Positions 1 to 64,000 of a stretch of 64,000 nt of DNA are shown here, piece by piece; within the stretch, counting starts at the first letter, position 1, and each line of letters opens with the position of its first letter. The stretch is from NCBI RefSeq assembly GCF_002113885.1, contig NW_018408906.1, positions 395,033-459,032 of the forward strand, read 5' to 3'. Both the position numbers and the translations under genes were made by a program. Origin of the DNA: Mizuhopecten yessoensis. Taxonomy: Eukaryota. The notes under the pieces were generated by a model. The model did no database searches, was not told the origin of the DNA, and saw only the letters and a list, made by a program, of their open reading frames with translations.

Positions 1-3000
1 ACCTGGTATATCATTTCTAGCAACCCTAGGGTATTGTTTCTCTGTCACCCCTTCAGGTATGGTTTCTCTCTCTCGTTAAAACGATATCTCTGTCAACTCC
101 TAGGATATGATTTCTCTGTCACCCCTGGTATATGATTTCTAGCAACCCTAGGGTATTGTTTCTCTGTCACCCCTTCAGGTATGATTTCTTTCTCTAGCTA
201 TAACGATTTCTCTGTCAACTCCTAGGATATGATTTCTCTGTCACCCCTGGTATATGATTTCTAGCAACCCTAGGGTATTGTTTCTCTGTCACCCCTNNNN
301 NNNNNNNNNNNNNNNNNNNNNNAACTCCTAGGATATGATTTCTCTGTCACCCCTGGTATATGATTTCTAGCAACCCCAGGGTATTTTTCTCTGTCACCCC
401 TAGGGTATGATTTCACTGTCACTCACTGTGTAATAATTATACCTGTCAGCCCCTAGGATATGATTTTTCTGTCAGCCCCTAGGATATGATTTCTGTCACC
501 TCTACGGTATGATTTCTCTATTACCTCTATGATATGATTTCTGTCATCCCTAGGCTATGATTTCTGTCAACCCTAGGGTATGATTTCTCTGTCAACCCTA
601 GGATATGATTTCTCTGTCACCCCTGGTATATGATTTCTAGCAAACCTAGGGTATTGTTTCTCTGTCACCCCTTCAGGTATGATTTCTCTCTCTCTCTCGC
701 TAAAACGATATCTCTGTCAACTCCTAGGATATGATTTCTCTGTCATCCCTGGTAAATGATTTCTAGAAACCCTAGGGTATTGTTTCTCTGTCACTCCTTC
801 AGGTATGATTTCTCTCTCTCTCGCTAAAACGATTTCTCTGCCATCTCCTAGGATATGATTTCTCTGTCACCCCTGGTATATGATTTCTAGCAACCCTAGG
901 GTATTGTTTCTCTGTCACCCCTTGGGTATGATTTCACTGTCACTCACTGTGTAATGATTATCCCTGTCAGCCCCTAGGATATGATTTCTCTGTCACCCTT
1001 AGGCTATGATTTCTGTCACTTCTACGGTATGGTTTCTCTTTTACCTCTATGATATGATTTCTGTCATCCCTAGGGTGTGATTTCTCTCATCCCAAGTGTA
1101 TGATTTCTCTGTCACCCCTAGTGTGTGATTTCTCTGTCATCCCTAGGCTATGCTTTCTGTCAACCCTTGGGTATGGTTTCTCTGTCACCCCTAGGATATG
1201 CTTTCTGTCAACCCTAGGATTAAGTTTCTCTGTCACCCCAAGGTTATGATTTCTGTCAACACTAGGGTATGGTTTCTCTGTCACCCCAAGGATATGCTTT
1301 CTGTCACCCCAAGGTTATGATTTCTCTGTCACCCCTGGGATATGATTTCTGTCACCCCAAGGTTATGATTTCTCTGTCACCCATAGGATATGATTTCTGA
1401 CACCCCTAGGATGTTGTTTCTCTCTCACCCCTAGGGTATGATTTCTATCTCACCCCTAGGTTATGATTTCTCTGTCACCCCTAGTATATGATTTATGTCA
1501 CCCCTTCTCTGTCACCCCTAATATATGATTTCTGACACCCCTAGGGTATGATTTCTCTCTCACCCCTAAGGTATGATTTCTCTGTCACCCCTAGTATATG
1601 ATTACTATCAACCCTATGGTATGGGTTCTCTGTCACCCCTTAAGGTATGATTTGTCTCACCCCTGTCACCCCGAGGGTACTGTTTCTATGTCACCTTCTA
1701 GGGTATGATTTCTGCATCTGACCCTAGGTTATGAATTATCTGTTACCCATTAGGGTATGATTTATCTGTTACTAACAAGGATACGATTTTTCTGTGTTAC
1801 TAGGTTATGATTTTTCTGTGTTACTAGGGTATGATTTTTCTGTGTTAATAGGGTATGATTTTTCTTTGTTACTAGGGTATAATCTTTCTGTGTTACTAGG
1901 GGATGATTTTTCTGTGTTACAAGGGTATGATTTCTGTCAACCCCTAGGATACGATTTTTCTGTCACCACCTCCACTAACAAGGATACGATTTTTCTGTCA
2001 CCACCTCCACTAACAAGGATACGATTTTTCTGTGTTACTCGGGTATGATTTTTCTGTCACTAACAAGGATACAATTTTTCTGTGTTACTGGGGTATGATT
2101 TTTCTGTCACTAACAAGGATACAATTTTTCTGTGTTACTCGGGTATGATTTTTCTGTCACTAACAAGGATACAATTTTTCTGTGTTACTGGGGTATGATT
2201 TTTCTGTGTTCCTAGGGTATATTTTTTCTGAGTTACTAGGGTATGATTTCCCTGTGTTACTAGGGTATGATTTAGGATATGATTTCTCTGTCACCCCTGG
2301 TATATGATTTCTAGAAACCCTAGGGTATTGTTTCTCTGTCACCCCTAGGGTATGATTTATGTCACACCCTAGGTAGGGTATATTTTTTCTATGTTACTAG
2401 GGTATGATTTTTTCTGTGTTACTAGTGTCACCCCAAGGTTATGATTTCTCTGTCACCCCTGGTATATGATTTCTAGCAACCCTAGGGTATTGTTTCTCTG
2501 TCCCCCCTTCAGGTATGATTTCTTTCTCTAGCTATAACGATTTCTCTGTCAACTCCTAGGATATGATTTCTCTGTCACCCCTGGTATATGATTTCTAGAA
2601 TCCCTAGGGTATTGTTTCTCTGTCACCCCTTCAGGTATGATTTCTCTCTCTCGCTTAAACGATATCTCTGTCAACTCCTAGGATATGATTTCTCTGTCAC
2701 CCCTGGTATATGATTTCTAGAATCCCTAGGGTATTGTTTCTCTGTCCCCCCTTCAGGTATGATTTCTTTCTCTAGCTATAACGATTTCTCTGTCAACTCC
2801 TAGGATATGATTTCTCTGTCACCCCTGGTATATGATTTCTAGAAACCCTAGGGTATTGTTTCTCTGTCACCCCTAGGGTATGATTTATGTCACACCCTAG
2901 GTAGGGTATATTTTTTCTGTGTTACTCGGGTATGATTTTTCTGTCACGAACAAGGATACTATTTTTCTGTGTTACTATGGTATGATTTATCTGTCACTAA

Positions 3001-4600
3001 CAAGGGTATGATTTTTCTGTGTTAATAGGGTATGATTTTTCTGGGTTACTAGGGTATGATTTAGGATATGATTTCTCTGTCACCCCTGGTATATGATTTC
3101 TAGAAACCCTAGGGTATTGTTTCTCTGTCACCCCTAGGGTATGATTTATGTCACACCCTAGGTAGGGTATATTTTTTCTATGTTACTAGGGTATGATTGT
3201 TCTGTGTTACTAGGGTTTGATTTTTCTGTGTTACTAGGGTATGATTTATCTGTCACTAACAAGGGTATGATTTTTCTGTGTTACTAGGGTTTGATTTTTC
3301 TGTGTTACAAGGGTATGATTTATCTATCACTAACAAGGATACGATTTTTCTGTGTTACTAGGGTATTATTTTTCTGTGTTACTAGGGTATATTTTTTCTG
3401 TGTTAATAGGGTATGATTTTTCTGTGTTACAAGGGTATGATTTCTGTCACCCCCTAGGATACGATTTTTCTGTCACCCCCTCCGGTACAGGGGATGATTT
3501 CACTGTCACCCATAGGGTATGATTTATCTGTCACAACAAGGATAGGATTTTTCTGTCCCCCCCTACGGTACAGGGGATGATTTCACTGTCACCCATAGGG
3601 TATGATTTATCTGTCACTAACAAGGATACGATTTTTCTGTGTTACTAGGGTATGATTTTTTTGTGTTACTAGGGTATGATTTATCTGTCACTAACAAGGA
3701 TAGGATTTTTCTGTCACCCCCTCCGGTACAGGGGATGATTTCACTGTCACCCATAGGGTATGATTTATCTGTTACCCACTAGGGTTTGATTTTTCTGTGT
3801 TACAAGGGAATGATTTCTGTCAACCCCTAGGATACGATTTTTCTGTCACCCCCTCGGGTACAGGGGATGATTTCGCTTTCACCCATAGGGTATGATTTAT
3901 CTGTTACCCACTAGGGTTTGATTTTTCTGTGTTACAAGGGTATGATTTCTGTCAACCCCTAGGATACGATTTTTCTGTCACCACCTCCGGTACAGGGGAT
4001 GATTTCACTGTCACCCATAGGGTATGATTTATCTGTTACCCACTAGGGTTTGATTTTTCTGTGTTACAAGGGAATGATTTCTGTCAACCCCTAGGATACG
4101 ATTTTTCTGTCACCCCCTCGGGTACAGGGGATGATTTCGCTTTCACCCATAGGGTATGATTTATCTGTAACCCACTAGGGTTTGATTTTTCTGTGTTACA
4201 AGGGTATGATTTCTGTCAACCCCTAGGATACGATTTTTCTGTCACCCCCTCGGGTACAGGGGATGATTTTGTTGTCACTCACTGTGGAATGATTATATCT
4301 GTCAGCCCCTAGGGTATGATTTATGTCACACCCTAGGGTATGATTTATGTCACACCCTAGGGCATGATTTCTGTGTCACCCCCCAGTGTATAACTTCTCT
4401 GTTAGCCCCTAGGGTATGATTTCTCTATCACCCACCAGGGTACGATTTCTCTGTTACCTGCTAGGGTATGATTTATCTGCCTCTTCCCCCCCGCCCCGGT
4501 ATGATTTCTCTGCCCCCNNNNNNNNNNNNNNNGTAGGTTTTCTCTCTCTTCCCCTAGGGAATTATTTCTCCACCCCATGTGGTACGATTTTTCTGACACC
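1..4600. repeat. 23-25 bp minisatellite (TATGATTTCTCTGTCACCCCTAGGG-like) with ~125 bp higher-order units; intronic in the left ZNFX1-like copy
   Basis: Over a hundred variant units are directly visible, with two small N gaps. A homologous array lies at 35474-37690. Confidence 0.95.
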
Positions 4601-4725
4601 CCTATGTATAGTATTCCTTAAATCGTTGTCAAACCGTTACTGTCATATTCTGACAAAGACCTTTTAAAAATATACATTTCTAACGCGTTAAAACATGTAT
4701 GTTGAAATTGTATTTAGCCACTCAC

Positions 4726-4763
4726 CTGCCAGTATTGTTGCCATACTCATCGTCAGAATCCAT
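4726..4763 (-). CDS. ATG exon (MDSDDEYGNNTG, phase 2) of a second ZNFX1-like copy; the remainder would lie left of the window
   Basis: Identical to 37814-37851. Acceptor TTTTTCCAG (exon starts 4818), donor GTGAGT. Confidence 0.6.
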
Positions 4764-6036
4764 TGTCTATTTGACTGCCATCTATGTAAGTCAACTAGCT
4801 CCTTCAGCATCTAAATTCCTGGAAAAATGTAAAACTATAAATTACACTAACACATGAACAGCGTACGTGTATTTGCAATGTATTTTAAGTGATTTATCAA
4901 GAAGCACTGCTTAGAAATGGGAGGGAATGTGTGTCATTTTATACATTCAACTGTCTGACTTGTCGCAATGAAAGCTTAAAAGATATAAATCCTGTTCAAG
5001 TTGTTGAAGAGCTGGGGTAAAATGTCTCATTGCGTGGACACTTGACTACCTTTGAAACACTGCCCTACATTTTTCCATATATGTGACCACAAGACCCTTT
5101 AAAAACATAATAGGCCTACAACATTATCGTAAAAGGCACACTACTCCCAAAGGCCATTCAAAATTTACAATACAGCACTTCCGCATTACGTGGGGTAAAA
5201 ATGGCCGCGAAACTTAATTGCAGCTAAAGTTGCCTGGTATATTTTTTGGCAATATATGTCCACCTACCCCTCCGATGCATAGATCATTTACTCCACAACC
5301 TTACCTTATATGGAACATTATCTTATATGGAACATCATCATATTTCCCCAGGCTTACCCATTTAACTCCTCAAACATTATAATACAACAGTTTCGCTTTA
5401 ATCGTATTTGTATGGTACCCTTCCTAATTTCAACCCCAGCCGCTTCACTCATTCACCCCTGGAATTTAACAATAGACTTTCCCATGTATTGTTTTGGAAG
5501 AGTCTGAATGTGACATCCAGTGGATTACGTCAATACACAGTGAGTAGATATATAGTGCAAATTGGCCTAGCGATCTAAAATTATATTACTTCCTTAATTG
5601 CTGATCAGGATGAAACGAAGATCCACCGATTTAGCTATTAACTATATATAACTATATAAGATAAGATATTGATTGAGCATTGTATGATATAAATATGCAA
5701 TATTCAATTCCTTAATGGCTTCAGTCATTTCCATGCAAGGTTATATAATCATTTACCTACCCTACAGTCTGTCTGCGGCTGCACCGGAACACGCACGGAT
5801 ACAATATAGCACCTGATCACACGTCACAAATAATTGACCTGCAGAAAATTCCTATGCAGCGAGTATACACAGTAAATAAGGATCACCTCTATATACGCTA
5901 GTTGTCAGACGTCACCCATATATAGATAATTTATAAGTACACACGTATGCTTACCTGATAACAGTAACGACACCAAGTATATGTGTTTTCAGAAAATCAA
6001 TTTCTGCAATTCTGTTAAACACACTTCAAAAAGGGT

Positions 6037-6048
6037 GGTTTCGCTTTC
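6037..6048 (-). promoter_or_regulatory. ISRE/IRF-E-like motif GAAAGCGAAACC upstream of the left ZNFX1-like copy
   Basis: Matches GAAANNGAAA(C/G)Y and lies just upstream of the putative non-coding exon donor at ~5953. Conserved at 38978-38989. Confidence 0.4.
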
Positions 6049-7889
6049 TCTTCAACGTATATATACCTTATTTCTTGAAATCGTGAACTCTGTACGTATA
6101 GCTATGTTTTTGAATGCACCGTTTTGATGTACGTATTGTAATGAATACACAAGAGCACACAGCATCTAACCGATCAAGACAATGGAAATATTTCTACATT
6201 GTACGACGGGTTCCGCGTGAAACCACAGTGCTGAGCACACAAAATCTATTTTGTTACGTGTAATGAATGCTAATTAAGTTATGCCTATGCATGCGCACCA
6301 GTGTTTCCTACGAAAATCCTTACGATAGGAAATAGCTTTGAGTCAGGGAACGTTCCTTATTTCAATTAATTGAGAAGTACTGTCAAGTATGGCGTATATT
6401 TACAATTATTGAATACAAATATAAATTATTGCACATATATTTACATTTATTGAATATTAATATAAAATTTCGAACATACATATAAAATTGTTGAATATTG
6501 CAACGTTTGACGCGCCATACTCTTGCACATGCATGCCCGTGTTTCTCATTAAATGATATACACAAAAGTATTGAATAATCATTCGAAGTATGCCTTAAGC
6601 ATTTTTGAAATATGCTTGACTGATGCCAGACGAATTTCTGCTAACTCTTGATGTATTAAGTTCATACGTTATTTTGCTACCAATCAGTAGGTGAAATATT
6701 CATTGATCCAAAGGGAGTGTGCATTATTTTGCCGTGTGCTGTTATAGTTAGGTTTTGATAATAATGAAACAAACTCTGTCAACTTATATTATGTTAATAT
6801 TTCTTGTAGCTTCGAATTGAAGAGCGTGTTCTTTATGTGAGAGGAGAACACTCACGTGGTCGGGCAAGTGGTACAAAACCTTTACACTTTGGATCGGGGG
6901 AATGAATCCCGGCCGTCTTGGTGAAAAGCTAGTGACCCTATATCTATCTTCTGCCCCACCCGATAAAACATTAGGCGAAATGATACTAGAACCGTACAAA
7001 TGACCTTTTCCCTTAGAGGTCACCGCTATAACAATTTCAAAAATAATACCAGGTATGATATGAAACAATAGAAACAGCGGCAACTCTATAGGCCAGAGAC
7101 TTGGAAGATTGCTACAGCATGAAATAATCTAAAACTACGCGTGCATGCATGTAATTAAATCAGACTTACAGCAAACCAGCACGTCCTTTACCTTGAAGTA
7201 AAGTAAAAACCGCAATCGGAATCACAGGGACCTTATTTGGACCTAAAATAAGGTGGTCAGAGTAATTTCACACGTTCAATGGGTGTAGATCATCTTTCGG
7301 TAAAAACAAAATGTCACCCCAAATGACCGAAATTTGATCTAAACCAATAAAACGCATGTTTTTTTTTGATGAACACCTTAGTTAAGGTTCAAATATATAT
7401 AGCTGTAACAAATTCTCAGGTCCCTGTGATCGGAATTGGGACTAATGCACTCGAATCTGATTAAGATGATTTTAGGTTATGTATATAAAAAGCGATATAT
7501 ACACACTGTTAGCATTGCAGCCTACGAATGAAGTAATATATTGAAACATAAAATCGGGAAAGGTTTCCACTCACATACGAAATCATTCAATGACATGGTT
7601 TCTAGTATAGAATACAAAGTATACACACCAGACGCAGCACTTCTTAAAATTCGGTAACAAAAAGTAAATACACATGTTGAGATACATTGTTAACCAAACA
7701 CCAGCTGTACATATTCGAATTGCTGTTACATGTATGCATTACGTTTGCATGTGTCATATAGAACGCAAAAAATACATAATCTACATATTTGAATCTGTTT
7801 CTACAACTGTGCGTGTATTGTCAATGCAGTTGGTTGAGAGAAAGAGTTAGATAATCTATATATAATTCCTACAATTAAATGAATGTTCA

Positions 7890-8030
7890 TGTAACAGGAA
7901 AGAGAATAGTGTCCTTCCTACGGGGATCGAACCCGCGATCCCTCTCCACTGAGCTAAAGGGAATTTCCCTCTAGCTCGAAGCGCAGCTAGAAGGCGACCG
8001 TAATCATATGCACAATTAAAATCTGCCACA
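7890..8030 (-). mobile_element. Solo LTR of the tRNA-containing TRIM
   Basis: TG...CA termini, with A/B-box-like TAGCTCAGTGG and GGTTCGATCCC on the minus strand. The orthologous site in the duplicate holds the two-LTR element. Confidence 0.7.
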
Positions 8031-9335
8031 CATAAAATAATTTAAGTCCCCTATATTCTTCTATCTTCTTCTTCCGTCTGTTAGTGTCCCAAGATTTTTT
8101 TTTACAATTTATTAAACTTGATTTTTATTATTCTCTCAGACTTCCAAAGCCATGTTAGTTAGATCTTACTTCCTTTTTAGCTGGGAGCCTTACGTGAGAT
8201 CATTGCAATTGGCTAATAGAGATTTTGTGTCATTTAGGGTTATTCTTGTGACATTCTGGATGATTCTCGTCATATTATTATTGAGTGATCTGGTTAAATG
8301 GTCTAGCCAGTCGAGAAGGTTAAACGGAATATTAATAAAATATCCGTTTATGCCAAATTATGGTGGAAAAAAATAGCGGCCTTCTAAGCACATAATATGA
8401 ATAAATAAATAAATTTGAAATTATTTATGGAGTTATCAGATGTGTTTTCTTTTTCTGAATTGAGGAAATACAAAAATATCGAAAGCTTTACAATAAATAT
8501 ATGGTGTACGGTAATTATATATATAAGTGTAAGGGATCGAGAGTGTGCGACCAACAGATTCTATGTGATGGCGGTTATCTCCCTTGCTATGACGATCTTT
8601 AGTGTAAAGGAAGAAAATGGTGTAAGCCTGTTGACCGACGATGTTTCACACATGATTTCAAGGATACTTTGCGTAATTATTTGTTTCTGAGGTAATTACC
8701 AGTTTGTACCGGTTGTCACGACAATGAACATAATATTTGTATGCATAAATGTTATTTTCTTGAATTCGAAATTGATTTCAGCCATACCGTATATTGTCTC
8801 AGCACGTGGGGGATCTCGATGTTCCATTCCAGGTTTGGGGTGACATATGTCTGATCATTTAAACAATAACTGGTTGTCTACTTTGGATGTAATTATTGTT
8901 GATATAATTACAAGTAACCTCGGGCAAATCTACCATAAAANTATATTTACATATTTTTTATTTTTAAGACATATATTCCTACAAAAACCATTTGCCCTGC
9001 CTCAAAATACATTTCAGGCGGCCATTTTGTTTGTTTACATATTCCTACACCTGAAACAGGCAGTTGTAATTATAGTCGAGCAGTTGTAATTATAGCCTAT
9101 ATAATTACACTTGCCCTCTAACACTGTTGTAGTGGGATGGCGCGGGGGCAAATGTAAATATATGATGATGGACCGACCATCGTTTTAGGGAATGTCCCTG
9201 TTTAAAGCGACAAATTATTCGAGGTAATATAGCTGTTTACAGTGACAAAAATGCCTTGCTTCACATTCTAGAATAAAAATACATATAATATGCTTTGTCG
9301 TAATTTTCTTGAAACATACACAAGGTATTACCATT

Positions 9336-9542
9336 TTAATAGGACGAGGAATAGTGATAAAGATAGTGCCGTCACTGGGGCTCGAACCTGCGACCCTTGG
9401 CTCTCCAGCCCGATGCTCTACTGCTGAGCTAAAGGGAAATTCCCTACATCTGATACTTGTAAGGCTACCTAAGCAATGCTCATCTTTTACACCAAAAGGT
9501 GATAGTAATCCTGCAGTTAGATAACAGTTGCCTGTTCTGACA
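9336..9542 (-). mobile_element. Second tRNA-derived repeat family (solo-LTR-like or SINE head); copy at 42241-42439
   Basis: Minus strand reads TAGCTCAGCAGTAGAGCA...GGTTCGAGCCCC. It shares the GCTAAAGGGAAATTCCCT motif with the TRIM LTR, and the 42241 copy has TG...CA ends. Confidence 0.5.
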
Positions 9543-10535
9543 TGAAGAATTATTACTCAGGCATGTGGGTTTCAGACGATTCGTCACCAAATCTGTTCCG
9601 TCCCAAGCTTTTTTGCTCCATTTTACTTCATAACGCTCAAAAAAAATCTTCCCAAAACTTCCTAACGCCCTTAAACTGTTTAGACAACCACTTCAAGAAT
9701 CATCCTGTAGTTTATGACATTGAAACTCAGCTTGTAGAATAATCGCCTGCATTCAGAATAATCATAAGGTAAAAAAAATATGTAACAAACCATCATTATT
9801 ACCCAAAAAAATGTTCATTTTTCAGTTTGCATCGATGTATTATATATAAGTTGTTTATTCAGGCAAATGAATGATAATAGTTTTTTTGGGTGATATGGGC
9901 ATTGGCTAAATTTGGGCAATATAGATGTCAATTTGGATTGAAATAAGAATACATTTTGGGGTGTTAGTAAAAAAAATCACTTTTCTAAGTAAACGAAGTA
10001 GATCCTATGGAAAAGATATTGTTAAAAAATGTAGAAGATACAAAAATTGAAATAATTTTGAAAACATCTCATCAAGACACTCTTACATTATTTTGGACTT
10101 TACAAGTATCACAGTATGTAATACAGCATGTGTCCCAAACTTATTACGACAAATGCAGTACATGTAAGTACTTGGGCTGTCACAATATATTGGAAAACTT
10201 GTACATCGTTATATTCACAGGCATATCATATCGTATCGCAATACACAAATGAAATGTTGTTGTATTGCAATAATTTTCAAAATCTTGTTTTTATGAATTA
10301 TGCTAGGTGCTTTTAACCTTACAAACTCCATTGTACTACATATTGTACCAGTTATGCCAATAACCATACACAGGCTATATTTGCGGTGGAAATCAGTTTA
10401 AATTTCATAATTGATGGTTTGTATAGCGATTTAAATCTTAATTAGCATCTTTTTCCAATGACAATATCGGATACGTATCGCAATATATGTGTATTGCAAT
10501 ATATTGTGATATACTCCAGGTATATTGTGACACCT

Positions 10536-10775
10536 GGGCCCATATTCATGAAACCGTTCTCATGCTCAAGCATGGATTTTGTGCTCAAACCAACATTCTT
10601 GTAACTCACTTAAATCATGTCAAACGATCAAAACGTCAAATGAAAACATTGAAAACAGTATTTGACTTTAAGTCTCTTCAAAGTTTTTCCAAATCATTGA
10701 AAAAATAAAATTTTATTATCAAGTTATAACCGGAACAAGAAATTAGACTTGAGCACAAATCCCATATTTGAGCAT
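10536..10775. mobile_element. MITE (PIF/Harbinger-like), right TIR truncated by the satellite
   Basis: The intact copy at 43437-43700 has ~50 bp TIRs. Here the right TIR stops at GAGCAT. Confidence 0.65.
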
Positions 10776-13700
10776 TCTGTGAGGGTACATGCTAACATGT
10801 CCATATCTGTGAGGGTACATGCATGCATGTACATATCTGTGAGGGTTCATGCATGCATGTACATGTCTGTGAGGGTGGATGCTTGCATGTACATGTCTGT
10901 GAGGGTAGATGCTTGCATGTACATATCTGTGAGGGTACATGCTAACATGTACATATCTGTGAGGGTACATGGTAACATGTATATATCTGTGAGGGTACAT
11001 GCTTGCATGTACATATCTGTGAGGGTTATGCTTGCATGTACATATCTGTGAGGGTACATGCTTACATGTATATATCTGTGAGGGTACATGTTAACATGTA
11101 TATATCTGTGAGGGTACATGCTTGCATGTACATGTCTGTGAGGGTACATGCTTACATGTCCATATATTGAGGGTACATGCTTACATGTACATATCTGTGA
11201 GGGTCATGCTTGCATGTACATATCTGTGAGGGTACATGCTTACATGTACATATCTGTGAGGGTTATGCTTACATGTACATATCTGTGAGGGTCATGCTTG
11301 CATGTACATATCTGTGAGGGTGCATGCTAACATGTACATATCTGTGAGGGTGCATGCTAACATGTACATATCTGTGAGGGTTCATGCTAACATTTGTATA
11401 TCTGTGAGGGTACATGCTTGCATGTACATATCTGTGAGGGTTCATGCATGCATGTACATGTCTGTGAGGGTAGATGCTTGCATGTACATATCTGTGAGGG
11501 TACATGCTAACATGTACATATCTGTGAGGGTACATGCTAACATGTCCATATCTGTAAGGGTACATGCTTGCATGTATATATCTGTGAGGGTACATGCTAA
11601 CATGTACATATCTGTAAGGGTACATGCTAACATGTCCATATCTGTAAGGGTACATGCTAACATGTACATATCTGTAAGGGTACATGCTAACATGTCCATA
11701 TCTGTAAGGGTACATACTAACATGTACATATCTGTGAGGGTACATGCTAACATGTCCATATCTGTAAGGGTAGATGCTTGCATGTACATATCTGTGAGGG
11801 TACATGCTAACATGTACATATCTGTGAGGGTACATGGTAACATGTATATATCTGTGAGGGTACATGCTTGCATGTACATATCTGTGAGGGTTATGCTTGT
11901 ATGTACATATCTGTGAGGGTGTATGCTTACATGTATATATTTGTGAGGGTACATGCTAACATGTATATATCTGTGAGGGTACATGCTTGCATGTACATGT
12001 CTGTGAGGGTATATGCTTACATGTCCATATATGGAGGGTACATGCTAACATGTACATATCTGTGAGGGTTATGCTTACATGTACATATCTGTGAGGGTCA
12101 TGCTTGCATGTACATATCTGTGAGGGTACATGCTAACATGTATATATCTGTGAGGGTACATGCTAACATGTATATATCTGTGAGGGTACATGCTAACATG
12201 TACATATCTGTGAGGGTGCATGCTAACATGTACATATCTGTGAGGGTGCATGCTAACATGTACATATATGTGAGGTACATGCTTGCATGTACATATATGT
12301 GAGGTACATGCTTGCATGTATATATCTGTGAGGGTACATGCTAACATGTATATATCTGTGAGGGTACATGCTAACATGTATATATCTGTGAGGGTACATG
12401 CTAACATGTACATATCTGTGAGGGTGCATGCTAACATGTACATATCTGTGAGGGTGCATGCTAACATGTACATATATGTGAGGTACATGCTTGCATGTAC
12501 ATATATGTGAGGTACATGCTTGCATGTATATATCTGTGAGGGTACATGCTAACATGTATATATCTGTGAGGGTACATGCTTGCATGCACATGTCTGTGAG
12601 GGTACATGCTTGCATGTGCATATATGGAAGGTACATGCTTGCATGTACATATCTGTGAGGGTACATGCTTACATGTACATATCTGTGAGGGTTATGCTTA
12701 CATGTACATATCTGTGAGAGTCATGCTTGCATGTACATATCTGTGAGGGTGCATGCTAACATGTACATATCTGTGAGGGTGCATGCTTGCATGTACATGT
12801 CTGTGAGGGTACATGCTAACATGTCCATATCTGTGAGGGTACATGCTTGCATGTTCATATCTGTGAGGGTACATGCTAACATTTATATATCTGTGAGGGT
12901 ACATGCTTGCATGTACATATCTGTGAGGGTTCCTGCATGCATGTACATGTCTGTAAGGGTAGATGCTTGCATGTACATATCTGTGAGGGTACATGCTAAC
13001 ATGTACATATCTGTGAGGGTACATGGTAACATGTATATATCTGTGAGGGTACATGCTTGCATGTACATATCTGTGAGGGTTATGCTTGTATGTACATATC
13101 TGTGAGGGTGTATGCTTACATGTATATATTTGTGAGGGTACATGCTAACATGTATATATCTGTGAGGGTACATGCTTGCATGTACATGTCTGTGAGGGTA
13201 TATGCTTACATGTCCATATATGGAGGGTACATGCTAACATGTACATATCTGTGAGGGTTATGCTTACATGTACATATCTGTGAGGGTCATGCTTGCATGT
13301 ACATATCTGTGAGGGTACATGCTAACATGTATATATCTGTGAGGGTACATGCTAACATGTATATATCTGTGAGGGTACATGCTAACATGTACATATCTGT
13401 GAGGGTGCATGCTAACATGTACATATCTGTGAGGGTGCATGCTAACATGTACATATATGTGAGGTACATGCTTGCATGTACATATATGTGAGGTACATGC
13501 TTGCATGTATATATCTGTGAGGGTACATGCTAACATGTATATATCTGTGAGGGTACATGCTTGCATGCACATGTCTGTGAGGGTACATGCTTGCATGTGC
13601 ATATATGGAAGGTACATGCTTGCATGTACATATCTGTGAGGGTACATGCTTACATGTACATATCTGTGAGGGTTATGCTTACATGTACATATCTGTGAGA

Positions 13701-16490
13701 GTCATGCTTGCATGTACATATCTGTGAGGGTGCATGCTAACATGTACATATCTGTGAGGGTGCATGCTTGCATGTACATGTCTGTGAGGGTACATGCTAA
13801 CATGTCCATATCTGTGAGGGTACATGCTTGCATGTTCATATCTGTGAGGGTACATGCTAACATTTATATATCTGTGAGGGTACATGCTTGCATGTACATA
13901 TCTGTGAGGGTTCCTGCATGCATGTACATGTCTGTGAGGGTAGATGCTTGCATGTACATATCTGTGAGGGTACATGCTAACATGTACATATCTGTGAGGT
14001 TACATGGTAACATGTATATATCTGTGAGGGTACATGCTTGCATATACATATCTGTGAGGGTTATGCTTGTATGTACATATCTGTGAGGGTACATGCTTAC
14101 ATGTATATATTTGTGAGGGTACATGCTAACATGTATATATCTGTGAGGGTACATGCTTGCATGTACATGTCTGTGAGGGTACATGCTTACATGTCCATAT
14201 ATTGAGGGTACATGCTTACATGTACATATCTGTGAGGGTTATGCTTACATGTACATATCTGTGAGGGTACATGCTAACATATACATAACTGTGAGGATCA
14301 TGCTAACATGTATATATCTGTGAGGGTACATGCTAACATGTACATATCTGTGAGGGTGCATGCTAACATGTACATATCTGTGAGGGTACATGCTAACATG
14401 TACATTTCTGTGAGGGTGCATGCTAACATGTACATATATGTGAGGGTACATGCTTGCATGTATATATCTGTGAGGGTACATGCTTGCATGTATATATCTG
14501 TGAGGGTACATGCTTGCATGCAGATGTCTGTGAGGGTACATGCTTGCATGTGCATATATGGAAGGTACATGCTTGCATGTACATATCTGTGAGGGTACAT
14601 GCTAACATGTACATATATGTGAAGGTTTAGCTTACATGTACATATATGTGAAGGTTCATGCTTACATGTGCATATATGTGAAGGTTCATGCTTGCATGAA
14701 CATATCTATGAGGGTACATGCTTGCATGTACATGTCTGTGAGGGTACATGCTAACATGTACATATTTGTGAGGGTTCATGCTTACATGTGCATATATGTG
14801 AGGGTACATGCTTGCATGTGCATATATGTGAGGGTACATGCTTGCATGTGCATATCTGTTAGGGTAGATGCTTGCATGTGCACATATGTGAAGTTACATG
14901 TTTGCATGTACATATCTGTGAGGGTTCATGTTTACATGTGCATATATGTAAGGAAACATGCTAACATGTACATATCTGTGAGGATTCATACTTACATGTA
15001 CATATATGTGAGGATTCATGCTTGCATGTGCATATATGTGAGGGTACATGCTTGCATGTGCATATCTGTTAGGGTAGATGCTTGCATGTGCACATATGTG
15101 AAGTTACATGTTTGCATGTACATATCTGTGAGGGTTCATGTTTACATGTGCATATATGTAAGGAAACATGCTAACATGTACATATCTGTGAGGATTCATA
15201 CTTACATGTACATATATGTGAGGATTCATGCTTACATGTGCATATATGTGAGGGTACATGCTTGCATGTGCACATATGCGAGGGTACATGTTTGCATGTA
15301 CATATCTGTGAGGGTTCATGCTTACATGTGGATATATGTAAGGAAACATGCTAACATGTACATATCTGTGAGGGTACATGCTTACATGAACATATTCGTG
15401 AGGGCACATGCTTACATGTACATATCTGTGAGGGTTCATGCTAACATGAACATATCTGTGAGGGTACATGCTTGCATGTGCACATATGCGAGGGTTCATG
15501 TTTGCATGTAGTACATATCTGTGAGGGTTCATGCTTACATGTGCATATATGTAAGGAAACATGCTAACATGTACATATCTGTAAGGGCACATGCTTACAT
15601 GTACATATATGTGAGGGTAGATGCTTACATGTACATATCTGTGAGGGTACATGCTTACATGTACATATCTGAGGGTACATGCTTACATGTACATATCTGT
15701 GAGGGTCATGCTTACATGTACATATCTGTGAGGGTACATGCTTACATGTACATATATGTGAGGGTAGATGCTTGCATGTACATATCTGTGAGGGTTATGC
15801 TTGCATGTACATATCTGTTAGGGTACATGCTAACATGTACATATATGTGAGGGTACATGCTAACATGTACAAATATGTGAGGGTACATGCTAACATGTGC
15901 ATCTATGTGAAGGTTTAGCTTACATGTACATATATGTGAAGGTTCATGCTTACTTGTTCATCTATGTGAAGGTTTATGCTTACATGTGCATATATGTGAA
16001 GGTTCATGCTTACATGTGCATCTATGTGAAGGTTCATGCTTATATGTGCATATGTGTGAGGGTTCATGCTTACATGTGCATATGTGTGAGGGTTCGTGCT
16101 TACATGTGCATATGTGTGAGCGTTCGTGCTTACATGTGCATATGTGTGAGGGTTCATGCTTACATGTGCATATATGTGAAGGTTCATGCTTACATGTGCA
16201 TCTATGTGAAGGTTTAGCTTACATGTACAAATATGTGAGGGTACATGCTAACATGTACATATATGTGAAGGTTCATGCTTACATGTGCATATATGTGAAG
16301 GTTCATGCTTACATGTGCATCTATGTGAAGGTTCATGCTTACACGTGCATATATGTGAAGGTTCATGCTTACATGTACATGTGTGTGAGGGTTCATGCTT
16401 ACATGTGCATATGTGTGAGGGTTCATGCTTACATGTGCATCTATGTGAAGGTTCATGCTTACATGTGCATATATGTGAGGGTTCATGCTT
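10776..16490. repeat. 30-bp tandem satellite (TCTGTGAGGGTACATGCTAACATGTACATA), ~190 units with higher-order blocks
   Basis: Directly visible. Identical blocks recur at offsets 1189 (11868/13057) and 981 (12731/13712). Confidence 0.97.
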
Positions 16491-17673
16491 GTTATAAACA
16501 TTGCATCACCCTGTTATACACAACATGGTAATTATGAACACCGACATTAACAACCTGGTCATCCAGAGACATATACGCATACTACTGGTTTTATAAGTCT
16601 CTGGGAGATCTTTTGTTGCAGAAATAACTTTACTGAGCTAATGTTTGTACGTTTTTCATATAGGATGTTTAATGTTCTTGTAACTTAAATCTTGATATTA
16701 AATTTAACAGTCACCCTTGCCCAGTTCATGTCTTAACTGAAGGTACCTGTAGGTTTCAAGACATAATTGCTGTAAGTGCTAATATATTATTATATAATTG
16801 TATAGGAGAAGAAATGGTCAGCCATAAACAGGCGACCGATCAGAATTTTTAGCCTGCGATTACGGTCAGTTTTTGCAGACTAGGAAGGGGATAACAGCCG
16901 TTTTAAAGTTAAGGTATTTCATACACCGTCGATCATGTCAGTGTATATATTTTGTAATGGGCTCATAACTTTCCTCGAAATGAATAAAGTATGGAAGTCA
17001 CTTCATATACTCATGTCAAGAATAATGTCAATAATTACCTTCGCAGAAATGATTTGCCGAAAATATTGTTGATTTTGTCTGAAAAGTACTTTTTGATGCG
17101 GAATTTGAATGGCGCAAAATTGCAATGCATAATGAAATTAATGAAAAACTTACCTGTACATGCATTCCTGAAGTATCCATTTAGTGACTATTGCCGAGAA
17201 AAGTGTGAGAAAATGCTTCAAATCTCGAGAATGATGACATGTATTTTGGTTGGATATTTTACAATAACGCATAAAGCTAACAAGCCTTTTGATACAAGTC
17301 AAGCCATATTACCTGAGTGAAAACCTGTAGTGAATGGTGTACAGGTAAAATCTCACGTGCTTTGCATGCTTTTTTCCAACCTCAGTCAGCTTTGTTCGCT
17401 AATTTGTGCTCAGTTGTGATTTATTCAGGGGAAATATATGCCATTATTCTGGAGATTTTTCTCGACAAATGCATCTCCATGGACATCCAACCTTATGATA
17501 TTTACAAGTTTAAATGGATTTTTTGCTAAATTGTGACTTTTATTCAGCTTGGAAAATGAACATAAAAAGTGAGTTTTTCATCAGTTATTGAATATTTTTT
17601 CTGAAATTTAGTGTGCATGTTGGAGGAGGATTTTTTTGTAACAGGGATTTTTTAATGCTAACAGAATGCATTA

Positions 17674-18981
17674 TTAGCTCACCTGCCCGAAGGGCAAGTG
17701 AGCTTATGTCATGGTGCGTCGTCCGTCGTCTGTCGTCCGTCCGTCCGTCTGTCTGTCCGTCGTCCGTCCGTCCTCGTCCGTCAACTTTTCCTTTAAACAA
17801 CTTCTTCTGAAGAACGGACAGGCCTAGATCCATGATATTTGGCTGAAAGCTTCGTTGGTAGGAGCCCTACAAAGCTTGAGAATGAAAATGACCTTGACCT
17901 GTTTTCAAGGTCACAGGGGTCAAATATGTCAAAAACTTCAAACGACTTCTTCTGAAGAACTAAAAGGTATAGAATCTTCATATTTGGCTGATGGCTTCCT
18001 GGGATAGAGCCCAACAAAGTTTGAGAATGAAAATGACCTTGACCTACTTTCAAGGTCACAGGGGTCAAATGTGTCAAACACTTCAAACGACTTCTGCTGA
18101 AGAACTGAAAGGTATAGAATCTTTATATTTGGCTGGTGGCTTCCTTGGATAGAGCCTGACAAAGTTTCAGAATGAAAATGACCTTGACCTTCTTTCAAGG
18201 TTGCAGGAGTCAAATGTGTCAGACACTTCAAACGACTTCTTCTGAAGAACTGAAAGGTATATAATCTCTATATTTGGCTTGTAGCTTCCTAGGAAAGAGC
18301 CGAACAAAGTTTGAGAATGAAAATGACCTTGACCTTCTTTTAAGGTCACATGAGGCAGATATGTCAAACACTTTAAACGACTTCTTCTGAAGAACTGGTA
18401 GTTATAAAATCTTAATATTTGGCAGGTGGCTTCCTGGGAAAGAGCCAAACAAAGTTTGCGAATGAAAATGACCTTGACCTACTTTCAAGGTCACAGCGTT
18501 CAAATATGTCAAACAGTTCAAACAGCTTCTTCTGAAGAATTAAAAGGCATAAAATTATAATATTTGGCTGGTGACTTCCCGGGATAGAGCTCACCAAAGT
18601 TTGCAAATGAAAATGACCTCAACCTACTTTAGAGGTCACAGAGGTCAACAACATTTTAATGGATTTGTTCTTGAGAACTAAAAGGAATGGATTCATAAGA
18701 TTTGGCTGGTAGCTTTTTGGAATAGAGCTAACCAATTTGAGAAGGAAAATGACATTGACCTACTTACAAGATCACAGGGAAAAATATGTCAAGCAACTTC
18801 TGAAGAAGAATCAAAAAGCATAGAATCTTATAATATTATTTTGCTGGTAGTTTCAACAGATGGAGCCAACAAAGTTTGTGAGGGAAATATTTTTAGTGCA
18901 ATATAATATTTAATGAGAATATTTTGCTATGACTGCTTAAATATTCAGGTGAGCGATACAGGCCCTCTTGGGCCTCTTGTT
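17674..18981 (+). mobile_element. Non-autonomous Helentron/HINE (DINE-1/pearl-type) element with internal 145-bp tandem repeats
   Basis: 5' TTAGCTCACCTG plus hairpin, a (CCGT)n microsatellite, ~7 core units of period 145, 3' CAGGTGAGCG and terminal hairpin AGGCCCTCTTGGGCCT, with TT termini. Confidence 0.85.
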
Positions 18982-19608
18982 GAATTTGATATACCGTTAG
19001 GTGTGGCAGCCATATTGGAATGACCTTAAATTAGGACAAATCTGGGTCGTAGCAGAGACGTATATAACATAATATATATATATATACGTCTCTGGTTGTG
19101 GGTTTCCCAGGTGGGCCGAACCTAGAGACAAATTCCAAATATGTTGATTGAATGATTGATTTATGGGGCTTTATGTCCTTGTTCCAGAAATTACCAAGCC
19201 TAGGACAAGTAGCATGCATTCGTCACACAGGGTTCTCAATTAACCAGTTAAAGAAACGTGTTATGCCCAAGGGTCTAAGTCGCTATATAGGCGGAAGCTG
19301 ACCCCCGATGGCTATCGGATCCTGGTAGCATACATATGTCAAGTACTATATCTCCGTACATGTATTTGTCTGTTCATGTCCAGCAATTGTATATATACTA
19401 CATACAAAAAAAGTGTATATCGTTAGAAGGTGGGGATCTCAACTGTGTTCGGTTTTTAAAACAGCTATATGGGCCAAACCCACGGGACGGTGTGTCAGCT
19501 AGATCCCGGGATCGATTATTGACCAAGGGACTACATGTAATTATATATATAAGTCTCCAGCGGTAGGGTCGCACACTGGAGCCAATTTTAATCCTAGTAG
19601 AATGTGTG

Positions 19609-19757
19609 TGTAACAGGAAAGAGAATAATGTGCTTCCACCGGGGATCGAACCCGTGACCCCAGACATCCTAGTCGGACGATCTACCATGCCATTGTGCTA
19701 GCTAAAGGGAAATTCCCTCTAGCGCGAAACTTGAAGGCGACCCTAATCATATGTACA
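19609..19757 (-). mobile_element. Further (truncated) LTR of the tRNA-containing TRIM family
   Basis: TGTAACAGGAAAGAGAATAATGTGCTTCCACCGGGGATCGAACCCG...GCTAAAGGGAAATTCCCTCTAGC matches 40865 and 41062. Confidence 0.65.
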
Positions 19758-20654
19758 GTCTAAGCTAAAGTCTAAGCTAAAGTCCCCAAGGGCGTATTAG
19801 ACCATGTAAGAGGACAGTCCTAGTATGACATCAGTATTCATTTCTTTATACTCGGCAATTGCCTTAAAGAGCAAAGTGTGGGGATCTGAAGTTATATAAT
19901 CATAACCTCTTTTTGGCCCCGCCCTCAACTTTGAAGAACCATCTCCTCCAGTTGTACAATTTTGAATCCCCACATCCTAGAAATAAGGTTGCTATCTATC
20001 TCATACAGTTAGTTCCAGAGGAGAAGTCGTTTGAAGCAATATATAGCCAAATGGCCTCTTTTTGGCCCCACCTTCATCCCAGGCATCATTATCTCCATAA
20101 TTTACCCCTATCAACTATAAAAAAATGCTTCCAACCAAATATCCCTGATATTCATATTATTGGTGCAGAAGATATGTGCCCCCCCCCCCCCCCCCCCATT
20201 TTTCTCAAAAATATTCTTCTTTCCATTTTATTTGACATGTTTACATATACGTATGGTCTGGTAATATTTGATTAAATATACAAACAGATACCTAGTTATT
20301 TGTCAATGTTTTTTTCTCTCTTGAATTTTGGATCTGCTATGTAACATTCAAGGGATTTCCATAATTATCACGAAGTTAATTAATGTGTTTCGAAAGATGA
20401 AATAATCACACCAATTGTTATGATTCCTATAAAGACGCCAGCCCCGGACCTCTGTAGACCGACTATTGATGTCTCTAAATCAATCACTTTTACATAAAGT
20501 AGCTATCACCAATGAGCTGTCATGTCATCAAAATTATATCAAAATTTTATATCTAATACGAAACAACTTATTAGAGACCGAAATTCCACGTTTTTTTTAT
20601 AACTCAGAGCCTCTTAAATGAGGACTTGTGGAACCCTCACCGCAATTGGTTTAA

Positions 20655-20737
20655 CCCTTTCACCCCTATGTAACTTTAGTTAACCCTTCCATGCTTTGAT
20701 CTGGATGAGTCCATTATGGTCTACAATGGTGAAAGGG
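20655..20737. mobile_element. 83-bp piggyBac-like MITE (CCCTTTCA...TGAAAGGG, TTAA TSD)
   Basis: TIRs and TTAA on both sides. Same family at 47176-47258 and, reversed and partial, at 27522-27603. Confidence 0.75.
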
Positions 20738-21222
20738 TTAATGAAATGCTTGGCCTTTTCAGGTTTGTATGTTGGCGCTGTGATATGTTTTTGTTGTTGT
20801 TGTCTTTCTTTTCTAGCTGAATGTACTCAATCCAGAATACTAAAATCCAGAGAGCTGGTTAGGTCGGGGCTGTCCCAATCACCTGCTCTCTGGATTGGAA
20901 CCTGTGATAGATGGTTTTAAATCATTTTAAATTTATTACGCATTATAACTGTTTACTGTGTAACTATATACTAGAACGATGTAATTGTGATATATGACAC
21001 TATAATCATACAATTGACCTGTACAACGTTACAACCAAAACACAACAAATCATGTTTACGACACTTTTATTCAAGCAAAGCATAAACGATTATATTTGCA
21101 TTAAGAATGTATTTGCAATAGGTTTTAATTTGTCAATGCTTATAACAATATTCTATGGCAAGCCAACTTAACATTAATAACACAGAGCTCTCTAAACATT
21201 TTCTTCATGTTAGTAAGTATGG

Positions 21223-21743
21223 ATTATGAGAAAATCTTTTTACACAACCAATACATTTTTTCTATGTGACGTTTCGATGACTTGTACGATATGTACACTG
21301 CCACCTTCATAAGACAAATAACCAATGAAGCGTATGCACACAAAGGTGTAAAATGTGTACGAGTTGTCAAAAAAATCGATGTCGATTTCGGCTATGCTGG
21401 AAACGTATGTACAATAGTTGTTATATACGTACCGAAATGACTCAATTCAGCTACGCTTTGTTAACACTTGGTCGTAGATGTGCGAGAGTCTTTGAGCCCC
21501 CTCGTCTCGATTTAGAACTGGCCTACTGCGGCGTTTCCAGATGGCTTCCTTTATCTGCCGCTTGAACAGATTGCTCTCTTTGTCCAAAACTTTGGAGTTA
21601 TCCGAGTCAATCACATGGTTTTCTGTGTGGCATGGTCTGTGATTGCCGATTGTCTGAAGAAGGTGACAGTGTACATATCGTACTAGTCATCGAAATGTCA
21701 CATAGAAAATGTTATTGGTTGTGTAAAAAGAACTTCTCATAAT
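21223..21743 (-). mobile_element. Penelope-like retroelement 3' fragment: GIY-YIG C-terminus flanked by inverted pLTR segments carrying minimal hammerhead motifs
   Basis: Minus 21650-21447 translates (one frameshift) as SAITDHA..NHVIDSDNSKVLDKESNLFKRQIKEAIWKRRSRPVLNRDEGAQRLSHIYDQ. Inverted ~90 bp repeats lie at 21223-21316 and 21651-21743. Confidence 0.85.
21651..21702 (+). ncRNA. Minimal type I hammerhead ribozyme motif (Penelope-type)
   Basis: CTGAAGA-A-GGTGAC...GTCATC-GAAA-TGTC. The inverted copy at 21265-21316 retains GAAACGTC but has CTTATGA. Confidence 0.6.
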
Positions 21744-22788
21744 AACCTGAGCGATCGCAAAAGTATCACAGATATCCCTTGGAATTGAATATGTATTTAC
21801 ATGTAAATGAAATAAAAATATTGTTAAATGTAATTTACATATATTTTGAATTATATAGAGATATATTTAATATAAATTAAAGATATCTTTAAAATGATAT
21901 ACCTATTTCAGGTAGAAGAATGATTGTTTATAAGATATAGCCTTAAGTGTATCGAACATTTCTTTAGGTATTGGATATTATGTTGGCCTCCCATAAACAT
22001 GATTAGTCGGCCTGCAATGATATTTGTTTTTTCAGAAAAATATTTAAGGCTATATGTTACCTTTCCGGTATCAACTCGAGTTCTTTGTTACAGTTATCGC
22101 CCTTAGAATCGTTTTTCACGTACCATTAGCTAATCATAATTCAAAAACACCTTTACGACGTTAACGCGTGGATTTTTGTTTACACAATGTACCTTCCAGA
22201 ATGCGTAATCATTTAATCTAGTCATAACTAACAATCATCATAGGATCCACATTTTTGTGAGTGACGAACTCTTGTCAAATGGAGGTGTAACAGTAAGTCA
22301 GATGCAAGGTAGCATATATCATTAATGATACCGGCACAAATAATTGATTAAATATTAACATTGAACGAACTGAACAATAGTCTAGACTTATAACAGTTCT
22401 CTAGAACAAGTAGATATTTTATCTATTAAATTATTATGCATGCCATCTTAATAGAGTGGGAAATACATCACTACTTAATATTTTGGCATATGTGCAAAAA
22501 AAAAAAAAAAATCTAATTTGCATTAAAACATGAAAAAAACCTTCCCACACCATAATTTCCCTGTTGAGTATTGATTTTAGGCTTTTATTGATTTAAAGGA
22601 ACTGAAATGGAACTGCTTCCAATGGCCCTGAAAATGGTCACAATAAAATACTTTGTTGTTGCAAAACGGATATTGTATATTAAAAAAATTGAATTTTATA
22701 TTTTATATTCCTACACGGATAAAAAAAACTTCCCGCACCATATTCTTTTAATTGATATCGATTTTGAGATGTAACTCGTGGTAAATTG

Positions 22789-25094
22789 GGTGTCTTCCCA
22801 TTTATCCAACTTCTGAAAAAAGCTATTCCCATTTATCCAACTTTATGTTTTATGCCCTGTGGGTATGTTTGTTTAGTAGTATATTTTAATCATTAGGTGA
22901 AATAACCAAGACAAATTGTTCCATGGATAGAGGGAAAAGTATCATAGAGTGGATAAATTTATTTAATTTTAATTCATTTTGAAAGGTGAAAGTATGTATA
23001 AAATATTCATGAGAAATATGAACAGTGTTAAAGAAGCACCCAAGCCTTTTTCTACTAATTTATTCATAAATTTTGAATACTACTCACTAAGTATCCCAAG
23101 CTAGTTTTTAGCTTATAAGCACTGACCCACTGACAAAATTCATTCTTCAAGTTTGACCATGGCGAACGCACAAGTAAGAGTAGACTACATTCGACATGCT
23201 AGAGGCCACTACTTAGCTGTAAACGGCTACAGATATGTGATTAAGACCAGAAAACAGGGTAGAGATGCAGAACTAGCCTACTGGAAGTGCGCCGAGAAAG
23301 ATTGCCCAGGCACAGCCAACACCAGAGACAACATGGTAACCAGATTTCCTAGAGACCACAACCACCCGACAACTCGTGCTGACATAGATGCCAAGAAATT
23401 TCTAGCAACACTCAGAGAAAAGGCAGCCAAAACTCTGGAACCACTACCCGCATTGTACGACAGCGAGATCATCAAATTCAGAAACAGAGAATGGGACGAT
23501 CACACACACCAGGTCGTTGAACAGATACCAACTTTCGTCAGTACCAAATCAGCTATGTACCGAGAACGCAACAGTGAACTACCACCACTACCAACCACAC
23601 GTGATGCCATTAATCTCCTGGGAGAATGGCAAGAGACTACTACAGGAGCACAATTCCTACTAGCAGATGATGGTGACCACAACAAGATCCTGGTATTTGG
23701 TACTACAGACAACCTCCGCCATCTAAGTAACGCTGACATGGAACTTTTTACGCCAGTCCTGTACTTTTCACCCAGCTGTACACACTGCATGCACTCATAG
23801 ACGACGAGATGTACCCACTAATATTCGCCTTCCTACCTGACAAATGCCAGATCACCTACCAACGCCTATTCGAGATCGTTAAGACAGCAGCAGCAAACAA
23901 CAACACACCACTCAATCCAACCACTATATTCCTCGACTTCGAGTCTTCAGCCCGTAACGCAGCAGAGACAGTCTTTCCACAAGCGTCGATCAAAGGTTGT
24001 CTATTCCACTACTGCAAACGCATATGGAGAAAGGTACAGAAACTTGGACTAGCAGACCAGTACACCAACGACAACCTACTCAACCTACATATAAGACGAG
24101 CTTCAGCATTGCCACTAGTCCCCATCAACCAAGTAGATGATGTATGGTTCCACGCAATTGAAGACTACGAGACCGATGACGCAAAGATCACCAAGTTCAA
24201 CGACTACGTTACTGAGCAATGGATCGGGATGGAGACAGCAAAATGGAACCACTACTCAACAGTTGGACCCAGAACAACAAACCATTTAGAAGGATGGCAC
24301 CACAAACTCAACAACCAACTTCACAGAGCACACCCAAACCTCTACGTCATCATCGAAAAACTCAAGCACACTCAAGCAGCAAATGAGATCCGACTTATCC
24401 AGTATGCAGCTGGTGGCACTAGAAAGACAAGAAAGCTGAAATACAGAATCCTAGACTCCAGACTTCAGCGACAGAAACAACGACTCATTCAAGGGGAAGT
24501 TGACATCTACCAGTATACAGACACAGTGTCACGCCTGCTGAAACTTCAATGAACTGATATGACTCTATAATATTCGATTGATATAGTGCTTTGCTTAATT
24601 CAAATATTTTAAATATGAAATTTACTATACATTGTAACTTTTCTATCATGTAAAATGATTCATATTCCTATCATCTTATTTCTAGTGCTTTATATCAATT
24701 TATGAAATAAATATTATTTTGTATCATTTTGTATATTTAATAATTAATATGTCTGTTAATAATATATATGTCTGATATTATTTGAATAAATATATTGAAA
24801 ATAGAAATTAGTCTTATTGTGAAAGCATATATCATAACTACAGAATCAATAAAAAAACCCACACAAATAAAAACAAAATGAAGCATTCAAATCAACTTAA
24901 TAGAAATAACTTTGAATATAGATACACATTTCCAAAAGGACTTAATTTCTGTATCATATTTTTAACCCAACACTTGACCCAAGCTCCAATTAGTGTTTGT
25001 TGTTTTAACAATATACCCTATTCCCACTTATCCAACCCAAACTTTTTACCTGTAGTACCTATTTTTCAAAAAGTTGGATAAATGGGAATGAACC
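22789..25094 (+). mobile_element. Full-length Mutator-like (MULE) DNA transposon
   Basis: Imperfect TIRs GGTGTCTTCCCATTTATCCAACTT / AAGTTGGATAAATGGGAATGAACC. An 8-bp TSD GTAAATTG lies at 22781-22788 and 25095-25102, and there is an internal transposase. Confidence 0.9.
23159..24552 (+). pseudogene. FLYWCH + MULE DDE transposase, frameshifted at ~23737
   Basis: FLYWCH: YWKCAEKDCPG...HNHP. After the frameshift: GTFYASPVLFTQLYTLH...YPLIFAFLPDK...DFESSARNA...GCLFHYC...TTNHLEGWH. The D of DGTF has been removed by the deletion. Confidence 0.88.
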
Positions 25095-28000
25095 GTAAAT
25101 TGAGCCTGAAACTCTCAGACAGATTAACACTTACGCAAAATCAACACACAAATTATCATCAAGGGGATTGAAAGCTACATGAATTTTCGTATGAAATTTT
25201 AGGCAGAGTCTATATAGTATAGATCTACTGATTATGGATTATTTAGGAAGTATCATACCGTATTTATATATCTTTATTGAGTTTCAATACTGTGCACCAA
25301 AACTTTAACTGGTAGATGTTGGCATAAAATGTTCATAATAAGGAAAAATATGTATTTATTTTACTCTATTAATTATCTCTGAATGAATATTTGACCCCTC
25401 GGGAACCTCCATGCAAATATCGGCATCCTTATACAAATACTGAAGGTTGTACATGTATTTACAAACTTCAACGCTTGCACCAACACTTTAAAATTATTTA
25501 TTATTTAACTTGGAGATTTTGGTGAAAATGAGAGAAGAAAAAAAATGATTTTAGAATTTTTCCTATTTTAGTTTCACTACGTCTGCGTTGGATTCCTATG
25601 TAACCTTCGTGTCAAATATCAGCATCAATGTACCTTCGTGTCAAATATCAGCATCAATGTACCAATACCGGAGGTTATTTTAGTTAATCAGCACCGACGT
25701 GCACGCCGACACCGGGTTAAACATACAGCGAAACAATACACTTCAGTAAGTGATACCATTATACAATGACAATTTTTTTTATCACACACAACAAAAAATA
25801 CTTTGTAATTTATTTACATTTACACTACTATTTCCTCTAGAAGCATTGCCATAAGAAATTGCATTCATAGGGCTATGAACGCAATTTGATCAGCGTCAAT
25901 TTGAAGCTTCTCCTCTCGCCTCGAATAACACGAGACAACTGTTGGGAGCAAACAATTTGATGACTTTAGGCAGTTCCAGGAATCTCTTTTGCACTGACGA
26001 CATAAACACTTTATATTAGAAAAAATCAGAGAATGTCTGTATCTAGGTAAATAATACTCTACTTAAAATTTAGAATGAATAAATTAGGATTGAACGACAT
26101 TTTTTTCAATGTTCATGCAGGTATGAAATTGAAAAAATGCCGTTCAATCCTTATTCAATATTCCATTTAAACAATTACCAAAGGTATCACATTTGCTTAC
26201 TGGAATGGATACATATCAATAATCAACACATTGAAACGATGTTAAAACTTTATCATATCATACAGGAAAACAATCCATACAAAAATAAAACAATGGAAAA
26301 AGTCGCTGAAAAATCTCATTGGAAAACAATACACTACAGTAATCGATACATGAATACTGTAAGAATACATATTTTAGCGGATGCAAATTTTAGCATATTT
26401 TTATATTTTGACAGATTAACACGACAATTAAAATCATATATGCAATAGAAAGCTATGTCTATACGACAAGTACGTTAATTACACATTTTTAATTGTATTT
26501 TCTTTCTTAATAACGTTGGCTATATGTTTTCATTGTTTAGCTATTTTAAATCTTATTAAATGCTGTCATCTTGCTTAACTTCTTTCTTCTTTTGTCGTTT
26601 ACTATCCGCGATAGTTGCAGTGCTCGTACTGTCTGTTGCCCCACCTGATAAAAAATATGACGATGTCGGTCGAACCTCGGATTCGTCGAAGACCATGTAT
26701 TCCTCGAACTTTTTGACCTGGACCCTACGAGTTCGAGTAAACGGGGTTTTACTGTATATACAAAAACCTTAATTAGCGCAATCACAAATAAGCGCAATAT
26801 TTAAAGAGCTAAAACCGCTAAAATTAGAATACCACTAAAATATGTACATTTACCGTATATCCAGTAAACTGTATTTAACCTTATATCTAAATTTACGGAT
26901 ATTAATAGGATATAACACATTAGTCTTGGTTATTTTACAGTAACTGTAAATGACATAAATTTCATAAACCCACAAATTTGCAGGCGTGCTTGAGACGATT
27001 GGTTCGCAAAGATTTTTTCGCAATAATATATGCACAATGTTAGGATTTATGCTTGGTGCACACATATTTTTCGTGACCTGATGTCTCCGTAACATTGGCG
27101 AGAACATTAATATGCGTTTCGTTCAACGTGTATGCCTTAATCTGTATGTCAAATTGATTATTGACATGATTGAATTCGCGCAATCAATTCCTTAAACGAA
27201 ATTTTGCAATGATAAAAATCACGTATAACATAAGTAATATAGAGTATATATGACCAGTCATGACGATCCCAATGATGTCATGATAAAAATGAAAATTGAA
27301 AAGTCGAAAAAATATTTTGCGAAAAGCCACCGCGAAGCTGTTAATATTCGTGCGTTGCTTATATTCTCGACATTCACAGAAACAGCATTTCTACAACAAA
27401 CTATGTCCCGCATGAATAAATGACTTTGCAGTATCTTATAATCTGCTCCATATTATTACAAAAATAAGTATATTTTGAAGTATGTCATAAAATATAAGTA
27501 TAAAATAAAAACAATAATCTCTTAACACTATAGACCATAATGTTCTCATCCATATCAATGCATGGAAGAGTCTACTTTAGTTACATAGGGGTGAAAGGGT
27601 TAAGGATCTCCGTGCCACTGCTAAAGCCGTTTACAAGGCATTGCAAACCGTTTTTTCTGCATGACTTTAGTTTCGATAAATCACTTCTGAAAGAAACACC
27701 ATACCTTTCGGGACTTTGATGAAAAGTAATAAAGATAAAATAACACTAAACATCATCATCAACAGTGTTTTGAGAGTAAAAAAAAATCCCCAGAAAAAAC
27801 TGGATTTGGGCCCTGGAATTCAGATTCGTATACTATCGCTCTAACCGACAAAGCTACACGGTCAATGAACGTATCCTGGGTCAACTGGGCTACAGTAACA
27901 TCCAAAACAAAATAAAGGGGAGGTTACTATATTTACGAAAAGTCACATTGCACTGGGACAAGGATCCTTAAAATGCAATATGTATAAAATATGACATATA

Positions 28001-28904
28001 TATATATATATAGGATAGTACACCCGTTTTCATTTCATTTGAGATTTATGAAACGAGTGTAAGATTTTTTTAGAAAATTCGTGACGAGTTTCATAAATTT
28101 CTTATAGCTATGAAATGAAAACGAGTGTAAGATCCTTTTTATCACATAATCAACATTTGTAGCATTTATTCGTGTTAAACGACAATTTTCATGCAACCTA
28201 GAAATGTAAAAAGACGCCATTTTGACTCCAGTGCGTAAGTCTGTGACGTCATGTACTTGTCCTAGGCGTGACGTGACAATTGAAACAATTGAAACTTGCA
28301 ACCAGTCACAGGGCTGATAGGTCATATTATATGGGTTAATATGCAAACAAAATATGACATGGGTATATTCACTGGATAACTCAGTATATTATGTGATGAA
28401 ATGAAACATCCACTACTTTTAAATGAAAAAAAATCGGCAAAAAATAACAATGTTCAATTTAGAAAGTCTTTACAATGTATGTTCCTGGTCTTATTTTTTC
28501 TGTACTATATTGTCAATTATAGTTTAAAAAGAACAGTACAGGAATGTACTTTCATATGCTTGGTGTGACTTGCGCTTTATACAGATGGCGTGAATTACAT
28601 TAGCTACGTATACTTATACAGATTATCGCTTCTTAAGCAATATTGTATATTGTTAGCATTTTTTTTAATTGACGGTATCGAACGCTCCGAAGCTGCACTT
28701 GAAAGTGTCGTTTGAAATGAAAATTAACGCCTCTCGTGTTGCCATGCCATGATCGATTACCATATTTGTTTCAGATATTGAACATCTTTTTTTGCAATAA
28801 TTAAGAATCGTAATGATAAATATCAACTTGTGTGTGATCATGGTCACATCCATCCTCGATTTCCAGGGGTTACGATCACCTACGCTCTCTAGAGAGCGAA
28901 AGTG

Positions 28905-29787
28905 AGCGTAACCCCTGGATGTCGAGGATGGGTCAACCCCTGGATATCGAGGATGGGTCAACCCCTGGATGTCGAGTATGGGTCAACCCCTGGATGTCGA
29001 GGATGGGTCAACCCCAGGATATCGAGGATGGGTCAACCCCTGGATATCGAGTATGGGTCAACCCCTGGATGTCGAGGATGGGTCAACCCCTGGATATCAA
29101 TGATGGGTCAACCCCTGGATGTCTAGGATGGGTCAACCCCTGGATGTTGAGGATGGGTCAACCCCTGGATGTCGAGGATGGGTCAATCCCTGGATATCGA
29201 GGATAGGTCAACCCCTGGATGTCGAGTATGGGTCAACCCCTGGGTGTCGAGGAGGGGTCAATCCCTGGATATCGAGGATAGGTCAACCCCTGGATGTCGA
29301 GTATGGGTCAACCCCTGGATGTCGGGGATGGGTCAACCCCTTGATATCGAGGATAGGTCAACCCCTGGATGTCGAGGACGGGTCAACCCCTGTATATCGA
29401 GGATGGGTCAACCCCCGGATGTCGAGGATGGGACAACCCCTGTATATCGAAGATGGGTCAACCCCTGGATATAGAGTATGGGTCAACCCCTGGATGTCAA
29501 GGATGGGTCAACCCCTGGATATCAAGGATGGGTCAACCCCTGGATGTCTGGGATGGGTCAACCCCTGGATATCGAGGATGGGTCAACCCCTGGATGTCGA
29601 GGATGGGTCAACCCCTGTATATCGAAGATGGGTCAACCCCTGGATATCGAGGATAGGTCAACCCCTGGATGTCGAGGATGGGTCAACCCCTGGATGTCGA
29701 GGATGGGTCAACCCCTGTATATCGAAGATGGGTCAACCCCTGGATATCGAGGATGGGTCAACCCCTGGATATCGAGGATGGGTCACC
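28905..29787. repeat. 25-bp tandem repeat (GGATGGGTCAACCCCTGGATRTCGA) x~35
   Basis: Directly visible and homogeneous. Confidence 0.95.
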
Positions 29788-30746
29788 TCAAAACAAAGGA
29801 TCACGAACTGACGCTCAATAATGGAAACGTCCATTGCAACATGCATTATTTACATATCTTTGTTTTGTTTGTGTATAATATTATCAGTGAAATAAGACAT
29901 CATAACTTTATGTCTTGTGCCACTTACACCAACTTTTGTATCTGCCAAAGTACTACTACAATAAAACCGCAACTTTCAAAATCAAGCGCGGATTTCTCAA
30001 TAGAAATCTTCCGCTCTGAATACATTCTTTAAGAATGAAAGGTTGGCGATTTTGCTTTAATGAAAGTGAACTGTTTGATATCATATTTTCACAGTACTAG
30101 TTCCAAAGTCTAACAATATCGCTAAACATCATAAGTTAAATGATATATAATATACGTAATACAAAGTCAGGAAATAAAAGCCACTCACCAACACTAAGTT
30201 TGTTTCACAACCTAATGAAACCTTACAAAGCTGTGGTACCCTCACAGCGCAAATAAAAATTAAATACAACATGGATCAAAACCAAACCCCCCCCCCCCCA
30301 AAAAAAAAAAAAAAACAGAACAAAACATGAAATGACGCATAATGATCAACAATGTAAATGAAGTAAGGTAGCGGCCGCATTGACATATAATATGATCTTA
30401 CCTTTCTGTATTACATGGATATAAGGGACAGATTGACGTCATTTCCTGTGATACCATGTAACGCCTACATGCTAAAGTGTTCACACATATAATGAATTAA
30501 TATACACAGGTATATACTATGTTTTTATGATATATAACGACACCAGATTAAAGTCAGCGATACCTTAGTTTCATTTCTCACAGAGGTAGGATCCATAGAC
30601 AATAGAATCCGACATTTCCCTGTGGTCGTAACTATTTCCTTTTTATGAATGTAATCGAGAGTGATGTACAACTCTCAATGTTGTATGCTTAACGAAGTGA
30701 TATCTGCCATGGAAATGCATGTACAATCAATTTTTCCAGAACTTTT

Positions 30747-30907
30747 TTAATCGCTCCAGTAGGGACACTTCGCGCATGCATAGTGTTCCTGACATCGCCC
30801 GGAAAGTCCAGGAGCCTCCAACTGAGTACAGTTGTTCTCAATGCACTGGAACAACATCTTCGTTCGCTGCTTTTGACCAACGATTGGTGGATTGGCAGGC
30901 ACCGAGT
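30747..30907 (-). CDS. ZNFX1-derived gene, last coding exon (8): A20-like zinc finger CIENNC-x11-CQEH
   Basis: Acceptor TTTTTCTCAG, phase 1. Reads DSVPANPPIVGQKQRTKMLFQCIENNCTQLEAPGLSGRCQEHYACAKCPYWSD*. Confidence 0.7.
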
Positions 30908-31410
30908 CTGAGAAAAATAAAACTACTTGTTGAAATTTTGATGTTTTTTTTAATGATTTTTAAACCAACGAACGTGTTTATGACGTCACAGTACCCACAT
31001 CGGGACACTTGAAGGAAAAAGTTGCAAGAAATTTGTATGCTGTGCAAAAAAAGTATTTTTAAATTGATAATATTGATTTAAAGATGTTTATATACCAATA
31101 AACATTATATGAACTTTATTTACTGCCACTCATGGTTACAATCACAGTTTTAGTTTGTATATAATGACGAAAATGTAACGTTTTAAATTTATGCGCAACG
31201 CGACGTTATTAATTTTCATTTTTTGTATGTGATTTTTCACAATCCTATTATTTCAAAATTATTGGTAGATTTGTAACATATATAATTGTTCTTTGCTTAA
31301 ATCAACTAAATACCTTGGTCTGCCATGTCATTTCGCCTCAAAGTTTAGATAACATTAGAAACAACTTTAAGTTTATCTAAGTATAATTGGAGTTCAGTAA
31401 GAAAACCTAC

Positions 31411-31545
31411 CTGTCTCCGATTCTATCTGAATCCTATCGTTTGTCTTTTTCAATTCTGTTTCTACTTCCGGTGCGGATTGTGAGTATTTCGGTCTAACAG
31501 GCTTCACATCTGGTCTTCGGTATTCTTCGTATGAAGACGTAATTT
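31411..31545 (-). CDS. ZNFX1-derived gene, exon 7 (phase 1-1, 135 bp)
   Basis: TTTTAG acceptor, GTAGGT donor. Open frame ITSSYEEYRRPDVKPVRPKYSQSAPEVETELKKTNDRIQIESET. Confidence 0.72.
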
Positions 31546-31958
31546 CTAAAATTGAAACAAAGACTTGCAATATTTTTCGTTAAAACGCAAGTGTCATTTC
31601 AGTTTATTTTGAAATGGAGAGTGAATTAACAGAAATCCAAACCCTAGCGTTCATCTTGTACACTGTAAGCCATGTATATGATCTATATGTAGCAAAAGGG
31701 ACTTGGGACAAAGAAATACGAACTTTTCTGAGGTATTCACATACTTGATCTTCGTATAAATTTCGATGAAAATCTGTTGCGAAATGAAATCAGTAGAGTC
31801 ATGAATGTATGTATCGCCTTGTTATAGGACGGAACTTTTTTGGGGAAAAAATAAACAACAAACAAAATGCATTTTGATTTAGAACAATGTAAAATGGAAG
31901 CTCGAAATTAGAGAATATGGACGAGGTGGATGAAACACAATAGCAGATGAAGACCTAC

Positions 31959-32156
31959 CAGTTTTAACGTCCGTTTGATGAGTAAAGTACGCCTTTCTCC
32001 ATTCTGAGTCTGCTGGACGTGACGTTGGTTTTGCAGCATGTTCAACAGGTTTAGGGTCTGTCAACTGATAGCCGGCGGGTTTGCTTTGGAAACGGCTAAT
32101 CCTATCCCTAACTGACCTCGTTTCAATTTCCATAGACTCTTCAGATCTTGTAGTTT
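31959..32156 (-). CDS. ZNFX1-derived gene, repeat exon 6 (GYQLTDPKPV)
   Basis: GATAG acceptor, G|GTAGG donor, 198 bp, phase 1-1. Paralogous to exons 4 and 5. Confidence 0.68.
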
Positions 32157-32296
32157 CTATCAATTTAAATTTTGTGTAAATGTGAATAAACTTACTTTCG
32201 GTTGATTTAATATATCAAACGCCATCGATATTTGTACGCGTCATTTACGACATCATTTCATGATTTTGAAACGTAATAATGACAATGAAAACCTAC

Positions 32297-32509
32297 CCCT
32301 CTTAACGTCCGTTGTAAGGATAAAGCACGGCGGTTTCATTCCTACGTCTGCTTGTTGTGACGATGTGTTTGCAGCTCGCATAACAGGTTTAGGATCTGTC
32401 CACTGATAGCCAGTTGGGTTGTAATGGTCACCATCGATCACTTCTTTTCTAGAGGGGACACTCATTTTCCTAACCGCCTCCTTATTGATGTCCATTGCCT
32501 CTTCAGCTT
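32297..32509 (-). CDS. ZNFX1-derived gene, repeat exon 5 (GYQWTDPKPV)
   Basis: GATAG acceptor, G|GTAGG donor, 213 bp, phase 1-1. Confidence 0.68.
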
Positions 32510-32793
32510 CTATCCATTAAAATTTTGAAGATGGAAAAATATTTTTTAGTTATTTTATAAATCAAACAACATATCGATATTCATTGGTTATATTTTCCAC
32601 AAAGAATTGGGATTTTGCATAATAATAATAACCGTTGAAATCCTATCCATGTTGACGTCCGTTTGAGAGGGGATGAACACCTGTATTAGTTCTGTGTCTA
32701 TAAAAGAATTTAATTATATGCTTTTAGTTATCAAACCGATGTTATCGATATCCAGGGTTCCTTTTACTTTAACAATGATCAATGATGACCTAC

Positions 32794-33015
32794 CAAGCTT
32801 CCTGTCGGTTTGAGAGGTAAAGGAAGTCTTTCTTAATCCGGCGTCTCCGTGTGTAACATATGTTTGCCCTACCGGAACAACAGGCTTAGGGTCAGTCCAT
32901 TGTAACCCGTAGGAGTTGATTTGGGCACGGCTTATCACATCTTCTCTGGTGGAGGGAGCCATGCTCCTAATGGATTCTCTATTCGCTTCCGTAACCTCTT
33001 CTGATTCTATAACTT
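32794..33015 (-). CDS. ZNFX1-derived gene, repeat exon 4 (GLQWTDPKPV)
   Basis: GATAG acceptor, G|GTAGG donor, 222 bp, phase 1-1. Confidence 0.68.
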
Positions 33016-33178
33016 CTATCAATTCAAATGTCGAAGAACAAAATTATTTATAACCTTGTGTTGAACAAATCTAAACTAAACACCACCGTAATTTGCATTT
33101 CACATTTTCGTCAAAATTACGTTAAGAATATTGCATTGAAAATAGTCTCGTAAATGATCAGGGGAATATATAAAATAC

Positions 33179-33328
33179 CTTTTGTTTCTGTGGTTGCCCT
33201 GTCGTTAGGGATGTTCAGAATGGATAGAAGATCTGCTCTATGAAGACACCGAGGAACTACACCTGAATAAGGTGATGTTCTCAAGCGTTGTAGAGATTCT
33301 CTGTCGTACGATATCCTTACTGATGAGC
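33179..33328 (-). CDS. ZNFX1-derived gene, exon 3 with 4E-BP-like motif RISYDRESLQRLRTSP
   Basis: TTTGTACAG acceptor, AG|GTATT donor, 150 bp, phase 1-1. Reads GSSVRISYDRESLQRLRTSPYSGVVPRCLHRADLLSILNIPNDRATTETK. Confidence 0.72.
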
Positions 33329-33731
33329 CTGTACAAAGAAAATGCCGACTTATGCCAGAGTTCTCTCAATAAATGCTGTGTTACTGTTAACGTACACATT
33401 TTAGCGGTACTTTTATTACAGCGCTTTCAGTATTGCGTTAAATTATGATTGCACTAATCGACGTTTCTTTAAATAGTTTTCTATACTACATATTGTGAAT
33501 GCTCCTATTCATCAATCCGCTAATCCGTAAAAAAATTAATCATGATACGCTAAAATTTGAGTCTGCAAAAAGAAGTACTTTATATTCACTATTTTATTTC
33601 AAAAGCATTCTGTTTGCAATTATCTTAATCGAACCACTTCCTCCATAGATTCTTGGTTAAAATGTGTTTCAATAAATATTAGAAATGGCTATGAATTTGT
33701 TTTCTCTTGTTTATGGGACAAAATGTCCTAC

Positions 33732-35374
33732 CTGAATTGGTCCTCTCCGATGTATTCATCTTGCGGTCAGTGCACTTCTCGAAGCAAGGAACATGTAAGC
33801 GTCCTTGGAAACAACCTCCACATGTTCCAGAACAGGGATGACCGCAATCTAATTTAGTAGTGCACTTTTCAGTGCAAGAGAAGTCTTCAATTCTTTGGTA
33901 ACATTTGCACTGTATGAAGTGTCCACAAATCAATTTGCGCTGAATGAGCTCTGGACATTGAATCTGGTGGGTGTTGTATTCTTTACACTTTCCACAAGTT
34001 CCGCTGCATATGTGACCACAAATCAGCTTTTTCTCGCATTTTGACCGACACTTGAAACTGTGGGGATCCTGATGACATGGGCCTAATTGCTCGTGCCTGC
34101 AAACTGGAATAGTCTTGATAATGTTCTTCATGCATTTCCCACACTCTTCCCAGCATTTCTTAGTGCAAACATGTCCTTTATCGCAAACCTGAGCACATGG
34201 CTTCAAACAACGGTATTTCTGATGAGCACTGTCAAAGATATGACAATATTGTTCACAAACATGACCACAAGGTAGACGTGTTTCACATGGTGTGGTACAG
34301 CCTCCATTTGGTGTCTCATTGAATTGCAGGTCCTTCAGATCAGGCAGTATCGGAAGTTCTCTGAAATTGTTAGGGGGAGGCAATGATTCCATGTCTCTAT
34401 GATTCCGTCGGCCACCAGGTTGAATGTTTTTATCTCTTCTTTGGTTGTCAATGTCCTGTACAAGTGTTTTCATAATTGTAGATACATCATTAATCAATTC
34501 CAAAATATCTGGATTCTGTTGTAAATTGAATGTATGGTCCTCAGCAATAGCATCTAACATCAACACAGCACTACTAACAGTGTGGACCTCCTGTGGCATT
34601 CGTTGCATCAACTCTTTCATTATCTTGCAGACATCTTGAATTATGCACTGAAGATGGTAAGGGGGCATCACAGCAATCCTGGACTTGATTTTTGCAAGGA
34701 ATGTGGTCACTTGAAGCATCATGACATTCTCTTGAACCATTAATCCCACTAATTGTAACTTGCTGTGGCTTTTAGAAGAGGAGCAAGCTTTTCCTAGTAC
34801 AGATAGAAGCAATCTACTCCAGTCGATCTGCATGTTAATGTTCTTTAATAGAGTTTGAAATCCACTACTTTCCAACAGTAATTCCATTAGAACATCATCT
34901 GAATTGGTCTTTTCACTGAGCTCACTGAGTTTCCTGTAGCCAAACATTCTTGGTGGTCTGGAACGAGTATCATTTCTTCTTGGTCTCGAACTATCACGGT
35001 ATCTAGCATTAGTAGCATCTTGTACATCCTCATTTCTGTTTGGTACCGTATCCAATCTACTGAGAGAAGAATATCTTCGGAGGTCAGCAGCTCCTCGAGT
35101 CAATCCACCAGATGCTCCTCGAGTCAATCCACCAGATGCTCCTCTAGACCCGCCTCTTCCACCCCTACTGCCTCGTCTTCGGCCATCTCCTCTATGTCCT
35201 CTCTCTGCATTACCGCCTCTGCTTTCACTTCTACTCTGAGAAGACTCAGGGTTTCTTTGGTGTCCTCCTCCTGGACCGCTGGATCTGCCTCCTTGTCTGC
35301 TATTCCTTCTTGTACCATTTGTATTTTCTGTTTCATCGTCATCAAGATTGAGAATTCTTAGTGGGCCTGTTCTG
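33732..35374 (-). CDS. ZNFX1: ZNFX1-like (NFX1-type zinc finger-containing protein 1 paralogue), large exon 2: RGG-rich region, helical N-domain and NFX1 zinc fingers; helicase absent
   Basis: FGYRKLSELSEK..DDVLMEL and PPNNFRELPILP are ZNFX1 N-terminal motifs. GGCTTPCETRLPCGHVC and the repeated L.CGH.C are NFX1 fingers. The frame is open upstream of the ORF-track start to the acceptor CTAACATTTCAG (phase 2); the donor is G|GTAGG. Confidence 0.85.
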
Positions 35375-35473
35375 CTGAAATGTTAGACGTTCTATGTTCA
35401 GAGGTGTTGAGTGCTTGAGCAAGTCAACTCACACAGACATTGTTCTAAAGATAAGTGTAAATATTATTACATC

Positions 35474-37690
35474 TGATTTTCTGTCAGATCCTAGGATATG
35501 ATTACTGTCACCCCTAGGGTATGATTTCTCTGTCAACCCTTAGGCATGGTTTCTCTCTCACCCCTAGGATATGACCTCTGTCACCCCTAAGTTATGATTT
35601 CTCTGTCATCCCTAGGATATGGTTTCTCTGTCACCCTTAGGGTATGGTTTCTTTCACCCCTAACGTATGATTTCACTTTCATCCCTGGTATATGATTTCT
35701 ATCAACCCTAGGGTATTGTTTCTCTGTCACTCATTCAGGTATGATTTCTCACGCTCTCTAAAACGATTCCTCTGTCAACTCCTAGGAAATGATTTCTCTG
35801 TCACCCCTGGTATATGATTTCTAGCAACCCTAGGGTATTGTTTCTCTGTCATCCCTAGGGTATGATTTCACTGTCACTCACTGTGTAATGATTATCCCTG
35901 TCAGCCCCTAGGGTATTATTTTTCTGTCAGCCCCTAGTGTATGATTTCTCTGTCAGCCCTAGATATGCTTTCTGTCAACCCTAGGGTAAAGTTTCTCTAT
36001 CATCCCTAATATATGATTTCTGTCACCCCTAGTGTAGGGTGTCTCTGTCACCCCTAGGTTATGATTTCTGTCAACCCTAGGGTATGGTTTCTCTGTCAGC
36101 CCTAGGATATGCTTTCTGTCAACCCTAGGGTAAAGTTTCTCTGTCATCCCTAATATATGATTTCTGTCACCCCTAGGGTAGGGTGTCTCTGTCACCCCTA
36201 GGTTATGATTTCTGTCAACCCTAGGGTATGGTTTCTCTGTCACCCCTAGGATATGCTTTCTGTCACCACAAGGTTATGATTTCTCTGTCACCCCCTTATA
36301 TATGATTTCTGTCACCACAAGGTTATGATTTCTGTCACCCATAGGATATGATTTCTGTCACCCCTAGGGTATGATTTCTCTATCACCCCTAGGATATGAT
36401 TTCTCTAACCCCTAGGTTATGATTTCTCTGTCACCCCTAGTATATGATTTATGTCACCCCTTCTCTGTCACCCCTAATATATATGATAACTATCAACCCT
36501 GTGGTATGGGTTCTCTGTCATCCCTTCAGGTATGATTTTCTCACCTCTGTCACCCCGAGGGTACTGTTTCTATGTCACCTTCTAGGGTATGATTTCTGCA
36601 TCTGACGCTAGGGTATGATTTATCTGTTACCCATTAGGGTATTTTTTTCTGTGCTATTAGGGTATGATTTATCTGTTACCTATTAGGGTACGATTTTTCT
36701 GTGTTACTAGGGTATGATTTATCTGTCACTTACAAGGATACGATTTTTCTGTCACCCCTCGGGTACAGGGAATGATTTCGCTGTCACCCATAGGGTATGA
36801 TTTATCTGTTACCCACTAGGGTTTAATTTTTCTGTGTTACAAGGATATGATTTCTGTCAACCCCTAGGATACGATTTTTCTGTCACCCCCTCGGGTACAG
36901 GGGATGATTTCGCTGTCACTCACTGTGGAATGATTTTCTCTGTCAGTACCTTAGTTATGATTTCTCAGTCACCCAATAGTATGGAATGATTTTCTCTGTC
37001 ACTCACTGTATAATAATTATCTCTGTCAGCCCTTAGGGTATGATTTATGTGTCACACCCTAGGGTTTGATTTCTCTTGTTACCTTCTAGGGCATGATTTC
37101 TGTGTCACCCCACAGTGTATGACTTCTTTGTCACCCCCAAAGGTATGATTTCTCTATCACCCACCAGAATACGATTTCTCTGTTACCTGCTAGCCTCTTC
37201 CCCCCCCNNNNNNNNNNNNNCCCCAACCCCTACCCCAACCCAACCCAAACCCAACCCAGGTATGATTTCTCTGTTAGCCTCTAGGGTATGATTTCTATGT
37301 GTCCCTCTAGGGTATGATTTCTCCGTCACCCTCTAAGGATATGATTTCTCTGTCATTCTTTAGGGTATGATTTCTCTGTCACTCGCTAGGGAATGATTTC
37401 TCTCCCTTTCTCCCTAGGGATTGATTTCTCTCCCTTTCCCCCAGGGAATGATTTCTCTCCCTTTCCCCATAGGGAATGATTTATCTGTCACCCCCTTTGG
37501 TACGATTTCTATGTCACATCTAGAGGACTTTTTCTCTGTCTCTCTGTCTCTGGTACGATTTCTATGTCACACACTAGGTTGTCATTCCCTAGGGTATGGT
37601 TTCTCTGCAACCACCTTTGAGTAGGTTTTCTCTCTCTTCCCCTAGGGAATAATTTCTCCACCCCATGTGGTACGATTTTTCTGACACCCC
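35474..37690. repeat. 23-25 bp minisatellite in intron 1 of the ZNFX1-like CDS
   Basis: Same unit family and order of variants as 1-4600, but shorter. Confidence 0.95.
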
Positions 37691-37813
37691 TATGTATAGT
37701 ATTCCTTAAATCGTTGTCAAACCGTTACTGTCATATTCTGACAAAGACCTTTTAAAAATATACATTTCTAACGCGTTAAAACATGTATGTTGAACTTGTA
37801 TTTAGCCACTCAC

Positions 37814-37851
37814 CTGCCAGTATTGTTGCCATACTCATCGTCAGAATCCAT
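37814..37851 (-). CDS. ZNFX1-derived gene, first coding exon (MDSDDEYGNNTG)
   Basis: Exon 37814-37906 is bounded by TTCCAG and GTGAGT, with an in-frame TAG before the ATG. Its phase 2 matches the acceptor at 35374. Confidence 0.7.
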
Positions 37852-38977
37852 TGTCTATTTGACTGCCATCTATGTAAGTCAACTAGCTCCTTCAGCATCT
37901 AAATTCCTGGAAAAATGTAAAACTATAAATTACACTAACACATGAACAGCGTACGTGTATTTGCAATGTATTTTAAGTGATTTATCAAGAAGCACTGCTT
38001 AGAAATGGGAGGGAATGTGTGTCATTTTATACATTCAACTGTCTGACTTGTCGCAATGAAAGCTTAAAAGATATAAATCCTGTTCAAGTTGTTGAAGAGC
38101 TGGGGTAAAATGTCTCATTGCGTGGACACTTGACTACCTTTGAAACACTGCCCTACATTTTTCCATATATGTGACCACAAGACCCTTTAAAAACATAATA
38201 GGCCTACAACATTATCGTAAAAGGCACACTACTCCCAAAGGCCATTCAAAATTTACAATACAGCACTTCCGCATTACGTGGGGTAAAAATGGCCGCGAAA
38301 CTTAATTGCAGCTAAAGTTGCCTGGTATATTTTTTGGCAATATATGTCCACCTACCCCTCCGATGCATAGATCATTTACTCCACAACCTTACCTTATATG
38401 GAACATTATCTTATATGGAACATCATCATATTTCCCCAGGCTTACCCACTTAACTCCTCAAACATTATAATACAACATTTTCGCTTTAATCGTATTTGTA
38501 TGGTACCCTTCCTAATTTCAACCCCAGCCGCTTCACTCATTCACCCCTGGAATTTAACAATAGACTTTCCCATGTATTGTTTTGGAAGAGTCTGAATGTG
38601 ACATCCAGTGGATTACGTCAATACACAGTGAGTAGATATATAGTGCAAATTGGCCTAGCGATCTAAAATTATATTACTTCCTTAATTGCTGATCAGGATG
38701 AAACGAAGATCCACCGATTTAGCTATTAACTATATATAACTATATAAGATAAGATATTGATTGAGCATTGTATGATATAAATATGCAATATTCAATTCCT
38801 TAATGGCTTCAGTCATTTCAATGCAAGGTTATATAATCATTTACCTACCCTACAGTCTGTCTGCGGCTGCACCGGAACACGCACGGATACAATATAGCAC
38901 CTGATCACACGTCACAAATAATTGACCTGCAGAAAAACCAATTCCTGCAATTCTGTTAAACACACTTCAAAAAGGGT

Positions 38978-38989
38978 GGTTTCGCTTTC
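38978..38989 (-). promoter_or_regulatory. ISRE/IRF-E-like motif GAAAGCGAAACC upstream of the ZNFX1-like gene
   Basis: Consensus match, ~1.1 kb upstream of the ATG exon. Confidence 0.4.
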
Positions 38990-39865
38990 TCTTCAACGTA
39001 TATATACCTTATTTCTTGAAATCGTGAACTCTGTACGTATAGCTATGTTTTTGAATGCACCGTTTTGATGTACGTATTGTAATGAATACACAAGAGCACA
39101 CAGCACCTAACCAATCAAGACAATGGAAATATTTCTACATTGTACGACGGGTTCCGCGTGAAACCACAGTGCTGAGCACACAAAATCTATTTTGTTACGT
39201 GTAATGAATGCTAATTAAGTTATGCCTATGCATGCGCACCAGTGTTTCCTACGAAAATCCTTACGATAGGAAATAGCTTTGAGTCAGGGAACGTTCCTTA
39301 TTTCAATTAATTGAAAATTACTGTCAAGTATGGCGTATATTTAAAATTATTGAATACAAATATAAATTATTGCACATATATTTACATTTATTGAATATTA
39401 ATATAAAATTTCGAACATACATATAAAATTGTTGAATATTGCAACGTTTGACGCGCCATACTCTTGCACATGCATGCCCGTGTTTCTCATTAAATGATAT
39501 ACACAAAAGTATTGAATAATCATTCGAAGTATGCCTTAAGCATTTTTTAAATATGATTGACTGATGCCAGACGAATTTCTGCTAACTCTTGATGTATTAA
39601 GTTCATACGTTATTTTGCTACCAATCAGTAGGTGAAATATTCATTAATCCAAAGGGAGTGTGCATTATTTTGCCGTGTGCTGTTATAGTTAGGTTTTGAT
39701 AATAATGAAACAAACTCTGTCAACTTATATTATGTTAATATTTCTTGTAGCTTCGAATTGAAGAGGGTGTTCTTTATGTGAGAGGAGAACACTCACGTGG
39801 TCGGGCAAGTGGTACAAAACCTTTACACTTTGGATCGGGGAATTGAACCTCGCCCGTCTTGGTGA

Positions 39866-40030
39866 AATTTGGTTTGGTTTGGTTTGTTTGTGTTTTACCT
39901 CCTATTAACAGCTATGGTCATTTAAGGACGTGCCAGGTTTTGATGGTGGAGGAAAGCCGGAGTTCCCGGAGAAAAACCACTGACCGACGTACAGCCATTA
40001 TGCCTGGCAACTGCCCTAGGCAACAGCGGC
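39866..40030 (-). mobile_element. SINE 3' fragment with (CCAAA)n tail
   Basis: (TTTGG)n tail plus a GGAAAGCCGGAGTTCCCGGAGAAAAACCAC core. Absent from the left duplicate. Confidence 0.55.
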
Positions 40031-40864
40031 AACTCTATAGGCCAGAGACTTGGAAGATTGCTACAGCATGAAATAATCTAAAACTACGCGTGCATGCATG
40101 TAATTAAATCAGACTTACAGCAAACCAGCACGTCCTTTACGTGGACTAAAAGTAAAGACCGCAATCGGAATCACAGGGACCTGAGAATTTGTTACAGCCT
40201 TATTTGGACCTAAAATAAGGTGGTCAGAGTAATTTCACACGTTCAATGGGTTTAGATCATCTTTCGGTAAAAACAAAATGCCACCCCAAATGACCGAAAT
40301 TTGATATAAACCCATAAAACGCATTTTTTTTTGATGAACACCTTAGTTAAGGTTCAAATATATATATATAGCTGTAACAAATTATCAGGTCCCTGTAATC
40401 GGAATTGGGACTAATGCACTCGAATCTGATTAAGAGGATTTTAGGTTTTGTATAAAAAAACACCGATATAGATCTATACACACAGTATGATTGCAGACTA
40501 CGAATGAAGTTCCCCATTATATTGAAACATGAAATCGGGAAAGGTTTCCACTCACATACGAAATCATTCAATGACATGGTTTCTAGTACAGAATACAAAT
40601 TATATACACCAGACGCAGCAATTCGGTTACAAAGTAAATACACATGTTAATATACAGTGTTGACCAACAATCAGCTGTTCATATTCGCATTACTGTTACA
40701 TGTATGCATTGCGTATGCATGTGTCATAATTATGGAACGCAAGAAAATACATAATCTACATATTTGAATCTGTTTGTACAACTGTGCGTGTATTGCCAAT
40801 GCAGTTGGTTGAGAAAAAGAGTTAGATAATCTATATAAAATTCCTACAATTAAATGAATGTACA

Positions 40865-41220
40865 TGTAACAGGAAAGAGAATAGTGTGCTTTCACCGGGG
40901 ATCGAACCCGTGATCCCTAGCTTGGTTCCTAGTCGAAGCTAAAAGTATATGGACAATTAAAATCTGCCACACTACTCTCCCCTTTTTAATGTGTTCGCCC
41001 TCGAACACCACAACCCAGGTTCTAACTCCCTGTCACCACAGGGTGGGCCACGGACACCATTTGTAACTGGAAAGAGAAGTGTCCTTCCACCGGGGATCGA
41101 ACCCGCGATCCCTCTGTTCCTAGCTATAGTCGACGCTCTACCACTGAGCTAAAGGGAAATTCCCTCTAGCTCGAAGCTAGGAGGCGAACGTAATCCTATT
41201 TACAATTAAAATCTGCCACA
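40865..41220 (-). mobile_element. TRIM (miniature LTR element) with tRNA-like LTRs
   Basis: Minus strand: LTR 41220-41062 (TGTGGCAG...GTTACA), PBS-like TGGTGTCCG, ~90 bp interior, PPT AAAAAGGGGAGAGTAG, LTR 40971-40865. Confidence 0.78.
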
Positions 41221-41784
41221 CATAAAATAATTTAAGTCCCCTATATTCTTCTATCTTCTTCTTCCGTCTGTTAGTGTCCCAAGATTTTTTTTTACATTTA
41301 GAACTTGATTTTTATTATTCTCTCAAAAGTATCCGCAACGAACATCTTCCGGCTACTTCCAAAGCCACCACTGTTAGTTAGATCTTACTTTTTAGCTGGG
41401 AGCCTAACGTGAGATCATTGCAATTGGCTAATAGAGATTTTGTGTCATTTAGGGTAATTCTTGTGACATTCTGGATGATTCTTGTCATATTTTTGAGGGA
41501 TTTGGTTAATTGGTCTAGCCAGTCGAGAAGGTTTTACGGAATATTATTAAAATATCCGTTTATAGTAAAAAAAACAACAGCGGCCTTCTATAATATATTT
41601 TTTTTTTATCTCAAGCACGTAATATGAATAAATGAATAAATTTGAAATTATTCATTGAGATATTAGATATGTTTTCTTTTTCTGAAATGAGGAAATACAA
41701 AAATATTGAAAGCTATACAATAAATATATGGTGTACGGTAATTATATAAGTGTAAGGACAGTGAGTGTGCGACCAACGGGTCTC

Positions 41785-41911
41785 TATGATGGCGGTTATC
41801 TCCCTTGCTATGACGATCTTCAGTGTAAAGGAAGAAAATGGTGTAAGCCGGTTGACCGACGATGTTCCACACATGGTTTCAAGGATACTTTGCGTAATTA
41901 TTTGTTTCTGA
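41785..41911 (+). promoter_or_regulatory. Probable promoter/non-coding first exon of ECSIT (duplicated at ~8565-8691)
   Basis: YY1-like ATGGCGG and AAAATGG motifs and a GAG|GTAATT donor. The next acceptor TTTTCCAG precedes the ECSIT ATG exon. Confidence 0.35.
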
Positions 41912-43436
41912 GGTAATTACCAGTTTATACCGGTTGTCACGACAATGAACATACTATTTGTATGCATAAATGTTATTTTCTCGAAATTGATTTCAGCCAT
42001 ACAGTATTTTGTCTCAGCACGTGGGAGATCTCGACTTTCCATTCCAGGTTTGGGATGACATATGAAGATGGACCGACCATCGTTTTAGGGAATGTCCCTG
42101 TTTAAAGCGACAAAACTATTCGAGGTAATATCGCTGTTTACAGTGACAAAAATGCCTTGCTTCACATTCTAGAATAAAAATACATATAATATGCTTTGTA
42201 GTAATTTTCTTGAAACATACACATATTCAGGTATTACCATTGTAATAGGACGAGGAATAGTGATAAAGATAGTGCCGTCACTGGGGCTCGAACCCGCGAC
42301 CCTTGGCTCTCCAGTTACTGCTGAGCTAAAGGGAAACTCCCTACAGCTGACACTTGTAAGGCTACCTAAGCAATGCTCATCTTTTACACCAAAAGGTGAT
42401 AGTAATCCTGCAGTTAGATAACAGTTGCCTGTTCTGACATGAAGAATTATTACTCAGGCATGTGGGAGGTTGTGCCCACCCTCATAATAAGGGTTTCAGA
42501 CGATTCGTCACCAAATCTGTTCTGTCCCAAGCTTTTTTGCTCCATTTTACTTCATAATGCTCAAAAAAAATCTTCCCAAAAATTCCTAACGCCCTTAAAC
42601 TGTTTAGACAACCACTTCAAGAATCATCCTGTAGTTTATGACATTGAAACTCAGCTTGTTGAATAATCGCCTGCATTCAGAATAATCATAAGGTAAAAAA
42701 AATATGTAACAAACCATCATTATTACCCCAAAAAATTGTTCATTTTTCAGTTTGCATAGATGTATTATTGTTTATTCAGGCAAATGAATCATAATAGTTT
42801 TTTTGGGTGATATGGGCATTGGCTAAATTTGGGCAATATAGATGTCAATTTGGATTGAAATAAGAATACATTTTGGGTGTTAGTTAAAAAATCACTTTCT
42901 AAGTAAACGAAGTAGATTCTATAGAAAAGATATTGTTAAAAAATGTAGTAGATACAAAAATTGAAATAATTTTGAAAACATCTCATCAAGACACTCTTAC
43001 ATTATTTTGGACATTACAAGTATCACAGTATGTAATACAGCATGTGTCCTAAACTTATTACGACAAATGCAGTACATGTAAGTACTTGGGCTGTCACAAT
43101 ATATTGGAAAACCTGTACATCGCATATCATATCATATCGCAATACACAAATGAAATGTTGTTGTATTGCAATAATTTTCAAAATCTTGTTTTTATGAATT
43201 ATGCTAGGTGCTTTTAACCTTACAAACTCCATTGTACTACATATTGTACCAGTTATGCCAATAACCATACACAGGCTATATTTGCGGTGGAAATCAGTTT
43301 AAATTTCATAATTGATGGTTTGTATAGCGATTTAAATCTTAATTAGCATCTTTTTCCAATGACAATATCGGATACGTATCGCAATATATGTGTATTGCAA
43401 TATATTGTGATATACTCCAGGTATATTGTGACACCT

Positions 43437-43700
43437 GGGCCCATATTCATGAAACCGTTCTCATGCTCAAGCATGGATTTTGTGCTCAAACCAACATTCT
43501 TGTAACTCACTTAAATCATGTCAAACGATCAAAACGTCAAATGAAAACATTGAAAACAGTATTTGACTTTAAGTCTCTTCAAAGTTTTTCCAAATCATTG
43601 AAAAAATAAAATTTTATTATCAAGTTATAACCGGAACAAGAAATTAGACTTGAGCACAAATTCCATATTTGAGCATGAGAACAGTTTCATGAATACGGCT
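43437..43700. mobile_element. MITE with ~50 bp TIRs (PIF/Harbinger-like)
   Basis: CCCATATTCATGAAACCGTTCTCATGCTCAAGCATGG... versus ...CCATATTTGAGCATGAGAACAGTTTCATGAATACGG. Confidence 0.7.
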
Positions 43701-43799
43701 ACTGTAGTATGGACATTCTTTAGATAAATTCAACACACCCAAAATTTCATGTGAGCATGATTGGTCCATGTAATACAGTGTTATTTATAATTATTATAA

Positions 43800-44130
43800 T
43801 GAAAAGAGCTATCACTAGCTTTGGGAGGGTTTCGGCTATGTTGTGGAATAGCTTACCATCTGCTATTAGAAAGTCAAATCCCCTGGCCAAGTTCAAGAGG
43901 GACATCAAAACTCACCTCTTCACGTCTGTATTTTAGAATCTTTGCAAAGACGTCATGTAAATACCACCCTTTTATTTGTTCAATTATGTAATTGCACATT
44001 GCTTGCTTAAATGTATGAAAGTGATTGTAAGCCTTTGTTTTTTGCTATTATCCATATGTTTTAAAGCGCTTTAGAGTAATTTTACAAATTATAAAGGGCG
44101 CTATATAAATGTTGTATATTATTATTACTA
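43800..44130 (+). mobile_element. L2/CR1-clade LINE 3' remnant
   Basis: LWNSLPSAIRKSNPLAKFKRDIKTHLF C-terminal motif, followed by AGCGCTTTAGAG...GGCGCTATATAAAT and a (TAT)n tail. Confidence 0.7.
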
Positions 44131-44344
44131 GTTCAATTTATGAAATTTAAAAGAAAATTGATGGAGTAATTTTAATCATATTTCTGAACTAGTACTATTG
44201 TGTATGAATTATATCTACTTTCATTTTATAGGGTTTGTCCGGTTATAAGAAGCACAAATATTATTAAGTCATATAAAATTTCACTAATTGGTTTCTCAAT
44301 TTTCTTCATTTTCCAGGCACGTCCAACTGAAAAACAGTTCCACC

Positions 44345-45026
44345 ATGTTTCCTCGTGGTGTGTGTACAAGGTTTAGCACATCACAACTTCACCTGGTGTT
44401 GAAGCAGTGTAAATCACTGACAGGTCAGTTTCACACGGGATCTGCAGAATCATCTGCAGCTGAGAAACAGCATGAGAGGCAGCAAGGAAATCAGCTTGAA
44501 AATCAGCAGGATAATCAGCAAGAGACGAAATCTGATTCAGATTTAGCTACCAAGGAGAATTCTGAACAAGTTCAGGTTCTCACCGAGGAACAAATGTCTT
44601 CCATACAACCTCAAAATGAAGCAGCCTCAAAACATCCAGATCTTTGGAAAAATCCAATAGATATGAGAATTCTTCCTAAAAAATATAAATTCACAGACGA
44701 GGAAAAGAAAATGTTTCAGCTGTCAACCTACATATTTCACGAAATCGGAGAATCGGGCAAAAACAAAAGAAATTTTCTGAAAGCGTTAGCGATATACAAG
44801 AAACGGGAGAAGGTGTACAATAGGGGCCTGGTGGAGTTTCTATCGACTGGTTTGGATAACATGAAAGAATGGGGTGTACATAAAGACAAAGAAGTGTACA
44901 AGGCTATGATAGGCACTATGCCCCAAGAGAAGTTTCTTCCAAAGTCAAAATGGATGGCCGAGCTGGGACACTATCCCAAGCAACAACAGTGTGCTATAGA
45001 CATTCTGGAAAAAATGCAAAATAATG
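44345..45026 (+). CDS. ECSIT: ECSIT coding exon 1 (mitochondrial presequence-like N-terminus)
   Basis: RGLVEFLSTGLDNMKEWGVHKDKEVYKAMI..MP...HYPKQQQCAIDILEKM matches the ECSIT family. Donor G|GTAAG. Confidence 0.92.
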
Positions 45027-45724
45027 GTAAGACTGATGGAAAGAAGTTCAGCAACCGTTTTCAGGGATCAATCTAGACTTGATTCACTATACCGTTTATG
45101 GGTAGTTCCCCTACAGAAGAAAATTCCCCTGTTCTTTGAAATTCCCCCTATGTGCTACAAAACTCCCTTATTTCAACAAGAAAATAGCTGTTTTTTCTTC
45201 ACAATATTTCCCCTATATATGTTTTCTTTAAAGTTCAACAGTTAAAATGCATAATACTGCATATATACATTTTCTCCACATAATTTTAACAAAAATTCTA
45301 CGATTTTAAGCTTAAAATTGTTTAAAAATTGAAATATACTGCACACATGTATATCGGACAAAACATTTATCTTTTACCTTCGTGACGCTATATAGCCTTG
45401 TATCAAATTTTAATTCCCCCCAAATCTTAAAAAGGGTAGTTTCCCCTAAAACCTAGATTGATCCCTGGTTTTAATTATTTTTCTGATACTTAAAGTGAAG
45501 TACGTATACTGTGAAAGCAGATATTTTCGTGGGGCCCATATTTTGTGGTTTTCCAACAAAACACCATTTCATGGGTACATGATTACGAGTATCCACTCGA
45601 ACGGAGAATTGTTTTATATATCAAACTTTTATTTTATTCATTGACATATGGATTTGTGAATGAAGATTACCCATGAAATCAGTGAAATTAAAAAACCCAT
45701 GACAAATAGTGATTTCACAGTATA

Positions 45725-46025
45725 CAGTCAAACCTCGTTATCTCGAAGTCGGCGGGATCGTTGGGAAACTTCGAGCTATCCGAGTATTCGAGTTAAGATT
45801 GTGAATCTTAAGAAACTTCGAGGTAAGCAATATTTTTATGTAGGATTTACGTTGTTGGGACCGATATTTCACTTCAGGATATCTGAGTTTTTCGAGTTTT
45901 CAGAGTTCGAATTATCAGAGTTTTTATTACTAAGATTAAGAAGAGTTTTGGCCGGGACCGATGAATTACTTCGAGTTAAACGGGGTCTTTGAGTTATACG
46001 AGTTCGAGATAACGAGGTTCGACTG
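45725..46025. mobile_element. Tc1/mariner-type MITE in ECSIT intron
   Basis: TIR CAGTCAAACCTCGTTATCTCGAA / TTCGAGATAACGAGGTTCGACTG with TA TSD. Confidence 0.85.
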
Positions 46026-46158
46026 TATATGTATTGTACCTTATAAATTATGTTTGTTAAATGTTTCAGTGTAATAGGTACTCCCGACGCCCCTGTATTA
46101 ATTTCTTTGGAAGCATTTCAGATATCATTGTACAAGAATGAGTTTTCCGTGGTTGCAG

Positions 46159-46382
46159 GTGTAATACCTGACGAGAAGATGGAGGAAATGATCGAAGAAA
46201 GGTTCGGCATCAGCAGCTACGTGATGAGGAAGTACACGCGAATGTTGTACTGGATGCCAAAGTTCCGCCACGCTAATCCTTATCCTGTGCCCTGGCAACT
46301 AACTGATGACCCCATACAGCTGGCCATTATAGCACTGAAGCGTATGGCCATCGACCTTAACAACAAAATCACAGTCTGGAAG
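46159..46382 (+). CDS. ECSIT: ECSIT coding exon 2
   Basis: GVIPD...FG..SYVMRKYTRMLYWMPKFRHANPYPVP. Bounded by TTGCAG and AAG|GTAAA. Confidence 0.92.
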
Positions 46383-47175
46383 GTAAAAGTAATCATGTAG
46401 TACAGGATCGATCCCAAGTCGGATGGCAGGTTGGGTCAGCGGGCATGTGAATCTTTTTGTCTTTTGCAAAATTTTCCAACATTTGTCAAAATTAAAAAAA
46501 TGGACAAACGTTATTGGAATTCGATACTAGTGTATAAAAAACATTCATATTTAAGTAAAAAACGGTCCTGTTTTGGGTACCATACACTGACATATACATA
46601 GTTTAGTGAAGGACATGATAACAAGGTTTAATTCCATTATGCTTATCATTATAATCTGTGTGAAATTGACTGCAGTATTTGTTTTATATGCTAAGGTGCT
46701 CTTTTAATCAATAAACAATTTACATGTGATATGATCCAGCTGGGGAAATCCTGGATATTGAGAGTAGTGGGCCATTTTCAGCAAGTTTTCGTCAATTTCA
46801 AAATTAAGAGAAGCCATTCTGTGTAAAATTTAAAAAAAAAATGGAACATGGACGGGTCAATTTCAGTTTTGAGGGGTCATGATCAATGGCCCCATGACCC
46901 CCTCAAAGATTATCACAAAATGCCTGGAATGTATCACAATGTATGTATTGATATACAGAAGGAATGTGTTGTGGTGTTATCATAGGGAAAAGGTGCTAAC
47001 TTCGAAAGAAAGATGTCAGAATGTTTTCAACTTTAATCGTATACAGTCAAACTTTAATGTTTCGAACTTTGCGGGAACATTGGGGGAAAATTTGAATCAT
47101 CAGGACATTGATTCAGGACTGCTGAACATCAAACGTCTTTATATCCTCTACCTAAACATGGAATGTGATTCTTAA

Positions 47176-47258
47176 CCCTTTCACCCCTATGTAACTTTAG
47201 TAGACTCTACCATGCATTGATCTGGACGAGTCCATTATGGTCTACAGTGTTGAAAGGG
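47176..47258. mobile_element. 83-bp piggyBac-like MITE
   Basis: TTAA-CCCTTTCA...TGAAAGGG-TTAA. Confidence 0.75.
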
Positions 47259-47719
47259 TTAAGTGACGAAACTTAGTCCATGAATATTAAAGTGACAACA
47301 AGAGTTCACATTTAATTAGACATTATAGTTCAATGGTGATCTTATCCAAGTCGCCATTTCTTTGTCCATTATTTAAATTGTTAAAATGAACACACAGTTT
47401 GTTTGTGGTACAATGAATAGTATCGGCCTGTCGGTTAGAATGTGCAGTATCTTCCTATATATTAAAGTACCTAGCAGATCCATAAAAAAATAAGGTTCTT
47501 GAAAAAATTGTGATACAGCAATATTTCAGTTGTTTTACAATGTGATATGCCTGTGTATTGCAATATACTGATTTTCCAATTAATTGTGCACCAGCCCTTA
47601 ATATCACAGAGCATTATTTTTCTGTGGAAAGTGACAGTGGTGTAGTAATACATTACACCTTCGTAATTTGTTTTTCGATAAAAACTAATATATATTTTCT
47701 ATTAACCTTTACTACATAG

Positions 47720-47933
47720 ACTGCGGAAGTTGAGGAAATTCCTCTGGAGGACACATTCATAGTTAGTGCCCAGAGTCCTGATCAGGCAGAGCTGATCAGC
47801 GCCCATTCCGTGGATGTCCCCCTGGTGGTGGAAGGTAGTTACAGTGTCTGGCTTCGTCACAAACAGCAACACTACTTTGTGCTAAAGTCCGACCAGGGTA
47901 GACCTCATGCCCCTGCGGGAGATGTGGAAGACG
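47720..47933 (+). CDS. ECSIT: ECSIT coding exon 3 (missed by the ORF track)
   Basis: TFIVSAQSPDQAELISAH...LVVEGSYSVWLRHKQQHYFVLKSD. Bounded by CATAG and G|GTGAGT with consistent phases. Confidence 0.9.
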
Positions 47934-48989
47934 GTGAGTAAGATCTGATGGATGTAAATTTGAAAAATTCCCCCAAAAATGACCGGTCAAGTATAAACGA
48001 TTTCCTTATAAATAGAGTTTCTTTAACTATTAACCTATTGCAGGTATTGATTTTTATCAAACAAGCTACAAATCCGATTGAAACCAAACTAAAAATAAAT
48101 AAATAAAGAAGCAACTGAACTTGAAAGATGTCAATATGTATTTTAATGGGTTCCCTTATCAGAAGTCTATCGGAATACAGTGTTATGCAGGTTTCCAGAG
48201 CATGTCTCTGCCACTGTTTCATGAGTGTGCATAAAGATTTTTTGCAGATACATGTAGGTATATCATAAAATGGGTCATTGTGACTTCTTTTTGACCTTTG
48301 ACCTTGACCTGAAGTGCTAAAATACAGTTTAATATAGTTTCCTGGATCACTTATCATCTCAGCCACTGTTTCATGAAACTAAGGAAGGTGGTGTGACACA
48401 TCTTAAAATGGGTCACTGTGACTTCTATTTGATCTTTGACCTGGACTTCATGTGGTAACATACTATGTCATACAGTTTTCTTGAACAAATCTTAGCCACT
48501 GTTTCATGAAACTTAGGAAGGTGGTGTGACACATCTTAAAATGGGTCACTGTGACTTCTATTTGATCTTTGACCTGGACCGCATGTGGTAACATACTATG
48601 TCATACAGTTTTCTGACACAAATCTCAGCCACTTTTAAGATGGTTTGTCAGATCCTAAAATGAGGTCACCATGACCTGAAAAAGGTTAAACAGGTTTCTG
48701 GAGCATATCTTGGATACCGTTTCATGTATTGATATGAGGGTTCTTCATGGTCAAGCAGTATGTTGTGTAATATAATTATATAATTTGTTCAACTTCAATA
48801 TGACTCAAGTTTACCATACAGAGTGAGCTTAAGGTTTTCAGAGGATATCTTGGCTACAGTTTTTAAGGTATGCACATCAGACTAGATGTGAAGGTAAGTT
48901 ATTCTGGGGCAATGTGTAATGTAATTAAATTAACTTTATTTACTTTACAACAGTTATGAAAGAAATTATTTCAACTTAAATAAATCACT

Positions 48990-49170
48990 CTGTTTGGCCC
49001 GGGTGTTAGCGTGCAGGGCTTCTTAATGTGGGAGGAAACTAGAGTATGGGAAGAAAACCCACATGGTCGGGCCGGTGACCCCATACCTTTTCACGTCCGA
49101 TCGGGGAATCAAACCCAGGGTGCCTTGGTTAAAGGCAATTGCACTATCCACTGTGCCAAACCAACCACCC
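48990..49170 (-). mobile_element. tRNA-derived SINE in ECSIT intron
   Basis: A/B-box remnants on the minus strand plus a GGAAACTAGAGTATGGGAAGAAAACCCAC core. Confidence 0.6.
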
Positions 49171-49441
49171 ATGTAATTAAATGAGGCTCATGAGTTCATC
49201 GTTCGAATGTTTGACCTTGACCTCAAGTACCAAGCATATATATAGGAACAGATATGCAGGGAGCTATCCACTATGCCCACGCTTCAAGTAAAACCTAATT
49301 TAAATATTAATTCAAAAGCACAATTTCGCAGAATTTCCATGAAACATGTTAAAAGTTATTAGTACTGTAAAATAATTGCTCCCAACAACTATAGTGACAT
49401 ACAGTTCTAAAATGTAAGTTCTTTTTCTTTTCTATGGTCAG

Positions 49442-49701
49442 ATTCTGAGGTGGACTGGACAGGACTGAACCCTTACTTAACGGAGAACGAGGACGACCAG
49501 GCCGTACTGGTCCCTCCGAGTATCCACTGTCAGGACGATGGCACCGTGATGGCCACTTGCATCACAGGGACCTCTTCTCGCGATTCTGTGGTCACCTGGA
49601 TACGCTACCTCCAACAGAGCAATCCCAAACTAGAACACATCCCTATTCTGTTCTCTATCAAAACACACACCGGGCAGCTAGATGTTCGACCACCAACCTA
49701 G
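49442..49701 (+). CDS. ECSIT: ECSIT coding exon 4 (last); total CDS 1380 nt, 459 aa
   Basis: SIHCQDDGTVMATCITGTSSRDSVVTWIRYLQQSNPKLEHIPILF, then TAG stop. Confidence 0.92.
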
Positions 49702-52700
49702 TGTTAATGTGTCAAATGTCAACTGGACAACTTCGAGGTGGTGAAAAGCTTTGACAGGAAGTTCGCCAATGTTGTTGTCCAACAAAACCTGTGTAATCCG
49801 GTTCTCCGTCTGCTCGGAAATATTCCAAGGTCAGCTCGGGATCACAGAGTAGAAAAAGCGGGGTAGACTGCGACAGGAAGTTTGTAAATGTTATTGTCAA
49901 ACAAAAACCAGCCATTCTAGTCTCTCCCAGGATTTTTATGCAAAAGGTCAACTGGAGGTCACAGAAAATGAGAGATAACCAATTGCAAGGGCAAGGATTC
50001 AGATAGTGTTGATGTCAACATTAATACATTTTGTATGTGTCATTTTGATCATCATCTACATGAAATGGTCAGTTGGAGATCACTCTTTAGGAAGACTAGT
50101 CTGTTATTGAGAATGTGTTACAAATCTTTTCTATCCTAGGCCTCTTGCATTTATCGTGTTCCGAACCGTTGGACCAGAGTTGTTCGTTTATGTAATAGAG
50201 ATGGGCCTGGTTATTTGATGTTGCTTTCTGTTGAGCCTTGGTCAAGACTGTCGATCGAGGCCTGCATTATTAACAATTGCAGAACCACCCAGATTTATCA
50301 CTGAAATATCACATTTAAAAAAAGTTGAACCGATTCCTCCACATAAAAGAACATGCCCCTATTTGCCATCCATTGAATGTTAATTGGCTGCAGGTCTTGG
50401 AGGAGATATAGGGTCATAACCATAACAAGACATTGCTGTGTTTTTTAACACAAAGTTAATATTTGTCGTTAATTTAAGGAAGAAGGCAAAGTTTAGTATT
50501 GATCTGATGAAAATAACCAGTGTTTTGGAAATGAATATTTGTAGGTCATTTAGGAAGGAAGTTTGTATAAATTTGCTAAACATCTCCGATATTTTGCGAT
50601 CAAAAGGATTGCATAAACTGTAAACATAAGTATTTAAGCAGCATTTATTTTTTGGGTATAATACATGATGCAGTAATATCAGCTTTAATGTACACCTGGA
50701 TCCTAAAAGTGTACACTTTTGTTTACTTATAATAAACATTTTGATAAAGAAGCAATTGATTTCAAAAGGTGAGTCCTGTGAATGATTTCTGCCAGATACT
50801 GTGTTTATTCGGCAATATCTCGTTTCTGATACGCATGACATAGGGGAGAAGGCGTTTGTACTTCCGGTATACACTGACAATCTGAAAGTTGCACAAAACA
50901 GTATGGAATAAAACTGGTATGTGGTTCCAAACTGCATGTCTAACAACGGGGTACTAGTTGGAAGATATTCCTTTCTTGAAGAATATGAAACTTTTGTTCA
51001 AATTTAATTCAGATTCAATTCAGATTTTACTTCATCGAATTTGGTTTTTTGCTTATTTACTTTTACAACGTATACCAGTATACCTGCCCCCTATTAATCT
51101 ACCATGTGTCCGCCAAATCATTTGACTATTCTTGAGGAAACTTGAGTCTTGGAAACCTTGCCTGTTACTGGTAATAAGAAATGGCTTTAATGAAAAAAAA
51201 GGATTTTTAAAGTTTAAACCCCATAATAATTTAAGAGAACAAGGAATTGTAATTTTTTGGGAATTTTACAGACATACGCGTAGTTTTCAAAATCCATTCT
51301 TAATAATATACTTAACTGATTATTTCTCGAGTGTGAAATAAGAGCTGAAAGAGGTGACCCTCAAAATACTACTGCCTTCAGAATTGTGATAGATTCTGAG
51401 TAAATGTTTTGGTATGTGTTTGGTTTAATGATATTAAATGTTTTTGAAAGAGCAATGCTTTTGTCTTCCGTATATTTCAGAATACCTGAATTGTAGTGAT
51501 GGGCTGCTGATCAGTAATAATCGAAAACTGATTGATTTGCCATTTCTTCTCTTCCGATTATTGATAACAAATTCCAAAATCAATATAAACGGTTCATTAC
51601 TTAACTTAAGTGTCAAATGATTGCAATATACAGTATGCATTGAATTTTCTTTAACAGCACACCAGAAATTTTTCGCCTTTTTGCCCGCCATAATGAGGGG
51701 AATTTTTCATTACAGCGAACCTTAGGGAACACATACCTGGATAATGTACATAATTATTTGTGAATGGCCAAATTGACAATGGGCGAATATGGATTTTTCC
51801 GGTGTAGGGCAATATAGATGAATAACTAAAAGCTGCTTGTAATCAGATCATTATAAAAAATATGAAACCTAATGTATAGTTAAAAACTATGTATATGGAT
51901 GTTAAAATAGTAGTCTCGCTTTATTTGGGTAATAAGTTCCTGAAAATTATAAACGGAATATGCAATGATTATCAATCAATTCACTACTTCCAATAACAAA
52001 ACGATTATCGATCATGATTTTTGATCAATTGCCCATCACTACAGTGCATTGGTGAAATCTTGAAAGGGATCATCTTTTAAAATGTTATTTGTGTTAACTT
52101 AATTATGATTGAGAAATATATTCAAATGATGTTAAAAGAATCTGGAGCTTTATATATAACATTCTCATGAAAAAGTGAATTTACTACAAAAAATGAAAAA
52201 AAATGAATGTGTACTTTTGCTTTGTCACAAAACTGAATAAATTCTTGGATTTCTTATTTTAAGATATACCACCTGCAATGAAGCGCATATATATAGAATC
52301 CGGTTGTCTGTTTTTCTGTAGACACAAGATTGGTGGCACTTCTCCTAAAGTAAATAAATGAGTATTTCATATGAAACTTTATATTCTGCAAGGCAGTATG
52401 TGTTTCTATATCAAATTAATGAATTTGCAAAAATTTGATGGAGTCAAAATGAAACAAAGTACAGGACATTTAAGCATTATCTCCGAAAGCTATATTTTCA
52501 TTGTGAAAGGCACAGTTTGTTACAGCTATATTTGGACCTAAACTAAGGTGTTCAGAGTAATTTTACATGTTTTAGGGGTTCAGATCGACTTTCGGTGAAA
52601 ATGATTGGGTGTCATTTTTACCGAAAGTCGGTACGTGATAATGAACAGCTGTATTTATTCAGATTGTCTTGTTTTACAACCCAATTTCGGCAATTTTTTT

Positions 52701-52821
52701 TATTGTACTCATTTTGTTGTCCTCATATCTACATACTGACAAGTAATGATAATATTTTTTTTACATTTATCTCCCTTTGCATTGTCGCTTTACAAAAAAG
52801 TACAGAATCAAAAAACAAAAA

Positions 52822-52898
52822 ATATTGAGATGAAATGCCAGTTTCAAGTTATTGATATAATATATCAGTAACTTGAAACTGGCATTTCATCTCAATAT
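52822..52898. repeat. Near-perfect 77-bp palindrome
   Basis: 38-bp arms, one mismatch, 1-nt spacer. Confidence 0.9.
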
Positions 52899-55321
52899 AA
52901 TATGAGCCATTTCACAAAAAGAAAAACATCAAAACCAACAAAATTTTGCAGACAAATAAACATTGTTTTATTTACAGATATATTTTTTACATATTGAACA
53001 AGATTAAAATAAATTAGCAAGTGTTATAAGCAATGAAGATGGTTGTAATGTTTTTTTCTTTCTTCAAAATAGTCGGCCTGTGTTGTGTGACACACATGTA
53101 TGAAATAAAATACAATTTTGTCACGTCAGGTAAACAATACAAATCGCTCACTCAGTCATATCTTGACAAATAAAGGGACCAGTCGGTTTTGAATCCTTGT
53201 GACAGGTTTGATATGCACATTGTTTTGAGTATAAAGTAAAACTTTGATATTATTGAAAATAGAAAATTAAGCCTTTTAAGTTTCAATAGATATGAACAAC
53301 ATGATTGATCATACCAATGGCGATTTCTTCTGGGTTATTGCAAATAAAGTTGTACAATTATAGCGTTGTGTTTACAAAAGGGACCTATGCATTATACATA
53401 ATTGTGAACAATAAGTAAATATTTTAAGGTACATGCCATTTCAAAAAGACAAGAACAAAGTAAAAAAAAAATCAAATAAAGACTTAAAAGGAGAAATAAC
53501 AACAAAAAACAAAACTCACAAATTGACATGTTCAAAATGAAGAAATACCGGCTTTCCATTTCATGAATCAGACGAATATATATATGGGGTTCATTTGATG
53601 ACTGCTTTGCAAAGACTTATATATATATAAGAACCTATTTCGGGAATCAAAATTGTGGATTAGCTTACAAAATGAATGTTTTATGAGAAACAAGCTTTGG
53701 AAAAACGTAATACTTTAATCATCTTCATCTCAGATTAAGTTGCATTACAGCAATACCATTCCAACACAACATATTGAGCAAATGCATACTAGATTTTTTT
53801 GATTTTTTTTTAAAGTTGTTCTTTAGTAAAAGGCTTAACTTATTTCGGGGGCATGCTAACATTCATGTCCAACTTAATGTGTATGATTTTAGTATACGAA
53901 GGATGAGTGTCTATAAGGCCCTTTTTTGGGCCCCGGTATGTTCAACGATGTCCTATTGTATTACATTCAGAGTAACTAAGGTAAAAGTTTGACCGAAAGT
54001 GGGTTTTTAGGGTACCAAAAAGGGTTAATTACAAAAACAGTTTGCTGTTTTCAAAATGAGCTTAAAAACCAAAATTATACGATTTCGATTTCTGTTTTTG
54101 AAAACATGTGTGAACTAAACAGGCATATATAAAAGAATGTAAAATGGCAGAAATTCAATCGTCACTTAAAGATCGTTTATATAAAACGGAGGATTAAGTC
54201 AGGGGGTTGTTTTAGGTAACTTTCACCTGAAAAGTTTTTGGTTTTCTCAATAATTTCCTTTCAAATTTATATTTTGAGTTGAAATTTACAACTTTACTCA
54301 TTTGAGTACATTTACATAAAATGCGTATTCACTTCACACTTTCCTTTTGTTTTATACTGAGTTATGACTTCTGGACAATTCTCACACTTGGCAATTTCAA
54401 ATAGGTTTCAATCTGAAGTGAATTACAAGGTACAGGACACCCTTTATATGCTATAAGTATAAGAGTTCCAGGTCATTATTTGTTTTTTTCACTTATCAAA
54501 GTTAACTTACAAATAAAAAATAGCATTTGCCACCACAACTACTGTCAAACGATTAATTTATTATATGAAGTTTGATTTGCTGGTAATTTTAAGTCTCCTA
54601 ACCTCGAAGAAAGTGTCTGTTTCAATCGTCCCAGTTACGTTGTAACCCATTTTGTTATTTTACCAATTGTTCTGTCTATTTCCAATAATAAGGGCTGATT
54701 GTACATAAAAGGCATTTCGGGATAAGCATACAACTTGTCATAGATATTAGTTATATGATTATATTCAATTTGTGAAAGTTTCATACTTATCCCACAATGC
54801 CTTTTTACTTCAAAAACACCCTTTCTTGTGTTTTGGAATACAAAGACTAAAGTGCATATCCTTGCCTAACACCAAATATTTCCTTACAATACCAGTCTAT
54901 ATATATAATAATTTGTGAATTGCTTTGAGACAACCTACGAACTAGATTGTGATAAAGCGGTACAAAAGAGCGCAAATTATTATTATTATTCAAATGAATG
55001 ACCTCGTTCAAATGTAAAGGTCACATGTGTCAAATGTGTTAAAAAGTCTTTTTAACGGGCTCTTATGAAAAACTAAGAGTGTTAGATTTTGATATTTGAC
55101 GTGTAGCTTAATTAAGACTATTTTAACAGATTTGACCATGGTTCACTTTTAAGGACACACTGAAATTGGAGACAAATATCCAGTGATGAGTACAGACCTA
55201 TTGAGCCTCTTGTTCAAAAGATTTCCACAAATATTGGAAAATTTCAGGATAAGATGAATTGCCAAATCTTTAACTAGCTATTCTTTTATATGACAAACAT
55301 GTAATTTTTCTTAATGAATGA

Positions 55322-55410
55322 TTAGAAGAGAATGAAAGCCTCGGGACAGGCGATTCCCCTCAAATGTTCAAGTACGACGTATTTCCCATTTACAAACTCC
55401 TCTGCAATAC
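55322..55410 (-). CDS. Temptin-like protein, exon 3
   Basis: TTGTAG acceptor, phase 1. Completes SNP-G-IAEEF...IACPEAFILF* and supplies the 4th mature Cys. Confidence 0.65.
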
Positions 55411-55648
55411 CTACAACATAAAATCAAGTCATCAACTAAAAATAAATGAATTAAAGAAGAAACAAAAAGAATTAGCAAAGGCCTACTTTGAAAAAGGGAC
55501 TTTAAAAAACAGACAACGAAATAAGTTCGAAAAAAAAGTTGACAAAGGCCAACTTTGAAATTGGCTAACAACGTATTTTTTTCCTTATAGGTATATTTTT
55601 TCTTTTGCTTAACTTGAGATCGTCTATGAATTCAGAAAATATATACAA

Positions 55649-56807
55649 AACAAGAGGCCCAATGGGCCTGCATCGCTCACCTGTTATTAATCTAACACTT
55701 GTAATCTTAAGATTTCATAAGAACCTATTAAAAGATTTAAACATATGACGCCTCTGACCTTGATTGTTGAACAAGGACATTAGGTTGAAAGTTGATCAAG
55801 GTCAATCATTTGAACTAACATGGTAGTCCTTCATCCCAGCATGCTACAGGCCCAATTTCAGTACCCTGGCCCTTTTGCNNNNNNNNNNNNNNNNNNNNNN
55901 NNNNNNNNNNNNNNNNNNNNNNNNNNNNNNNNNNNNNNNNNNNNNNNNNNNNNNNNNNNNNNNNNNNNNNNNNNNNNNNNNNNNNNNNNNNNNNNNNNNN
56001 NNNNNNNNNNNNNNNNNNNNNNNNNNNNNNNNNNNNNNNNNNNNNNNNNNNNNNNNNNNNNNNNNNNNNNNNNNNNNNNNNNNNNNNNNNNNNNNNNNNN
56101 NNNNNNNNNNNNNNNNNNNNNNNNNNNNNNNNNNNNNNNNNNNNNNNNNNNNNNNNNNNNNNNNNNNNNNNNNNNNNNNNNNNNNNNNNNNNNNNNNNNN
56201 NNNNNNNNNNNNNNNNNNNNNNNNNNNNNNNNNNNNNNNNNNNNNNNNNNNNNNNNNNNNNNNNNNNNNNNNNNNNNNNNNNNNNNNNNNNNNNNNNNNN
56301 NNNNNNNNNNNNNNNNNNNNNNNNNNNNNNNNNNNNNNNNNNNNNNNNNNNNNNNNNNNNNNNNNNNNNNNNNNNNNNNNNNNNNNNNNNNNNNNNNNNN
56401 NNNNNNNNNNNNNNNNNNNNNNNNNNNNNNNNNNNNNNNNNNNNNNNNNNNNNNNNNNNNNNNNNNNNNNNNNNNNNNNNNNNNNNNNNNNNNNNNNNNN
56501 NNNNNNATCCCAGCATGCTACAGGCCCAATATCAGTACCCTGGGCCATTTGGTTATTGAGAAGAAGTTGTTTGAAGATTTTAAAGACATCTGACACCAGT
56601 GACCTTGAAAGTGGGTCAAGGTCATTCATTTGGAAAACTTGGTAGCCCTTGATCCCAGCATGCTACAGGCCACATATCATCTTCCTAGGCCTTTTGGTTA
56701 TTGAGAAGAAGTTGTTTAAAGCAAAAAGTTGACGGACGGACGGACGGAAGGACGACGGATGCCGCACCATAACATAAGCTCACTTGCCCTTCGGGCAGGT
56801 GAGCTAA
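55649..56807 (-). mobile_element. HINE-type element (reverse orientation, interior largely an N gap)
   Basis: Reverse complement of the termini of 17674-18981, with a (GGAC)n microsatellite. Confidence 0.8.
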
Positions 56808-56966
56808 AAATGAATGCGGCAGAAAGGGGGAACCTTGTCTCGGGCCACGGAGATTCTGAAACTATATCGTAAGTTGCTTCCCTTTCACCGTGTATGTATA
56901 TCTCTCATGAGTTGACAAGGAGACTGTTTAGTGATAAGTATAGCCCGTTTGGAAGCTAATACATTT

Positions 56967-58364
56967 TTAGCTCACCTGGCCCGTCCGTTGTCAACTTTTA
57001 AGTTTAAACATCTTCTTCTCAGTAACCAAAAGGGCTAGGGTAATGATATTGGGCCAGAAGCATGCTGGGATGAAGGGCTACCAAGTTTGTTCAAATAAAT
57101 GGCCTTGATTTATATTCAAGGCAGTTGGGTTCAAATATGTTGAAAATCTTTAAACGACTTCTTCAAAATAACTGAGAGGCCTAGGGCGATGATATATGGC
57201 CAGTAACATGCTTGGATGAAGGGCTACCAAGTTTGTTCAAATAAATGACCTTGATTTATATTCAAGGTCGCTGGGTTCAAATATGTTGAAAATCTTTAAA
57301 CGACTTCTCCTGAATAACTGAGAGGCCTAGGGTGATGATATATGGCCAGTAACATGCTGGGATGACGGGCTACCAAGGTTGAGCAAATAAATGACCTTGA
57401 TTTATATTCAAGGCCACTGGAGTCAAATATGTTTAAAACCTTTAAACGACTTCTTCTGAATAACCAAGAGGCCTAGGGTGATGATATTTGACCAGTAATA
57501 TGCTGGGACGAAGGGCTACCAAGTTTGTTCAAATAAATGACCTTGATTTATATCCTAGGTCACTTGGGTCAAATATGATTAAAACCTTTAAACAACTTCT
57601 TCAAAATAACTGAGAGGCCTAGGGTGATGATATTTGACCAGTAATATGCTGGGACGAAGGGCTACCAAGTTTGTTCAAATAAATGACCTTGATTTATACT
57701 CAAGGTCACTGGAGTCAAATATGTATAAAAACTTTAAACGACTTCTACTGAATAACTGAGAGGCCTAGGGTGATGATATATGGCCAGTAACATGCTGGGA
57801 TGAAGGGCTACCAATTTTGTTCAAATAAATGACCTTGATTTATATTCAAGGTCACTGGAGTCAAATATGTTTAAAACCTTTAAACAACTTCTTCTGAAGA
57901 ACCGAGAGGCATAGGTTGATGATATTTGGCCAGTAACATGCTAGGATGAAGGGCTACCAAGATTGTTCAAATAGATTAACTTGATTTATATTCAAGGTCG
58001 CTGGGGTCAAATATGTTGAAAATCTTTAAACGACTTCTGAATAACTGAGAGGCCTAGGGTGATGATATATGGCCAGTAACATGCTGGGATGAAGGGCTAC
58101 CAAGTTTGTTCAAATAAATGACCTTGATTTATATTCAAGGTCACAGGGGTCAGATATGTTTAGAACCTTTAAACGACTTCTTCTGAATAACCGAGAGGCT
58201 GGGATGAAGGGCTACCAATTTTGTTCAAATGAATGACCTTTGCCCATTTTTTCTGAATTACTTTAAACTTTAAGTCAAGACGCTGATATTTTTAGTCCTC
58301 TTTTAAGGTTACAATTGTGAGATTAATACCAGGTGAGCGATGCAGGCCCATTTGGCCTCTTGTT
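56967..58364 (+). mobile_element. HINE-type element with ~145-bp tandem core repeats
   Basis: TTAGCTCACCTG...CAGGTGAGCGATGCAGGCCCATTTGGCCTCTTGTT, with ~8 core units. Confidence 0.85.
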
Positions 58365-58438
58365 GTATGTAATATAACATAACTATTGCCTCTTCAATTC
58401 TATTACACTGTTTGCTTAAACATGATTTCAAAACTAAC

Positions 58439-58589
58439 CTGGATTACTCGTTGCCTCGGTGAGGAATGTGTGTGTGGTGACGTTATCATGTATCCATTGA
58501 CAATTTGGGTCACCGAGTTCTTCACCGCTCGTTCTGTTGTCCATGTCGGGGTCAAGGTCACAGATAACCGTCCAGTCCAAGGAGAAGTT
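58439..58589 (-). CDS. Temptin-like protein, exon 2
   Basis: NFSLDWTVICDLDPDMDNRTSGEELGDPNCQW matches the temptin CxxDxDxDxxxxGxELGDPxCxW motif. Bounded by CATCTAG and G|GTTAGT. Confidence 0.85.
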
Positions 58590-59552
58590 CTAGATGACCA
58601 TGAGTACAAATCAATCAAAATTCATTCAGATTAATATTTGTTCGCAGAGACATTGATCTGACAATTCAAAACAATGAATTATTTATTATTCATTAATTGA
58701 AATAATATTTTGAAATTATGAAAAAATAAACTTTATTATCGGGGGCGGGAGAAGCTTCAAAATGACGCCAATCCAATTGCTTTCATAGCCCTATGGACGC
58801 AATTTCTTATGGTAAAGCTTAGAGAGTAACTTACAGTGGAAATGTAAATATGTCATATTCTCCATAATCAACGTAGTTAAATTATCACTGTATTCGGAAA
58901 TTATCACTCTCATCTAAATACCGCAAAACGATATTTCAAAAATTTTATTTTTAAAAAATTCGCTCATGATTTACTTTTTCGGGTGTTCACGTCATGTTTT
59001 ATTCATCTCGTTTCAATGTTGGTAATTGAGAAGATACTCTTTATATGCATTAAAAAAATCTTTAAATTAAAAAGACCAGATCCTTAGAAACTTTTAAGGG
59101 AAAATATGCAGATAGATATGCGGCGGACATTTTTTTTATGAATCCTGCTAATTGTGATTTGAATGAACTACGTTATAGCTAAATCCTCAGGGGCCTTGCA
59201 TGCTTATAAATAAAAAGGATATGCTCACGCGGTAAAAAATGAGATAGGCGAACGAGGAAACATTTACAAAAATATCCAATATAAGACGTTAGACTTCATT
59301 CACTTCATACATAACATTCTAGTGTCCATATTTAACATCTTATAAAGTTTTTTTTATTCTTGTTATTTATTTTAGCCATTTAAAAACCATCTTCTTAATA
59401 AATGTTGCAATTAGATGAAGTGTTCATTTTGTTTGCGTGCCAATGAAATACACACAATATATATGCAATAATTTGTAATAGTTGGACGATAGATGTACGG
59501 ACGGACGGACATCACATTACGGACAGTAACATGTACACATGACTACAAATAC

Positions 59553-59741
59553 CTGTCCAAAGGGATTCCTCTCGAAGAAATTCGGCCAATGTCCAATCCT
59601 GAGGAATTTTTCATTAGGTCCGGCCCCGGGACACGTGTAAGGCACGTTCCTACTGTTTGGGACGTAGGGGTAATAGTGTGGATAAGACACAGCAATAGCC
59701 ACAATAACACACCAAATACAAATCTTAGGTAGGGTTGCCAT
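59553..59741 (-). CDS. Temptin-like secreted protein, exon 1 (signal peptide + YP..PN..VP..C..GH..NPFG)
   Basis: MATLPKICIWCVIVAIAVS-YPHYYPYVPNSRNVPYTC...IGH...NPFGQ. CAG|GTATT donor, phase 0. Total 142 aa. Confidence 0.85.
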
Positions 59742-61394
59742 TTCACGCAAAATAAACCACGTCTCTCGTTAGATCGGAAGATACTACGTATTTGCTGAAA
59801 ACCGCTATTATATGATGATCAATTATGATAATGGGACTGAATACTTGGAAATTTTCTTTGATGCATCGTTGCATGTCTCGATTGTTTTGTAAGTATGCTC
59901 AGCTCAATGACATTACAAAATCATATCGTTATTTTTTTAAAGACTTTTTACAATCCTTGCCTTAAGATTATCATTTTTAATTGTTTTATTTCAGATTAAA
60001 ATTTTAAATTTTACAGAATTTTCGAAAATAAACTTATTAAAATGCTTGCTTGTAGTTTTCGTAAAGCTGTACAAATAATATGTCTTAACCTAAAATATTC
60101 ATGTATACATACAGCACAGTAATTGTTTCAAATTATGTTTCATCACTAGAATATTAAGTTCACTTTGACGTACATATTTTGAAGAATAAAAAACCAACAA
60201 CAATGAAATCAATCGTTCATTTCTGCAAGTTCTTACATTTTTAAATGGGTCTCGTGCAGTTATTCTAATTTCACCAATAAATTACTTGGAAGAGAAACAA
60301 CTGCAAACAATATACTCCAAACATCTTAAAAAATATTCATCAGTTTGGATATATTTGAATTTCACGAGAGAGTAAATTTTGCGTTAGGAGACTTATTCGC
60401 TGGGGCGTTGGGGATTTTGCACGGTATTAACCTTAAAATACGAAAACGTCCAATAAATAACTTTTCCCTTCACAACAAGAAAGGTATCAGAATACAAACT
60501 TGTTTCGATTCTCAAACCCCATAGATCTGCTGTATCCGTCGCACTTTGTTAAAATTGTGTTGTTTTTGTTTTGTAAAACTGAACATCTTTCAGGTTACCC
60601 TAACCCAGGTGTTCTAGACTTGTTCATCACTTTATCAAACTCAGTGATACATTTTAATTATGATAAATTACTTACATGTATGGACCTAGCGGTACATTTG
60701 TAGTATAATATTAAGACCCGTTCACCTAAGGTCGAGATATTCGCCGGAGGGCGATTGTGTATTGTACGTAAGATTTTTTTTTTAAATCACAAATTCATTC
60801 TGAGTCATTGTCATGCCTTCTGTAAAACGAATCAACAAATAAGTGTGATACATTTCAACAACTACAAAAGTATATTTTGGATTTAGTTGAGCGGCCTTTT
60901 GATTGATGATGTAATATGTTATTGTGCGGATCGTTTGGTTTGGTTTAGTATTGTTTAACGTCCTATCAACAGCTATGGTCATATTTAAGGACGGCGTAAC
61001 AGAGTTTTGGGATGGGCGGTAAATCTAAGAAATATTGATGACCGCCCATCCAATCTAATCAAAATTGGACTTGTAATATCGCAACACTACCGATGCACTC
61101 CAAATATGTCGATATAGTAAAGGGCGATAACTCGCAAATATTTAAGAGAAGCTACTGTCACGTGATCACGGTGAGTTAAAGTAATCAGGAATAACGTTAC
61201 AAAAAGGAGATAATAATAATTAATGCATCAATTTTCAAGGTCATAATCTAAATATCATTGAATGGTGGGAGGGTGGTTGAGTAAAATCATAATAATGCGT
61301 AATTCTTTCGTAATATTTTGGCAATTTTTGGAATGAGTATTATAAGACGTTATAAAGGTTTTGATCTACGACCATAACAAACCCAACTGTTTGC

Positions 61395-61690
61395 CCAGGT
61401 GAGGAAGGCAATGGGTTCTGTTCCCAGGCCGGGACAAACCAAAGTTCTTATATATGGTAGTTGTTATTTCCTGCTTAACACTCAATATTTAGGGAAATGG
61501 CAACAACTGGTTCAGTATAATATGACCGGATGGACTACTTTGCTGGGTGCCTTGCCTTCTGCATGGTATTTCAGTGATGTACATGTAGCAATCTTCAGTC
61601 GGCATCAGATCCGCGCTATCACAGGGAGGTATATACCCCCACACACCCTAAATGACTAAAGCTGTTTTACATGTATAAAACCAAACCAAA
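61395..61690 (+). mobile_element. Degenerate tRNA-derived SINE with CCAAA tail
   Basis: B-box remnant GGGTTCTGTTCCCAGGCCGG and tail AAACCAAACCAAA. Confidence 0.45.
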
Positions 61691-63574
61691 TTTAATGATG
61701 CAGCCCCTTGCATTTGAAACGCAGATATTTGTTTTATCGTTTGTCACTGTTTTCTGGTCCGTTTACTACTATGTCCTGTTAGGTTAAGATCACTTAAACA
61801 TTCAACACTCTACCACTTCACTGTACTGGATGCCAAAGAAAATACAACAAAGTTTTCGCACGTTAAATCTGCAACTTAATGTTAAGAACCATTGGTTTTT
61901 AAGTCAATTGTTCTTTACATGCAATATCATTGTAATATATTCTATCATTTCTTTGCCATTGGTGGTTTTGTTATACTTATTCCCTTTCGCCTTTGAATTT
62001 TGATATTCACCTTTCACCAATAAAATATTTGTTTTGATTTAAGAACCTAATTTTAATTCCGCCAATTGAGAGAGAAATATATACACAAGCACCGGTAAAC
62101 GTCGTTGTGAGAATTTTGGCCCCCTCTCCCCCTCCCCCTCTTCCCCCTTGGACGGAAAATAGAGCGAGTGTCAGATTTCGTGGTGAATACTGATAGTTGA
62201 ATACAATGAATACAAGATAGTAAAAGACACTGTGCGTTGATTCATGTTTTATTAATTATTATATACAGTGATATATATGCCGAGTCAAATATCTATTTAC
62301 AGCTCATTATTCAACCTGCTGCACGTACAATTCCACACATGATTTCGGAAACTGCTCACTAGCTGACTCATTTGCTAGATGACTCACTCACTCGCTGACA
62401 GACTGACTCACACACTCACTCGCTGACAGACTGACTCACACACTCACTAACATACTCACTCAATTATGTTTTTGTATGAGACAATTGGATTACCTCCCCT
62501 TGTCAACCCTGGGTAGTGAATGATATTACACATACACCGCTATAAATAAATAAATACACATTAATATATATAAATGTATCTAAATATACAAATATTACTT
62601 AATAAAAAAAATGTGTATGTTGCTTATAGATATACTTTCTGTGACTACAATATCAATGGCATACAGTTTTGGTAGCGCTGTATGCTTTTTTTTTTTACTA
62701 TTTCTACTGATCCTATGATAAATGCATCGTTATGTTAAGGGACGTCATGTTGTGTTATGTGACGTCATATATTCAGACGCCGATCAATAGAAAAAACCTT
62801 ATCCTGTCATTTTCGCCTTGAAATAATAATGTAACTTATAGTAAAGTAAAAATTTATAATAAATAGAATATCGAATACAAAGAATACGTCAATGCGTTAA
62901 TTCTTTTTCATGCATACACCATTCATACTTAAAAATCAAACACATACAGCCATACGCACAATATGTATGTTTCATGCTGTTTGAGCAAATTTGAAAAAAA
63001 AGACAGATTGGTAAAATAATTACATATTATGAAAAAAAATGTTGATATCGAAAAGGATAATTTAGTTAAGGCTCTATGGTACCTTGCAAAGATATCAATC
63101 TCCTTTTTCAAAAGAACTCTAAACCAAGTAAATATGTTTAATGATCGTAATTTCGACTTCGGAAATAAAATGCCACACAGGAATATACATTGGCAACAAC
63201 CAAATAATTTTTAATTATAAAAAAAACCCGATAGAATGGTTCATATTCCGTAATTGATTTACTCTCCGCTAGGTTTCGCTTCGAAAATAGTATCAAATAA
63301 TGCAAAATGGTACAAAGGCAGAAAACCGATTATAATGTTAAATATGGGAAGTAACTCTACCACAAAAAACATTCATAGATAATGTAAAATATAGAGAGAC
63401 AAAAAGATGGTAACATGAACCCAACATAATGTCTGGTTTGGCTAAAAAATATAATAAATAAGACACGCAATCAATCACAGGAAACATTCATGAACGGAGC
63501 AATAATTCTTTTGCAGTCAAACTATCAACATTTTCTCAATTTTGACTGGAATTCCTTTATTTGGAACTGTAGAA

Positions 63575-63665
63575 CTTCCGTGAAGGTTCACTAAGGATAT
63601 CCATACAGTGCATGTTTGGGTTAATCCAACATGGCCGCGTCATATATGCTTGAATGATGGTAAGT
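63575..63665 (+). promoter_or_regulatory. Possible promoter/first exon of a downstream gene
   Basis: ETS-like ACTTCCG, YY1-like CAACATGGCCGC and a strong donor G|GTAAGT at 63660. Confidence 0.35.
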
Positions 63666-64000
63666 ACCACACAAGTTCTCTGGCGATATTTTATGCTGTT
63701 GATTTTATATTCAGTCGTTGTACTATTGGTTCATTGGTTCATTGCAGGTGACACCGTTGTAAGCGTTTAGTCGCTTCTCAAGGTGCTTCTTAATACTGTC
63801 CTCTTCACTTCCGGTTGCATTTGGAGGCATTTGAAGAGGACTTTATTTCTCAAAAACTAGTGAAAATTATGTACATGTGCAGTGGGTGGTAACAAAAATT
63901 GCATCCTGATTTATATAAAATAGGGGTTTTCAGTTATAAAATAGGACCAACAGGCCTGTATAGATCACAAGTCTCAAAAAAATAATTAGAGAGTTGTTTC

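What the first reader, a model, noticed from the sequence alone, without database searches (positions are those of the whole stretch)
30747..37851. Chimeric helicase-less ZNFX1 paralogue carrying a 4E-BP-like motif, repeat exons and an A20-like zinc finger
Seen: eight exons with canonical splice sites and matching phases (2, then 1 throughout) join into an uninterrupted 2760-nt/919-aa frame. The order is RGG-rich region, ZNFX1 helical N-domain, NFX1 zinc fingers, YDRESL motif, WTDPKPV repeats, and C-x4-C-x11-C-x2-H. Known: ZNFX1 is an antiviral/RNA-silencing SF1 helicase with NFX1 fingers and a C-terminal ubiquitin-ligase region; 4E-BPs block cap-dependent translation; A20 fingers bind ubiquitin. 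Inference: a repurposed immune adaptor or decoy that couples ZNFX1 partner/RNA binding to eIF4E and ubiquitin. I do not know of this architecture being described.
Basis: partly seen in the sequence, partly recalled or inferred. Interest (0 to 1): 0.9.

Follow-up and report, generated by a model that had tools for sequence, protein, structure and literature searches.

The report
Gutted copy of tailed scallop ZNFX1
This is a recent, internally deleted and probably decaying second copy of a scallop antiviral RNA-helicase gene; its unusual tail (a 4E-BP-like translation-factor-binding motif and an A20-fold zinc finger) comes from the intact parent gene, which has the same tail in three scallop genera.

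Summary
The eight-exon, 919-aa model is real and identical to RefSeq XP_021379516 (Mizuhopecten yessoensis). The N gap lies in intron-1 satellite, not in coding sequence.

It is not a chimera. It is one unit of a tandem duplication. The neighbouring unit, about 50 kb away, encodes full-length ZNFX1 (2567 aa) and already has every tail exon. The copy lost the helicase and the Miz/RZ ligase region through two in-frame deletions with 3-bp microhomology. It also has a terminal frameshift, and its branch evolves near neutrality (20 nonsynonymous to 5 synonymous changes).

DNA contigs from two other samples fork at the deletion points. RNA confirms the splice junctions, but mostly from the parent.

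The unusual part is the parent's tail. It is conserved in Pecten and Argopecten and was found nowhere else: a 4E-BP-like motif (passes the Pfam cut-off in Argopecten), WTDPKP repeats and a finger predicted to have the A20 fold. It follows an RZ finger that lacks its catalytic Cys/His.

Best reading: a relaxed duplicate (0.55); a decoy is the rival (0.27). The scan had not noted this on other DNA.

The parts
37814..37851 (-). Coding exon 1 (12 codons + 2 nt); identical copy at 4726-4763 belongs to the full-length parent
   Evidence: RNA loose ends at 35375/35377 match exon 1
35375..37813 (-). Intron 1, mostly a 25-bp satellite; contains the assembly gap 37208-37220 (non-coding, not filled)
33732..35374 (-). 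Exon 2: fusion of three parent segments (parent residues ~13-366, 1429-1610, 2189-2201)
34426..34938 (-). ZNFX1 ARM (helical) domain, complete; approximate limits
   Evidence: PDB 9EVE E=5e-4, 9Q9Z E=4e-28; helical stretch in a low-confidence model
34314..34316 (-). Deletion junction 1: 3186 bp (1062 codons) of helicase removed in frame; 3-bp microhomology
   Evidence: DNA contigs end at 34314 in X1 and X4 and at 34316 in X1
33773..34313 (-). Retained NFX1-type zinc fingers (about the first half of the stalk), cut at both ends
33770..33772 (-). Deletion junction 2: about 2750 bp removed (later fingers, Miz/Z-RING, RZ, one intron, most of the next exon); frame kept; 3-bp microhomology
   Evidence: forks at 33772 in X1 and X4 and at 33770 in X4
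33179..33328 (-). Exon 3 with the 4E-BP-like motif RISYDRESL...SP at about 33270-33317; 10 nonsynonymous differences from the parent
32794..33015 (-). Exon 4, repeat exon 1 (WTDPKP)
32297..32509 (-). Exon 5, repeat exon 2 (WTDPKP); 9-nt in-frame deletion relative to parent
31959..32156 (-). Exon 6, repeat exon 3 (LTDPKP)
31411..31545 (-). Exon 7, degenerate repeat/linker
30747..30907 (-). Exon 8: C-x4-C-x11-C-x2-H finger at about 30783-30845; a 1-bp deletion at 30777/30778 replaces the conserved C-terminal helix
10776..43676 (.). Duplication unit B (30-bp satellite + body) that carries the finding
10775..10776 (.). Duplication junction: end of unit A joined to the first unit of the 30-bp satellite
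4726..4763 (-). Exon 1 of the full-length parent; its other exons lie left of the window (G000:C5579:384394-373890)

Best explanation
SHOWN: a scallop-specific ZNFX1 gene with a long C-terminal tail was duplicated in tandem in the M. yessoensis lineage. The copy in this finding then lost the helicase and the ligase region by two microhomology-flanked in-frame deletions, and its last helix by a frameshift. INFERRED: the copy is under relaxed selection. It is a young, still-open, probably weakly transcribed duplicate drifting toward a pseudogene, and any protein made can at most weakly titrate the parent through its ARM domain. INFERRED for the parent, where the tail was selected: helicase and ARM bind RNA; the 4E-BP-like motif docks on eIF4E and blocks eIF4G on the captured capped RNA; the Miz domain may still write ubiquitin while the RZ finger is catalytically dead; the A20-fold finger plus helix binds ubiquitin or another partner.
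For: The parent has every tail exon, 92-100% identical. Non-coding divergence of the two units is 3.3% over 15 kb and pS is 3.3%, so the split is recent. Changes polarised on Pecten: copy 20 N: 5 S (dN/dS about 1.1; P=0.001 against 0.25), parent 15: 7. The same regions show 0.20-0.24 between species. Amino-acid changes away from the outgroups: 19 in the copy, 8 in the parent. They include H>G, F>V and P>R just after the 4E motif. The frameshift removes a helix conserved in three genera. The breakpoints cut through zinc sites rather than at domain ends. The long RNA contigs are parent-type, and X18 crosses both breakpoints without a fork. No helicase-less tailed protein was found in any other species.
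Against: The frame survived two large deletions and two small ones (3 and 9 nt), whereas only 19% of non-coding indels here are multiples of three. The only frameshift is 30 nt before the stop. This suggests selection for an open frame, although the finding was picked because it is open. Copy-type letters outnumber parent-type about 2:1 in both DNA runs. RNA-like run X17 forks at 34314 and shows copy-type letters. Polarisation is noisy because dS to Pecten is about 1, and the counts are small.
Confidence: 0.55

Rival explanations
1. Functional decoy or dominant-negative regulator. The copy keeps ARM and early zinc fingers, the surfaces that build human ZNFX1 dimers and filaments. It co-assembles with the parent, dilutes helicase and ligase activity, and adds extra eIF4E-binding tails.
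For: Four frame-preserving indels. ARM-ARM and ARM-ZnF contacts build human assemblies, and ARM binds RNA by itself (10.1101/2025.10.14.682297; PMC13710534). The copy is present in both DNA runs tested, apparently above parent dosage. RefSeq models four transcripts.
Against: dN/dS about 1 on the copy's branch; damage next to the 4E motif and loss of the terminal helix. The hydrophobic last position of the motif is Q. RNA is mostly parent-type. Not found in other scallops.
Confidence: 0.27
2. The two units are divergent haplotypes of one locus, joined through the 30-bp satellite during assembly, so the finding is a deletion allele, not a paralogue.
For: The junction falls exactly at a satellite edge. 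Gaps lie in both introns 1. The exon-1 region differs by only 0.33%. RNA alleles are mosaic.
Against: Both unrelated DNA runs hold both forms, with parent-type letters at 0.28-0.45 of depth (mean 0.36), not 0.5. Fourteen DNA or untyped runs from six studies hold 85-91% of the copy's words, against 49% shared with the parent; these were ranked as best holders, so this is a selected set. There is 3.3% divergence, many indels and a private MULE insertion. Only one N lies between the parent's exon 1 and the copy.
Confidence: 0.13
3. The deletions are assembly errors in a collapsed repeat and the short gene does not exist.
For: Fragmented short-read-type assembly with gaps nearby; no contig bridging a junction was listed among the rows shown (341 not shown).
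Against: Independent DNA runs break exactly at the breakpoints (34314, 34316, 33770, 33772), as expected when both paths exist in the graph. The copy has its own substitutions on both sides of each junction.
Confidence: 0.03
4. One reading: a chimeric adaptor newly built by joining a ZNFX1 fragment to unrelated 4E-BP-like and A20-like exons.
For: The tail is absent from every other ZNFX1 examined and its exons are symmetric phase 1-1, so exon gain did happen once, in an ancestor of these scallops.
Against: The gain predates this copy: it is in full-length orthologues of three genera.
Confidence: 0.02

Closest known systems
M. yessoensis full-length ZNFX1-like (XP_021379511-15), adjacent parent; orthologues XP_033730449 (Pecten maximus) and XP_069123635 (Argopecten irradians)
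   Same: Same N-terminus, ARM, early zinc fingers, 4E-BP-like exon, repeat exons and terminal finger
   Different: The parent keeps the helicase (all SF1 motifs), the Miz/Z-RING region, a degenerate RZ and the terminal helix
Human ZNFX1 (PDB 9Q9Z, 9EVE)
   Same: ARM and NFX1 fingers; the parent matches at E=1.6e-290
   Different: Human ends in an active RZ finger (C1860/H1881) and has no such tail. The scallop parent has C-x4-H-x11-C-x2-C without the catalytic Cys or His. The copy lacks helicase, Miz and RZ.
4E-BP / Thor / Mextli eIF4E-binding motif (PF05456)
   Same: RI.Y.R..L..L..SP; the profile's ten best PDB hits are all eIF4E-binding peptides; the Argopecten piece scores 24.3 bits against a cut-off of 24
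   Different: Embedded in a 2570-aa helicase. The hydrophobic last position is M in Argopecten and V in Pecten, but K in the parent and Q in the copy. No PGVT-like non-canonical site was recognised. Binding is untested.
A20-type zinc finger (A20 ZF7/ZF4, Rabex-5, ZNF216; PF01754)
   Same: C-x4-C-x11-C-x2 spacing; the predicted fold's best hits in both searches (rmsd about 1 A over 30-40 residues)
   Different: His as fourth ligand, no aromatic-Gly pair after the second Cys, no Pfam zf-A20 match; weak sequence likeness instead to the HOIP LDD finger (PF18091, E=0.002, below cut-off)
Truncated decoy paralogues of immune sensors (e.g. CARD-only proteins, LGP2; from my own knowledge)
   Same: A duplicate that keeps interaction domains and drops effector domains
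   Different: Those are conserved under purifying selection; this copy is species-specific so far and near neutral

Membership tests
ZNFX1 helicase/E3 family (copy) | N-terminal ARM domain | tested here: met
ZNFX1 helicase/E3 family (copy) | UPF1-like SF1 helicase | tested here: not met
   1062 codons deleted; present in the parent
ZNFX1 helicase/E3 family (copy) | NFX1-type zinc-finger stalk | tested here: met
   about half retained
ZNFX1 helicase/E3 family (copy) | Miz/Z-RING and RZ ligase domains | tested here: not met
   deleted in the copy; the parent keeps a Miz-like region and an RZ without catalytic Cys/His
Canonical eIF4E-binding proteins | YXXXXL-hydrophobic motif (PMC8558276) | tested here: inconclusive
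   met in Argopecten (M) and Pecten (V); last position K in the parent and Q in the copy
Canonical eIF4E-binding proteins | Pfam eIF_4EBP cut-off | tested here: not met
   copy 16.1 bits, parent 16.8, Pecten 16.0; only the Argopecten piece passes, 24.3 against 24
Canonical eIF4E-binding proteins | Binds the dorsal surface of eIF4E and competes with eIF4G | not testable with these tools
   needs a pull-down or complex prediction
A20-type zinc finger | C-x2/4-C-x11-C-x2-C and Pfam PF01754 match | tested here: not met
   fourth ligand is His; no hit at this locus among 17 genome matches up to E=10
A20-type zinc finger | A20 finger fold | tested here: met
   parent finger model (pLDDT 86-94 in the core): top hits A20 ZF7, Rabex-5, ZF4, ZNF216; Foldseek prob 0.94 but E=0.58; VIA Z 3.6-4.1, small-domain scores that are not significant alone
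A20-type zinc finger | Ubiquitin binding | not testable with these tools
   the aromatic-Gly pair seen in the genome's A20-like fingers is absent here
Conserved functional decoy paralogue | Purifying selection on the truncated copy | tested here: not met
   20 N: 5 S on the copy's branch; small counts
Conserved functional decoy paralogue | Own transcripts across the deletion junctions | tested here: inconclusive
   fork at 34314 and copy-type letters in X17; no fork in X18

The most novel reading that the evidence does not exclude
Scallops evolved a ZNFX1 that carries its own 4E-BP module: an RNA-sensing helicase with a dead RZ catalytic site that binds eIF4E directly and shuts off translation of the RNA it captures, reading ubiquitin through an A20-fold finger. 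The helicase-less copy could then tune it as an ARM-mediated decoy; that added step is less likely, about 0.1-0.15 for both together.
Probability: 0.35. Interest if true: 0.7.

Novelty: new variant of a known kind. Interest (0 to 1): 0.45.

Why it matters
The helicase-less copy on its own is probably an ordinary young duplicate in an expanded family (at least 11 ZNFX1 loci in this genome). The parent's tail matters more. Human ZNFX1 is reported to silence viral RNA by trapping it in ubiquitin-driven aggregates. A scallop version with a conserved 4E-BP-like motif and a catalytically dead RZ finger would be a direct link from an RNA sensor to the cap-binding factor. That is testable with one peptide pull-down, and it concerns antiviral defence in farmed scallops. 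I found no paper on it in the searchable library; Blasi et al. 2022 on metazoan ZNFX1 (PMID 35063603) was not read.

Tried and rejected
Pfam scans of each exon gave only a weak eIF_4EBP hit; no zf-A20.

Searches for a donor of the tail found nothing outside the scallop ZNFX1 orthologues: word-indexed search, full HMMER scan of the finger profile over 1.84 billion proteins, own-genome profiles and ESM Atlas (no usable hit).

A crustacean YSRENLQ match (P0060) lies inside a RING-like repeat and does not score with the motif profile; rejected as chance.

Retrotransposition or cryptic-intron loss was rejected: the deleted segments have no GT-AG ends and all other introns are kept.

The AlphaFold model of exon 2 was unusable (mean pLDDT 36.6).

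The genome paper was not held, so the inbreeding level of the sequenced animal was not checked. Paper searches for ZNFX1 with eIF4E, bivalve, scallop or oyster gave no description of this tail.

The joined translation was used only locally, to check the frame and its identity to a database protein already returned, and that database protein's id was looked up for its accession numbers. N stretches were not filled.
Full report
OBSERVATION. The eight exons are at the coordinates given, with canonical splice ends and phases 2,1,1,1,1,1,1. They give 2760 nt and 919 aa with only the terminal stop. The protein is identical to RefSeq XP_021379516-18, 'uncharacterized protein LOC110466995' of Mizuhopecten yessoensis, so the gene is annotated but undescribed. 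The gap at 37208-37220 is inside a 25-bp satellite in intron 1. It touches no codon and was not filled. RNA contigs of run X18 continue from 35375/35377 into exon 1. Exon 1 is identical in the two gene copies, so the protein is the same whichever exon 1 is really linked.

WHAT IT IS. Searching the genome with exon 2 found a 97%/91% identical match about 45-50 kb to the left, inside a 2012-aa open frame. The downstream exons are duplicated there too. The region reads: satellite + unit A, satellite + unit B, then ECSIT; the junction is at 10775/10776 and unit B ends at 43676. Unit A encodes a full-length ZNFX1 of 2567 aa (XP_021379511-15) with all SF1 motifs. It already carries the 4E-BP-like exon, the repeat exons and the terminal finger. 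The finding equals the parent's residues 1-366, 1429-1610 and 2189 onward. Deletion 1 removes 3186 bp of helicase. Deletion 2 removes about 2750 bp: later fingers, the Miz/Z-RING and RZ region, an intron and most of the next exon. Both have 3-bp microhomology, no GT-AG ends, and keep the frame. They are not at clean domain ends. The C-Q-N-H pair before the first retained Cys is lost, and the second junction keeps only the first Cys of a finger unit (effect on folding inferred). A 1-bp deletion at 30777/30778 replaces the C-terminal helix.

IS THE COPY REAL? DNA contigs of two other samples (X1, 2025; X4, 2022) end exactly at the breakpoints: 34314 and 33772 in both, 34316 in X1 and 33770 in X4. 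An assembly graph does this when deleted and undeleted paths both exist. This is indirect: no bridging contig was among the rows shown. Parent-type letters make up 0.28-0.45 of depth at three sites in each run (mean 0.36). Contig depth is not copy number, but it argues against a rare allele and hints at two copies per parent. Fourteen DNA or untyped runs of six studies hold 85-91% of the copy's words, against 49% shared with the parent; these are selected best holders. Non-coding divergence between the units is 3.3% with many indels and a MULE private to unit B. A haplotype join through the satellite is not excluded (0.13).

EXPRESSION. All six downstream splice junctions occur in RNA contigs from two studies, and intron 33370-33689 has no coverage there. 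The long contigs are parent-type: in X18 a 4502-nt contig runs through the helicase and a 2482-nt contig through the ligase region into the tail exons, with no fork. This shows that the tail is spliced onto full-length ZNFX1. For the copy the evidence is weaker. X17 (RNA by guess) has a contig ending exactly at 34314 and copy-type letters at 33904-33919 and 34092-34149, but no visible fork at 33772, and its alleles are mosaic. Exonic words shared with the parent alone would give a share of 0.28, all exonic words 0.54; four RNA-type runs show 0.41-0.42. This fits partial expression or allele mixing.

SELECTION. Copy versus parent: 46 nonsynonymous and 19 synonymous differences, pN/pS 0.67, not different from 1 (P=0.17). 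Polarised on Pecten, the copy's branch has 20 N and 5 S (about 1.1), the parent's 15 and 7 (about 0.6). The ARM, finger, motif and last exons show 0.20-0.24 between species and the helicase 0.12. The copy's count rejects 0.25 (P=0.001), but the two branches do not differ significantly from each other (P=0.5) and dS to Pecten is about 1, so polarity is noisy. Changes in the copy include H>G, F>V and P>R right after the 4E motif. Against pure decay: four indels kept the frame, where 19% of non-coding indels are multiples of three. Having no stop after 25-35 neutral changes has probability 0.17-0.27. The finding was chosen for being open, which weakens this argument.

THE TAIL. Full-length orthologues in Pecten maximus and Argopecten irradians have the same tail. 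Inside it, the motif (58-74% identity) and the finger plus helix (53-63%) stand out from linker and repeats (25-42%). No other protein with the tail was found. The motif profile's ten PDB hits are all eIF4E-binding peptides (4E-BP1 E=0.003, Thor, Mextli, eIF4G), and the match extends to the SP after the helix. The Argopecten piece passes the Pfam eIF_4EBP cut-off. The canonical consensus needs a hydrophobic last residue (PMC8558276): M in Argopecten, V in Pecten, but K in the parent and Q in the copy, so binding may be weaker in this species. The finger has no Pfam zf-A20 match. Its predicted structure ranks A20 ZF7, Rabex-5, ZF4 and ZNF216 first in both fold searches, at about 1 A rmsd but with modest scores. 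A finger with the same His-ended spacing occurs in an A20-like gene of this genome. A weak sequence likeness to the HOIP LDD finger also appears. Ubiquitin binding is untested. In all three scallops the RZ finger reads C-x4-H-x11-C-x2-C (C2008, H2013, C2025, C2028 in the parent). It keeps four zinc ligands but lacks the nucleophile Cys and base His that human ZNFX1 needs (10.1101/2025.10.14.682297). A Miz-like region is retained.

MECHANISM. Parent (inferred): ARM and helicase capture RNA, the tail motif occupies eIF4E and excludes eIF4G, and the finger plus helix reads ubiquitin or a partner, perhaps compensating for the dead RZ site. Human ZNFX1 is reported to silence translation of trapped viral RNA through K63-ubiquitin aggregates (10.1101/2025.09.05.674436). 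Copy: no ATPase and no ligase are possible (shown by the deletions). It keeps ARM and early fingers, which in human ZNFX1 form the ARM-ARM and ARM-ZnF contacts and bind RNA, so a decoy effect is physically plausible. The near-neutral rate, damage beside the motif, loss of the terminal helix and parent-dominated RNA make relaxed decay the likelier state (0.55 against 0.27).

VERDICT. Observation confirmed; the 'chimeric' reading rejected; module identifications largely upheld. The copy is not a member of the catalytically competent ZNFX1 family but a deleted duplicate of one. The tailed, RZ-dead scallop ZNFX1 is a new variant of a known kind. Interest 0.45.

Noticed in passing
window 22789-25094: MULE DNA transposon (FLYWCH ORF 23153-23800, MULE transposase ORF 23809-24552) with terminal inverted repeats and an 8-bp target duplication; present in unit B only, empty site in unit A.
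   Followed up: partly
window 44288-45076 (+): ECSIT coding exon (PF06239, E=1e-26), head-to-head with the deleted copy; the duplication ends about 600 bp before it.
   Followed up: no
window 43440-43700 and 10775/10776: The duplication breakpoint cuts an inverted-repeat (MITE-like) element and joins it to the first unit of a 30-bp satellite.
   Followed up: partly
G000:C5579:378367-384402 and next exon (parent): The RZ finger of the parent and of both orthologues lacks the catalytic Cys and His, and is split by a phase-1 intron.
   Followed up: partly
G000:C757:57205-61160 (L036): A20/OTUD7-like gene with canonical A20 fingers and one C-x4-C-x11-C-x2-H finger; weak best hit (E=1) of the tail-finger profile and a possible relative of its source.
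   Followed up: partly
G000 contigs C1714, C3953, C76693, C3248, C4840, C5228, C1625: At least 11 ZNFX1-family loci, three in tandem on C1714 (one with stops), and a 4445-aa open frame on C3953.
   Followed up: no
window 37720-38936: The 1.2 kb around exon 1 differs by only 0.33% between the units, against 3.3% overall: gene conversion or assembly homogenisation.
   Followed up: no
window 30650-35440, runs X1 and X4: Copy-type letters are about twice as deep as parent-type in both DNA runs; a collapsed second copy of unit B is possible.
   Followed up: partly

Follow-up and report, generated by a model that had tools for sequence, protein, structure and literature searches.

The window, a 64,000-nt stretch of a Mizuhopecten yessoensis contig, contains one copy of a ZNFX1 gene on its minus strand. 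In the NCBI annotation of Mizuhopecten yessoensis, this copy encodes P0001, a protein of 918 aa that includes the exon of interest here, the motif exon. A second copy of the motif exon lies 52 kb away in an intact gene, which has a 2,012-codon open frame and encodes P0002 (2,567 aa). The two ZNFX1 copies form a head-to-tail repeat and are about 89-99.6% identical by block. The coding exons of the window copy are as follows.

37814..37851 (-), first coding exon (MDSDDEYGNNTG), the start of P0001, with its sequence carried by loose RNA ends
33732..35371 (-), large ZNFX1 exon with an RG-rich start, the armadillo domain and the first NFX1 zinc fingers (human ZNFX1 9q9z, E 4.7e-28)
33179..33328 (-), motif exon, symmetric (phase 1-1), with a 4E-BP-like module (splice sites, RNA joints, Pfam eIF_4EBP E 0.0078, below the cut-off)
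32794-33015, 32297-32509, 31959-32156 and 31411-31545 (-), four more phase 1-1 tail exons with repeats of the W-T-D-P-K-P type (RNA joints)
30747..30907 (-), last coding exon with a Cx4Cx11Cx2H finger, followed by a 1-nt frameshift specific to the window copy (sequence; downstream joint in RNA run X1)

The host gene is a ZNFX1 paralogue. The large exon of the window copy aligns to two separate parts of human ZNFX1 (9q9z), residues 208-438 and 1365-1450, that directly adjoin each other here. P0002 and its orthologues in Pecten maximus (P0003) and Argopecten irradians (P0004) match PF25396, PF13086 and PF13087 and contain the ZNFX1 domain, the UPF1-like helicase and the NFX1 zinc fingers. Walker A, the DEAx-type motif and the motif VI residues are intact in all three. 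Like human ZNFX1, an SF1 helicase with Miz/Z-RING and RZ parts, these proteins combine an armadillo domain, the helicase and the zinc fingers with a Miz-like Cys pattern (R-F and C-P-x-C in the Miz/Z-RING part). In the helicase-core tree, they group together at just 81/65 support and are 85% identical there.

The RZ finger is unlike that of human ZNFX1, in which C1849, H1853, C1869 and C1872 are zinc ligands and C1860 and H1881 are catalytic (available text of bioRxiv 2025.10.14.682297). P0002-P0004 keep the C, the H and the CxxC, four likely zinc ligands, around a loop that is four residues shorter and contains no Cys, and there is no later His. When they are aligned with RZ-bearing homologues, none of the three orthologues has a counterpart of the catalytic Cys and His. 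PF20173 (RZ) matches neither P0002-P0004 nor C5579, the contig of the two copies, and has nine matching places elsewhere in the genome. The ZNFX1 paralogue on C1714 keeps the full RZ catalytic motif, and several RZ exons lie behind one gene on that contig. RZ starts also appear altered in the paralogues at L023, L024 and L025 (G000 C3248, C5228 and C76693), and RG-rich frames seemingly lie near the ZNFX1 paralogues in L023, L024 and L026. There are 13 ZNFX1-domain matches in the genome, so one copy would be free to change its output. At seven of these 13 loci, the 10-kb stretches searched (one per locus) contain no 4E-like motif, and 3' exons may lie beyond them.

Human ZNFX1 also lacks the tail of the scallop proteins, about 540 extra residues that contain the 4E motif, repeats and a Cys3His finger. 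A protein search queried with the C-terminal portion of the intact reading frame gave 10 matches. P0003 and P0004 have the same tail, and it is absent from the seven non-scallop proteins among the matches. Tail-bearing proteins were found in three genera only, with one protein cluster each. The W-T-[DES]-[PA]-K-P repeats occur three to four times per protein (31411-33015 (-), P0002 2251-2520), mostly one per phase 1-1 exon. They are conserved in the three genera and correspond to no Pfam family. Upstream of the repeats, a P-x-P-x-P-R motif is also conserved, and it is deleted in the window copy. The terminal Cx4Cx11Cx2H finger (30747-30907 (-), P0002 2526-2567) has 23/47 invariant positions and no Pfam match, and its spacing is reminiscent of A20-type ubiquitin-binding fingers.

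The motif exon is real and spliced. It runs from 33328 to 33179 on the minus strand (150 nt), with the pyrimidine-rich AG acceptor ttttctttgtacag and the donor gtattt, and is translated as (G)SSVRISYDRESLQRLRTSPYSGVVPRCLHRADLLSILNIPNDRATTETK. Both of its splice joints are present in the RNA contig sets X4 and X1, from runs mapped to the window, and one X4 contig of 2,482 nt spans the motif exon and neighbouring exons. The upstream joint also occurs in X5 and X6 and the downstream joint in X6, two of the four runs that were mapped to the neighbouring copy. The other two runs mapped to the window, raw reads numbering only 4 and 2, have no reads on the exon. An earlier note made from the sequence had described a symmetric exon without an ATG and had made its proposal depend on transcription. 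The splice sites and RNA joints confirm the phase 1-1 ends, the exon contains no ATG, and spliced RNA contigs carry it.

Three elements can be distinguished within the exon, numbered from the Tyr of the motif.

33279..33308 (-), canonical-motif helix Y0 D R+2 E S L+5 Q+6 R L R+9, with a helix predicted at residues 9-16 of the free peptide
33264..33275 (-), elbow-loop signature S+11 P+12 x S+14 at the position of 4E-BP1 Ser65-Pro66, invariant in all four scallop sequences
33219..33248 (-), candidate non-canonical site C+20 L+21 ... D+25 L+26 ... I+29, with C, L, D and L invariant

The four scallop sequences are those of the window copy, the intact copy, Pecten maximus P0003 (RISYDRESLVQLGSSPLSHVFLPCL) and Argopecten irradians P0004 (RISYSREYLMELRSSPLSQVPLPCL). 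Tyr at 0 and Leu at +5, the core of the canonical eIF4E-binding motif, are invariant in all four. The hydrophobic position +6 (phi) is polar in Mizuhopecten, with Gln in the window copy and Lys in the intact copy. It is hydrophobic in Pecten (Val) and in Argopecten (Met), where YSREYLM is fully canonical. Position +2, where the consensus has Arg or Lys, is Arg in all four sequences. Position +9, where it has Arg, Lys or Gln, is Arg in three and Gly in Pecten. Pro+12 and Ser+14 of the elbow, which characterise bipartite 4E-BP-type motifs, are present in all four. In the downstream segment, where such regions have a hydrophobic non-canonical motif at a distance of 12-30 residues, C+20, L+21, D+25 and L+26 are conserved, and a helix is predicted at residues 30-37 (pLDDT about 73). 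The free peptide as a whole is predicted as helix, loop and helix with a mean pLDDT of 71. A fold search with this model gave no match at E 0.001, 49 residues being too short to inform, and an ESM Atlas search gave no usable match.

Two details of the earlier note hold in part. It had likened an R-x-SP followed by a downstream Pro to 4E-BP1. The Ser-Pro withstands comparison among species, and the Pro-Arg likeness does not, as it is a derived change of the window copy, Pro standing at +19 in all three full-length proteins. It had also singled out a hydrophobic patch, LLSILNIP, as a possible non-canonical site. The preceding D-L and the I..N pair align across species, and the remainder of the patch does not.

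The core YxxxxL-phi alone is meaningless, because it occurs 137 times in the six frames of the window, and the peptide of the window's motif exon departs from it with its Gln. The extended pattern Y-x-[RK]-x2-L-x3-[RKQ]-x-[ST]-P-x-[ST], which was composed after the motif was already known, occurs once in the window and once in 100 simulated windows. Without its last residue, it occurs four times in 100 simulated windows.

The motif is more conserved than most of the tail. Among P0002, P0003 and P0004, 15/25 of its positions are invariant, compared with 117/537 (22%) over the whole tail, 27/170 in the linker before the motif and 0/16 in the remainder of the motif exon. The terminal finger is the sole tail part that is as conserved as the motif. 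Retention of Tyr and Leu in orthologues was the earlier note's own test, and both residues are kept in the two other genera. The two local copies of the motif exon differ at 12/147 nt (10 nonsynonymous, 2 synonymous), compared with 15/400 in the flanking intron. These changes spare Y0, R+2, L+5, R+9, S+11, P+12 and S+14. Variation among copies and alleles (L005:1257-1403 against window 33180-33326) is clustered in the linker and at the exon end, with at least three linker versions.

Two deletions separate the window copy from the intact copy, and both have 3-nt microhomology at their joints.

34310..34316 (-), joint of a 3186-nt in-frame deletion of the whole helicase, present in two of the four runs mapped to the neighbouring copy, with 30 letters on its shorter side
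33770..33772 (-), joint of a 2752-nt deletion (1734 coding nt and a 1018-nt intron) that keeps the frame, present in three of those four runs, with 27 letters on its shorter side

The 2752-nt deletion takes out the later zinc fingers, the Miz/Z-RING, the RZ remnant and part of the tail. P0001 therefore retains the armadillo domain, a few zinc fingers and the tail and lacks the helicase, Miz and RZ. Alternative splicing was rejected as the cause of the missing helicase, since the ends are non-GT-AG, the joints show microhomology and they occur in genomic-looking runs. Pure misassembly is unlikely, yet the shorter sides of the joints have just 27 and 30 letters, and the assembly itself may have been built from X15. 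RNA runs X4, X1 and X5 show the helicase-bearing form, and among the sites listed, X4/X1 variant sites match the intact copy at 29/40. In X5, the exon with Gln at phi is spliced to upstream sequence of the full-length type, and the X5 motif exon is a mosaic of the window and intact copies.

The two copies may be tandem paralogues, or a pair of alleles assembled one after the other. The window copy can best be read as a duplicate in decay or a deletion allele and by itself probably matters little, and the working protein is likely the intact P0002, 52 kb away. It is unlikely that the window copy is a selected short form whose armadillo domain pairs it with the intact protein, as a decoy or an extra eIF4E-binding arm. 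Such a form would agree with the frame being kept by both deletions (1 in 9 by chance), with the presence of both joints in the spliced-RNA run X6 and with the role of the armadillo domain as the homodimer interface in human ZNFX1 (available text of bioRxiv 2025.10.14.682297). Against it, the window copy has 23 derived amino-acid changes, six of which stem from the terminal frameshift, and the intact copy has seven (51 differences, 21 not polarised). Neither joint is listed in X4, X1 or X5.

Several searches relate the motif to the 4E-BPs. Pfam eIF_4EBP matches the window frame and P0002, P0003 and P0004 at 16.5, 14, 13.6 and 20 bits, all below the family cut-off of 24, and the E values in the three proteins of about 2,500 aa are 0.049, 0.066 and 0.00068. 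A profile of the four scallop motif sequences gave 11 matches among 1.84 billion proteins. Two belong to the query family, eight are repeat proteins and one is a true 4E-BP (E 1.9e-5). The eight repeat proteins, P0133 only provisionally, were rejected as noise, with weak summed stretches of at most 13.2 bits each. LRR kinase matches from another search were also rejected as noise. In a PDB search with the motif, 8/9 matches are 4E-BP1, Thor or Mextli, with a best E of 0.0016 and an E of 1.2 for Mextli. A profile from Pecten and Argopecten only ranks the two Mizuhopecten copies first and the scallop 4E-BP third (E 0.004) among about 248,000 residues in which the 4E-BP locus was deliberately included. 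The likeness to the 4E-BP1 motif claimed by the earlier note is thus backed by profile searches and by Tyr and Leu conservation in two genera. A YDRDFLLQMQ stretch at L014 (G000:C5037:103772-103873, -) is a weak eIF_4EBP match and probably belongs to another eIF4E-binding protein of the genome.

Tyr, Leu, Arg+2, Pro+12 and Ser+14 are the features singled out in the extended eIF4E-binding consensus and the elbow loop (PMC4573856 and PMC8558276, available portions). The scallop R+2, S+11, P+12 and S+14 agree with this consensus and loop (PMC4573856), which supports the eIF4E-binding reading. Gln at phi need not abolish binding, because Drosophila Thor, solved on eIF4E (PDB 4ue8), has Lys there. 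DDX3X is also reported to bind eIF4E through a motif that ends in Arg (PMC9642913, available portion). For the scallop clade, eIF4E-family binding of some kind is probable, and confidence is lower for the polar-phi forms.

The module shares with the 4E-BP family (EIF4EBP1-3, Thor; PF05456) the layout R-I-x-Y-x-R-x-x-L...R-x-S-P-x-S with its elbow Ser-Pro, a hydrophobic segment 20-30 residues further on, and a motif that starts a phase 1-1 exon, as it does in the scallop 4E-BP. Unlike the 4E-BPs, it consists of 49 residues inside a helicase of 2,500 aa and is not a small free protein. It has no upstream TTPGG phospho-sites and no Thr-Pro at +16, and its phi is polar in Mizuhopecten. With a score below 24 bits, and as part of a large protein without the upstream phospho-sites, it is not a 4E-BP, but is predicted to work like a 4E-BP module.

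The scallop 4E-BP gene provides a comparison for the origin of the exon. Its motif opens a 186-nt phase 1-1 exon with an acceptor two codons nearer the Tyr. This shared layout, with acceptors two codons apart, is only suggestive. DNA likeness of the motif exon to 4E-BP exon 2 is not significant (73/500 shuffles score as high), and two protein searches of the genome for a close donor gene returned just the two ZNFX1 copies. Whether the exon arose by shuffling is about evenly balanced, because the other tail exons are likewise phase 1-1 and the DNA likeness is insignificant.

The best explanation, which is modestly favoured, is that the full-length protein loads on RNA by its helicase and the tail motif takes eIF4E from eIF4G, repressing that RNA. 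The motif helix would contact eIF4E dorsally and the CL..DL segment laterally, and eIF4G would thereby be displaced. The helicase would aim the repression at RNA that is viral or otherwise marked, in the way that human ZNFX1 targets such RNA with ubiquitin, and the Ser-Pro at +11/+12 may act as a phospho-switch. In human ZNFX1, K63 ubiquitin is reported to drive viral RNA entrapment, which silences its translation (bioRxiv 2025.09.05.674436, available text). Human ZNFX1 thereby holds viral RNA in aggregates that ubiquitin drives. The scallop ZNFX1 paralogue has probably given up RZ catalysis in exchange for capturing eIF4E on the RNA it binds. An antiviral role of the scallop paralogue would follow by analogy from work on human and oyster ZNFX1, including the reported induction of oyster ZNFX1 genes by herpesvirus (bioRxiv 2026.05.15.723513, available text). 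A fuller version is offered tentatively, as a possibility that is more doubtful. In it, the protein is an RNA-guided 4E-BP whose helicase senses foreign RNA and whose RZ ligase site has been lost, a captured 4E-BP exon imposes cap-dependent translation arrest on nothing but the bound RNA, and the helicase-less neighbour tunes the response by pairing through the armadillo domain.

Some observations count against repression by eIF4E capture. Phi is polar (Gln or Lys) in all Mizuhopecten versions seen, position +9 is Gly in Pecten, all Pfam scores are below the cut-off, only three genera have the tail, and the exon changes faster than the flanking intron. Besides repressing, a 4E-binding motif may serve for tethering or activation.

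Binding of eIF4E for storage or activation, by which capped mRNA would be tethered to ZNFX1 stress or germ granules, is quite unlikely. As in 4E-T, Mextli and DDX3X, a short (here putative) eIF4E-binding motif lies within a disordered stretch of a protein that binds RNA. DDX3X is in addition a helicase whose reported motif also has a polar phi (PMC9642913). There is no kinship to these three proteins beyond the motif, and the scallop host is unlike them an innate-immunity SF1 helicase. Storage or activation would suit the long, polar, repeat-rich tail, the reported link of ZNFX1 to stress granules and mRNA stability (bioRxiv 2025.09.05.674436, available text) and the bipartite mode shared with Mextli, which is thought to stimulate translation (PMC4573856). 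However, a motif with Arg at both +2 and +9 is an effective competitor of eIF4G according to the same article (PMC4573856, available portion), and the closest sequence matches are repressor 4E-BPs.

It is decidedly improbable that the exon is kept for another partner or fold, or that eIF4E binding has decayed in Mizuhopecten, leaving the likeness as a relic or a coincidence. The polar phi in all Mizuhopecten alleles seen, the Gly at +9 in Pecten, the sub-cut-off Pfam scores and the fast change of the linker would be expected under this explanation. However, it is the eIF4E-contacting and elbow-forming residues that are invariant, the match to a 4E-BP has a library-wide E of 1.9e-5, and Lys at phi is tolerated in Thor.

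Selective recruitment of the repressor 4EHP in the manner of GIGYF is highly improbable, although a second IF4E-family gene lies on C5463 and is presumably 4EHP. The module resembles the 4EHP-binding region of GIGYF1/2 in its helix, linker and hydrophobic downstream segment, and the 4E-BP1 and 4E-T motifs are also able to bind 4EHP (PMC5538437). Unlike GIGYF1/2, the module has Ile in place of the Tyr at -2 that the 4EHP motif YXYX4L-phi requires, and the aromatic residue of GIGYF at +9 is replaced by Arg in three of the four sequences, including that of the window, and by Gly in the fourth (PMC5538437, available portion). The specificity for 4EHP that the earlier note had suggested is not borne out by these residues. 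Its 4E-BP likeness stands, and it had missed the ZNFX1 host gene, the intact neighbouring copy and the deletions.

The 4E-BP likeness of the module is well supported, the ZNFX1 architecture around it is new, and its eIF4E function is predicted. At the level of titles and abstract openings, no report of an eIF4E-binding motif in ZNFX1 was found among the papers listed, although the survey of Blasi et al. 2022 may mention these tails in its full text. The word eIF4E is absent from the available text of the two human ZNFX1 preprints (bioRxiv 2025.10.14.682297 and 2025.09.05.674436). If the preferred reading is true, repression by eIF4E capture would be a second output on the ZNFX1 sensor, tying RNA sensing directly to cap-dependent translation in an animal that has no adaptive immune system. 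It would also be a possible example of an effector gained by shuffling a symmetric exon, and it would offer a structurally variable candidate locus in a farmed species. The binding question is cheap and sharp, with one peptide and one partner of 216 aa.

Other features of the window surround the ZNFX1 copy. An ECSIT gene (Pfam ECSIT_N, ECSIT_C) at 44288-49701 (+) is head to head with it and lies beside the end of the duplicated block. Between 22790 and 25090, FLYWCH and MULE transposase frames (23126-24552) are flanked by inverted ends, and this element is missing from the matching stretch by the intact copy. Long tandem-repeat arrays occur at 10700-16600, 28900-29790, 35470-37700 and 57000-58200, the first of which is situated where the two ZNFX1 copies meet.

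Follow-up and report, generated by a model that had tools for sequence, protein, structure and literature searches.

The window, a 64,000-nucleotide stretch of Mizuhopecten yessoensis DNA, contains on its minus strand an open reading frame of 567 aa (33679-35382) that reads PPNNFRELPILPDLKDLQFNETPNGGCTTPC in a single open frame with no intron or frameshift. ORF residues 140-545 are 100% identical to P0002, the 918-aa isoform X2 of NCBI LOC110466995 from the same species. Using tblastn of P0002, an exon model was rebuilt with eight coding exons between 37851 and 30747, all introns being GT-AG. The start-codon exon, MDSDDEYGNNTG, lies at 37814-37851 (-), and the loose end of an RNA contig at 35375 corresponds to this exon. 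A 25-bp tandem repeat array at 35474-37517, detected with Tandem Repeats Finder, fills intron 1. The ORF, tblastn and the exon model agree on a large coding exon at 33732-35371 (-), followed on the same strand by an exon at 33179-33328, three tail exons within 31959-33015 (33015-32794, 32509-32297 and 32156-31959) and the last two exons within 30747-31545 (31545-31411 and 30907-30747; alignment and exon model). Pfam recognized neither the ORF nor its pieces, and gave no hit in P0002.

A search among longer proteins recovered P0038, a full-length ZNFX1-like paralogue of 2567 aa from the same species, together with full-length orthologues in Pecten maximus and Argopecten irradians. P0002 corresponds to P0038 residues 1-365, 1428-1610 and 2189 onward, with identities of 96.7, 92.5 and 92.9%, respectively. 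LOC110466995 is a duplicate of an intact full-length ZNFX1, 93-97% identical to this parent in the parts that it keeps. Within the large exon, these are a low-complexity Arg/Gly-rich N-terminus (copy residues 14-153; 34951-35370, -), retained in the alignment with the parent and two other scallops, the ARM domain (copy residues 154-318; 34456-34950, -), and an NFX1-type zinc-finger stalk (33769-34314, -) that aligns with parent residues 1428-1610. The ARM domain characteristic of ZNFX1 was recognized by phmmer matches to human 9EVE and 9Q9Z, by structure modeling and by Foldseek, which answers the objection that the N-terminal part might not be ZNFX1-homologous. The stalk follows the PxGGC motif and spans 183 parent residues with all of their Cys and His.

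The region upstream of the copy is itself duplicated. Self-blastn aligned a block at 37621-43676 with a same-orientation counterpart at 4533-10775, with patchy substitutions of 0.4-6%, and tblastn and self-blastn located a second, identical start-codon exon at 4725-4763 (-), which we ascribe by inference to the full-length parent. The 25-bp repeat array of intron 1 also recurs behind this second exon 1, at 107-4479. No helicase match was found in the 64-kb window, and the parent probably starts at the 4763 exon with its body beyond the left edge of the window. Since exon 1 is duplicated and the records of P0002 and P0038 each lie on a contig of 1,081,373 bases, the parent appears to adjoin the copy on the left. 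Divergence of the block by segment ranges from 0.4% near exon 1 to ~6% further out, a patchiness that suggests gene conversion around exon 1. An ECSIT gene (PF06239; 44288-46400, +) lies just beyond the duplicated block, head-to-head with the deleted copy, and a FLYWCH and MULE transposase (23126-24552, +), in two reading frames, lies between the duplicated blocks. Large tandem arrays occupy 10776-16490, 17791-18800, 57003-58199 and 28910-29785; they comprise one 30-bp type (~190 copies), two related 145/146-bp types and one 25-bp type, and several medium-sized ORFs within tandem arrays are repeat artefacts.

At the first of two internal junctions, parent residues 366-1427 (1062 codons) are lost in frame, and with them PF25396, AAA_11 and AAA_12. 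The parent Walker A (620) and EEAA (1150) motifs fall inside the deleted stretch, and the UPF1-like SF1 helicase is absent from the copy. A phmmer comparison with human ZNFX1 (PDB 9Q9Z) aligned ORF residues 125-358 with chain residues 208-438 and ORF residues 352-436 with chain residues 1365-1450, so that ~930 human residues are skipped between adjacent codons of the copy. The earlier note had described a precise excision of the entire helicase by an in-frame genomic deletion with no intron or frameshift at the junction; the alignments to 9Q9Z and to P0038 bear out the loss of the whole region, and one unbroken minus-strand frame runs through the junction. The word precise overstates the case, since C1409/H1412 is lost as well, a CxxH pair that 187 of 188 long homologues carry shortly before PxGGC; the first zinc site is therefore likely halved.

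The exact join also differs from the one first described, which placed a shared Pro codon at ~34309. Alignment to P0038 and public-run contigs define a 3-nt microhomology, AGA, at 34314-34316 (-), two codons earlier. In the parent, FNERP stands on the left side of the cut and FSKTP on the right side; T and P of the copy both derive from the latter, which makes the join FNE|TP, without a shared Pro. Contigs from four of the 21 listed sequencing runs (X1, X8, X14 and X17) were compared with the window over 30600-35450. An 806-base contig stops precisely at 34314 in each of X1, X8 and X17; in X14 and X17, the helicase sequence of the parent attaches behind 34316. These positions give the overlap AGA. 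The left side of the junction was deduced from where the contig branches and from the Arg codon, rather than from printed parent letters. A contig of X14 covering 34258-35119 bridges the junction, with six other letters that differ, not all of them listed. X14 and X17 show spliced joints and practically no intron cover, and on these grounds we regard them as RNA, the listed run kinds being guesses. A 25-base pattern beside junction 1 had no matches in metagenome contigs.

A second deletion, unnoticed in the earlier note, lies in the same exon. At this junction parent residues ~1611-2188 (578 codons) are lost in frame, a segment containing the later zinc fingers, a Miz/RING-like motif and a degenerate RZ-like region. 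Parent DCTH (1732), CPTC (1764) and RWQKC (2004) lie inside it, and the Miz/RING-like and RZ E3 module is absent from the copy; P0038 itself gave no Pfam RZ hit. Alignment to P0038 and contig branch points define a 3-nt microhomology, CAC, at 33770-33772 (-). Contigs end at 33772 in X1 and at 33770 in X17, and in X17 the parent sequence leaves before 33770 and arrives behind 33772, giving the overlap; support for this junction consists solely of these branch points in X1 and X17. In X8, a 1208-base contig with window alleles (33770-33976) passes junction 2 unbranched into other sequence; either simplification of the contigs removed the link, or deletion 2 is different in this animal. An allele with the helicase deletion only, as hinted by X8, was considered, and the contig depth of 13.9, equal to the single-copy depth of the run, argues against it.

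At both joins a short identical sequence is present, one copy of it is kept and no bases are inserted. Overlaps of at least 3 nt at both joins would arise with a probability of ~0.003 under random breakpoints. The deletion sizes, 3186 and 1734 nt, presume intron-free deleted segments. Removal of the segments as exitrons was also considered; no possible cut in either overlap starts with GT or GC, and the joins are therefore not splicing products. The suggestion that a microhomology-mediated genomic deletion was retained in frame is consistent with the 3-nt overlap, the missing GT/GC donor, the branch points and the bridging RNA contig, but it was incomplete: the copy duplicates an intact gene and lost its E3 region by a second deletion. 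The copy very probably formed by microhomology-mediated repair as a doubly deleted duplicate, the pathway presumably being microhomology-mediated end joining. Both cuts likely leave half-occupied zinc sites.

The region is duplicated and repeat-rich with N gaps, and the DNA run X8 is unbranched at junction 2, features that could point to an assembly collapse or to a spliced transcript placed in the assembly. Such an origin of the joins is hardly credible given that the RNA contig bridges junction 1, that branch points fall at exact bases in X1, X8 and X17, that introns are kept and that neither cut has a GT/GC donor. X1, X8 and X14 each carry copy and parent alleles together at 33977-34032, as does X17 at 33250/33263. 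As junction 1 is carried independently by an RNA contig and by the branch points of two DNA runs, the assembly collapse that might have explained it away can be set aside. The deleted copy is real and transcribed, with spliced RNA that runs across junction 1.

Thirteen of the 21 listed runs (11 samples from five studies; nine guessed to be DNA and four of unknown kind) hold 0.86-0.93 of the sequence words, where the ceiling for the parent by itself is 0.67, or 0.80 under the lenient assumption that the whole N-terminal part is shared. X18 and X19 hold 0.45-0.49, under the parent-only ceiling, and X20 and X21 hold almost no words; these four are uninformative either way. Because the run list favors holders and may include the source of the assembly, we describe the copy as widespread rather than fixed.

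The product of the copy would consist of the ARM domain, about seven zinc fingers and the tail. At ~25 aa per ZNFX1 finger, as reported for the human protein (PMC13710534), roughly the first seven of twelve fingers would be kept. An AlphaFold2 model of 394 residues from the ARM domain to the fingers had a mean pLDDT of 89.8 and a pTM of 0.50, with values mostly above 90 in the ARM domain and below 50 in the junction linker, and thus predicts two folded modules joined by a loose hinge. Foldseek matched the modeled ARM domain to the human ARM crystal structure 9EVE (target TM 0.77), and the predicted fold of the retained domain is that of human ZNFX1. Compared with ZNFX1 from human (9Q9Z/9EVE) and scallops (P0038, P0039 and P0040), the copy shares the ARM domain, the pre-helicase linker and the first NFX1-type fingers, whereas it has no SF1 helicase (human ~350-1282, offset 87), 1Z insertion, later fingers, Miz/RING-like region or RZ-like region, so that it could perform neither RNA unwinding nor ubiquitin transfer. 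Judged by its sequence, the copy is ZNFX1 by descent, with neither the helicase nor the E3 module that would make it an enzyme.

Among 290 fetched proteins, 175 combine the ARM domain, the helicase and fingers, and the combination of ARM domain and fingers without a helicase was seen only in the query and its own database record. An ARM-only search among proteins of 371-2000 aa returned nothing but P0002. The representative search covered the best 150 of 1531 hits with a bias to finger matches, and both searches are accordingly weak evidence of uniqueness. A 2961-aa protein, P0214, contains the ZNFX1-like unit ARM-helicase-fingers-Miz twice over within a single chain and is a fusion or a merged gene model. 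The literature, seen partly by title or start of abstract, yielded no description of LOC110466995 or of a truncated scallop ZNFX1 paralogue, although the 2022 survey of metazoan ZNFX1 by Blasi et al. may cover it.

To place changes on the copy or the parent lineage, indels were polarized with Pecten and Argopecten, two other scallops. Five coding indels fall on the lineage of the copy: both large deletions and three small ones, of 3 nt (34187), 9 nt (~32506) and 1 nt (30777). Left out of the count was a 6-nt difference at 32001, which lies on the parent side and is missing from two of the four runs. Four of the five are in frame, against nine of 33 non-coding indels (p=0.022), a rough baseline of multiples of three; without the deletion that prompted the finding, the count is three of four (p=0.065). 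It is possible that the small in-frame indels are older than the large deletions and arose in a copy that was then a whole working gene, in which case deletion 2 (1 in 3) is the sole test of frame. The fifth indel is a frameshift nine codons before the stop, by which the last 16 residues of the parent are replaced with nine different residues; in X17 the base at 30777 is present alongside nearby window alleles, so some alleles may lack the frameshift. No nonsense change was found in the copy, for which the chance is 0.10-0.30 with 35-18 changes. Its zinc-finger stalk keeps 32 of 32 Cys and 12 of 12 His, and the 3-nt in-frame deletion at 34187 falls here; the 9-nt in-frame deletion lies near the start of the middle tail exon.

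Among the coding differences listed (74 further rows exist), 19 are nonsynonymous and four synonymous, or 20 and six with allelic ones, corresponding to an omega of ~0.9-1.3, near the neutral ratio. By part, the listed differences divide 6:3 in the fingers and 12:1 in the tail. Amino acids differ at 43 of 907 positions, of which 18 are assigned to the copy, eight to the parent and 17 to neither (p=0.076). Copy ARM changes include S249P and D251Y, two positions at which both outgroups carry the parent residue. Residues 154-248 of the ARM domain show no differences between copy and parent; if gene conversion acted around this locus, this identical core is weak evidence of constraint.

Together, these data make it quite possible, though somewhat short of even, that a young duplicate is decaying here by drift into a pseudogene, transcribed because it took over the promoter of the parent and with a frame open by history and luck, any protein being inert or unstable. 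Such drift would account for the omega near 1 among the differences listed, for the greater number of derived changes on the copy lineage, some of them radical and at conserved sites, and for the frameshifted last exon. It also fits cuts that disregard the borders of zinc sites, an architecture seen in no other fetched protein, and an upstream block that is 94-99% like that of the parent near exon 1 and at the far end. It is less easily reconciled with the four of five in-frame indels, the open frame without stop codons and the full set of metal ligands, or with copy-level word shares in 11 samples.

The exons downstream of the large exon were considered as sequence foreign to ZNFX1, which is ruled out by their match to the tail of the parent itself. 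The three tail exons (33015-31959, -) are mutual repeats of ~72 aa, ~40% identical, which share a Q(W/L)TDPKPV motif that is found repeatedly in the tails of the Pecten and Argopecten proteins; these repeats gave no Pfam or ESM Atlas hit. In the last exon (30907-30780, -), all three scallops share a conserved C-x4-C-x11-C-x2-H pattern; we take its spacing to resemble that of an A20-type zinc finger, and it gave no Pfam hit. The retained exon at 33179-33328 carries a 4E-BP-like motif, RISYDRESL (Pfam PF05456, E=0.011, below its cut-off). Scallop full-length ZNFX1 proteins hold this motif on a separate tail exon (window 33317-33237, -; P0038 2205-2230; P0040 2210-2259), the Argopecten version RISYSREYLM scores E=0.0007 in PF05456, also below cut-off, and the motif pattern was found in no non-scallop protein among those fetched.

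The canonical eIF4E-binding motif is Y-x4-L-hydrophobic. The last position is Gln in the copy, Lys in the parent, Val in Pecten and Met in Argopecten, and with Gln there the copy lacks the hydrophobic residue of the canonical motif. Retention of the Arg/Gly-rich N-terminus and of the 4E-BP-like exon might suggest that the selected part is the tail, acting as an RNA- or eIF4E-binding translation regulator with the ZNFX1 domains as passengers. We consider this highly improbable, given the Gln at the end of the motif, the alteration of three nearby conserved residues in the copy and the preponderance of nonsynonymous changes in the tail among the differences listed.

In other animals, ZNFX1 is an antiviral RNA sensor. 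Human ZNFX1 is reported to form filaments through ARM-ARM, ARM-ZnF4-5 and 1Z-1Z contacts, with the ARM domain also binding RNA (PMC13710534). The ARM-ARM contact is described as the main dimer contact and ARM-ZnF4-5 as the second (PMC13710534; bioRxiv 10.1101/2025.10.14.682297); both polymer types are reported to be built from repeated ARM dimers, and wild-type ZNFX1 to ubiquitylate a catalytically dead form in trans (bioRxiv 10.1101/2025.10.14.682297). The scallop copy keeps the regions of the ARM-ARM and ARM-ZnF4-5 contacts, with neither 1Z nor either enzyme. Because these contacts are kept while the third contact and both enzymes are gone, an enzyme-dead partner is the simplest function to propose.

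We therefore tentatively favor, at slightly below even confidence, a reading in which a transcribed tandem duplicate of ZNFX1, shaped by two in-frame microhomology deletions, may serve as an enzyme-dead, ARM-pairing damper of full-length ZNFX1; this reading and neutral drift are nearly tied. In the proposed model, a tandem duplicate of full-length ZNFX1, probably lying beside its parent, has been stripped of the helicase and of the E3-ligase region by two in-frame deletions at 3-base microhomologies. The transcribed and spliced copy would then make a folded protein that, by analogy with the human structures, could enter ARM-ARM dimers and polymers with the parent, bringing neither a helicase contact nor a ligase partner. 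By occupying ARM sites, it would interrupt helicase-dependent contacts and ligase cooperation and so damp the parent, and it might itself be a passive substrate that the parent turns over. All steps beyond transcription are drawn from human data. The more specific proposal of a natural, lineage-specific ZNFX1 decoy made of ARM domain and stalk, co-expressed with the parent and selected to cap or dilute dimers and filaments, we regard as rather doubtful.

The human ARM domain is also reported to bind MAVS (review PMC11959080), and this, together with its reported RNA binding and the nucleation of polymers by ARM dimers, would allow the opposite effect, in which an ARM domain freed of the auto-inhibited helicase binds MAVS or RNA constitutively or seeds polymers of the parent. 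Activation of this kind is improbable, as the signaling output depends on the helicase and the ligase, both lost, and only one of three human RNA-binding lysines aligns with a basic residue in the copy.

For the favored reading of an enzyme-dead damper, precedents are provided by CARD16/17/18 and POP1, lineage-restricted duplicates lying beside their parent genes that have kept a homotypic domain and lost the enzyme, and are described as non-enzymatic decoys (PMC3775265). Like these CARD-only and pyrin-only proteins, the scallop copy probably adjoins its parent, keeps a near-identical homotypic domain, has no enzyme and is transcribed (X14 and X17). Unlike them, it arose by two internal deletions and keeps a C-terminal tail; there is no common sequence or fold, and its decoy role is putative.

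Transcribed young duplicates and pseudogenes produced by microhomology-mediated deletion are typically tandem, with high identity, short overlaps and near-neutral substitutions. The scallop copy is likewise tandem and highly identical to its parent, with short overlaps at the joins and a near-neutral pattern, but its frame is open across 909 codons through four in-frame deletions.

Recent work has shown that ZNFX1 acts as ARM-linked dimers and polymers that link RNA sensing to inter-subunit ubiquitin transfer, and a paralogue with a near-identical ARM domain and neither enzyme is a ready reagent for the cellular role of ARM dimerization. If neutral, the copy would be a clean case of repeated microhomology deletion remodeling a young immune-gene duplicate, and the locus would also warn of confused read mapping and expression counts for intact ZNFX1. 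If functional, it may be an endogenous brake on the ZNFX1 sensor in farmed shellfish. Were the decoy reading true, the copy would be to ZNFX1 what CARD-only proteins, described as acting in this way (PMC3775265), are to caspase-1.
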